A stretch of 45,237 nucleotides of DNA, from positions 1 through 45,237 of the IMG/VR virus record IMGVR_UViG_3300015200_000128. One strand, written 5' to 3'. Origin of the DNA: a virus (lineage: Duplodnaviria; Caudoviricetes). The notes beneath the pieces were generated by a model. The model ran no database searches. It was not told the origin of the DNA and saw only the letters and a list, made by a program, of their open reading frames with translations. Positions 1 to 45,237 of the stretch are shown one piece after another; position 1 is the stretch's first letter; each line of letters starts with the position of its first letter. The position numbers and the translations under genes are program-made.

Positions 1-11
1 CTGATGAGGCT
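1..11 (+). ncRNA. Probable 3' half of a type II hammerhead ribozyme, truncated by the window edge
   Basis: CTGATGA-GGC at 1-10, followed by AGGAGACAGC and a gene start, as at the two complete ribozymes downstream. Confidence 0.45.
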
Positions 12-37
12 GAGAACAGCCGAGGAGACAGCTCCCC

Positions 38-400
38 ATGGACACCTTCACTCACGTTGACCTCACCCCGGCTCAGGCTTGGGCGCTGGTCCAAGAGGCC
101 CAAGCGGGCCGAGAGCGTGCCCGGGCCATCTACATGGACCGGACCGCCAGCGTCATCGCCCGGGAGCTGGCCGCAGCCCGCTGGGTCGCCCTTGGCGAGG
201 CCATCGCCCTCATCACCGGGATGCGGCAGGACCTCACGGTCGCCGAGCCCGAGCCCGCTCGCCCGGTCCACACGGTCCGGGGCAAGGTCATCGGCCCGGA
301 AGGTTCGCCCTACGGCGTGACCCACGACAGCGACTGCCCGGGCTGCATCGACACCCCGTTCACGGCCAGCCCGCGCAGCGAGACGTACTGGTCCAGCTAA
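38..400 (+). CDS. Hypothetical phage protein, 120 aa
   Basis: AGGAGACAGC RBS at 23-32; GC3-biased codons; C-terminal HxxxCxxC. Confidence 0.8.
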   Translation: MDTFTHVDLTPAQAWALVQEAQAGRERARAIYMDRTASVIARELAAARWVALGEAIALITGMRQDLTVAEPEPARPVHTVRGKVIGPEGSPYGVTHDSDCPGCIDTPFTASPRSETYWSS

Positions 401-402
401 CA

Positions 403-468
403 GCCGAAACGCCCCAGAGCGGGCGTCGTCCCAGCACTGACCGGCTGGGGCCTGATGACGGCAGGTCA
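403..468 (+). ncRNA. Type II hammerhead ribozyme HH1
   Basis: GCC-GAAAC; stem III ACGCCC/GGGCGU; GUC cleavage triplet 425-427; stem I GUCCCAGC/GCUGGGGC; CUGAUGA 452-458; GGC 460-462; loop I UGACC (438-442) complementary to tail GGUCA (464-468). Confidence 0.9.
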
Positions 469-478
469 AGGAGACAGC

Positions 479-619
479 ATGTACACCACCACCGAGCAGG
501 CCAAGCAGGCCGCGCTCCGCAGCCTGCTCAGGGAGCAGGAGTCCAAGGGTCGCATCGTGAGCCCATGGGTTCGCAGCGCGGTCCTCAAGCAGCTGCCAGC
601 CAAGGAGCTGAGTCGATGA
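479..619 (+). CDS. Small hypothetical protein, 46 aa (MYTTTEQAKQ...), not in the ORF track
   Basis: ATG directly after AGGAGACAGC; ATGA overlap with next gene. Confidence 0.7.
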   Translation: MYTTTEQAKQAALRSLLREQESKGRIVSPWVRSAVLKQLPAKELSR

Positions 620-813
620 GCCGTGACCGCAACCTCGGCAACTGGACCGAGGAGACGCTGGCCGAACGCAAGGCCGCTGACCAGTGCGCCGTCAACTACG
701 ACGACTGGTGCCTCGTTCACGACGTCAAGGCCGACTTCGGCCACTACCTCGACACCCGTCCAGCCGAGGACCGTGGGCACGACCCAGTCAGCGGCATCGC
801 CTACAACGACTGA
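616..813 (+). CDS. Small hypothetical protein, 65 aa (MSRDRNLGNW...)
   Basis: Start/stop overlaps on both sides; AAGGAG upstream; Cys/His residues. Confidence 0.7.
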   Translation: MSRDRNLGNWTEETLAERKAADQCAVNYDDWCLVHDVKADFGHYLDTRPAEDRGHDPVSGIAYND

Positions 814-932
814 TGCTCACCCTCGTGGTCATCATCGCCGTCATGTTGGTCACACGCTGGGTCGTCCGGCGTGGGGCCAAGCCGAACGCCGAGCGGGCAG
901 CTGCTGCTCGCCGGGTGGAGGACTGCTACTGA
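813..932 (+). CDS. Small single-TM protein, 39 aa
   Basis: TGATG coupling; hydrophobic LTLVVIIAVMLV followed by basic residues. Confidence 0.6.
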   Translation: MLTLVVIIAVMLVTRWVVRRGAKPNAERAAAARRVEDCY

Positions 933-997
933 GCCGAAACGCCCTTCGGGGCGTCGTTCCGACGCTGACCGGTCGGAGCCTGAATGAAGGCAGGTCA
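933..997 (+). ncRNA. Type II hammerhead ribozyme HH2 (core variant CUGAAUGA)
   Basis: GCC-GAAAC; stem III closed by C(UUCG)G; GUC 953-955; stem I GUUCCGAC/GUCGGAGC covarying with HH1; same UGACC/GGUCA pseudoknot. Confidence 0.85.
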
Positions 998-1013
998 ACA
1001 GGAGACAGCACCA

Positions 1014-1496
1014 GTGCCAGCACTGACCAAGTACGGCGACGACGTCGTCGCCTATCACATCGCACCCAGCCGGGAGCTGGCGAACCGCGTGACCTGTCGC
1101 TTCGTGGCGTCGGGTTCCGGCTCGTACTACTCCCGGTCGTGCGACAAGGCCGCAGCGTGGGCCGAGGCGTGGACCGACGCCGAGGGCAAGCAGCACATCG
1201 GGGACTACCCGCAGCTGCGCTGCAACAGGCACCGCGCCATTGACGAGCGCACCCGGGCCAACCGTGGCTACCTCTCGCCGCGAGAGTACGCCCCGTTCGA
1301 CGCCAAGGCCACCATCGCCGAGTGGCAGCAGGTCGAGGCCGCAGCCGCTGAGCATCAGCGTCTGGCCGACGTTCACGAGAAGGTCAAGGCGAGCGCCGTC
1401 TACATCCTCAAGCACGCGGTCCTCGCGACCGACGAGCGCCAAGCGTTGCAGAACGTCGTCAACGACCTGACGACCGGGATGCTTGAGGTCCGTTGA
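1014..1496 (+). CDS. Hypothetical protein with Cys/His residues (possible zinc binder)
   Basis: GTG after AGGAGACAGC 1000-1009; codon bias. Confidence 0.8.
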   Translation: MPALTKYGDDVVAYHIAPSRELANRVTCRFVASGSGSYYSRSCDKAAAWAEAWTDAEGKQHIGDYPQLRCNRHRAIDERTRANRGYLSPREYAPFDAKATIAEWQQVEAAAAEHQRLADVHEKVKASAVYILKHAVLATDERQALQNVVNDLTTGMLEVR

Positions 1497-1501
1497 CCTC
1501 A

Positions 1502-1631
1502 CGGACCCTAGCGGTCCGGTCAGGCTCTGACACAGGACGGGGTTGAAGTCCCCGGGCGACCGACAATCCCAAAGGGGACCGGGGCCGAGTGTCCACCGAC
1601 CACGCACGGTGTCAGCGCCTGACCGCACCGC
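1502..1631. ncRNA. Candidate structured RNA / inverted-repeat element
   Basis: 23-nt inverted repeat 1511-1533/1609-1631 (2 mismatches) enclosing nested hairpins including GGGG-UUGAAGU-CCCC. Confidence 0.45.
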
Positions 1632-1640
1632 TTGGTGCCA

Positions 1641-1663
1641 CTGTGGTACACTACGTGCCACAG
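1641..1663 (+). promoter_or_regulatory. Extended -10 promoter (TG-G-TACACT) inside an inverted repeat
   Basis: CTGTGGTAC-ACTAC-GTGCCACAG; second copy at 4613-4637. Confidence 0.6.
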
Positions 1664-1689
1664 CCATCCACCACAGGAGACAGCACAAC

Positions 1690-3105
1690 ATGGCGAACAT
1701 CCCCGCCCTGCCGTCAGGACACGAGGTCCTGCGCCGGGGCAAGGCAGTCAAGGGCCAGCCACTGGACTACGGTCCCGGCGGCTGCTCCATCATCGTCAAC
1801 AGCGACGTGGTCACGCTCAGCGATGAGCAGGGCATGCTCGCCACGACGCACGGCGCTGTGTACGCCGTGACCATGCGCCGGGTCAACCCGGGCAACATCG
1901 GCTACGTCAACCGCTTCATCGCGGACTGGGGCAAGGTCGAGCGCAACTGGCGCACCAAGCAGTACGTCGTCAAGTCCGGCATCACCGAGGCGCTCGCCTC
2001 GGACGTCGAGGCCACGACCCAGCTGCCGACGCCGACAGCACCCGTCGCACCACAGGTCATCGAGGCCGTGCCTGCCGAGGTTGAGCCCACGCCGGAACCG
2101 GTCGTGGTCGCAGCCGCGTCAGCGCCGGTCATCATCGACGCCCCGGTGCAGGACATCGGTGCGCTCATCCCGGCAGCTGCGCCTGTCCTCAAGGTCAAGC
2201 GCAAGACCATCGCCGGTCAGGACATGGTCGTCCTCGACAAGGTCCACATCCCGGCCCGCTTCTACGACCGCATGGAGCGGACGTGGAACCGCCGCCAGCG
2301 CGGCGAGCGCGGTGCCGTCGTCGTGACCGGGCCTTCGGGCACGGCCAAGACGCTGATGGTCCGCAAGTTTGCCGAGGCGATGGGCGTCCCGCTCATCATC
2401 CAGTCGGGCGGCAAGGTCCGCACGGCTGACGACTGGTTCGGTGGCCTCAAGCAGGACCGCGTGACCGGTCGCTTCAACTTCCAGTACAACCCGTTCGGGG
2501 CTGCGCTCAAGCAGAGCGTGCGCTGCATCGTCCTGCTGGACGAGGCGAACCGGGCGGAGACGCCGCAGGCCCTGAACGCGGTGCTGTCCCTCTTGGACGA
2601 CACCAAGTCGGTCTGGTCGCCTGATGCAGGCGAGTACTTCACGCTCCCCGACGGGATGCTCGTCGTGATGACGGCCAACGTCGGCGCGGAGTACGTCGGC
2701 ACCCAGCCGATGGACGCGGCTGTCACCCAGCGCTTCGGCACAGGCATCCGCCTGAGCTACCCGACACCGACCGTCGAGGTCGAGGTCCTCGTTGCCGTCA
2801 CCGGCATCGACAAGGCGCAGGCCGACACGCTCGTCCAGATGGCGAACCATCAGCGTCCGCTCAAGGACGACCTGATGCGCTTCCCGTCCGGCACCGGGGT
2901 ATCGCCCCGGATGCTGGTGGATATCGCGACCGACATCGTGGACGGGGCACCAGCCCGGGATGCGGTCGAGTCCACGTTCGAAGCGCAGTTTGGGGTCGAG
3001 GACTCCGAGGCGCTCGGCATCATCGTGGACACCTACTTCCCGGCAGCCGCGACCAGCACGCTGGACGTGGACGTCGATGCAATCAGCGAGGCCGACGACA
3101 TCTAG
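1690..3105 (+). CDS. MoxR/CbbQ/CobS-like AAA+ ATPase
   Basis: Walker A GPSGTAKT, Walker B VLLDEANR, sensor TAN, MDAAVTQRF arginine finger, SPRML lid; ATG 1690 follows the RBS motif. Confidence 0.9.
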   Translation: MANIPALPSGHEVLRRGKAVKGQPLDYGPGGCSIIVNSDVVTLSDEQGMLATTHGAVYAVTMRRVNPGNIGYVNRFIADWGKVERNWRTKQYVVKSGITEALASDVEATTQLPTPTAPVAPQVIEAVPAEVEPTPEPVVVAAASAPVIIDAPVQDIGALIPAAAPVLKVKRKTIAGQDMVVLDKVHIPARFYDRMERTWNRRQRGERGAVVVTGPSGTAKTLMVRKFAEAMGVPLIIQSGGKVRTADDWFGGLKQDRVTGRFNFQYNPFGAALKQSVRCIVLLDEANRAETPQALNAVLSLLDDTKSVWSPDAGEYFTLPDGMLVVMTANVGAEYVGTQPMDAAVTQRFGTGIRLSYPTPTVEVEVLVAVTGIDKAQADTLVQMANHQRPLKDDLMRFPSGTGVSPRMLVDIATDIVDGAPARDAVESTFEAQFGVEDSEALGIIVDTYFPAAATSTLDVDVDAISEADDI

Positions 3106-3142
3106 TCGTTGGCCTCACCAGCCAGCACAGGAGACAGCACCA

Positions 3143-4606
<1,464 letters not shown>

Positions 4607-4612
4607 TCCCAC

Positions 4613-4637
4613 GGCGTGGTACACTTCGTACCACGCC
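4613..4637 (+). promoter_or_regulatory. Extended -10 promoter inside a perfect 10-bp inverted repeat
   Basis: GGCGTGGTAC-ACTTC-GTACCACGCC, TACACT at 4620-4625. Confidence 0.6.
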
Positions 4638-4661
4638 ACCACTCAAGGAGACAGCACGCAC

Positions 4662-5543
4662 ATGGCACAAGCCGACAGGTACTATCACGAGCCGACGGTC
4701 CACGCAGCTGTGGTCGCCGCCGTTCGCACCGCCTTCGTGCGGTCCCGCACATCGCCCCGGGGTTGGGCGCACCGCCTCGATGAGGGTCGGCTCGACCCTC
4801 GCAACGTCTGGCGTCAGCAGGCCACTGCCCGGACCGACATCTTCCGCGACCGGCTCGCGCCGGGTGCGACCAAGGTCAACGTCCACATCCTCGTGGATGG
4901 GTCCGGCTCGATGACATCGGGCGACCAGCAGAACGAGGACGGCTCGGCTGCGACGCGCATCGAGAAGGCCATCGACATCACCGCCACCCTGACCGACGCC
5001 TTCCGTGGACAGCCCACGGTCAGGCTCAACGTCTGGATGCACAACACCGCCTCCCAGTTTGGCGAGGTCGCGATGTGGCCCATCATCACCAACAGTCAGG
5101 GTCGGCAGAACGTCGGCTTCATGGCTGGTGCGGTCGGTGGTGGCAACGGCGACGGCTACGCCATCAAGTGGGTCGGTGACAAGGTCCGCCGCTCGCACCG
5201 CAAGGGCGAGGTTGACCTGCTCATCGTCGTGTCGGATGGCCTGCCCTCGTGGCTGTCGGCCAACCGGGACCTCGGTCGGTACAACTACCAGACCGGGAGC
5301 TACGACGGTGTCGGCAACAACGGCGTGGCGCTGGTCTACAACGCAGTGCAGGAGCTGCGCGAGCGAGGCACCCGGGTGCTGGCAATCGCCATCACCCCCA
5401 ACAACAACTTCGCCGAGATGTACGGCGAGGCCGGGACCATCCCGTTCACCGGTGACTGGGCAGAGCTGGCGGTCAACATCGGCAAGGCACTGGGCGACAC
5501 GCTCAGTGCCGCCGCTCGTGACCCCAAGACGGCCAAGCGATGA
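4662..5543 (+). CDS. von Willebrand factor A domain protein (CobT C-terminal-like)
   Basis: EGRLDPR pre-vWA motif, MIDAS LVDGSGSM, GNGDGYAI, LIVVSDGLP. Confidence 0.9.
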   Translation: MAQADRYYHEPTVHAAVVAAVRTAFVRSRTSPRGWAHRLDEGRLDPRNVWRQQATARTDIFRDRLAPGATKVNVHILVDGSGSMTSGDQQNEDGSAATRIEKAIDITATLTDAFRGQPTVRLNVWMHNTASQFGEVAMWPIITNSQGRQNVGFMAGAVGGGNGDGYAIKWVGDKVRRSHRKGEVDLLIVVSDGLPSWLSANRDLGRYNYQTGSYDGVGNNGVALVYNAVQELRERGTRVLAIAITPNNNFAEMYGEAGTIPFTGDWAELAVNIGKALGDTLSAAARDPKTAKR

Positions 5544-5797
5544 AGCGCACCGTCCTCATCGACCCGGCCAACCAGTGTTCGCACTGCCCGCATGAGGTCA
5601 TCGCACTGCCCCGGAGCGGCACGCTCTGGTGTCCGTGCGAGGACTGCCATGCCGGTGGCCTCATCCAAGGGCGTGAGCCCAAGGACAACCACACCGTGGC
5701 ACCAAGGGTTGCCGCATCCATTGAGGTCGATGACCTCACAGCCAGTGAGTCCAACGACTCCGAAGTCTGGATTGACCCGGTCCACCGGGTCGGATAG
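5540..5797 (+). CDS. Small Cys-rich hypothetical protein
   Basis: ATGA overlap; CSHC and CPCEDC. Confidence 0.7.
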   Translation: MKRTVLIDPANQCSHCPHEVIALPRSGTLWCPCEDCHAGGLIQGREPKDNHTVAPRVAASIEVDDLTASESNDSEVWIDPVHRVG

Positions 5798-5806
5798 GAG
5801 ACAGCA

Positions 5807-5983
5807 ATGCACACGAGAACACGCACGTCCAAGTGGTATCGCCCCGGCAAGGCCGGGGTGACCCGCTGCCCGGTCATCGTCATGACCAACGTCGGCCCGC
5901 ACCAGTGCGAGCTGACCCGGGAGTACCCGCACAGCCATCCGGTCGAGGTCCTCTCGTCTGACCGGTACGAGGTCCAGTCGTGA
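5807..5983 (+). CDS. Small hypothetical protein, 58 aa (MHTRTRTSKW...)
   Basis: ATG after AGGAGACAGC 5796-5805; GTGA overlap with next gene. Confidence 0.65.
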   Translation: MHTRTRTSKWYRPGKAGVTRCPVIVMTNVGPHQCELTREYPHSHPVEVLSSDRYEVQS

Positions 5984-6246
5984 GCGTCCTCATCGTTCCG
6001 GGCACGACGCTGGCGACCGCCGTCAGCATCGTGTCCAACGGCGGGGGCGTCATGGCCTCCGCCGCCAACCCGCTCATCGAAGTCGAGCCCGGGTCCATGG
6101 CCCGGGGTGTTGAGGTCACCCTTCACGTCGGCATCTACGACGTTGAGGTCACGCTCAGTGGAGCTGACAGGCTGGCGCTGGTCGAGCTGCTGCTCGGTCG
6201 TCGCCTGTCCGAGGCCGAGGACCGGCTGATGGACGGCAACCGATGA
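5980..6246 (+). CDS. Hypothetical protein, 88 aa
   Basis: Coupled start/stop overlaps on both sides. Confidence 0.7.
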   Translation: MSVLIVPGTTLATAVSIVSNGGGVMASAANPLIEVEPGSMARGVEVTLHVGIYDVEVTLSGADRLALVELLLGRRLSEAEDRLMDGNR

Positions 6247-6413
6247 GGCTGTCGATGCTGATGTACCTGCTGACCATCCTCAATGGCGGCTTGCTCGCAC
6301 TGAACGTGGGGTTCGTTGCTGCCACCGGCAACCCGGTCAGCGTTGGCGCAGCCACCTTTATCGGTGTCTGCCTCATCACTCAGCTCATCAGCCTAGCCAA
6401 GGCTACACGCTGA
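6243..6413 (+). CDS. Small two-TM membrane protein, 56 aa
   Basis: MRLSMLMYLLTILNGGLLALNVGFVAA...; coupled overlaps. Confidence 0.65.
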   Translation: MRLSMLMYLLTILNGGLLALNVGFVAATGNPVSVGAATFIGVCLITQLISLAKATR

Positions 6414-6865
6414 TGAGCGAGCGCAGTGAGTCGGACCCCCGAAAGGCGCTGCGAGAAGCGGCCTGTATCCATTGCGGCACCGTGCTTGAAGGCGAGGTCT
6501 TTTCGTGCTGTGCCGCCCTCGCCCAAGCCGCACCGTCTCCCGAAGTGGCGTACTGGCGCGACCTGTACGAGACGTGCCTTGCAACGACCACGAGACTCGC
6601 CCAAGCCGCACCGCCGAGCGGGCTGGACGTGGAGCCGGAGGCGCTGGAAGCCAAGGCCGGGAAGATGCTTGTGGAGGCGGCACGGCTGCGGCTTGCGCGG
6701 GGCGGTCCGAATGACGCGCACGAGGTCCGCCACCTGTACGCCGCCATCCAGTACGGCAACAGCGACGACGAGAACGACGGCTGCCGACTGGACACGCAAC
6801 ACTACCTCGACATCATCGACCCGAGAGCTGATACACTGGCACTTCCCGACACAGACAAGGAGTAG
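6413..6865 (+). CDS. Modular protein with DPRxALREA leader and two AQAAP repeats
   Basis: Shares DNA boxes with 11333-12058; TGATG coupling. Confidence 0.75.
   Translation: MSERSESDPRKALREAACIHCGTVLEGEVFSCCAALAQAAPSPEVAYWRDLYETCLATTTRLAQAAPPSGLDVEPEALEAKAGKMLVEAARLRLARGGPNDAHEVRHLYAAIQYGNSDDENDGCRLDTQHYLDIIDPRADTLALPDTDKE
6521..6619 (+). repeat. Two copies of the 21-bp AQAAPPP-type repeat
   Basis: GCCCAAGCCGCACCGTCTCCC 6521-6541; GCCCAAGCCGCACCGCCGAGC 6599-6619. Confidence 0.9.
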
Positions 6866-6925
6866 CTCCCACAGATACCATCACTAGGCACCACCACCCT
6901 CTCACCCCTACAAGGAGACAGCCAC

Positions 6926-7447
6926 TTGTCCAAGACCGACCCGTTCGCGGGCATCACCGAAGCACCGACCGACCGCATCACTGCGGACGGTCGCCCCATC
7001 ACCGAGCTGGACACCGGCACCATCCCCGTTGTCCTCACCGGCACCCATCTTCGTGATGGCAAGGCCAACTCATCCACCGAGTGCAGCTTTGCGCTCGCCA
7101 TCCTGCCGATGCCGGGTGTGACCGGCGTCCACGTCTGGCGGCAGCGGGTGTACATCGACTTCGCTGACCGCCAGCTCCGGGCAGCACTGCCCAAGCGCAG
7201 CAAGACGGTCGTTGTCCTCAACGACCTGAGTGCGGGCAAGCTGGCGCAGCCGGGGAGCTACACCCTCGTGCCCATCGGCAAGTCGGAGCGGTTCGCTGGC
7301 AAGCGCATCAAGAACCAGCGGGCCAAGGTGTCGGGCTACGCCTCGCCTCGCGGGAAGATGGCGACCCAGCACTCTTCGACGGGCGACTACCTCACCGTGG
7401 CTGGCGTCCGCAACGGCGTCGGTCAGGTCCACACCCAGAAGGCGTAG
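6926..7447 (+). CDS. Basic hypothetical protein, 173 aa
   Basis: TTG after CAAGGAGACAGCCAC; codon bias. Confidence 0.8.
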   Translation: MSKTDPFAGITEAPTDRITADGRPITELDTGTIPVVLTGTHLRDGKANSSTECSFALAILPMPGVTGVHVWRQRVYIDFADRQLRAALPKRSKTVVVLNDLSAGKLAQPGSYTLVPIGKSERFAGKRIKNQRAKVSGYASPRGKMATQHSSTGDYLTVAGVRNGVGQVHTQKA

Positions 7448-7453
7448 CTCACA

Positions 7454-7483
7454 CGAGCGGGCGCGGTCACACCCGCCCGCTCG
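7454..7483 (+). terminator. GC-rich hairpin after gene (no U tract)
   Basis: CGAGCGGGCG/CGCCCGCTCG 10-bp stem. Confidence 0.45.
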
Positions 7484-7507
7484 CCCCCCGCCCCCCAGTC
7501 CACTGGG

Positions 7508-7527
7508 TTTCCCACAACTTGTCCACA
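7508..7527 (+). promoter_or_regulatory. Tandem DnaA-box-like 9-mers
   Basis: TTTCCCACA 7508-7516 and TTGTCCACA 7519-7527 in an intergenic gap. Confidence 0.4.
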
Positions 7528-7543
7528 CCAAGGAGACAGCCAC

Positions 7544-7675
7544 TTGAACGAACCGAGCAACGTTGACCACACCATCCAGCACATCCGGGCCAGCTACTAC
7601 GACGCCCCTGTTCGACAGGCTCATCGCCTGTCACTCTGGGAGCGCATCAAGCGGGCGTTCAGGTGGAGCTGGTGA
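7544..7675 (+). CDS. Small hypothetical protein, 43 aa
   Basis: Same CAAGGAGACAGCCACTTG start context as gene 6926. Confidence 0.6.
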   Translation: MNEPSNVDHTIQHIRASYYDAPVRQAHRLSLWERIKRAFRWSW

Positions 7676-8055
7676 CCCCGCAGGAATGGCGCGACAAGCT
7701 AGCCGCGCTGCCTGACCCAATGACCGGCGACTCGCCGTGGCACCAACCGGGCATGAAGGGCGAGGACTCCTACCAGATGGCGGCAGAGCTGACGGCCAAG
7801 GCCATGCTCACTGTCGCCGACGAGGACCCGACCCTGCTCGACATCCCCGACACCGTCACCGACGAGTGGGACCGGGCTGACTACGACGCCGCATGGCAGG
7901 CAGCCAAGGTGCGCTACCCCGGGCTGGACGACTGGCTCGGTGGCATCACCGGGAACATGTTCGGTTGGGCCAACCAACTCGTCCGCTACATCCACGACAA
8001 ACCGCCGGTCGGCAACCCGGCCATCGTCACCATCACCCTCCCGGGCGAGGAGTGA
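7663..8055 (+). CDS. Hypothetical protein, 130 aa
   Basis: Codon bias; coupled to next gene. Confidence 0.75.
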   Translation: MELVTPQEWRDKLAALPDPMTGDSPWHQPGMKGEDSYQMAAELTAKAMLTVADEDPTLLDIPDTVTDEWDRADYDAAWQAAKVRYPGLDDWLGGITGNMFGWANQLVRYIHDKPPVGNPAIVTITLPGEE

Positions 8056-8270
8056 TGAACGAGAAGCCGGGGCATCCATCCAATCCGGCCAGTGCGAGTG
8101 CCGCTCGCATCACCAAGGTGTACAAGGGAACGCAGGTCCTTCGGGACATGGACTGCCCGACGTGCGCCGAAGCCATGGCAAACCCGGGCAAGGCCGTCCC
8201 TTACCATGACGCCAGCCCACGGTGCGAGTCCGGCAAACGTCCGCACTGCACCTGCGACACATGCTTCTAG
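8055..8270 (+). CDS. Small Cys/His-rich protein, 71 aa
   Basis: TGATG coupling with GAGGAG RBS; CPTC...H...C...HCTCDTCF. Confidence 0.75.
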
Positions 8271-8278
8271 GAGGCAAC

Positions 8279-9241
8279 ATGAGGAAAGCTTTCGTCTCAC
8301 TTGCAGTCATCGGGATGCTGCTCATCAGCGCCCCGGCTGCTCTTGCCGCCACTGGTACGTGGCAGGGCAACGGCTACCCGTCGGCTTCCTGCCAGCCCAG
8401 CACCACAGGCACCATGCTCTGGGTCTGGACCGGTGACAGCCCGACCAGCCTGACCATCAACGGCCACACCTACACCGGCTGGGAGCAGCAGGGTGGCGGT
8501 GCGTGGCACCTGACGCTGGACATCAGCGCCGACAACTACCCGCCGACCAGCGCGTCGGTCACCTACACCGGCAGCGCCGGGACGCTGACGCTCAGTGGCT
8601 GCAACGAGGGCGCGACGCCCACGCCAACGCCTACTCCGACGCCAACGCCTACTCCCACACCCACGCCGACGCCGACCCCCACGCCGACGCCGACTCCCAC
8701 CCCGACGCCGACGCCCACAGCGACGCCGACGCCGACCCCCATCGTGACACCAACCCCGACCCCGCCGGGAGCTACTCCGACACCGACACCGCCGGTCAGC
8801 ATCGGCACGTTCAGCATCGCGACCTGTCCTGCTGGCGTGACGGTTCCGGTCGGTCAGTCGGCGCTCAGCATCCGTGGCTCGGTGCTGCTCATCATCCTGC
8901 TCAAGGTCAGGGTGGACGGGCAGCTGGTGACACTCATCGACGTTCTCGGTAACGGCACCGTCGGCGAGGTATTCGTCACGCCGGGTGTCCACACCGTGAC
9001 CATCAGCAACGCGGCTGACACCGAAGTCCTGTTCAGCCGGACCATCGACTGCCCGGTCTGCCGCGATACCTTCGAAGGCACGCCGACCCCGGCTGCCCCC
9101 GGAACCCCCGCTCCCACCGCACCGCCGACCGACGTGGCCGGTGGGTCCAGCTCAGGCGGCTCGACTCCGATGCTGCCGCTGCTGCTCATCCTCGGTGTCA
9201 TCGGCACCGTGGCTGTCCTGCTTACTCCGAAGCGCCGCTAG
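8279..9241 (+). CDS. Secreted, surface-anchored protein with (PT)n linker and C-terminal PPTD-TM-basic tail
   Basis: Signal peptide [23 protein letters not shown]; PT repeats; APPTD...[20 protein letters not shown]. Confidence 0.85.
8614..8790 (+). repeat. Pro-Thr dipeptide coding repeat
   Basis: Degenerate 6-bp ACGCCG/ACNCCN units with synonymous variation. Confidence 0.9.
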
Positions 9242-9249
9242 TTTCTGCT

Positions 9250-9355
9250 CCGCATGTTGAGCCGCAACATGCGGAGGACATGCGGTAGAGTCAACGAACA
9301 GAGGGCCCCTTGGTCCCACCGTCCCGGCGGTGGTACCAAGGGGCTCTTTGTGTTT
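9250..9355 (+). terminator. Hairpin plus rho-independent terminator
   Basis: TCCGCATGTTG/CAACATGCGGA hairpin; GGGCCCCTTGGT.../ACCAAGGGGCTC followed by TTTGTGTTT. Confidence 0.7.
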
Positions 9356-9373
9356 CTGCCCAGCTGTAACGCC

Positions 9374-9414
9374 GTGACACTAGGCCTGTCACAGTGACAA
9401 TCTTCTGCTACACT
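9374..9414 (+). promoter_or_regulatory. Sigma70-like promoter with three GTGACA half-sites
   Basis: CTGTCA 9386-9391, 17 bp, TG-C-TACACT 9409-9414; GTGACA 9374, TGTCAC 9387, GTGACA 9394. Confidence 0.55.
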
Positions 9415-9445
9415 CTGATACATGCCAACCCGAAAGGAGACATCG

Positions 9446-9661
9446 GTGACCATGACCGAACCAACCAAACCCCATAGCCACGAGCGTAGTCCGCATGGGT
9501 GGATGACCTCGACCCAGACCGCCGAACACATCGGCATCCACGTCAACTACCTTCGGACCATCCCGCCGTCCGAGCTGCCCTTCTACCTGATGGGCAGGAA
9601 CCGGCGTTACAAGATGGCCGACGTCGAGGCGTACATCGCCAGCCGAGTCGTCAGCTCGTGA
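9446..9661 (+). CDS. Excisionase/MerR-like helix-turn-helix protein
   Basis: WMTSTQTAEHIGIHVNYLR...LPFY..GRNRRYKMADVEAYI pattern; AGGAGACATC RBS. Confidence 0.8.
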   Translation: MTMTEPTKPHSHERSPHGWMTSTQTAEHIGIHVNYLRTIPPSELPFYLMGRNRRYKMADVEAYIASRVVSS

Positions 9662-9810
9662 GCGACGAGCTGCCCCACCGGGACCGCTGCACCTGCGTCA
9701 AGGATGGCGTGCGATGCAGCGCCGGTCGGGCATCGCCCAAGAGCCGGAACGACCGGTGTGAGTCCTGCTCGGCGGGCCTTCATCAAGGTCACCGGCAGGT
9801 GTCAGCGTGA
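9658..9810 (+). CDS. Small Cys-rich protein, 50 aa
   Basis: GTGA overlaps both sides; CTC...C...CESC. Confidence 0.6.
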   Translation: MSDELPHRDRCTCVKDGVRCSAGRASPKSRNDRCESCSAGLHQGHRQVSA

Positions 9811-10289
9811 ACCTGTTCGTGCCCGGTAACCCTGTCCCGCAGGGTTCCAAGCGGGCGCTGCTCCGCAAGGGCACGAACATCCCCATCGTCATCGACTCCA
9901 ACCGTCTCGGGCTGGCGACATGGCGCAGTCAGGTATGCGCCTATGCCATGGAGCAGAAGGCCAAGGACGGGGCGGACACCATCAGTGGACCCATCGCAGT
10001 GCGCCTTGAGTTTTGGCTCAAGCGTCCAGCCGAGCATTACCTGCCGGTCAACGGCAAGCGCACCGTCCCGCTCGTCCGGCAGGGCTCGCCCCTGTACGTG
10101 ACCCGGGCACCCGACCTCGACAAGTTGACCCGCGCCATCTTCGATGCGCTGACCGACGCTGACGTCTGGAACGACGACAGTCAGGTGGTCAAGGTGGTGG
10201 CAACCAAGCTGTACTGCGACCAGTACGACGAGCAAGGCCCACGACCCGGTGTCCTCATCGTGGTCCAGCCATGGAACAAGGTGGTCTGA
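9807..10289 (+). CDS. rusA: RusA-family Holliday junction resolvase
   Basis: PVPQGSK, PDLDKLTRAIFDALT, WNDDSQVV. Confidence 0.92.
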   Translation: MNLFVPGNPVPQGSKRALLRKGTNIPIVIDSNRLGLATWRSQVCAYAMEQKAKDGADTISGPIAVRLEFWLKRPAEHYLPVNGKRTVPLVRQGSPLYVTRAPDLDKLTRAIFDALTDADVWNDDSQVVKVVATKLYCDQYDEQGPRPGVLIVVQPWNKVV

Positions 10290-10525
10290 TGGCGACAGCT
10301 GAGATTGAAGAGCCCACCCTCCCGAACGACCCGGTCGTGGTGCTGGTTAGCCGGAAGGTACTGGCGGCGGCTGGTACCGACGAGCGCCTGAGCTGGCGTG
10401 CCTTGCTCGGGGTTGCTGTCACCGCTGGCTGCGTCGTGCTTGCCCCCACCCCGTTCAACATCATCGGTGCAGTGAGCTGCGCCCTCGTTGCAATCGAAGT
10501 CGCTCGCCTTGCATGGCGGAAGTAG
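10289..10525 (+). CDS. Two-TM membrane protein
   Basis: Two hydrophobic stretches; TGATG coupling. Confidence 0.7.
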   Translation: MATAEIEEPTLPNDPVVVLVSRKVLAAAGTDERLSWRALLGVAVTAGCVVLAPTPFNIIGAVSCALVAIEVARLAWRK

Positions 10526-10535
10526 GAGACAGCAG

Positions 10536-11336
10536 ATGCCCCTCGTTGAGATAGGTCCGCGCAATGCACGGACGGACCAGTCAGGCCTCCGGTTCTACAC
10601 ATGGCAGGGCGTCGAGTACCCCAGCGTCACGACCATCCGGCGCATGGCAGGGCTCAGCTTCCCGCTCCACCAGTGGGCCATCACGCAGGTCGTCAACCGC
10701 AGCGTGGACCACGTCAGTGACCTGAACCGGATGCTCACGTCGAACGACCCGCTCGTCACGACTGCGGCCAAGACGTGGCTGCGACAGGCAGCCGACGAGG
10801 AGCGTGACCGGGCAGCATCGCTGGGCAAGCGTGTCCACAAGGCGGTCGAGGACAACCTGCCGCTCGGTCAGGTGGACAAGGACGCGCTGCCCTACATCAA
10901 GCACTACAAGCACTGGCTTGCGACCACCGGGTTCAAGGTCCTGCGCTCCGAGGCACAGGTCTACAACCTGAGCAAGGGCTACGCCGGGTCGTTCGACCTG
11001 CTCGGTGAGGACAAGCGCAAGGACATCCACATCGTGGACCTGAAGTCGGGTAAGAACACGTACCCCGAGCATGCGCTTCAGGCCACGGCCTATTCGCTCG
11101 GCGAGTTTGTGGGCAGGGACGACGTCGTGGACGTTGAGGCCACCGACCTGCTGCGCCGGGTCAACAGCATCAGCCTGCTGCACCTGACCCCGACCGGCTG
11201 GCAGTGGCAGCACATCGACATCGACCGTTACATGGTCGTCGCCTTCAACGGGCTGCTTGCCTTCGCCAAGTGGGCCTACGCCCACCCGAAGATGGACGAG
11301 CTGCTGCTTGATGTCACCGAGGGCAAGGCGTCGTGA
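10536..11336 (+). CDS. PD-(D/E)xK exonuclease (RecB/lambda-exo/Cas4-like fold)
   Basis: YPSVTTI, GKRVH, E..VYN..YAGSFDL, IVDLKSG, ALQATAY; no Fe-S cysteines. Confidence 0.88.
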   Translation: MPLVEIGPRNARTDQSGLRFYTWQGVEYPSVTTIRRMAGLSFPLHQWAITQVVNRSVDHVSDLNRMLTSNDPLVTTAAKTWLRQAADEERDRAASLGKRVHKAVEDNLPLGQVDKDALPYIKHYKHWLATTGFKVLRSEAQVYNLSKGYAGSFDLLGEDKRKDIHIVDLKSGKNTYPEHALQATAYSLGEFVGRDDVVDVEATDLLRRVNSISLLHLTPTGWQWQHIDIDRYMVVAFNGLLAFAKWAYAHPKMDELLLDVTEGKAS

Positions 11337-12058
11337 AGTACACCGACTGGACCAGCGGTGAGCCCGTCGAGAAGGAGTGGCCGGACCCCCGAGAGGCGCT
11401 GCGAGAGGCGCTCGATGCGCTCGACATCATGGTCGAGCGGCAGACGCTTACCGGCGCTGTCCGTGTCCGTGAGATTGTCCGTGCCGCCCTCGCCCACGCC
11501 GCACCGCCTCCCGACGACGCATGGATGGAAGGCCGAAAGCAGGGTAAGGACCGCGAGCGAACGCTGGAGCAGGAGAACGACCTACTGCGTCGCCAACTCG
11601 CCCAAGCCGCACCGCCTCCCGAGACGGACATCGAGTGGGCCGCGCTCATCGCTGACCTGAACGCCCAATGTTCAGACCGACCGGGAACCACGGGGCCGCG
11701 CCTGAGTCACGCCACCATCGTCACCCGGTACTTCGCCCAAGCCGCACCGCCTCCCCGCCCGCCGACAGAGGCCGAGGAATACGAGGCGCTGTACGAACAC
11801 CCGATGCCCCAAGCCGCACCGCCTCCCGATGTGGGGTTTCCGATGGGTGCGGCCCATGTCGTCGGCACGAAGATTGTCGCCCAAGCCGCACCGCCTCCCC
11901 ACATCTGCGGCTGTCAGCACGACGGCCCTTGTCGTGAGAGTGAGTGCGGGCATCACGAATGGCAGGACCGGAAGCGTACCGCCCAAGCCGCACTGCCTCC
12001 CTATCGTCTCTCGGAGTGTCCGAACTGCGGCGCGTTGCTCCGGGTCAAGCAGTCGTGA
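11333..12058 (+). CDS. Cassette-like modular protein: AQAAPPP linkers joining unrelated peptides
   Basis: GTGA overlaps at both ends; frame kept through all repeats. Confidence 0.8.
   Translation: MKYTDWTSGEPVEKEWPDPREALREALDALDIMVERQTLTGAVRVREIVRAALAHAAPPPDDAWMEGRKQGKDRERTLEQENDLLRRQLAQAAPPPETDIEWAALIADLNAQCSDRPGTTGPRLSHATIVTRYFAQAAPPPRPPTEAEEYEALYEHPMPQAAPPPDVGFPMGAAHVVGTKIVAQAAPPPHICGCQHDGPCRESECGHHEWQDRKRTAQAALPPYRLSECPNCGALLRVKQS
11492..12001 (+). repeat. Array of six 21-bp direct repeats with unique in-frame spacers
   Basis: Repeats start at 11492, 11600, 11735, 11807, 11879, 11981; spacers 87, 114, 51, 51, 81 nt. Confidence 0.97.
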
Positions 12059-12423
12059 ACCGCAGCATCCAGCCGTTTCATCAGCAGCATGGCATCACGG
12101 CGATGGAGTGGAAGGCGCTCATCGCCCGGGCTGAAGTGGGCACGATGGCTGGTGGTGCCAAGAAGCTGGGCATCAGCCTTCAGACCTTCAAGAACCACAT
12201 CAGCAACGCGACCAAGCGACTCGGTGCGGCCAACGTCTGGGAGACGTACCGGATACTGGGCTGGCTGGTCCTGCCCTTTGAGGATGGCACGCCAGCAACA
12301 GGCAAGCCCCACCCCGACCAGCCCCACGAGTTTCAGGTGCGCTGCTTCCGCTGCGGTGAGAACGGCTACGTCAACGTCGCCCTCGTCACCGACACGGAAC
12401 GCCTCAAGGTGGTGCCGATATGA
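12055..12423 (+). CDS. LuxR-like HTH protein with C-terminal CxxC
   Basis: AKKLGISLQTFKNHISNATKRLGA; CFRC. Confidence 0.75.
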   Translation: MNRSIQPFHQQHGITAMEWKALIARAEVGTMAGGAKKLGISLQTFKNHISNATKRLGAANVWETYRILGWLVLPFEDGTPATGKPHPDQPHEFQVRCFRCGENGYVNVALVTDTERLKVVPI

Positions 12424-12542
12424 AGGACGAGTACGACCGGGTCAAGGTGGCGGGCTGCGCCTTCCTCGTCCTGTTCTGTCTGGCCGTGTGGGGCATCATC
12501 GCCAAGGTCGCCATCGAAGCGTTCAAGTTGGGGCCACGCTGA
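12420..12542 (+). CDS. Small single-TM protein, 40 aa
   Basis: Coupled overlaps; VAGCAFLVLFCLAVWGIIA. Confidence 0.6.
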   Translation: MKDEYDRVKVAGCAFLVLFCLAVWGIIAKVAIEAFKLGPR

Positions 12543-12982
12543 TGCCCCGCTCGTGGGAGCTGACGCAGCTCGACATCCTCAAGTTGTGGTTCGATGAGTA
12601 CGACACCATCAACCTCGCCCAGTCCAAGGCTGGGCTGCCGCACCCTGACCCGAATACGCCGAAGGTCCACATCGAGCGGGTCGCCCCGCTCATCAAGCAG
12701 CTGCGTGACGAGGGCTGGGTCATCGTCACCGAAAAGACCCCGGCTGGTGAGGCCTACTACCGGGTGGTGTCAAAGCCCGAGACGCTAGCTCCGGGTCAGC
12801 TCCGCCGGACAGACCCGAAGCGTGAGCCCAAGGTGGACGAAACCAAGGGTGACCCCAAGTGGGAATGCACCAAGCCCGGGTGCCTGTCAGGTGTCCGGCC
12901 CGACATCGTCAGCACCTTCGACGGGCGCTACACCACCGGCAAGTGCTTCACCCACGGCAAGGTTGTACTGGTCCGCCGATGA
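12542..12982 (+). CDS. Putative winged-helix protein with C-terminal zinc motif
   Basis: RVAPLIKQLRDEGWVI..YYRV; C..PGC...C..HG. Confidence 0.65.
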   Translation: MPRSWELTQLDILKLWFDEYDTINLAQSKAGLPHPDPNTPKVHIERVAPLIKQLRDEGWVIVTEKTPAGEAYYRVVSKPETLAPGQLRRTDPKREPKVDETKGDPKWECTKPGCLSGVRPDIVSTFDGRYTTGKCFTHGKVVLVRR

Positions 12983-14301
12983 GCCCGCGAAAGACCCGGC
13001 CAAAGGACCAGCCCGAGCAGGGCACACCGAAGAAGGCGACATTCGCCGACCTCGGCAAGACCGAGCAAGACGTCATGGTCCAGCTGGCACAGCAGCGCAG
13101 CGTCACGCTCGTGACATTGGCCGCTGACCTGTGGCGCACAGCTCCCGAGTGGAATGCCTTCGACCCGTACCCCCTGCTGCGTTTCGTCATCGACTCACTG
13201 TGTGCCCATGGCCTCGTCCGGTTCACTCTCGTCCACCCCTACGGTTCGTCGCACAGGGAGGAGCCCACGAACATTCGGCTCACGCCTGAGGGCTGGTCGA
13301 TGATGGGCTACCCGAACAAAGTCATCGAGGTCGGCTCGATGCAGCGCCACCAAGGACCCCATACCCCCGACCAAACCAACTACCGGAACCATCCATTCCA
13401 AGCACCGGGAGGAGCCATTGAGATAGACACATTCGCCGAGCATCAGTTCTTCTTCCCCCACCACATCCACATGTACGGAGACGGTCAAGTGACAGGAGAG
13501 ACAGACGATATGTCAAGACCCTACACGCGGGTCACGCCCGAGATAGAGGCCAGCATCATTGCCGCCCGCGAGCGGCTGGGTGCGGCGTCGTACACCGACA
13601 TCGCCGAGCGAGCAGGAGTGCCCGAGCGCACGGTCAAGTACGTCCTCGTTGACCTGCCCCGCCTGCGCCGCATCAACAGCGGTGAGGCCAAGACTCAGGG
13701 CTCGCTCAAGGAACGCATCATGCACACGGTCCGTGGCCTCGGTGAGGTCAAGGACATCAGCGAGCTGCGCCGGATACTGGGCATGGCCGACAGCGAACAC
13801 GACGTGATGCACGTCCTTCACTCGCTGCACACGCAGGGCAAGCTGGACTTCACCGAGCGAGGCAACGGGATGGGGACAGCAACCGTCGTCAACATCCATC
13901 TGCCCCGCAAGGGCAAGAAGAACGGCATCCACCCGACCGAGCCGGTCGCCCCGCTGCCGGTCATCAGCCGAGCCGAGGAGGAACAGGCCATCAGTGCCCG
14001 CCAGCATGCCATCGAGCCCGAGGCGACAGCACCCCAAGCGTCAGCTCCCGGGCTCGATGAGAGCGAAGGATATCCGTTGCTCGACGCGCTGTTGGAGCGA
14101 GAACGCAACCGGTCGGAGGCCGACAAGAAGGCGCTGGCCTACATCGAGGCAGCAGCTGCGCTTGAGTACACCGACCCCGAGATGGCCCGGGTCCTGACGG
14201 CCAAGGTTGACTCGGTCAACGTGGCCTATCCCTCACCGTTGGAACAGGAGTACATCCGCTACGTGGCAGCCCATCCCGACACACCTGACGACGACGCTTG
14301 A
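12979..14301 (+). CDS. Multi-HTH DNA-binding protein; possible internal start at 13510
   Basis: ASYTDIAERAGVPERTVKYVL HTH plus wHTH-like segments. Confidence 0.75.
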   Translation: MSPRKTRPKDQPEQGTPKKATFADLGKTEQDVMVQLAQQRSVTLVTLAADLWRTAPEWNAFDPYPLLRFVIDSLCAHGLVRFTLVHPYGSSHREEPTNIRLTPEGWSMMGYPNKVIEVGSMQRHQGPHTPDQTNYRNHPFQAPGGAIEIDTFAEHQFFFPHHIHMYGDGQVTGETDDMSRPYTRVTPEIEASIIAARERLGAASYTDIAERAGVPERTVKYVLVDLPRLRRINSGEAKTQGSLKERIMHTVRGLGEVKDISELRRILGMADSEHDVMHVLHSLHTQGKLDFTERGNGMGTATVVNIHLPRKGKKNGIHPTEPVAPLPVISRAEEEQAISARQHAIEPEATAPQASAPGLDESEGYPLLDALLERERNRSEADKKALAYIEAAAALEYTDPEMARVLTAKVDSVNVAYPSPLEQEYIRYVAAHPDTPDDDA

Positions 14302-14327
14302 CAACATGCCAGCACCTGCTCTACCTT
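14298..14327 (+). promoter_or_regulatory. Sigma70-like promoter facing a non-coding region
   Basis: TTGACA 14298-14303, 18 bp, TACCTT 14322-14327. Confidence 0.6.
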
Positions 14328-14330
14328 ACG

Positions 14331-14726
14331 CATCCCCCTGCTGGCCGGTAGGGGGATGGAGATGGCAGAACACCCCTCTAATCCGGGGGTAATGCATCAC
14401 CGGTTCCAAGTGGCCGAGCGACTCTGGATACAGCCGACGCGATGAGCGGGCAGGAGGAGCGAAGCAAGCGCGGCAGCGCGGAATGGAGCAATCCGCCTTC
14501 AGGGGTCAGAGCCTGAAGGGAAGCCCGGTAACGGTGAGTCTGGACCCGTCCTTTGCTGTAGGACGTCGGGTCTGGTGCGGGTAGACAGGAGTCCCGCCTT
14601 CAGCCACGCGCCGTGGCCCGCGCCTTCAGGGGTCGCGGACTACGGAGAGAGCCCCGGTTCGCCGGGGCTTTGTGGTATCCGGGGCATAAGAAGAGGACCC
14701 GCCTCCGGGGGAAAAGCGGGTCCTCT
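14331..14726 (+). ncRNA. Candidate large structured ncRNA, unassigned
   Basis: No credible ORF; many stems, GNRA and UUCG loops; possible long-range pairing 14422-14431/14675-14684. Confidence 0.6.
14650..14674 (+). terminator. Terminator-like hairpin, or an internal stem of the ncRNA
   Basis: AGCCCCGG-TTCG-CCGGGGCT then TTGTG. Confidence 0.55.
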
Positions 14727-14746
14727 CAGGTAAGGAAAAGCCGGGA

Positions 14747-15115
14747 CTAGGTGCCGGTGGTAATAGGAATGCTGCCGCCGCCCAGCTCCTCGCCGCTCGC
14801 ATACGCGAGCCGGTTCGCGGGCACACCGCCCGGAGTGTAGGTGATGACGACCTTGTCCCCGAAGGTGGGGGCCGGTGCGGCCAAGACGACCTGCAACCGG
14901 GTGTTGTTGGTGCCACCCACGGTGACCTGTGTCACGCCCTTGGCGACCCCGTTGACAGTAGCGGTGAACTGGGTGAAGTCTGGCGCGGGACGAAGCGCAC
15001 GGGCGTAGGTGATGAACACGTTGGTCGAGCCGGGGCTGCTAGTCGCCGACTTCTCACCACCAAAGCCAGCGCTCAGCCAGCCGAACCAGCCCGCCCGCTG
15101 GGCGAACGAGCCCAT
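14747..15115 (-). CDS. Small beta-rich (Ig-like) protein, possible virion decoration
   Basis: FTATVNG...VTV...LQVVL...VVITYTP pattern. Confidence 0.7.
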   Translation of the reverse strand: MGSFAQRAGWFGWLSAGFGGEKSATSSPGSTNVFITYARALRPAPDFTQFTATVNGVAKGVTQVTVGGTNNTRLQVVLAAPAPTFGDKVVITYTPGGVPANRLAYASGEELGGGSIPITTGT

Positions 15116-15285
15116 CAGGTCGGCAGCTGGGTCGGGGTCGGCGGCTCCGGCTCCGGCAGGTCGTTGTTGACCTCGGGCTTGTCAGGGTTCTGGGGCTCAC
15201 GCTTGCCCAGACCCTCGCCCTTCTCCTTGTTCTTGGCCTCGTCGGAGCGGGACTTGTTGACCTGCTCCTCGGTCTGGTCGCTCAT
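15115..15285 (-). CDS. Small hydrophilic protein, 56 aa
   Basis: ATG with GAGG RBS; coupled to next gene. Confidence 0.6.
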   Translation of the reverse strand: MSDQTEEQVNKSRSDEAKNKEKGEGLGKREPQNPDKPEVNNDLPEPEPPTPTQLPT

Positions 15286-15292
15286 GTTGCCC

Positions 15293-15448
15293 TCACTTCC
15301 TCTTGGGTTTCCAGCCGTGAGCGCCCGCATTGCGGGCACGCACGCTGGCTTGTGCCTTGGCCTTGGTCGAGCTGTGCCCGACCGTCTTGCCGGTGGACTT
15401 GTTGACGATGCGGTATCCCTTGCCGCTCTTGGTCACCCGGTACGGCAT
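15293..15448 (-). CDS. Small basic protein, 51 aa (MPYRVTKSGKGYRIVNKSTGK...)
   Basis: Manual translation; fills the gap exactly; GGAG upstream. Confidence 0.75.
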   Translation of the reverse strand: MPYRVTKSGKGYRIVNKSTGKTVGHSSTKAKAQASVRARNAGAHGWKPKRK

Positions 15449-15451
15449 GGG

Positions 15452-15946
15452 CTAGCTCTGCTCCTCCGTCTGGCCCTCCGATGCGCTGCCCTTGCGGGCC
15501 TGCTCGGCGCTCGATGCCGACGCCTCGATGGACCGCGCCTGAGCCTCGGCCCGGGCCCGCTCCTCCTCGGCGAGGGCAGCCTGCGAGCGAGCCTCAAGCT
15601 GGGCCTCGCTGCCGCCAGCCATCTGCTCCTCGACGGTCAGGAGCGGCTCCTCTTCGGGCTCGCTCGCGGTCGTCTCGACCTCGCCCCGGCTGGCCTTGGT
15701 GCTGACACCGGGCGGGAGCTGGAAGTTGTCGTCACGCTCGACGGACTGGGCCTGCTCCTCGGCCCGCTCGCGGTCGGTCTTGGTCCGGGTCGTCCTCGTG
15801 GTCGCCATCTCGTCTCCTTGCGTACCGGCACTGGTCGTGCCTTCTCTTGATGGTGGGATAGGCTGGGTGTTCAAGCCATCATCCCACCCCTGCTGCCCGC
15901 CTTGCGGACTGCCGACACCCCCAGCGGTGCCCGTGCTATTCGTCAT
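15452..15946 (-). CDS. Charged protein whose N-terminus copies the major capsid N-terminal arm
   Basis: MTNSTGTAGGVGSPQGGQQGWD... with GGAGAGG RBS; second in-frame start at 15808 with AAGGAG. Confidence 0.75.
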   Translation of the reverse strand: MTNSTGTAGGVGSPQGGQQGWDDGLNTQPIPPSREGTTSAGTQGDEMATTRTTRTKTDRERAEEQAQSVERDDNFQLPPGVSTKASRGEVETTASEPEEEPLLTVEEQMAGGSEAQLEARSQAALAEEERARAEAQARSIEASASSAEQARKGSASEGQTEEQS

Positions 15947-16061
15947 CCTCTCCGACTCCCTCGCCCACGTCCTTCTCATCGTCGGGGCTCGGCTTGGCCG
16001 GGACGTACGGCGTCTCCGGTTCGTCCTCGTCAGCTGCGATGGTGTCGATATCGTCGGTCAC
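15936..16061 (-). CDS. Small acidic protein, 41 aa
   Basis: GTGA overlap with lysin stop; manual translation. Confidence 0.5.
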   Translation of the reverse strand: MTDDIDTIAADEDEPETPYVPAKPSPDDEKDVGEGVGEDDE

Positions 16062-17005
16062 TTGGGTGGCTCCGGGTACTGGATGATGCTACCGGTGGTC
16101 ACGCGCTGGTACTCAAGCTTCTTGATGGCGAGCTTCTGCGCCTCGGTCGGCTCGCCCGGGGGAGCAGGCGGGGGCGGATAGTTCACGACCGTGCCGTCCG
16201 CCTTCTTGAGGTACATCACAGTCAGGGTGGTGGGCGGGTTGGAGCTGGGCTTGTAGCCGACGGCGAGGTCACCGGCCTTGGTGTATCCGGCGAGGGGCAT
16301 GTGCCTGCCCGGGTCCACCTTGATGTTCTTGGGGTCACTGCGGAAGTCAGACCAGACGTACAGCCACTTGCCGGACGGCACGCTGACCTGCTTGGGCACG
16401 AGCGGCGTACTCACGTAGTCCTCCTCGGTGGCGGTGGTGGGCGGGGGCGCAGGCGGGGGCGTGGGGGGAACGTACTTCACCTTGGTCGTGTTGTGCCCAC
16501 CGGACCACAACGCTTGGTCGATGTCGGTCCAGCGGGCCCACGTTGCCTGACTGCCCTGCTCGTAGAGCGGGTCGAAGTAGCCGACGTAGTCACGCCCTGC
16601 CTCGCTGCGATGGGCGAACAGCATGACGCTGTGTCCGAAGTCGCCGAGCTGCGTCTTGAGGTAGCCCGGGAGGGTGGTGTAGGTGAGGGAGATGATGACA
16701 GCGAAGCCCTGCTTCACCCGGGCGAGGATGAGTGCCTTGTCGATGGCATCGACGTTGACGTTGAGGGCACCCATCAGGCCGTTGCGCAGCTCGCGGCTGT
16801 TGCTGCCGACCCAGTGCGGACGACCGGCGTTGGCCCGGATGCGATGACCCTCGGTCTTGCCGTTGGTTGATACCCCCGCTCGTGCCGTCCGCGCCGCCAT
16901 CTGGGCCGAGCAGTAGCCGCAGTCCACGAACGGCTTCTCAAAGCGCTCGCTGACGATGGTGCCCTTGGAGCTGGGGACCTTGCCGTACGGATAGGAGCGG
17001 GCCAT
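16058..17005 (-). CDS. Putative endolysin, papain-like (C39-type) peptidase with Pro-rich linker
   Basis: DCGYCS, GHSVM, YFDP catalytic pattern; directly after holin-like ORFs. Confidence 0.7.
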   Translation of the reverse strand: MARSYPYGKVPSSKGTIVSERFEKPFVDCGYCSAQMAARTARAGVSTNGKTEGHRIRANAGRPHWVGSNSRELRNGLMGALNVNVDAIDKALILARVKQGFAVIISLTYTTLPGYLKTQLGDFGHSVMLFAHRSEAGRDYVGYFDPLYEQGSQATWARWTDIDQALWSGGHNTTKVKYVPPTPPPAPPPTTATEEDYVSTPLVPKQVSVPSGKWLYVWSDFRSDPKNIKVDPGRHMPLAGYTKAGDLAVGYKPSSNPPTTLTVMYLKKADGTVVNYPPPPAPPGEPTEAQKLAIKKLEYQRVTTGSIIQYPEPPK

Positions 17006-17178
17006 TACTCGCCGTCCTTCTTACGCATGCGCCAGCCGATGGCGAACAGCACAGTGATGATACCTGCCAACACGGGAGCCTTCTGCTCTGTTGTCACCAC
17101 ACCGGGCGTGATGAGCGCACCCAGTAGCACCAGACAGATGGCGATGATGGCCCACAGCGCAGCCTCGGCCACACTCAC
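17005..17178 (-). CDS. Holin-like two-TM protein, 57 aa
   Basis: Two TMs and charged tail WRMRKKDGE; TAATG coupling to lysin. Confidence 0.7.
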   Translation of the reverse strand: MSVAEAALWAIIAICLVLLGALITPGVVTTEQKAPVLAGIITVLFAIGWRMRKKDGE

Positions 17179-17327
17179 GGAGCGAGTTCAAGCCACAGGA
17201 TGGCGACGGCGAGGGCGATGATGGCCCAGTGGGTGAGCGACTGACCCTGCGCCCGGGCCTGCTCGATGAGCCCGAGGATGAGCGCGACCGCTGCCAGCAC
17301 GACGACGACTGCTTCATTGAAACTCAT
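17175..17327 (-). CDS. Holin-like two-TM protein, 50 aa
   Basis: AAGGAGAG RBS; two hydrophobic helices. Confidence 0.7.
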   Translation of the reverse strand: MSFNEAVVVVLAAVALILGLIEQARAQGQSLTHWAIIALAVAILWLELAP

Positions 17328-17339
17328 GATTCTCTCCTT

Positions 17340-20291
17340 CTATGCGGGGCCGATGGCAATCCAGTTGATAGGCATGTTGGCGACCGTCGCGGCGGTGCCG
17401 TCGCGCTGGGACATGAGCGCACGGAAGTTGGACGCAGTGATGCTGTCAGCGAGCGCGAACCAGCCGTTGTAGATGCCCGCGCTGGCGACGACGATTGGAG
17501 CTGACGAGAACGCGGGCGAGAACGTGACGGTCGCCGTTGCGACGTTCGACGCACTGGCAGACACCAGAACCGACCCGCGCTGGATACGCAGACCGGCTGG
17601 CTGGATGAGCCGGGTGCCGCCCTCGTACAGTCCGCCATCCGCCCTGAACGGTCCCGGCGTGTACGGGGCACCGGCAAACCAGCGCCCAATCCACGTATCA
17701 CCGGAAAGACCCAACGACCCATACGAAACGATGTTGTCGCTGGCGGTGACGCCACCCCGGACGTCCAGCCCGCCGCCAACCTGAAGGCTCTGGTTGGTGA
17801 GCATGCGCAGCCCGTTGGCGACGTACAGGACGCTGTCGTCGCCGTTGCGCAGGGCTAGCAGCACCCAGTTCGACGGCGGTGGGGCCATCGCATTCTGGTA
17901 GCCAACGATGCGGAAGTCGGCAGCCGTGATGGCGGAGTTACCCAGCCCCTTGGGCAGGACGACGTACAGCGCATCCCAGATACCGATGGTGATGCCTGCC
18001 GCCGTGAACGACCGGGCACTTGCTCCACCGACAGTGGTCACCGCGCCAGATGTCGGGCAGTTGATGTCGTAGTAGCCATTGGCCGCGCTGTCGCTACCGT
18101 TGCCCTGCGCGATGACGATGAAGCGCGACGCCCACTTGAAGTTGCCGGACGGGTCAAACGTGCAGACGCCGCCACCGGTCACCCACTGCCCCGCCCGAAG
18201 GCCATACATCCCGAAGCCGTCGAGGGGCGGGACGGTCAGCGCCCCGGCGACATCGCTCGACACGGCGGCGTCGCCGCCGAACAGCAGCCCGTTGGCCCCA
18301 CCCTCGACCACGTCCCGCACGCCGCCAGCCGAACCCTTGTAGCGCAGCAGCCCGCCCTTGGTGGCATCGACCTGCACACCACCGGCATCGACCACCGTTG
18401 CTCCCACCGTGGCCGGGTTCCACGGGGTAGCGACGATGCTCTCCTCCAACTTGATGCCGTCCCACCACGCCGCCGACCCGGCGGGCGAAGACCAGCAGAT
18501 GACCGACACGAACACGTCCATGTCGGCGGGTGCCACCCAGACGGGGGTCTTGTACCGCTCCCAGTCGGTCAGCACGTTCGGCAGGTGGACGGCCTCAACT
18601 TGGACGAATACCGCCGACGGTGACTGCAACCGAATCTGCGCGACAGCATCGCCCTGTGTGCGCATCAGCCCGGACAGGACGTACGACCTGCCCTCGCGGA
18701 CCTTCATGTAGGTCGAGTACATGAGGTGATAGGGCGCGACACCGTCCGGGTCAACGCGCAGCGAGCGTGTGCCGTACACGGCCTCACCGGTATCGACGCT
18801 GAAGCGAGGCGCGATGCCGCCGTTGTATTCCCACGGCCAGACGTAGTTGACGCCCCACTTGTCCAGCACCGCGACCGTCGAGTCGAACGGGATGTTGATG
18901 CTGTCGAGAGTCGGCCCGGTCGTGGCATTGGGGATGAACCACGCCCGCCACCACAGGTACTGGGTCTTGGGTACCGATGTGAGCGACGAGTACCACGCTG
19001 TCGGGGCACCAGCTCCAGCCGTCGCCGCCGAGCCATACTCGATGACGAGACTGGCCCCGGCAGGCACGTTTGATGCCACGACCGGGGCCTGCCAGTTGAC
19101 CGGCACCGCAGCCAGCGTCTTCTTATGGGTCGTCAGCGCCCAGCGTGGCGTAAAAGAACGAGAGGACGCTGCCCCCAGAGCAGGAGAGTCAGTGTTCCAG
19201 ACGGTGACCGTGACAGTAACGGGCGTGCCGTTGGTGAGAGCAAGGGTGTCGAGCGTCCACGACTGGTCACCGCCGGACCTGAACCCGCTGTCGTAGCCGG
19301 GAGCGGTGACTTGGAAGTACGCCTGTGGCTGGTCGCTCGACCAGTCCACTGCCAGCCGGGGCTGCCCGTTGTACAGCATCCGCCGATTGGCGTTGATGGT
19401 GACGACGGGGTTGGCCTTGATGCTGAACGACTGGCGTGCGCTGTAGGGGCCGTAGCCCACGGCAGCATCGGCAGTGCGTACCTCCCACTGGTAGGTCGTA
19501 CCCCGGAGCAAACCGACTGGTGCCACCAGCGACTGCTGGCTGGCGGGCGATGGGTTCCACGTATACAGCAGGGTCGTTCCACCACCGTCGTAGACGCGCA
19601 CCTCGGCGTTGGCCTGCGGGTCGTTCTGTGGGTCGTGGTGAGTCCAACTGAAGGTCGGGGTGTCGGTCTGGCTGACCGCCCCGTTGGCGGGGCCCGTCGG
19701 GGTCGGCGCGGTCGGCGCGGACTGCGACTCGTAGTCGATGGACAGGGTGGCGTCGTAGCCGCCGGTCTTGCCATTCGCCCACAGCTCGGTGTACTGGCCG
19801 GTCCCGTTGTTGTCGAACACGAACACCGGCTTGGACGTGCCGCTACCGTTCTGCCAGTAGTAGCGCATGGCAGCGGTGACGTCGATGGTCTTGGCCGCGT
19901 TCTCGGTCGTGCCTGACGAGAACGACACCCGGTCAGTGCTTGACGAGGAGATGTCGTCGGCCTGTGTGTTGTTGCCACCGGTGAAGCCCGACTCGCAGTT
20001 CTGGCTGCCCGCGCCTTTGCTCCAGATGGGCGCAGTGATGTTCATGCGCGAGCAGTAGATGCTGCTGTTCTTCGGACCGACGTGCTGGAAGTCGCTGATG
20101 TAGACGGTCAGCGTCGCCTTGGTGATGGCGGTCCACGCCGACCAGCCAGCGGGCACCGGGAAGCGGATGGCGGAGCGGTAGTCCGCGCCACTGTAGTCGC
20201 CGACCGGCAGGTGGTTGCCCAGTCCAGCCGCGATGGCCGTATCGACCCGGGTCGCGACGGATGCTTCGCTGGTGACCTTGACGTTCGGCAT
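17340..20291 (-). CDS. Tail fibre / receptor-binding protein, 983 aa
   Basis: Beta-rich; FN3-like (TPTFSW...YQWEVRT), carbohydrate-binding-like segment, C-terminal IQRG...VTFSPAFSSAPIVV...INWIAIG fibre-tip pattern. Confidence 0.8.
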   Translation of the reverse strand: MPNVKVTSEASVATRVDTAIAAGLGNHLPVGDYSGADYRSAIRFPVPAGWSAWTAITKATLTVYISDFQHVGPKNSSIYCSRMNITAPIWSKGAGSQNCESGFTGGNNTQADDISSSSTDRVSFSSGTTENAAKTIDVTAAMRYYWQNGSGTSKPVFVFDNNGTGQYTELWANGKTGGYDATLSIDYESQSAPTAPTPTGPANGAVSQTDTPTFSWTHHDPQNDPQANAEVRVYDGGGTTLLYTWNPSPASQQSLVAPVGLLRGTTYQWEVRTADAAVGYGPYSARQSFSIKANPVVTINANRRMLYNGQPRLAVDWSSDQPQAYFQVTAPGYDSGFRSGGDQSWTLDTLALTNGTPVTVTVTVWNTDSPALGAASSRSFTPRWALTTHKKTLAAVPVNWQAPVVASNVPAGASLVIEYGSAATAGAGAPTAWYSSLTSVPKTQYLWWRAWFIPNATTGPTLDSINIPFDSTVAVLDKWGVNYVWPWEYNGGIAPRFSVDTGEAVYGTRSLRVDPDGVAPYHLMYSTYMKVREGRSYVLSGLMRTQGDAVAQIRLQSPSAVFVQVEAVHLPNVLTDWERYKTPVWVAPADMDVFVSVICWSSPAGSAAWWDGIKLEESIVATPWNPATVGATVVDAGGVQVDATKGGLLRYKGSAGGVRDVVEGGANGLLFGGDAAVSSDVAGALTVPPLDGFGMYGLRAGQWVTGGGVCTFDPSGNFKWASRFIVIAQGNGSDSAANGYYDINCPTSGAVTTVGGASARSFTAAGITIGIWDALYVVLPKGLGNSAITAADFRIVGYQNAMAPPPSNWVLLALRNGDDSVLYVANGLRMLTNQSLQVGGGLDVRGGVTASDNIVSYGSLGLSGDTWIGRWFAGAPYTPGPFRADGGLYEGGTRLIQPAGLRIQRGSVLVSASASNVATATVTFSPAFSSAPIVVASAGIYNGWFALADSITASNFRALMSQRDGTAATVANMPINWIAIGPA

Positions 20292-23200
20292 CAGACGGTC
20301 GTCATGGTGAGGTTGCTCGCTCCCGTCGTGATGTTCGTGTCGGCACCGACCCTCGTGGCGTTCCAGTCAGCTGCCACATCCCACAGATTCGGGGTGATGA
20401 CAGTCTGGCCGAAGGCACCCAGCTCAAACGAGCTGTTCGGAATCATGTTGTGCCCACCACGGGCCGAGCCGAAGGTGATGCTCGCCGCGTCGATGCCGTT
20501 CGGAGTGATGCTGACCACGGCAATGGGGTTGAGCGCATCACTGATGTCCCAGACGAACAGCCCCGCCTCGTCAATCGTCATCTTGTACGAGGGGTTGCCC
20601 GCGTAGCCCGCACGCGGGGGGTCAAGCAGGGTGATGCCGTTGGCATCCCACAGCCCGACGGTCTGACCGGCGCTGTCCACGACCTTGATGGCAGCGGCCA
20701 TGCTACCGACCTGCCCACCGACGGTCAGCGACCCGGCCTTAATCCAGTCGGCGTTAATCTTCCCGCTGAAGATGCTGCCGATGATGGCGTCGTTCCAGAC
20801 CAGCGAGCTGGCCGGGAGGGCAGTCGGGGTCGCCGTCCCACCTGACACCCAACCCTTCTCGGCAGCAGCAAGGTCGGCAATCTTGTAGCTCAGCCCATCG
20901 ACGGGGTCCAGCGTGTTGCCGGAGCGGTCAACCGAGCGCAGGCGCACGTCATAGGCCTGCTCGTTGGTGAGGCCAACGATGACGAACACCGTGCCCGGGA
21001 CCTCGGCAGCCTGCCAGTTACCGGCGGGCGAGGTGCGCCACTGGGCCTCGACGTGGGACAGGTCATCGGCAGCGATGGGCGACCAACGCACCCCGATGAC
21101 GTTCATCCCACCAGCAGCCACGATGTCGGTGGGCGGTGGCGGGCCAGTGTCATCGCCGACCGTGTTCATCTGGACGGCAGCCGAGTAAGCCGAGCGGTTG
21201 TTCGACAGGTCCTGTGCCGCGACACGCACCCAGTACGGGGTGGCAGCAAGGGCACCGGGCTGGACGATGGTGGTATCAAGCGTGCCGGTCTTGTCCGCTG
21301 ACTGGACCTGCCACTGGGTCGCCAGTGTCCAGTCAGGCACACCGCCAGCTCCGAAGCGGGTGGACTGGAGGACGTAGTAGGCGAGGTCTGTCAGCCCACT
21401 GGGCGGAGTGGCATAACCCGCCACCACGGTGATGGCAACAGCCGGGGTGCCATCCTCCTGCTGGACGAGCGCCGAGCTGGGCGTGCCCTTGATGACGGGC
21501 GTGTCCGGGGCGATGTTGTCGCGAGTGCCATCGACACCGGGCGGGCCCATGGGTCCGGTCGGGCCGATGGGACCAATCGGTCCCGGCGGGCCGTCCGCCC
21601 CGGGCTCACCCGGAATGCCCTGTGGCCCCTCAGGGCCCTCCGCACCGGGCGGACCGGGGTAAACGATGGTGATGGTCACGTCCGTGCCAGCCGGTGGCTG
21701 TGACGGGCTGGTGGTGGGCCACGGACCGACGGGGATGGACTTGATGGTCGCGCCGGTAACGGCCCCGCGCACGGGCAGGCGCAGCGCAGCTCCGGTCCAC
21801 TCGATGAGGATGACGTCGTCAGGCAGCAGCGCGGCGATGACGCCAGCATGGTCCTCGGCTGCGAGGTTCAGGCTGTGCAGCATGAGGACGTTGTTGCCCT
21901 CGGTCAGGATGGAGCTGAAGGCGGTGGCCTGACCCGAGGCAGGGTTACCGGTGGCTGCCGTCTTCCAGTCGTACAGCCCGAGGACCCCGATGTCCCCAGC
22001 TGGACCCGGTGGCCCCTCCGGTCCGGGCGGTCCCGGGGCACCGATGATGGTGTTGTCGGTCAGGACCCAGTTGCCGTCTTGGTCCTTCTCCCAGACCTCG
22101 CCGGTCGAGGTGTCCAGCCACCAGCCGTTGAGGTCGTCCTCGGTCGGAGGCCGGTTGTCCACGCCCCACTCGGGCGTGTTCAGGATGGGTGCCGAGGGGA
22201 TGAGGTCGGGGTTCGGCGGGACGTTGTCCTCACGGGGCAGGATGGTCAGCCCGGTGTCGGTGTGCCCGTCCGGGTAGCTCTGCCAGCTCCAGCCCCAGAT
22301 GGTCCAGTAGCCGGAGCCGTACCTCGTGGTATCAACCACGCCGCGCTGGATACGCACCGGCACCGAGTCGCAGATGTCCCAGCCATCCTTGATGTCGATG
22401 CTGTCCACGCGGATGCCGAGGGCGATGCGCTTGCCCAGCTTGGCGACGTTGACCGCCGCCTGCTTGGTCCGCCGGGTCAGGTCGTTCTGGTCCTCAAGGT
22501 CGGCCCACACCTGCACCCGGGGGAACGAACCCCAGACCACCTCGTCAATGCCCGGGGCGTTCTCCTTGGCGTAGAACGGCCTAGCCCCTTCGGCGGTGCG
22601 CCCGATGCCGTGGACCTTGGTCCCCCACTGGCCGAACGGGATGACCTGAAAGCCCTGCACCAGCCCGCCGTACTCCAGCCGGATGTTGTTGCGGTCCACG
22701 CCCGGGCTGTAGATGACCCGCCATTCGAAGCTGGAGTCGGCGTTGCGCTGGCAGACCAGCCGGGTGCGCCGTCCGGTGCCTGCCCGGTGGCTGTCGATGA
22801 GCCCGCTGATGAAGCCCAGCCGCTCCTTGAACGTGGCGAAGATGGTGACCTCTTCGGTCATGTTCGCGATGTCGCCGACGTTGATGAACTTGACCGGGCT
22901 GTTCGGCGCGTCGCGGGCCTTGGTGAGCTGGTCGGTGACGACGTACTTGATGGTGTCCTTGACGTACTTGCCACCACCAGACTCCACCGGGGTATCAGGT
23001 GCGGCCAAGTTGAAGCGCTCGTCGCTGAGCATGCCCAGCACGCCGATGTAATCCACCCCGTAGAAGACCGCCTCGTCCTCGTCGGCATCGAAGTCGGTCA
23101 TCAACCCGTTCAGGATGGGACGCCAGCCCTGCCCCCGGTACTGCTCCAGACTGAAGTGGGTCTGGAACGGCTCGATGACGCTGACCTGCGGATGCGTGGC

Positions 23201-24718
23201 CGGAAGGGTGAAGAAGAACTCGCCCGGTGCGTTGTAGTACTCGCTGCCGCCCACGTTGGCGGCGTCGTAGATGTCGGCGACGAGCTTGCCCGGGGCACGG
23301 TTCGGACCCATCGCGAAGATGCGCACACGGAAGCGACCGAGTCGTCCGTAGCCGGTCAGGAACTCGTTGTCACCGGGCTCGGGTTCGTAGCCCTTGGTCA
23401 GGCTGAACGTCCCGTACACCCACGGGCTCGTCGCGTCGTACTCGTCCTGCGCCCGCATCCTCCACGAGTAGCCGCCCGGGTCGAGGCCTCCACCCTGATA
23501 GCGGACCCTGATGAGGCTCGGGCTCGCTGGGTCCACCGGGTAGAGGGTCAGTCCGCTGTCCCAGTAGCCGCCGCCGCTGTCCCAGATAGGGTCGCCCGGA
23601 GGGGTAGTACCCCGGACCTGTACCTGCACCCGGGTCGGGCGTGCCGGTCCATCCGGGTCCGCGTACAGGGCTTGGAAGGTCACTCCGTCCAACGTCTCGT
23701 ACGTCAGGCCGACCGGGGAGGGGGCGCTCAGCGACGGTGGGTTGGACAGCTTCCTGATGGGTAGCTTGTCCGACCACGCGGTCACTTCCCCGAGCTGGTT
23801 CCAGACCTTGACCCACCAGTCGTAGTTCGTCAGCGATGCGAGAGACGGGGGGACGAGGACCGAGAAGGTATTCGTCGCCGTATCGTTGGCCCCGCCAATG
23901 AGCTGGCCGCTGTCCCATACCGATGTCGTGCCTCCGGGCTTGAGAACCTGCACCTGAAACTTCGACAGGTGGTCTTCGCTCCGACCGGGCTCGTAGTGCC
24001 CGGTGAAGAACATCTCCGGTCCGCCGGGGAAGTCGCCGACCGGCGCGTCACCGAAGACCTGACCCGGCCCGCCCTTGGGCTCGTAGGTGATGCGCAGGAC
24101 CGGGCGCAGGGCCACGTTCTGGTGGTCCTTGGAGGCGAACACGTTGTCGTGGTAGTACGCCTCGGGGAGGCTTCCGGCCACGCGCATGAGGAAGCCGTAG
24201 TTGGTGAGGCCAAGGCAGGCCTTGCCAGCAGGGTCCTTGACCGTCTTCGGCGCGATGCCCCGGACGATGCTCGTGACATCAAACGTGCTGAGCCCGCCGT
24301 TGACGTAGCTCTGGACCTTGTACCAGCGCTTGAAGTTGGCGTCCTCGGTCAGGTCGTTGGAGTCAACAGCCCCGGTCCAGCCACCCTCGCCGCCACCCGT
24401 CTCGGTCCACGAGTTGGGCTTGCGGGTAATCATCAGGTCGGACTCGCCCGAGTGACGGCTGTCCGGCTTCATCGTGCTGTGGTCGGTGACCGAGTAGAGC
24501 AACAGCTCGGCCTTCAGCAGCTTGCCGACCTGTGACCAGTCGGGGGCGAACTGGATGATGGACTTGTGTTCGTTGTTGTGGTTCGTCTCGTAGCCAGCCA
24601 GCAGGTGCCACTCACCCTTGGCTTGCTTCCACGCACTCCACGCCGCGCTCTCACTGGTGCGTGTCCGGCGCATCGCAGTGTCCCGCGTCGGCGAGAGCAG
24701 GAACTGCTGCGAGGCCAC
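20291..24718 (-). CDS. Large tail/baseplate protein with FN3 and collagen-like repeats, 1475 aa
   Basis: Central hub-like region, GXY tracts ~21530-21660 and ~21995-22045, FN3 motifs, [11 protein letters not shown]. Confidence 0.8.
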
Positions 24719-24720
24719 GG

Positions 24721-25647
24721 TCAGGCGAACGCCTCGTTGTGCATCAACCGGCTGCCGGTGTCGATGCCGTTGCCGGTGATGACGAAGGACCCTGCCTTGC
24801 CGATGATGTAGTCGTCGCCGCCCGGGCGGACGAGAGGCCGGTTGGCGTTGGAGTCCAGCGTCAGGAGGTCCATGCGCAGGGCCTCGACGGCGTTCTCCTC
24901 CAGCGTCAGGATGCCGCCGAGCGAAGCCGAGTAGCGGAGGATGCGGTGGTTGGCCGAGCTGGGCACGGTGATGGTCAGGTCGGCCAGACCAATCTGGAAC
25001 CTGATGCTGCCACTGGCTGCCGCCCCAGCTGCGATGTCGATGAGGATGTCCACGGGGGCGGGATAGTCACCCCGGTTGGGGAGCCGTCCCGACTCGCTGC
25101 CGTTGAAGTACGTCCACACAGGCGCTCGCAGGTAGATGCGCGGGTCCTTGCACTCAAGGTCGGCGGACCACTCGATGGCCCCGCCCTTGAGGTGGTTGCC
25201 ACCCGCGCCTGTGTCACGCCGGATACGGAACGCGGGCTGCGCACGCGGGCGGGCGAAGACCTGAAGCTGCCGCCAGCCCGTGCCGAAGTCTTCGAAGTTC
25301 TGGGTCGGCGTGTCGAAGGTCAGCGGCAGGTATCCCTTCTGGCTGGGGCTGGCGGCGTAGGCCCCGGTCGGGCTCAGCGCCGAGACGAGGTCCTGAAGCC
25401 GGTCGAACGCATCGGCCCGCGTCTCGCCGTAGATGAAGCCACGAAGGTGAACCTGTCGGGCCGAGAGATAGACGTCCGAGGCGTCGTTGCCGTCACCCTG
25501 CGCTCGCTTCTCGGTATAGCCCACGCCCATGACCGTGCCGAAGTCAGCCTCCTCGACAAGGCAGCCACGGCGCTTGCCATCACCTGACTGAATCTCGACG
25601 GTGTTGAGGGCGTATCCCCGGTAGCTGATGGGCTGGTCGAGGTCCAT
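24721..25647 (-). CDS. Distal-tail (Dit)-like protein
   Basis: [28 protein letters not shown] motifs; position. Confidence 0.65.
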
Positions 25648-25648
25648 G

Positions 25649-26377
25649 TCACAGGTACTGCGGGCCGATGGACGGGACCCGGCGGTAGGTAGCCGAGCGC
25701 TTGCGCTGGCGCTCGACGTCACCGACGGCGTTGCTGAGCATCCCCTGAATCTGGGTCGGGCTGACGTCGGTGTTGTTGGTGGCAGCAAGCCACTGCTGAT
25801 ACAGGGCCCGGTCGTTGTTCAGGAGCTGGAAGCCCAGCGCCCTGCACTCACGGGTCAGGCACAGCTGGTCGATGGCGTCCTCAAGGTCGAGGACCTCGTT
25901 GTCGTCGCTGCCCGGGATGGTCCGGTCCCGGTAGCCGTACATGACGATGGACAGCGGTGCCCCGATGTGGCCGAACCACGCATCCATCTGGTTGACGACC
26001 CAGCGCCCGAACCACAGCGCACCCGAGTAGAAGTCCCAGCCAATCTGGACAGCTGGCTGGTCGGGGCTGGTGTAGGGCAGGACGTAGGCCTGATTGACGG
26101 CGGTCGGGTCAGCCGGGTTGGTTGCGACCACCTGCCAGATGCTGGTCAGAATCTGGGGCTGGATGAACTGCGTGTCGCCGTAGACGATGGGCTCGTAGTT
26201 CGCCGTCTCGATGGCCTCGATGGGGCGATAGCCGCCCAGTGACATCAAGCCCTCGGCGATGAAGTCGTTGACAGCGTCCACCCCGAAGACGGTGTTGCCC
26301 TCGTCCCGCAGGGTGCGTGACACCAAAGTCCGCATCTCTGCGAGCGTGGGCGGGCTATAGGTCGGCGAGCGCGGCAT
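25649..26377 (-). CDS. Head-tail adaptor-like protein
   Basis: TLAEMRTLV...VNDFIAEG N-terminus; follows capsid gene. Confidence 0.6.
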   Translation of the reverse strand: MPRSPTYSPPTLAEMRTLVSRTLRDEGNTVFGVDAVNDFIAEGLMSLGGYRPIEAIETANYEPIVYGDTQFIQPQILTSIWQVVATNPADPTAVNQAYVLPYTSPDQPAVQIGWDFYSGALWFGRWVVNQMDAWFGHIGAPLSIVMYGYRDRTIPGSDDNEVLDLEDAIDQLCLTRECRALGFQLLNNDRALYQQWLAATNNTDVSPTQIQGMLSNAVGDVERQRKRSATYRRVPSIGPQYL

Positions 26378-26401
26378 GACAGGGACCTCCCCTTAGGGCT
26401 G

Positions 26402-26434
26402 ATGGGGGCACAAGGACTGACCTTGCGCCCCCAT
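26402..26434 (-). terminator. Hairpin/attenuator after capsid gene
   Basis: ATGGGGGCACAAGG/CCTTGCGCCCCCAT. Confidence 0.55.
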
Positions 26435-26441
26435 GTTGCTG

Positions 26442-27494
26442 CTACGGGGTGAAGTCGGCCTGCGTCCAGCGCTCGGCGGTGATGTTCGTGGCCGGACCCA
26501 TCGCGGGGGTGCCAGCGAACTTGACGGTGGTCAGGCCCCACATGCCCTTCCAGCCCACCAGTCCACGCTGGGCCAACGGGTCCGCGTGGTCGCCACCGGG
26601 AGCAACCCGGTAGGCCTGAATGGTCTGGTAGTCGCCCCATGCGAAGAAGTCGGGGCCGAACAGGAGGGACTTGTCGTTGGCGACGCGGGTGGACTCGATG
26701 AACCGGACGCCCCGGAACTTCCCAATCTCCCCGTTGAGGAGGGTCTGGGGGTTGGCGTACTTCTGGGTGTCGGTCCATCCCAGCTCGCCGACCTCGGTCA
26801 TAATCTTGCCCGCGTCCGTGGGCGAGACGATGGCGTGATAGGTCCCGTCGGGGAACATCGGGACCTCGGCAATCTTCATCGCCGTGACGTAGTCCACGAT
26901 GCGCTGGACAGCGGTCGCCGCCGCCGACGTGATGCCGATGCCGTTGTCGGCACCGCCCAACAGGGCAGCGATGTCCTTCTCCAGCGTGTCGATGGCGTTC
27001 CACGCCACCTTCTCCGCCGCCGTCGAGTACAGGTCGAACGGGGACATGAGGTCCGCGAGGTCGGTGATGGCGACGAGCTTGCCCTTCTGGGTCCCGAAGA
27101 AGGACGCGCTGTCGAACTGGAGCTTTTCCGTCTCGGGCGGAACACCCTCCAGCAGGGTGACGGCGGGGCTCAGGTCCGCGAACGCGGTGTACACGAACCC
27201 CCGGGTGCCGGGGACGTTCTTCGCCCGGACATACGCCCCGAGCTGGGAGATGACGGGCTGGCTCCGCAGGTTCTGGATGATGTTGCGGAGGACGAGGGTG
27301 CTGACGACAGCCGCGAACTTGGCGTCGAGGTTGCCCCCCGACGGGTTCGGGTTGAACGCGGCACCGGCGACGCCAGCGGCGGTGGTGCCTGCAAGCGACG
27401 GCGGAATGGGCTGGACGTTGACCGCCGCATCCCATCCCTGAACGCCACCTTGCGGACTGCCAACGCCACCGGCAGTTCCTGAAGTATTCGCCAT
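26442..27494 (-). CDS. Major capsid protein (HK97 fold, N4-gp56-like motifs)
   Basis: LLEGVPP, YHAIVSP, GEIGKFRGVRFIES, DPLAQRGLVGWK. Confidence 0.92.
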   Translation of the reverse strand: MANTSGTAGGVGSPQGGVQGWDAAVNVQPIPPSLAGTTAAGVAGAAFNPNPSGGNLDAKFAAVVSTLVLRNIIQNLRSQPVISQLGAYVRAKNVPGTRGFVYTAFADLSPAVTLLEGVPPETEKLQFDSASFFGTQKGKLVAITDLADLMSPFDLYSTAAEKVAWNAIDTLEKDIAALLGGADNGIGITSAAATAVQRIVDYVTAMKIAEVPMFPDGTYHAIVSPTDAGKIMTEVGELGWTDTQKYANPQTLLNGEIGKFRGVRFIESTRVANDKSLLFGPDFFAWGDYQTIQAYRVAPGGDHADPLAQRGLVGWKGMWGLTTVKFAGTPAMGPATNITAERWTQADFTP

Positions 27495-27506
27495 GAGCGG
27501 GGCTCC

Positions 27507-28106
27507 TTATCCTTGGCCCAGCGCTCGCTGCCTTTCCCTCTCCATCTCAAGCGGTGCAAGGTTCGCCAGCTCTTGGAGCAGCTCTTCCTTGGTCATGTCC
27601 GCTATGGACTTCTGAGTGACGGTCGTCCGCACCGGGTTGTTTGCATCGACGTGACCGGTCGGCTCGGGCCGAGGCGGCGCGGAGTAGGTGGCGTTCAGGC
27701 GGGCGAGAGTCTCGTCCTTGGCGGCGACCCAGAGCGGGTCATCCGGCGCAATCTCTTGCGCAAGGCCGGGGAACCGGAGCCTGCGCTCCGTCATCTGTCG
27801 GGCCTGACGTTCCTGTTCCAGTTCGCGCTGCGTCTGCTCGTACCGAACCTTGTAGCTCGGTTCGCCGCCTGCTGCGGCTGCGCCTGCCTGCCCGCCCTCG
27901 ACAGAACGCTGGAGAGTCTCCATCTGACGACGGAGTTCCTCGACCTCTGCGTTGTGTGCGCGGTCGCGCTGGCTGAACCGGTTACGCCAGATGGCCTCGA
28001 CTTCTTCGGGTGACTGAGAAACGGCGGGTGCGGAGCCTTCAGCAGGTGACGCTGCGGGCTGCGCCTCTCCGTTCGTCAGGGCCGGGTTGTCGGGCGATAG
28101 GGCCAC
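27507..28106 (-). CDS. Scaffolding protein
   Basis: Coiled coil, SIADMTKEEL tail, directly before capsid; GTG 28106 with GGGAGG RBS. Confidence 0.75.
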   Translation of the reverse strand: MALSPDNPALTNGEAQPAASPAEGSAPAVSQSPEEVEAIWRNRFSQRDRAHNAEVEELRRQMETLQRSVEGGQAGAAAAGGEPSYKVRYEQTQRELEQERQARQMTERRLRFPGLAQEIAPDDPLWVAAKDETLARLNATYSAPPRPEPTGHVDANNPVRTTVTQKSIADMTKEELLQELANLAPLEMERERQRALGQG

Positions 28107-28162
28107 CGTATCTGTACCTCCCACTTGATACCACATCGGAGGTGACGTGGACAGGGGGAAGT

Positions 28163-31100
28163 CTACTCGCCACTGATAGCACTCACCACTTCTTCGTAGC
28201 TGCCACCCAATCTCGCCTGAAGTTCCTCGACAGAACCTTCTGGGAACTCAGGCTGCTCGGGCTGCGGCACGGGCTGTTGCGGGACGGTGGTATGAAGCGG
28301 CGGCAACTCGTTGTTGCGGACCGGTGGCACGAAGTCGGGGGTGTTCGCCAGCTCGTCCTCGGACTTGGGCTGGAGCCCACCGAGGGTCTTGGCGACGAGG
28401 CCGGGGTAGCCGAGCAGCGTCTCTGCTCCCTGCGATGGACCAGAGGTGTAGCCGATGGTGTCACTGACGATACGAGCAGCATCGACGTCGGTGACGAATG
28501 CCTGCCACGCGCTGTAGTCCTCGGGCTGCTCGCCGTCGATGTCCTTCTGGAGGTTCGTCGCCACGCCCTCGACGTAGCGGCGCAGCCAGAGCGGACTGTT
28601 GACCGGCAGGTCCCACGGCACACCGGGCACGAGCATGCCGATAGCCCGGAAGGCGTCCTCGTTCTCGGCCATGAACTGCTTCAGCTCGGGGTCGTTCTCC
28701 ATCTGGTTCATGGTGTGCTGGTACATGGTGTTGACCATGTCGGCGGCGACCCACGGGGTCTTCAGGCCGAACGGGCGGAGCGCGAGGAACTCCACCATCT
28801 CGGGGAGAATCTTGCCCCACATGTAACTGAGCGGATAGAGCCCGAAGTACGGGTGGTTGAGGCTGCGTTCCAGCCACGAGCGGTCGGACTTGAAGTGGAT
28901 GAGGTCCTTGCTCACACGGTCGGAACGGCGGTGACCGGCATACATCCAGTTGAGCGCGGCCTGTTCGTTGACGTCGTAGTTGTAGGCGTTCTGGGTCGGC
29001 GGGGTCCGGTCGATGGTGTCGAACAGGTCCTTCACCTCGGGATGCAGCTCGACTTTCTGCATCTTGCCCCTCGGCTTGACCGGGGCTGTGGGTGCAACCT
29101 CGGCAAACGGGCCGATGTCGGTCGGTGTGGCACCAAGTGCGGCTTCGTCCAGCCCAAGGTCTTCGAAGTAGTTCTCATGCTTGCTGCGCAGCGAGTCGAG
29201 CAGCTCATCCCACGTATCGGAACGGGCGTCCTTGAACTCCTCGGCGCTCTCGTAGTCCTGCCGCTCCATGGTCTGGTACTCATCCAGCAGGTTCAGCTCG
29301 TCGGTGACATCAACGCCCTGCTGCTCCAGCTTGACAAGGTCACCCTCCATGCGCGGCCCGTTGCGGGCACCGGCGTTGTCCCACTTCTCATGCACAGCCC
29401 GGATAGCATCGCGCTGCACACCGGCCTCGACCACATCGGGAGCCGGACCTTCAGCCAGCTTGGCCGCACGCTCGGCCTCGTGCGCCGTACGCCGCCCCTC
29501 GTACGCCGCCATCTCGGCCTGATGCCGGGTGACCTCGGCGTCGAAGACGGTCGGGTCGGCCTCGACCCTGACCTTGCGGTCCTTCAGGTACTTGCTGTAA
29601 TGCTCGGCAAGTGGGACCAAAGCAGGGTTACGCATGGCATCGGGACCCTGCCGCATGTACTCGATGAGCTGGTCAGCCAGCCACTCCTGCTCGTCCACCG
29701 TGAGGGTGGCCTGCCGTGACTTGGCCCCGATGGTCGGAGCGGTGCCCTCGCGTCCGGCATAGATGGCCTTGGCCCTGCGGATGGCGCTCGGCTGGAGGGT
29801 GCGGTTGACGTAGTCGTGCGCGTACTCGTGCGCGAGCGTGTCCGCTGCCTTGCGCTTGGGCGAGACATATATCTGGGCGCGGCGCGGCTTCTTGCCGCCC
29901 TGACTCAGGGCTGTTCCGGCGTCCTCGATGGCTCCACGAGGGGCACCCCCGGGGGTTCGCTGGAAGAGGCGTCGTCCTCGGGCAGAGTCAGCGGCAGCGA
30001 GTCGGGCTGCTCGGCGACCACGGGGGCTTCGCTGGAGATATCCGGCGGGGTCGGTGAGGTCAAACCCTGCTGCTCCGGCGTTGGCTCTTCCGGCTCGGTG
30101 GGCGGCTGTTTCCCGGGCTGCCAAGGATTGGTAGGCGTCTTCGTAGACCATGCGCCCCCACTGCCGACCTTCACGGTCCAGTTCTCTTCGGACATCGGGC
30201 TGGTCCTCCAGATGCTGTGCGTATCCCTCGCCGTTGGGGTTGGCTGTCCAGTCGTTCTCCAGCTCCACCACGTCGGCGTAGCCGCGCTTGATGTCATTGG
30301 ACCACGCCGGGTCGAACTTCGGGCTGTACACCCCGTTGCCGGTGGTGAAGTCGTAGGCCCCACCCGGGCGCTGGAGGTAGAGCTGGACGCCCTCGACCTC
30401 GTTCCAGTCATCGACCAGCAGGTTGACGTCGAGGTCGATGGTCCCACGGTCGGGGTCACGGAACACGCCGAGGTAGGCGTTCTGCCGTGACAGGTCGCCG
30501 CGATGGGCCTCGATGTAGGCATCGACCGCCGCATGGAAGTCGGCCTCGTTGACGTCGAGCGGCAGGCTGGTCGTGTCGCTGATGCCGGTGGCGTACGGGC
30601 CACCACCGCGCTTCTCGCCGTAGGCCTTGGGTCGCTTGCCGTTGTGCAGGTCAACGGTCAGTCCGCCCCAGCCATCGTCCACCTCGGCCTGCACGCTGTC
30701 CCACAGGTCACGACCCAGCACAGCTCGCTTGCTGTCACCGTAGTTGATGGGCTTGGCGTCGGTCAGGGACTGCTGGATGCGGCGCTGACCGAGGTCCTTG
30801 ATGCCCTGCTCCCGGGCACCGGCTGCCATCGGCTCGTCCGGGTTGACGTAGCGCCCACGCGCATAGCCCTCGGGCGAGCTGACGGTCGAGTACAGGTCAC
30901 GCAGCTGGACGTCGTTCATCCGGGCCGTGAAGTCGGTCAGGTTCTCGCCCGCGTTTGCGACCACCCGGACGACATACGTGCCGTCGGCCCGCCGAGTCAG
31001 GTCCGCGTCGCCGAAGAACTCCGGCGCATCCTCGGCCAGCGCTCGCAGCGCACCCTGCATCTCGTCCGGTGCGATGGAACTGGGGAACGACACTTCGACC

Positions 31101-34100
31101 ATGTGTCGCACGCCGTTGGACTTGGTCGGCTTGGCGAGGGTTGCCCGGGTTGCCCGCACGCGAGCCTGTCCCGAGGTGGTACCAAGCACCGCGAGGTGAC
31201 GGCGGATGCTGTCCGGCGAAGACATGACTTCGAAGTTCGTGGCGCTGCCAGCTCGCCCGTCCACGATGACGACGCTCTGGTTGGACGAGATGGTCCGGGT
31301 GCCAGCAAGCCGAGAAGCCTCGTCGTTGAACAGGTTCGCCGTCCTACCGGCGATGGCCTGAGCCGTGCGCTCCGAAACCTCTGGGTAGAGGACATGCATC
31401 GGAGCCGTAGCCGACGGAGTGACCTCGACTTGCGACACCCGGGTCGAGTAGACGCTGTCGTAGAAGGCAGTGCGCGGGTCACCCGTCTCGTCGCCGAAGA
31501 CGGTCTTCCCCTTGAACCAGCCCAGTGCCTGTGCCTCGGCAGGCACCCAGTCGGTGCGACCAAGGAAGCGCGTCTGGTTCAGGTAGTCGGTGGCGTCGTT
31601 GTAGAACTCGATGATGGCGTCGTACTCGACATCGTTCGGGTTGCCACCGACCTGCTTGGCGTCGATGTCGAAGCTCTGCCCGTTCTTCTTGTCGGTGAAC
31701 CGGAAGCTGTCCTTCAGCTTCCCGTTCTCTCCTCGGACCCGAATCTTCCTGATGGCGTAGTCGTCGCCGTAGGCGTACTGGAGGTGCTTGAGCATCTTGG
31801 CGTCGATGTAGCCGACATCTCGCTTGGCCCAGATGTCGCCCGCCACAGCGCCCCATGTCCCCTTGGGGCCACGTACGGGTACCGTCCGCCCGTCCACGCC
31901 GATAAGGGAGTCCACGAAGTCGATGAGCTTCTGCCCCATCCCCGCCTGTGAGACATAGCCTTCCTCCAAGAAGTGCTTGAGCGCCGAGCCGTTCAGACCC
32001 GCTGTCTTCTGGAGGACCTTTGCATCGGCGGGCAGGTCCTGCCCCCGGCGCATGGTTTCGACCACCCGGAGCATGAACTTCATGCCATCGACCGGGGACG
32101 TGTTGAGCTGGGTGATACCAAACGCCATCAGCAGGTGGGTCGCCTCCTCCTGCTGGTTCTCACTGAGAGCCATGAACCCACGGCGCATGTCGCTGTACCA
32201 GCTGGCATGCTCGGCCAGCTGCTCGTCGGACATGTTGTTCTGCAACTCTTCGACCCACTCTTGTGGCGTCTTGCGCCCACCGAGTCGGTGCGTAATCTTG
32301 CCGTCCGCATTGCGGGCGATGAGCCGTCCGTCCTCGACACCCAAGATGAGCCCGGGCGTACCGACCTTCGGGTCGGCAGCACGCTGGGCCCGGGCCTGCT
32401 GGAAGGTGCGGCCCTTCGCCTGCGCGGGCGTCAGGTCCTTCACCGCCGTATCCCGGCGCAGCGCCGTGTCGTGCCGCCGGATGGCAGCCGACTCGGCGTC
32501 ACCGATGCCGATGTCGGAGGGGCGCAGGTTGGCCGGGACGTAGCCGAACTCATCGGCGAACGCTCCGCGCACCGCCGTGCCCCCGGCTGCTCCCTCGTGG
32601 CGGATGATGGTGACCGGGATGTTGACGCCCTTGAGCGCGTCCGGCTTCTCGCCTGCCAGCTGGATGAGCGCCGCCACCCGGTGGTTGCCCTCGTCCACCT
32701 TGACCGTCCGGTCGGCCTTGCCATAGGTCAGCTGGATGGGCTCGCGAATGCCGTTCGACTTGATGTCGGCAGCCAGCGTGTTCAGCTCAGCCGGTGTCAT
32801 CCGCAGGGCGTTCCCGGGCTGGATGTCGGCGATGAGGTTCATCGGCACCAGCTCGGTGTAGGGAGCCAGCGCGTGACCCTCCCACTCCAGCTCGGCGACA
32901 GCCGGGGGCAGCCCGATGTCGGGCATCTTGGGCTGGCCTATCTGGGCCATCTTGCCGCCGACGACGACCGCCTCGTGGTCGAGCGGGACGACCGACATGC
33001 CCCGTGCCTCGGCAGCATCGACGGTCAGCTGGAACAAGGTCGTCGGCTTCCACTGGCCGGTCGCCTCGTCCAGCGACTTGGGCGCACCGTGGTACTTGTC
33101 GGCCAGCGACTCGATGAGTGGCAGACCCTCGTCCTCTGCCACGATGCGGTGGTAATCCATGATGCGGGCGGCTTCCTCGGGGCCACCAATCTCGGCCAGC
33201 GTGGCCTCAAACTCCGCCTCGGTCGGGTACTCCATCCGCCACTTGGTCTTCTCGATGTACTGCTCGTCGGCACCGAGAGCGCGAAGCCGCTCCTCCATCC
33301 AGCCGGGAGTGACGACCGTGTCCTTTGGGTCGAGGTAGCGGGCCCGGAGCTGGGCGAAGGTCGTCCCCTCGTCCAGCATCTCGCCGCTCAGCCCCTCCAT
33401 CACGACCTTCTCCGACCAGCGGGCACGCTTGCCGAGGAAGCTCGGGCGGAAGAACTCAGCCGGGTTGTTGTGGGCCATGACGGCGCTGAACGCAGCGTTC
33501 GGGTCGTTGCGGATGAGCATGTCGTTGAACCAACGAACCGCCACCTCGCCCTCGTCGGTGACACCAAGGGAGCTGTAGTAAGCCCGCATCGCGTTCCACT
33601 GGACGGGTGACTCGCGCTGGAGCATCCGCTTGATGTTGTCGCCTTGGTCCCGGCGGAAGGCGATGAGCTGGCCCCGGGTCTTGACCCGGGCCACGCCGTT
33701 GTCGTTGAGCAGGGCGGTGAGCGCCCTGCCCTCGGACGACGACGCGGCTCGTGACGCAGCCGCTGACCCGTACCGGACCACGTCGGTGTGTTCAACCATG
33801 TCGGTCGCGTAGCGCGAGTCGGACGCGAAGGCATCCATCATCACGGCGGTCTGATAGTCGATGTCGTGGGCTCGCTGTATCTCGGCCCGCTTACCCTCCC
33901 AGAACGAGGCCAGCTTGCTGCCGCGCTCAGCCCCGCGTGCCTCGCGCAGGCCCGCCCGCACGCCCGTCAGCGGACCGGTGAACTGCCCCGGCGAGGCCAT
34001 GCCCCGGGCGATGAGCAGGACGGGTGTCTCGATGCCCTCCTGAAACTGGAAGAACGGGTTCCACTTGAAGCGGACATTCGGGTAGTACCTCTCGGCCAGC

Positions 34101-36853
34101 GTACCCAGCCGGGTGGTCCCAAGCCGGTTCGCCTCGACAGCCTTGAGCCGCCCCGTGAACTTCTGGCTGAGCCCGACCTTGCCGAGCGAGCCCTCGTGCG
34201 CGAAGAAGATGGCGTTCTGAATCTGCTTGGTCGTCATCTTGTCCTTGAGGACCTGCGGCAGCTGCGCCCGCTGGGCTGCCGAGTACAGCTCATTGCTGTA
34301 CAGGCCACGCGCCGAGCTGACCTCGTGGATGGCAGCCTCCTGCCGGATGAGGTGCATGACTTGGTCGCTCTGCTCACGGCTCAGGCCGACGTTCTCGGCC
34401 ATACGCTGGGCGAAGCGCCGGTTCTGCTCAATGACAATCTGCGAGCCCGAGATGCTGTTGAGCAGGCGACCGGTCAGCTGCGAGACGACACCAGCTGGCT
34501 TGATGTCACCCATGTTCATGTCCACGCCACGGACGTAGTCCATGAACGGGTCAATGGACGTGATGCGACCGGCCTTGTTCTTGCCGACGGCGAACACGTC
34601 CTCACCGCGCAGCCCCAGCTGCATCGAGTCGCCGAACTTCTGCTGGAAGGCACGCATCGCGGGCGTGAGCGAGGCCGGGTCGATGGCATCGGGCAGGTTC
34701 TCGGCCAGCCCGTCGAGCAGCTCGTCGGCCCGGGTCAGCAGCTCGTCGTCAGACAGGGCCTGCGACAGGTTCCACTCCAGCACGTCGTACTGACCGATGG
34801 CTCGCCGCACCTCGCCGATGTCGCGGGCCCCGATGGCCTTGCGCAGTTCGAACGCCCGGGACTTGGTCAGCTGGGTGGGACCAAGGAAGATGATGCGGTC
34901 CACGAACTCGGGGGTCAGCCCCATCGCCGCGACCTCGGCCTTGCTGAGCGTCCGGGCATTGAGCAGGCCGTCGGCCATGTGACCGTACTGCATGAACCGG
35001 ACCACAGCCAGCTGGTCGGGCGACATCTTGGCCGTGACACCGAGGGCCACCTCGTCGGACAGGCCGTACATCTTGCTGATGAGCCCACCGACGAACTTGC
35101 GCTCACGGGCGACAGCCGTCTCCATCGTCTCGCCCGCCTCGGGCACGATGAGGTCCTTGACCTTGTCCATCTTGTGGCGGACCAGACTCTCGACGTCCCT
35201 GCCGTGCCGGGACAGCATGTCCTGCCCCATGTTGGTGAGAGCAACCGGGTCGGCGGCGTCCTCCACGCCGATGCCCAGCCGCGTATGCAGCCGAGCCACT
35301 GACTCGCCGCCTACCTGCTGGGCCACGTTGGCGAAGGCAGTGCCGAGGTCGCCCGAGATGCGGTCCATGCTGACGCCCGCCTTCTCCAGCGCCGTCATCA
35401 CCGGGGCGATGTTGTGCTTGCCCAGCGAGTTGGTCGCACCGTTGATGATGTGGAGCGAGACGGCCTTGTTGGCCGCACGTCCCATCCGGTCCGAGCCGAA
35501 CAAGCTCAGCGGGTCGAGGACGTTCTCGGCCTTCTGCATCCAGTCGAGGACGTGCTGGTTGGCAACGAACGGGCGCTTCAGGATGCCGACCGACTCCATG
35601 CTGGCCTTGACCGCCGGGTCCTTCGCCATCAGCCCGTAGCGCATCAGGTTTCGGTCGGTCGCCTCAACGCCCTTGGGCAGCATCGAGATGAGGCGCTCCT
35701 GCTCACGAGCTGCACCTTGGATGGCGAGTTCCTTGGCGGCGTCGGTGCCTGCCCGCACCAGCCCCTTCTCGACACCGTCCTTGAGCGCCGCCTCACCAGC
35801 ATCGGCCAGCAACCGAGTGAGGCCCTGCGCCGCGCCCTTAGCCGACATCTTGACGCCACCACCCACCCCGAAGGACAACAGATTGGTCGGGTCAGTGAAC
35901 GTCTCAAGGCCCAAGCTCGCCCCGGCGGCGATGAGGTTTGCACTCACCTCGCCGAACAGCTGGAACGGGGTGCCCTTGCCCAGTTCGCGCAGCCCGGTGA
36001 TAGGCGCGGACTGGCCGATAGGCTCGGTCACGCCATAACCCGCCAAGGTCAGCTCATCGAGCGCCGCGTCGCGCTTGAGCTTGCCGGACCTGACGTCCTC
36101 CCTGATGCGAATGAGGTCGGGGTTGTTCTCCAGCTGCAAGTCGCTCTTGTTGACGAGGTCCTTGATGCGCTGGTCACCGCCCAGCCCACCGAGGTGACGC
36201 TGCACGCCCTGCGATGCGACGTTCATCCCGGTGAACACGTACTGAGCCAGCCCGCCGAGGTTATCGTCGGACGGAGTCAAGGCCATGCCCCCGAGGAGCT
36301 TCGACATCTGGCCCGTCTCGGTCGCCCGCATACGAGCGAACTCGGTCATCATCCGAGTGTTCTGCATCCAGTCGGTGTTGGCGTCACCCGCCCCCTGCTG
36401 TTGGGCCCACGTCGTGTATTCCTGCTCATGGCCCTTGATGAGTTCCATCGACATGGCCTTCTGCTGCTGCTGCATCAGCGAGAAGCCGGTACCGATGAAC
36501 GGGATGGCCTCGGCGAACGGCAGCTCGCCCAACTTGCCCAGCGCACCAGCTGCCATGCCGAGCAAACCGCCCTTGTCTTCCCCGCCTTGGAAAGCCCCGG
36601 GCTTCGCCAGCAGCGCTTCGGACTTCTGAGTGACGGGCCGACCGAACAGGTTGACCGACGACTTGCCCACACCGGCATAGGGGCGGCGCGTGTCGAGGTC
36701 ACCGCCCGTCGAGGCTGACGGCGGTGGTGCCATGAACGACTTGGCCGAGGTGGCGTTGCGCGAGTAGTAGCGGCTCGCGCTGAAGCCTGACTTCGTCGGA
36801 GCTGAGCCACCTCCGAGCGCTCCCGTGCGCTGAAGAATCTCGTGCAGGCCCAT
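28163..36853 (-). CDS. Giant polyvalent / internal virion protein, 2896 aa
   Basis: ParB-like motif (IKSNGIREPI...EGNHRVAAL), HEYAH metallopeptidase motif, WY...K..F...DIW...QA..W motif series; FTDPTNLL N-terminal pattern. Confidence 0.8.
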   Translation of the reverse strand: MGLHEILQRTGALGGGSAPTKSGFSASRYYSRNATSAKSFMAPPPSASTGGDLDTRRPYAGVGKSSVNLFGRPVTQKSEALLAKPGAFQGGEDKGGLLGMAAGALGKLGELPFAEAIPFIGTGFSLMQQQQKAMSMELIKGHEQEYTTWAQQQGAGDANTDWMQNTRMMTEFARMRATETGQMSKLLGGMALTPSDDNLGGLAQYVFTGMNVASQGVQRHLGGLGGDQRIKDLVNKSDLQLENNPDLIRIREDVRSGKLKRDAALDELTLAGYGVTEPIGQSAPITGLRELGKGTPFQLFGEVSANLIAAGASLGLETFTDPTNLLSFGVGGGVKMSAKGAAQGLTRLLADAGEAALKDGVEKGLVRAGTDAAKELAIQGAAREQERLISMLPKGVEATDRNLMRYGLMAKDPAVKASMESVGILKRPFVANQHVLDWMQKAENVLDPLSLFGSDRMGRAANKAVSLHIINGATNSLGKHNIAPVMTALEKAGVSMDRISGDLGTAFANVAQQVGGESVARLHTRLGIGVEDAADPVALTNMGQDMLSRHGRDVESLVRHKMDKVKDLIVPEAGETMETAVARERKFVGGLISKMYGLSDEVALGVTAKMSPDQLAVVRFMQYGHMADGLLNARTLSKAEVAAMGLTPEFVDRIIFLGPTQLTKSRAFELRKAIGARDIGEVRRAIGQYDVLEWNLSQALSDDELLTRADELLDGLAENLPDAIDPASLTPAMRAFQQKFGDSMQLGLRGEDVFAVGKNKAGRITSIDPFMDYVRGVDMNMGDIKPAGVVSQLTGRLLNSISGSQIVIEQNRRFAQRMAENVGLSREQSDQVMHLIRQEAAIHEVSSARGLYSNELYSAAQRAQLPQVLKDKMTTKQIQNAIFFAHEGSLGKVGLSQKFTGRLKAVEANRLGTTRLGTLAERYYPNVRFKWNPFFQFQEGIETPVLLIARGMASPGQFTGPLTGVRAGLREARGAERGSKLASFWEGKRAEIQRAHDIDYQTAVMMDAFASDSRYATDMVEHTDVVRYGSAAASRAASSSEGRALTALLNDNGVARVKTRGQLIAFRRDQGDNIKRMLQRESPVQWNAMRAYYSSLGVTDEGEVAVRWFNDMLIRNDPNAAFSAVMAHNNPAEFFRPSFLGKRARWSEKVVMEGLSGEMLDEGTTFAQLRARYLDPKDTVVTPGWMEERLRALGADEQYIEKTKWRMEYPTEAEFEATLAEIGGPEEAARIMDYHRIVAEDEGLPLIESLADKYHGAPKSLDEATGQWKPTTLFQLTVDAAEARGMSVVPLDHEAVVVGGKMAQIGQPKMPDIGLPPAVAELEWEGHALAPYTELVPMNLIADIQPGNALRMTPAELNTLAADIKSNGIREPIQLTYGKADRTVKVDEGNHRVAALIQLAGEKPDALKGVNIPVTIIRHEGAAGGTAVRGAFADEFGYVPANLRPSDIGIGDAESAAIRRHDTALRRDTAVKDLTPAQAKGRTFQQARAQRAADPKVGTPGLILGVEDGRLIARNADGKITHRLGGRKTPQEWVEELQNNMSDEQLAEHASWYSDMRRGFMALSENQQEEATHLLMAFGITQLNTSPVDGMKFMLRVVETMRRGQDLPADAKVLQKTAGLNGSALKHFLEEGYVSQAGMGQKLIDFVDSLIGVDGRTVPVRGPKGTWGAVAGDIWAKRDVGYIDAKMLKHLQYAYGDDYAIRKIRVRGENGKLKDSFRFTDKKNGQSFDIDAKQVGGNPNDVEYDAIIEFYNDATDYLNQTRFLGRTDWVPAEAQALGWFKGKTVFGDETGDPRTAFYDSVYSTRVSQVEVTPSATAPMHVLYPEVSERTAQAIAGRTANLFNDEASRLAGTRTISSNQSVVIVDGRAGSATNFEVMSSPDSIRRHLAVLGTTSGQARVRATRATLAKPTKSNGVRHMVEVSFPSSIAPDEMQGALRALAEDAPEFFGDADLTRRADGTYVVRVVANAGENLTDFTARMNDVQLRDLYSTVSSPEGYARGRYVNPDEPMAAGAREQGIKDLGQRRIQQSLTDAKPINYGDSKRAVLGRDLWDSVQAEVDDGWGGLTVDLHNGKRPKAYGEKRGGGPYATGISDTTSLPLDVNEADFHAAVDAYIEAHRGDLSRQNAYLGVFRDPDRGTIDLDVNLLVDDWNEVEGVQLYLQRPGGAYDFTTGNGVYSPKFDPAWSNDIKRGYADVVELENDWTANPNGEGYAQHLEDQPDVRRELDREGRQWGRMVYEDAYQSLAARETAAHRAGRANAGAAGFDLTDPAGYLQRSPRGRRAARLAAADSARGRRLFQRTPGGAPRGAIEDAGTALSQGGKKPRRAQIYVSPKRKAADTLAHEYAHDYVNRTLQPSAIRRAKAIYAGREGTAPTIGAKSRQATLTVDEQEWLADQLIEYMRQGPDAMRNPALVPLAEHYSKYLKDRKVRVEADPTVFDAEVTRHQAEMAAYEGRRTAHEAERAAKLAEGPAPDVVEAGVQRDAIRAVHEKWDNAGARNGPRMEGDLVKLEQQGVDVTDELNLLDEYQTMERQDYESAEEFKDARSDTWDELLDSLRSKHENYFEDLGLDEAALGATPTDIGPFAEVAPTAPVKPRGKMQKVELHPEVKDLFDTIDRTPPTQNAYNYDVNEQAALNWMYAGHRRSDRVSKDLIHFKSDRSWLERSLNHPYFGLYPLSYMWGKILPEMVEFLALRPFGLKTPWVAADMVNTMYQHTMNQMENDPELKQFMAENEDAFRAIGMLVPGVPWDLPVNSPLWLRRYVEGVATNLQKDIDGEQPEDYSAWQAFVTDVDAARIVSDTIGYTSGPSQGAETLLGYPGLVAKTLGGLQPKSEDELANTPDFVPPVRNNELPPLHTTVPQQPVPQPEQPEFPEGSVEELQARLGGSYEEVVSAISGE

Positions 36854-39616
36854 CTAGCGTCCGCGCTCGCGGTCAAAAGCCGACTGATACGAGGACTTGC
36901 CCGCATTGGGGCCAGCCGCCGGACCACCCGAGTAGTAGTAAGTCGGCGTGGGCGGCGCGATGTTGATGCGGTCGTCGGCAGCCTTGCCGGGGTGCGCATC
37001 GGTGCCGGTCATCACCGGCTTCGGCGGCGGTGGCCTGACAGGCGGGGCACTAATCGGAGGAGCAACGGCAGTCGGGCCAGCCGCCGGACCGGTCGGGTAG
37101 CGCGGAGCGCCCATCGTCGGAATCACCCCGCGCAACGGGCTGATGACCGGCGCAGTCGCGGCACCGAGCGCACCAGCAGCGCCACCGAGCTGGGCGGCGG
37201 TCATGTTCTTGAAGTTCTGGACCACCGCCGCCTGACCGGACAGGGGCTGCCCGTTGATGCCCGGGCCGAGGACGGCCTTGCTCTGCTGGGAGGCGAGCAG
37301 GGAAGCGACCGGACTGGGCATCAGACCGCCAGTCCCCTCGATGGCCGCGATACGCAGGCGCTCCGACGGGTCCTGCATGAGGGCCTTGCGGATGAGCGAG
37401 TCACGCTCACCCGTCTCACCACGCATGAACTCCGCCGTCGCACCACGCGCATCCTCTACGATGCCGCCGCTGGCAGCCTTGTTGCGCAACCGAGCGTAGA
37501 AGTCCTGCACGTCACGGCTCAGGCCAGTGATGTCGGCGTAGCCCTCGACACCCAGCTTGTCGGCGACCGTCCCCGTCCGGCCCTGCTCGGCAGCAGCCCG
37601 GATGCGGCGCTCGATGTCAGGCGTCTTAGCAAGGTAATCGGTCCGGGCTGACTCGGCTTCGCGAAGCGCAGCCACCAGCTCGTCCGGCTTGGTCGTGCCC
37701 AGTTCCTTGGTGATGGCCGCAGCCATGACCTGCGGGTCCATCGCGTACGCGACGCCCGGGTCGTTCTTGTCAGAGCGGGTGCTGTTGAGCCAGACCGTGA
37801 ACGACGAGCGACCGACCTTGTTGACCATCTGGTTGGCGCTGTTCGGGTCCCTGAACTGCGGGTCGATGGCCGACTGTGGGTCGTAGGTCTTGGCGTTGGG
37901 CCCACTGGTAATCGTGATACGCAAGCCATCGCGGGTGTCCTCGGGCGTCAGCCGTGCCCCGGTGGTCGCATCCACGAACAGCGAGTCAGGGTCGTTCGTC
38001 CAGCGGACCGCACCTGACGAGTCCCAGTACTGGGCGAGCTTGGTGCCATCCGGCATCGTGAACATGTTCGCGACGTTGGCGTTGCTCTTGGGCTTGCCCG
38101 CCGCCGCCGTCGGTCGCCCGGTGAAGTCGGCTGGTCCGATGGCATCGGTGTAGACGGGGACCGGCAGGATGGCCGTCATCACCCCGGAGATGTCGATGGT
38201 CTTGCCTTCGAAGTCGATGGTCTTGGGCAGGTGCCCGCCGGTCGGCACCCACGCCACGCCAGCTCCGACCTTGGCAGCTTCGACCACGCCGTACGGTGCA
38301 TCGGTCCGGTCGGTCGGCTGACCGTCCTCGTCCACGCGCATGACCACGCCCGTGCCATCGGTCAGGCGCAGGACCTGCTCGCGCAGGATGCGGTAGTCCT
38401 CGGCATGCTTCGACGTCTCGCCGCCACCCTGCTGCTTGTAGCCAGCGACCGTGCCCCGGCTGTCCTCCCACAGGGTCGGTGCGTTCAAGTCAGCACCGCC
38501 GCCGGTCAGCGACAGAATCTCGTTGTTGAGGTGACCGGCTGTGACCGACACCTTGGGGTCCATGTCAGCCGGGATGGCCGACACGTCCTGATGAATCTTG
38601 ATGAGCGACTTGGTGTAGTCCTGAAGCGCGAGGTAACGGTCGAGCGGCGTGGCGCTCTCGTTCTCGACCCGCGTGTCGAGGATGTCGCGAGCGTCCTCGT
38701 AGCGGGCGAGCGGGGTCGCGGCAGTCAGGGTGTTGAACACCTCGACCCCGTCCACCAGCTCGGTCGTCAGCTTCTTGGTGTCGGTCGCGTGGCCCGCCTT
38801 CTGTGCCTTCTGGATGCGCCCGGTCAGGCCCGCCACCTTGTTGACCTTCTCGGCCTGAAGCGTGTCCCATGTGAAGTTGCCGCTGAAGTTCGGGTTGCCC
38901 CACTTCCTGATGTGTGCGGTCAAGCTGTCGCGATACGGCTTGTAGGCAGGCTCGGTGTTGAAGATGTTGAGCAGCTGGACCATGCGCGAGGCGTCACCCT
39001 CGGCGACTCGCAGGTCGGCCAGCGTCTCGCGCTTGGTATTGAGGATGCCCTCACGCCGCGCCACCTCGGTCAGCGCATCGACCATGGTGTCGTAGGCGAC
39101 TTCCTTCTTGGCCGGGATGCGGTTGACGTCGGAGTTGTAACCCCCGCTCCGCCCGCCGCCATGCCCACCTCCGCCACCACCACCGCCCCCACCCGACTTG
39201 GCCCGGTCGCGGTACTGGGCCGCGAGGGTCTGCATGTTCCGCCACGCCTCGGAGTTCTGGGGCAGCTTGCCCGACCACTTGTTGTAGAAGCTCGCCATCG
39301 ACGCATCGCTGGCCTTGCCCTGCGCGTAGCGCAGCTCCATCTTGCTGTTGGAGATGGAAAAGGTGTACTCATCGACGCGCTGCGACGCCTCGTCGTACAT
39401 CGGGTCGTCCTTCGCCAACCCGGCAGCGCGGCTCTTGAGGTGTGACAGCAAGGCCTCGTCGGTGACCTGCTTGCCTTCGAACTTGCCGCCCTTCTCCCAC
39501 GAGTTGACGATGTTCCGGTCGCGCATGTTCTGGTACTCACGGGCCATCGCCACGATGGTCGAGGTGAGGTCAGGTGAAGAGCGCGGCCTCCGTCCGAAGC
39601 GTCCTCGTCGGGCCAT
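36854..39616 (-). CDS. Large putative internal virion (ejection) protein, 920 aa
   Basis: Basic N-terminus, helical, Gly-rich linker; follows portal. Confidence 0.7.
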   Translation of the reverse strand: MARRGRFGRRPRSSPDLTSTIVAMAREYQNMRDRNIVNSWEKGGKFEGKQVTDEALLSHLKSRAAGLAKDDPMYDEASQRVDEYTFSISNSKMELRYAQGKASDASMASFYNKWSGKLPQNSEAWRNMQTLAAQYRDRAKSGGGGGGGGGGHGGGRSGGYNSDVNRIPAKKEVAYDTMVDALTEVARREGILNTKRETLADLRVAEGDASRMVQLLNIFNTEPAYKPYRDSLTAHIRKWGNPNFSGNFTWDTLQAEKVNKVAGLTGRIQKAQKAGHATDTKKLTTELVDGVEVFNTLTAATPLARYEDARDILDTRVENESATPLDRYLALQDYTKSLIKIHQDVSAIPADMDPKVSVTAGHLNNEILSLTGGGADLNAPTLWEDSRGTVAGYKQQGGGETSKHAEDYRILREQVLRLTDGTGVVMRVDEDGQPTDRTDAPYGVVEAAKVGAGVAWVPTGGHLPKTIDFEGKTIDISGVMTAILPVPVYTDAIGPADFTGRPTAAAGKPKSNANVANMFTMPDGTKLAQYWDSSGAVRWTNDPDSLFVDATTGARLTPEDTRDGLRITITSGPNAKTYDPQSAIDPQFRDPNSANQMVNKVGRSSFTVWLNSTRSDKNDPGVAYAMDPQVMAAAITKELGTTKPDELVAALREAESARTDYLAKTPDIERRIRAAAEQGRTGTVADKLGVEGYADITGLSRDVQDFYARLRNKAASGGIVEDARGATAEFMRGETGERDSLIRKALMQDPSERLRIAAIEGTGGLMPSPVASLLASQQSKAVLGPGINGQPLSGQAAVVQNFKNMTAAQLGGAAGALGAATAPVISPLRGVIPTMGAPRYPTGPAAGPTAVAPPISAPPVRPPPPKPVMTGTDAHPGKAADDRINIAPPTPTYYYSGGPAAGPNAGKSSYQSAFDRERGR

Positions 39617-41604
39617 CAGCCAACAATCTTCTGCTGGCTCAGGATGCGGGTCTTGGGCTCACCCTCGGTCGGGGTCATCTGCTGCATCATCATCTGACCC
39701 TCGATGCCGCCCGGGGGCGCGGCGGCTCCTTCCGGTCCCGCTGTCGGTGCGCCCAACGGTGCGCCCATCGGCGGCGCGGGCATGCCAGCCTCCGGTGGCA
39801 GCATCGGCTGCTCGCCCTCGGCGTTCATCTCCGGGCTACCCTGTTGCCCGCCGCCCAGCAATCGGGATGCAGCAAGCGCTTGCTGCTGCTGGGCGGCAGC
39901 AGCCTCGGCCTCGGCAGGGGCGGGGATGCCGAGCTGCTTGAGGACGGTCAGCATCTGGGCCATCGTCATCACCGCCGCCGGGTTGAGCGTGGCGTCGGTC
40001 TGCTCCTCGCGGATGATGTCCTGCTCCATCTCCGGGTCATCGACGCCGACTCGGTCCATCGCCCGGGCCATCGACCACAGCTTGGAGCTGGCGAGGTTGG
40101 CCGCGAGGGTCGCCGTCTCGGCGTCGTCACGCGGAGTGAGCGTGGGCGGAACGATGTCGTGCCGGTACGGCGCAGTCAGGATGTCGCGCACCTCCGGGGT
40201 CTTGGCAGCCCACAGCGTACGGGCAAGCTCCCAAACATCACGTCGCCAGCGGTAGTAGATGTCGCGCTTGATGCGGATGCGAGCTTCGTAGTTCGCGACC
40301 AAGGCGTTGATGGCCTTGCCCGACGACAGGACCTGCGGGGGAGCAAGCCCGCGCAACAGGTCGTTGAGCCCCGACACGTCGTTCAGCTCCCGGTCGATGC
40401 GAGCGAGGTGCGTCTCGACTTGGAAGCTCGGCATCCACGGACTGATGGCCTCGATGCGGTTGCCCGCACCGGGACCGATGACCTGATTCGGTGTGGGCCG
40501 GAGCGACGGAGGAACGACGTCGGGACTCTCCGGCCCGACGAGCTGCCAGTACTGCCCGTTGATGGCACGCGACATCATCTGGGCGGCTTCACTGAAGCGC
40601 TCGTCCTTTTCCCTGATGAGCTGCTCGATGTCGTAGAACTCGGGCCGACCCATGGTCGTGCCCGGGATGAGCGTGTTGGTGAGGGGAACGTAGGGCAACA
40701 GGCCCTTGTACTCGGCGTGCTTCTTGCGCTGGATGCAGACGTTGCCGATGAAGATGGCGTTCCACGTTTCGAACTTGACCGGCTTGCCCACTTCGAAGGT
40801 CGCGTTCTTGACCGGCTTGCGATACCAGTAGTCGTAGACCTCCAGCCGCAGCTCGCTCGGCATGTTGACCCACGCCCCGACATCAAGGTCACCGGTCGCG
40901 GCGACGTACGGGTAGGGCATCCCGGTGTTGACGTCACGCCCGACCTCGACCCGCAGGCCGTACTCCTCGGCTGCCGCATCGGCGCTGATGAGGTAGGTGT
41001 AGACCGCCCAGCTCAGCTTGGTGTGGTCGCTAGAGCTGTAGCCGAACCGGAGGTTCCGGGGCTGCTCGATAATCTGCATCGTCGGACGCTTCTCGTCATC
41101 GAGCCAGTAGACCTTGGCAGCCGTCCGACCGTAGAGGCCCTTGACCAAGCACGCGGAGTGGCCCTTGAACTCGACGTCGTCGGTGTCCTTCCACGTCATG
41201 TAGATGCGCTCGGCCATGTTGGCGACATCGCGAGGCATCGAGTTCTCTTGGTCGTTGACCTCGGACTTCTCGTCGTCGGAGGCCACGAAGTTCTCGACCG
41301 GCGGGACCGACGTCAGCGAGGCGGGGATATCGACGTAGGCGGCGTACGAGTTGACCGAGACGTGGCTGCGACCGGGCGTGTTGGCGCTCTTGTGGTAGGA
41401 CCAGTGGGACGCGCCACCCTCGGTGAAACCCTGCGGGAAGTACAGGTTGTCGTACCTGTCACACAGGTTGCGGAAGACGTTCATCTCCGGGTCCGAGTCC
41501 ATGATGCGACGGCGCATCAGCTCAAAGACGTGAAGCTCTTCCTCCGACATCTCGCCAGCGGCCAGTGAGACGGCCCGGTTGATGTCGAGAACGGCAACCG
41601 CCAC
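39616..41604 (-). CDS. Portal protein
   Basis: Follows terminase; LPYVP...GRPEFYDI, SGLND, SGKAI motifs; P/Q/G-rich tail. Confidence 0.85.
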   Translation of the reverse strand: MAVAVLDINRAVSLAAGEMSEEELHVFELMRRRIMDSDPEMNVFRNLCDRYDNLYFPQGFTEGGASHWSYHKSANTPGRSHVSVNSYAAYVDIPASLTSVPPVENFVASDDEKSEVNDQENSMPRDVANMAERIYMTWKDTDDVEFKGHSACLVKGLYGRTAAKVYWLDDEKRPTMQIIEQPRNLRFGYSSSDHTKLSWAVYTYLISADAAAEEYGLRVEVGRDVNTGMPYPYVAATGDLDVGAWVNMPSELRLEVYDYWYRKPVKNATFEVGKPVKFETWNAIFIGNVCIQRKKHAEYKGLLPYVPLTNTLIPGTTMGRPEFYDIEQLIREKDERFSEAAQMMSRAINGQYWQLVGPESPDVVPPSLRPTPNQVIGPGAGNRIEAISPWMPSFQVETHLARIDRELNDVSGLNDLLRGLAPPQVLSSGKAINALVANYEARIRIKRDIYYRWRRDVWELARTLWAAKTPEVRDILTAPYRHDIVPPTLTPRDDAETATLAANLASSKLWSMARAMDRVGVDDPEMEQDIIREEQTDATLNPAAVMTMAQMLTVLKQLGIPAPAEAEAAAAQQQQALAASRLLGGGQQGSPEMNAEGEQPMLPPEAGMPAPPMGAPLGAPTAGPEGAAAPPGGIEGQMMMQQMTPTEGEPKTRILSQQKIVG

Positions 41605-41608
41605 GGTG

Positions 41609-43300
41609 CTACCTCTTGAGCATGCCGCTCAGGGGTACGACGGTCGCAGTCGTGAGCGTGTCCAGCCGGGTGGACCGGTCATCAACGTAACGCCGTGGGA
41701 CCTCGGGTGCCGATGGCGTGACAGGCGGTACCCGAGATGGGATGTTCTCACCGAAGTAGTCAAAAGGCAAGGCGCGAGCGTCACCGTAGATGGAACGGGT
41801 CGCCATACGGACCGCGAGCATGAGCGCCATGACAGCATCAGTGTCAAGTTTCCTGTCATTGAGCTTGTAAGCGAGCAGCTGACGACGCAGGATGAGCCAC
41901 TCCCCGTCCTGTGGCAGGTACAACCGCCCGGAATCAAGTGCCGTTCGCAGGTTGCCGAGCATCTTCTGCTTGACCGATGCTCGACCCCCGAACTCAACGG
42001 CGATGACCGGTACTCTGGCGGACTGGAGCAATGAACGGAAGACCTTCCCCCCGAAACCGGTCGCGTCGATGGCGCTCGTACACTGCCGCCCCTGTGCGTA
42101 CTCGTGGTGGATGTCCGAGGTGAGGCCAACGATGCTCTCGGCGGTCTGGCGACCCGACCTGCGGGCCGCGCTGACCCCAATCCACATCTCCGGGTCGGTG
42201 ATATCAAGCACGACCGACCAAGTGCTGTCGTACGAGATGGCCGGGTCCACCCCGTGGGCGTACTTGTGACCCGGAAGGTAGCCCGTCTTCGGCGGAAGCT
42301 TCCAGTCGAAGGCTTTGACTACGCTCTGCTTGGCAAAGTAGCTGAGTCGAGCTTCGATGAAGTAGCCGTCGATGTTCTGTGGGACCAACCCCTCGGGGAT
42401 GGTGCGAAGCATCCGGTCGAACTGCGTCTGGGAGATGCCGTAGCCGACGTTCTGACGGGTACTCATCCGCAGGCTGGCGTAATCAGGCTGCCTGTCGGGG
42501 GCCGTAAGGTCACCTCGTAGGAACAGCTCCTCGTACGCGAGGCTGCCCTCGGTCGCGGTGGCGATGAGGAAGGCCTGACCACCGGTACTCATGCGCCGCA
42601 GGTTGAGGACCTCATCGAACACGAAGGTCAGGTTGGGGTCGAAGGCCGGTTCGTCCCACGACCAGCCGTTCATGTCGCGTCCGAGGGTGGACAGGGCGCG
42701 TTCACCGGTGGTCCTGAAGTGAATCTCGGCCCCGCCGAGCAGGTCGGACCACTTGAACCACGCCCACTCACCGCGTTCCTTGCGCTCGGTTTCGGCCACA
42801 TCGGTGCCCAGAGCCTCGGTCAGCGGGCAGCCGTTGCCCTTCTGGGCCTCATGGACCCCCATCAGGATGCGGCGCAGCTCCAGATGGAGCAGTTCGGCGA
42901 CCTCTTGGCTGATGCCGAAGTGGTACCAGTCGTAGGGAGCGGAGTTCCAGCTCTTGTACGAGCTGTCGTCCGGCTCTGGGGCGGGCATGCCCATCTTGTA
43001 GAGGGTCTGATGGGCCACCACGATGGCGAGTCCGAGGGTTTTGCCCGCACGGTTGCCCGCACTACAGGTCACCGTCAGGTAGGCAGGGCTGTATCCGTCG
43101 GTGAGACGCGCTAAAGCGAGGTCGAACAGCGCCTGCTGGCCCGAATGGGCGTCGATACCCAGCACATCCTTACTGAACGAGCGCATATCCCAGCGCCCCT
43201 TGTGCAGCAGGTCGATGATGTCCAGCTCGATGAGCTGGTTGGTGATGTCCTCGTAGGAGAAGGACTCACTCTCCGAGTGCAGCGAGGTCGGTTGGGTCAA
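41609..43300 (-). CDS. terL: Terminase large subunit
   Basis: GNRAGKT Walker A, WSWDEPA Walker B, GVDPA / IDATGFG / DAVMAL nuclease motifs. Confidence 0.92.
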   Translation of the reverse strand: MTQPTSLHSESESFSYEDITNQLIELDIIDLLHKGRWDMRSFSKDVLGIDAHSGQQALFDLALARLTDGYSPAYLTVTCSAGNRAGKTLGLAIVVAHQTLYKMGMPAPEPDDSSYKSWNSAPYDWYHFGISQEVAELLHLELRRILMGVHEAQKGNGCPLTEALGTDVAETERKERGEWAWFKWSDLLGGAEIHFRTTGERALSTLGRDMNGWSWDEPAFDPNLTFVFDEVLNLRRMSTGGQAFLIATATEGSLAYEELFLRGDLTAPDRQPDYASLRMSTRQNVGYGISQTQFDRMLRTIPEGLVPQNIDGYFIEARLSYFAKQSVVKAFDWKLPPKTGYLPGHKYAHGVDPAISYDSTWSVVLDITDPEMWIGVSAARRSGRQTAESIVGLTSDIHHEYAQGRQCTSAIDATGFGGKVFRSLLQSARVPVIAVEFGGRASVKQKMLGNLRTALDSGRLYLPQDGEWLILRRQLLAYKLNDRKLDTDAVMALMLAVRMATRSIYGDARALPFDYFGENIPSRVPPVTPSAPEVPRRYVDDRSTRLDTLTTATVVPLSGMLKR

Positions 43301-43625
43301 ACTCCTCCCCTTCCTCGCCCTGTGCGGCCAAGAGACGCTGTTCCGGGGTCACGTTGATGATGACGCCCTCCGGCGGGACCCGACCACCGAGCATCCGGGC
43401 CAGCTTGATGGCGAGCTGCCGGTCAGCCGCCCGCTCCTCGCGCTTGTCAATCATCTGCTGGGCCATGAGGCCGTGCTGGAGCGTCGGCTTGAGCTTGCCA
43501 GCCTTGACGTCGGCGAGGGTCCTGTCACGCACCAGCTCGGCAAGGTCACCGGTCACGCGCTTGACGCGACGCTGGTCCTTGCGGGGCTTCCGCGCTACTT
43601 GTCGTGGTTTGACGTCATCTGTCAC
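43266..43625 (-). CDS. Putative terminase small subunit
   Basis: Position, size, basic N-terminus. Confidence 0.55.
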   Translation of the reverse strand: MTDDVKPRQVARKPRKDQRRVKRVTGDLAELVRDRTLADVKAGKLKPTLQHGLMAQQMIDKREERAADRQLAIKLARMLGGRVPPEGVIINVTPEQRLLAAQGEEGEEFDPTDLAALGE

Positions 43626-43640
43626 AACATCTACAATCTA
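43609..43640 (+). promoter_or_regulatory. Near-consensus sigma70 promoter for replication genes, overlapped by an opposite -10
   Basis: TTGACG 43609-43614, 17 bp, TACAAT 43632-43637; TAGATT on - strand 43635-43640. Confidence 0.7.
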
Positions 43641-43718
43641 CAACGTACGAACCTGCCGACGGAGGAGCCTCCTGACCCTACCACTTACCGACCCATCTAC
43701 CCAACTTTGAGGTGAACC

Positions 43719-44210
43719 ATGCCGCTGGTCGAAGTCCAGCCCCGGGCGGATATCAAAGCCGCCACCTACGAAGCTGTCGTCTCCTCGGTGGAGAAGGACA
43801 TCATCGTCCCCAAGACCGGACGCAATGCCGGTCAGAACGTGCCCATCCTGCGATGGAACTTCGTCATCGACGGCGTCGATGACCGCATCGAGTCCATCAC
43901 CGGGCGCGACCCCAGCTCCGAGAAGTCCAACCTGTTCAAGTACTTCGTCGCCCTGCTCGGCTCCGACAAGGCCAAGTGGATGTCGGCGGAGATGGAGGAC
44001 CTCGTCGGGCTCAAGTGCCTCGTCACCATCAGCGTCACTGACGACGGCTGGCCGCGTGTCGATGGCGTGTCGGGGATGCCGGTCCGCCGTGGCCCCGCCC
44101 CCGCGCCGACCCCCGCCGGGGAGCCGGTCAACCCGCAGCCCGTCCAGACCGCCTTCTCCGAGGGCAAGCTGACCGACGAGGAGGCCGTCCCCGACGACCT
44201 GCCCTTCTAG
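43719..44210 (+). CDS. Putative phage ssDNA-binding protein (OB-fold-like)
   Basis: Acidic DDLPF tail; EDLVGLKCLVTI; GAGG RBS. Confidence 0.75.
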   Translation: MPLVEVQPRADIKAATYEAVVSSVEKDIIVPKTGRNAGQNVPILRWNFVIDGVDDRIESITGRDPSSEKSNLFKYFVALLGSDKAKWMSAEMEDLVGLKCLVTISVTDDGWPRVDGVSGMPVRRGPAPAPTPAGEPVNPQPVQTAFSEGKLTDEEAVPDDLPF

Positions 44211-44223
44211 GCCCGTCAATGCA

Positions 44224-44253
44224 GAAGCCCCGACCGGGAACGGTCGGGGCTTC
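44224..44253. terminator. 13-bp hairpin, terminator-like
   Basis: GAAGCCCCGACCG-GGAA-CGGTCGGGGCTTC. Confidence 0.7.
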
Positions 44254-44405
44254 ATGCTGCCTGCGGCGCTCGGGGGCGGGAGACAGCAACGCTTCCAGCC
44301 GTAGCACCCAAGAGGCGAGCCACATAGTAGCACATGGTGCTAGACTTCGCGGTCCAGACAGCAGCGCTCTGAGTCGGGCATCATCGTCACCCAAGAAGGA
44401 ACAGC

Positions 44406-45237
44406 ATGGCCGCGAACGAACCACCGGACGGACCGTCCGGTCGTCCTCCTATTCACACGCTCGATGAGCCGATTGACGAGTCCGGGGCCGACGAGGTCGA
44501 ACAGCGACGTGCCGCCCGGACGAGCGCCCTGCCCGACGTCGCCGTCGAGGCGCTCAAGCTCAAGGCTCTCGGGTTCAGCATCATGCCGCTGCCGACCGAG
44601 AAGAAGTACCCGCCCCCGGCTGACTGGCCGACAGCGGCCAAGAACAACCCGGCGGTGTTCCTGACCAACCCGGGCACGCATAACTATGCGGTGTTGCCCC
44701 CACCGGGCTGCTTCGGCTGGGACGTGGACAAGGAAGCGCCCGAGCTGCTGTCCAAGGTCGGCGACACGCTGGGCGTGATGCTGCCCGAGACGCTGACCAC
44801 GTTCACCCCCAACGGTCAGCACAAGTTCTATCGCTGGCCGGAGTCCGTGGAGCGACCGCGTGGTCCGATGTTCGGCGGAGTCGTCACGCGCTGGCCGCTG
44901 GATGAGCCCGGTCAGGGCTATCTCGTCGGACCCGGCAGCGTGGTCGTGCAGGACAACGGGGCGCTGGGTGTCTATCACTCGTTCAGCTTCGATGACGAGG
45001 AGCCCATCGCCGAGCTGCCTATCGAGTGGGCTCTGGCGGCACAGATGTGGCGACCCGCTCGTGAGGTGAGGTCAACGAGCGGGCCCCTTGCCGAGGTCGG
45101 TGCGCCCAAGTACGAGCTGCCGGAGAGCGTCACAGCCGGTATGCGTTACGAGAGCATCCGCTCGTATACCGCGCACCTGTACAACCGTGGCCTGTCGAGC
45201 AACGAGATGTGGCCCCTCGTGCAGGCCGAGCTTGCGC
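44406..45237 (+). CDS. Bifunctional primase-polymerase (Prim-Pol), partial, absent from the ORF track
   Basis: Manual translation: LGFSIMPL...KKYP...W, GWDVD, TPNGQHKFY, GYLVGPGS; open to window end. Confidence 0.88.
   Translation, partial: MAANEPPDGPSGRPPIHTLDEPIDESGADEVEQRRAARTSALPDVAVEALKLKALGFSIMPLPTEKKYPPPADWPTAAKNNPAVFLTNPGTHNYAVLPPPGCFGWDVDKEAPELLSKVGDTLGVMLPETLTTFTPNGQHKFYRWPESVERPRGPMFGGVVTRWPLDEPGQGYLVGPGSVVVQDNGALGVYHSFSFDDEEPIAELPIEWALAAQMWRPAREVRSTSGPLAEVGAPKYELPESVTAGMRYESIRSYTAHLYNRGLSSNEMWPLVQAELA

Follow-up and report, generated by a model that had tools for sequence, protein, structure and literature searches.

In-frame module arrays between DNA-identical boxes in an early gene of a soil phage, a probable case of linker-like recombination

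In the linker model of Botstein and Campbell, as presented in the accessible text of two later papers (PMC2839356, PMC3233612), short conserved DNA blocks edge modules and target homologous recombination, and recombination targeted in this way lands modules in a working context. We describe here a gene of a soil phage (cassette gene 1) in which unrelated in-frame pieces alternate with near-identical repeats, called boxes, and the family to which it belongs. The DNA analysed (the window) is a 45,237-base record that represents a whole virus, estimated 97% complete, with capsid, portal, tail, primase, RusA and exonuclease genes. As judged from sequence comparison, the cassette gene works like linker-guided modular shuffling in phages, and its in-frame, many-slot form differs from what is in print. 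In both, exchanged modules are bordered by short stretches of conserved DNA. The linkers of the model lie between genes (PMC2839356, PMC3233612, accessible text), whereas boxes A and B lie inside a reading frame; the cassette family also has between-gene end boxes, which in relatives extend into the stop/start junction, so that both kinds occur. Compared with described linkers, the cassette boxes are codon-locked, number up to six per gene and bound pieces of 17–38 aa.

Other described systems share part of this layout. Ea22-like genes of lambdoid phages (PF13935; PMC10834534, PMC7093339, in their accessible parts) and the cassette gene are both early-region accessory genes, lie beside an exonuclease gene, are mosaic and have a conserved end. 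Ea22-like genes exchange few large domains, and the accessible parts of the same papers describe no repeated identical DNA joint, whereas the cassette family forms a many-slot array that draws on well over 100 modules. The PeSL cassettes of T4-type phages likewise have a repeated conserved element, through which DNA of unknown function is gained, lost and replaced by homologous recombination without a dedicated integrase; according to the accessible text of PMC2839356, however, PeSLs are intergenic promoter/terminator elements that move whole genes, while the cassette boxes are translated, lack a stem-loop and move gene pieces. The gp38 adhesin of T-even phages combines glycine-rich motifs with hypervariable segments, the number and order of the motifs being fixed and forming the structural core of a virion adhesin (PMC3157838, accessible text). 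In contrast, cassette proteins contain 0–6 B boxes, their modules change slot, and they are non-structural and encoded outside the tail region. Polyvalent proteins, like cassette proteins, join unrelated parts in variable order, but they are described as large proteins with two or more recognizable, mostly enzymatic domains (PMC5512222, accessible text). Cassette proteins have very small modules, nearly all of them without a name, and the boxes that join these are identical as DNA; gene 1 matches no family.

The first-pass annotation of this DNA had likened gene 1 to CRISPR arrays and integrons. CRISPR arrays are non-coding and consist of near-invariant direct repeats with unique spacers of uniform length (about 25–45 nt), acquired at the leader end, with Cas1. 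Gene 1 shares the near-invariant direct repeats with unique spacers, but its spacers measure 51–114 nt, are multiples of 3, lie inside a 241-aa ORF and have coding-type GC. Integrons have the tyrosine integrase IntI and palindromic attC sites that flank whole genes; the cassettes of gene 1 are gene pieces, and its box has no stable fold. Diversity-generating retroelements have a reverse transcriptase and a template repeat, and shufflons an invertase and inverted sites; all eight boxes of the window (8/8) are on the + strand. Neither a tyrosine recombinase (PF00589, E <= 1), a serine recombinase (PF00239), a reverse transcriptase (PF00078) nor Cas1 (PF01867) was found in the 97%-complete genome. 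Without these proteins, and with neither a hairpin nor leader-end polarity found, the proposed likeness was not borne out.

No report of the cassette family, or of an in-frame identical-repeat array in a phage early gene, was found in the accessible literature, which included few subscription journals. The earlier statement that this is not a described system stands in that the cassette family is unnamed, and falls short in that short-linker recombination and mosaic Ea22-type early genes are in print. As far as the accessible literature reaches, the features that differ from print are the in-frame many-slot array, the identical joints, the very small modules and the several interchangeable dialects of the boxes.

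The repeat array and its boxes

ORF 11333–12058 (241 aa, 726 bases) contains six in-frame copies of a 21-mer (box B), which read AQAAPPP in the frame of the ORF, begin at 11492, 11600, 11735, 11807, 11879 and 11981, and have 1, 0, 0, 1, 0 and 1 mismatches to the consensus. Two further copies (6521, 6599) lie within ORF 6413–6865, and an 18-nt start box (box A, reading DPREAL) is common to both cassette genes (at 11384 and 6434). The features are as follows.

6413..6865, + strand: cassette gene 2, 150 aa; no family match in Pfam or PHROGs
6434..6451, + strand: start box A of gene 2, 1 mismatch
6521..6541, + strand: box B copy of gene 2; the next module (19 aa) recurs at 18/19 aa in P0070
6599..6633, + strand: box B subtype of gene 2, reading AQAAPPSGLDV
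9807..10289, + strand: RusA Holliday-junction resolvase (PF05866, E 4e-17)
10488..11336, + strand: PD-(D/E)XK exonuclease (PHROG 298, E 4e-29), directly upstream of gene 1
11333..12058, + strand: cassette gene 1, 241 aa; no family match in Pfam or PHROGs
11333..11383, + strand: leader module, 17 aa; precedes other modules in 9 other family proteins
11384..11401, + strand: start box A of gene 1, DPREAL; same sequence in L059 and L062; from 11402 the X8 allele diverges
11402..11491, + strand: module M0, 30 aa, predicted helices
11492..11512, + strand: box B copy 1, Q to H change
11513..11599, + strand: spacer S1, 29 aa, predicted long helix
11600..11620, + strand: box B copy 2, consensus; shares 32 identical nt with L062 2998–3029
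11621..11734, + strand: spacer S2, 38 aa
11735..11755, + strand: box B copy 3, consensus
11756..11806, + strand: spacer S3, 17 aa
11807..11827, + strand: box B copy 4, A to P change
11828..11878, + strand: spacer S4, 17 aa; 10/14 aa identical in P0089, between AEAAP-type boxes
11879..11899, + strand: box B copy 5, consensus; from here the X8 allele matches the window again
11900..11980, + strand: spacer S5, 27 aa, Cys/His-rich; retained in the X8 allele after other modules
11981..12001, + strand: box B copy 6, P to L change
12002..12058, + strand: terminal module of gene 1, 18 aa, CxxC

The window contains eight matches to the 21-mer with <=3 mismatches, all on the + strand, compared with a mean of 0.02 in 100 shuffles. 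The spacers of gene 1 measure 87, 114, 51, 51 and 81 nt and contain no stops; that all five are multiples of 3 has p = 0.004. Their GC content, 0.70/0.46/0.76 over the three codon positions, is in keeping with translation in the reading frame of ORF 11333–12058. A contig from run X3 spans 11179–12177 with 0 differences from the window, and the array is therefore real and not an assembly artefact. When the five spacers and the pieces before and after them were compared with one another (21 pairs, null of codon shuffles), the lowest p was 0.012 and none was significant after 21 tests, so the spacers are not diverged duplicates of one another; had they been, the first-pass reading would have been refuted on its own terms. 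Gene 1 overlaps both neighbours by GTGA, its GTG start with the exonuclease stop and its stop with the next start. The first-pass annotation had described the six copies, each within 1 nt of the consensus, and the stop-free spacers correctly; it had missed the two copies in ORF 6413–6865 and the start box.

Conservation of the boxes is at the DNA level. First, the six copies of gene 1 show 0 synonymous and 3 amino-acid-changing differences, as had been claimed; because of their common ancestry, the copies are not treated as independent in any probability. Second, their A/T-ending codons are indeed rare, CAA, GCA and CCT accounting for 7.5%, 10.2% and 7.1% of their own codon families in the window (10,909 codons, 16 genes). 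Third, silent departures are rare among copies from different phages: 2/77 codons for AQAAPPP (12 copies; both in the SGLDV subtype), and 1/59, 4/54, 0/30 and 1/53 for the box types AEAAPL, LRSPDT, DPALRA and ALASET. In six orthologous gene pairs, the silent differences at identical-residue codons were 10/75, 25/66, 24/83, 37/114, 81/209 and 36/82. Synonymous change affects 0–7% of codons in boxes compared with 13–44% in orthologous genes; loci L059, L062, L202, L203, L205 and L212 were found by exact box match, so that one copy in each is biased to identity; no such selection affects any box of L200, L201 or X8, or boxes A and C in L202, L203 and L205. Two shared modules with DNA available, a small sample, carried 4 synonymous and 2 amino-acid-changing codons in 36. 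As far as these alignments go, modules drift while their boxes stay fixed, and the earlier proposal of conservation at the DNA or RNA level is supported at the DNA level.

Module exchange among relatives

A 1,668-nt contig from a run of a different study (X8) shows 5 differences from the window across 10270–11402 (1,133 nt) and departs from it at the end of start box A. Between its box matches it has 77, 103, 95 and 69 other letters, that is, four different modules, and it then matches 11879–11993 (box 5, S5 and the start of box 6) with 1 difference. The X8 box spacings (99, 123, 123, 93 and 102) are all multiples of 3; the allele is represented by a single contig of depth 5.4, for which the in-frame reading rests on these spacings. 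The first box of the X8 allele matches the AQAAPPSGLDV subtype of gene 2 over 36 nt, and this subtype is identical over 35 nt in L062. A second X8 contig differs in the letters before 12052, and the terminal module of gene 1 looks to have been replaced as well. No joint deleting a module between two boxes was seen among those listed for seven runs (contigs only); this is uninformative on excision, since contigs drop rare variants. No RNA data set was among those listed as containing this DNA.

The same behaviour was observed at gene 2. Locus L059 is the orthologue of the gene 2 locus (its upstream gene is 88% identical in amino acids); the start box, box B and the end block are kept, and the modules between them are unrelated, with edges at the boxes. 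In L201, located via its exonuclease (85% identical), a cassette gene occupies the position of gene 1 with a related dialect of boxes (AAEAAPL three times, RSPDTET twice), and L200 carries a third dialect (ALASETTAPAP, four times). Cassette genes are also found away from the exonuclease (gene 2, L062, L200). These comparisons show module exchange at the box repeats between related phages. Relatives carry different spacer sets. The first-pass proposal of module gain and loss at the repeats is supported, and replacement there is seen as well, by X8, L059 and the recurrence of modules described below.

A profile of ten proteins detected 70 proteins at E <= 1, 51 of them below 1e-3 (8/70 were query members), and a profile of 30 sequences detected 137 protein clusters at E <= 0.001 among 1.84 billion representatives searched; the count takes in query members, and at least one hit (P0119) is false. 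Nearly all of the 137 share the box-and-module build. Box B occurred 0 (1 protein), 1 (43), 2 (21), 3 (3), 4 (1) and 6 (1) times in the 70 proteins, and further long arrays were observed in P0117 and P0137. When 73 proteins were cut at their boxes, 220 modules of at least 12 aa were obtained, 66 of which fell into 26 shared clusters; shared modules often had other neighbours, another slot or another box type. Four pieces of gene 1 (leader, M0, S4 and S5) recur beside other neighbours. The leader is found in P0022, P0036, P0046, P0051, P0065, P0074, P0095, P0096 and P0127; M0 is identical at 29/30 aa in P0071, where the leader, the linker and the second module differ, and at 16/24 aa in P0091, where it is placed in the last slot. 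S1, S2, S3 and the terminal module had no homologue among the family proteins compared. Two hybrids (P0015, P0055) carry both box dialects, and modules cross dialects (P0012 versus L062, P0048 versus P0055, L212 versus P0025), the L212/P0025 module bridging the second and third dialects. In the gene that follows gene 1 in the window, the C-terminal part has a homologue in one family module (14/35 aa, pairwise E 2e-11), which fits recruitment from ordinary genes.

Direct searches recovered few relatives. The exact 21-mer had 0 matches in viral contigs and five in metagenome contigs (the window, L059, L062 and two chance matches). A 16-mer had 57 matches in viral contigs, none in the cassette family, 8 in another mosaic family and the rest apparently by chance; the two-copy 21-mer pattern gave 47 viral loci with no cassette-family member, and the degenerate 21-mer 89 loci in genomes, all single and apparently chance. 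The 241-aa protein alone retrieved only itself among proteins of similar length, and one shorter protein, P0071. None of five candidates from a viral six-peptide scan was confirmed. Among cultured phages, P0006 had no match and gene 1 only 8 short ones (E 0.2–0.7). Exonuclease homologues (45–48% identity) were present in 3/401 genomes of the class of G001 (9/401 at E <= 1e-8); no cassette gene was seen at 11 exonuclease loci of that class, and its 2 profile matches look like an unrelated host gene.

What the protein may do

Tentatively, the product of gene 1 may be a beads-on-a-string, Ea22-type early accessory protein, with small helical or zinc-binding pieces for host or phage partners. The AlphaFold model from the single sequence predicts helices at residues 19–35, 40–55, 61–91, 99–114 and 124–137 and a low-confidence C-terminal half (mean pLDDT 56.9, pTM 0.25, which is weak evidence), and the CxxC motif is present in 22/70 family proteins. 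Neither cassette protein of the window matches Pfam or PHROGs, and, unlike Ead/Ea22-like proteins, both lack PF13935; the Ead/Ea22 domain is carried as a module above the Pfam cut-off by 2/143 family proteins (P0054 and P0136) and is the only above-cut-off match in true family members, and 70/71 family proteins had no PHROGs match. A long central coiled coil is a feature of Ead/Ea22-like proteins; the low-confidence gene 1 model gives separate helices. In the accessible text of PMC10834534 and PMC7093339 Ead/Ea22-like proteins have a pro-lysogenic effect. The genome of the window has no integrase match (PF00589). In the ESM Atlas, nothing was found at >= 0.9 for the gene 1 protein; among clusters with a Pfam family the nearest was Lar (score 0.76, 22% of members), which is no more than a lead.

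It is somewhat unlikely, although several observations point that way, that the modules are mostly passengers, with selection acting on the boxes, as recombination sites that perpetuate themselves, and on an open frame, through translational coupling to the gene that follows. Pieces of 17–38 aa are below the size of most folded domains, three of five spacers have no homologue among the family proteins compared, gene 1 overlaps both its neighbours, and the small gene 6243–6413 as well as whole modules are missing in relatives; the low pTM of the single-sequence model is weak evidence in the same direction. Against this, the excess of synonymous over amino-acid-changing codons in the two shared modules (4 versus 2, a small sample), the GC pattern of the spacers, which is like that of translated genes, the recurrent CxxC motif and the presence of an intact Ea22 domain as a module all argue against mere passengers.

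The first-pass annotation had suggested an anti-defence library. Each module would inhibit one host defence protein, and shuffling would track the defences, which is compatible with homology-driven exchange. The hypervariability of the gene, its position in the early region beside recombination genes, and the resemblance of small CxxC modules to Lar-type proteins (for which the Atlas cluster is a lead only) would fit. We nevertheless consider this proposal unlikely and, as it stands, unsupported: no anti-defence family was named in 143 family proteins compared with Pfam or in 71 compared with PHROGs, enzymatic domains of the polyvalent-protein kind (PMC5512222, accessible text) are lacking, and just one module, Ead/Ea22, has a name; the role tested for it is pro-lysogenic (PMC10834534, PMC7093339, accessible text).

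How exchange may work and what it means

Our main reading, to which we give a probability of about 0.75, is that gene 1 is one allele of a module-built family and that the boxes are short-homology crossover points used by homology-driven recombination. Modules differ between relatives exactly at the boxes with the frame kept. Co-infecting phages, or gene copies, would swap, add and drop modules by crossovers at boxes, through ordinary homology-driven recombination rather than a site-specific enzyme; the agents could be host RecA or an unrecognized phage annealing protein, with the neighbouring exonuclease, a candidate recombination function, and RusA. Repeated exchange among copies would keep the boxes identical, and unequal crossover between boxes would lengthen arrays, the six-box gene 1 being a possible example. 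The nine bases GCCGCCCTC (AAL) often precede boxes of all dialects; as shared microhomology at the 5' end of the box, GCCGCCCTC plausibly serves for slot changes and for the capture of new modules, which would enter rarely. The frame may be retained partly through translational coupling to both neighbours; since gene 1 overlaps both of them by GTGA, joins that keep the frame would be favoured.

Several observations bear on homology as the driving force. Identity around box pairs stops at staggered points, 0–11 nt on the 5' side and 0–18 nt on the 3' side; together with the trading of modules among several dialects, these staggered ends favour homology-driven exchange over crossover at one fixed site. 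Box identities of 21–36 nt are near the published minimal pairing lengths (23–27 bp for Red-beta and 31–34 bp for RecA; PMC3945230, accessible text), and the 21-nt box core by itself is shorter than the minima for both proteins in the same text. A RecT-, ERF- or Rad52-type annealase was not found in the 97%-complete genome.

Instead, a dedicated protein of integron or CRISPR kind, encoded by an unrecognized phage gene or by the host, could recognize the box for site-specific capture or recombination, and gene 1 could be the product of undescribed phage machinery that excises fragments of other phage genes and inserts them in frame into arrays that are translated. Such machinery would resemble an integron that codes for protein and builds combinatorial anti-host libraries of mini-proteins. 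We regard both the enzyme and the machinery as improbable. Codon-locking of boxes across divergent phages would be explained, new modules must somehow become flanked by boxes, many ORFs of the window have no Pfam or PHROGs family, and a PD-(D/E)XK nuclease lies directly upstream of the cassette gene in the window and in L201. However, the recombinases, reverse transcriptase and Cas1 sought in the genome were not found; the box has no stable structure or hairpin (z –0.82 to 1.66 in 10 folds) and no Rfam match; homology ends are staggered; at least three dialects trade modules; cassette genes also occur at a distance from the exonuclease; and acquisition has no polarity, since X8 keeps the late spacer S5 and P0071 the first module M0. 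It is very improbable, and largely refuted, that the repeat merely links protein segments (or is cut by a protease or at the RNA level) and owes its DNA identity to recent duplication. AQAAPPP is typical of linkers made of Ala and Pro, and an unrelated family of mosaic genes (8/57 viral matches) has a similar linker that shares the 17-nt core, but all three changes in the six copies (3/3) alter the amino acid, boxes are identical between phages whose genes differ at 13–44% of synonymous sites, spacers are unrelated, which plain tandem duplication cannot produce, and the exchange points fall on the boxes.

It is a long-standing question (PMC3233612, accessible text) whether mosaic boundaries arise by linker-aimed recombination or by joins made at random and then sorted by selection. 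The cassette family, seen as homology-exchanged alleles, provides an unusually clean case: two alleles whose upstream DNA is 99.6% identical differ by an in-frame replacement of modules that starts and ends at boxes, and well over a hundred alleles exist. Such shuffling explains why these small proteins remain unannotated singletons, and the family shows a route by which phages may mint new small proteins combinatorially.

Near variants of the cassette allele and a second mosaic family

Near variants of the window cassette allele exist. The cassette-family protein P0073 differs from it by one residue, and a contig of sequencing run X6 that covers window positions 11712-11977 differs by 9 letters in 266 nt.

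A second family of mosaic phage genes was found at eight loci (L003, L029, L030, L031, L036, L044, L045 and L054). Its members start with NEAASVAQG, carry the linker AQAAPPAAPVQ and present common modules in new combinations. The linker DNA matches the core of box B, the 21-nt in-frame repeat of the window, over 16-17 nt; these loci were picked by the box-core match itself, and the likeness of the linkers is compatible with convergence or with shared origin. No module-level similarity was found between these eight loci and the cassette family of the window.

Other genes of the window and their counterparts

Window genes considered here:
1543-5543, a row made up of a MoxR/CbbQ-type AAA ATPase, a strongly acidic region of Asp/Glu repeats and a vWA/CobT-like gene
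8222-9241, protein that opens with a signal-like stretch, contains a long Thr-Pro repeat and closes at the C-terminus with PPTD and a hydrophobic tail
12055-12423, weak LuxR-type HTH gene
28163-36853, 2,896-aa ORF between the capsid and portal genes
43719-44210, gene without a family, with an acidic DDLPF tail at its end

Three of these have counterparts in related loci or proteins. A module of the cassette-family protein P0063 is homologous to the C-terminal, Cys-containing part of the 12055-12423 product. In the relatives L203 and L205, the gene flanked by the exonuclease and cassette genes resembles 43719-44210, whose product is, judging by its acidic tail, likely a single-strand DNA-binding protein. 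A gene similar to 8222-9241 is present in the relative L200; the layout of the 8222-9241 protein is unusual in a phage, and its tail may resemble the sorting signal carried by surface proteins of Chloroflexota.

The 2,896-aa ORF has no match in Pfam or PHROG. It is adjoined by a 920-aa ORF of no family; as a guess, the two possibly encode injected virion proteins.

Gene junctions

Elements at junctions:
L201 748-873, L203 and L205, end box RSPDTETAGEAG
Window 6243-6413, small hydrophobic gene (56 aa)

In these three relatives, the end box finishes with a run rich in purines and a stop codon, which either overlaps the next start or lies just ahead of it. This arrangement suggests that the end box may play a double role, as ribosome-binding site and as gene-junction linker. 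When the window was compared with L059, the orthologous locus of cassette gene 2, the 56-aa gene had no counterpart there, and the gap coincided exactly with the overlapping stop/start junction, indicating that whole genes, too, are gained or lost at junctions.
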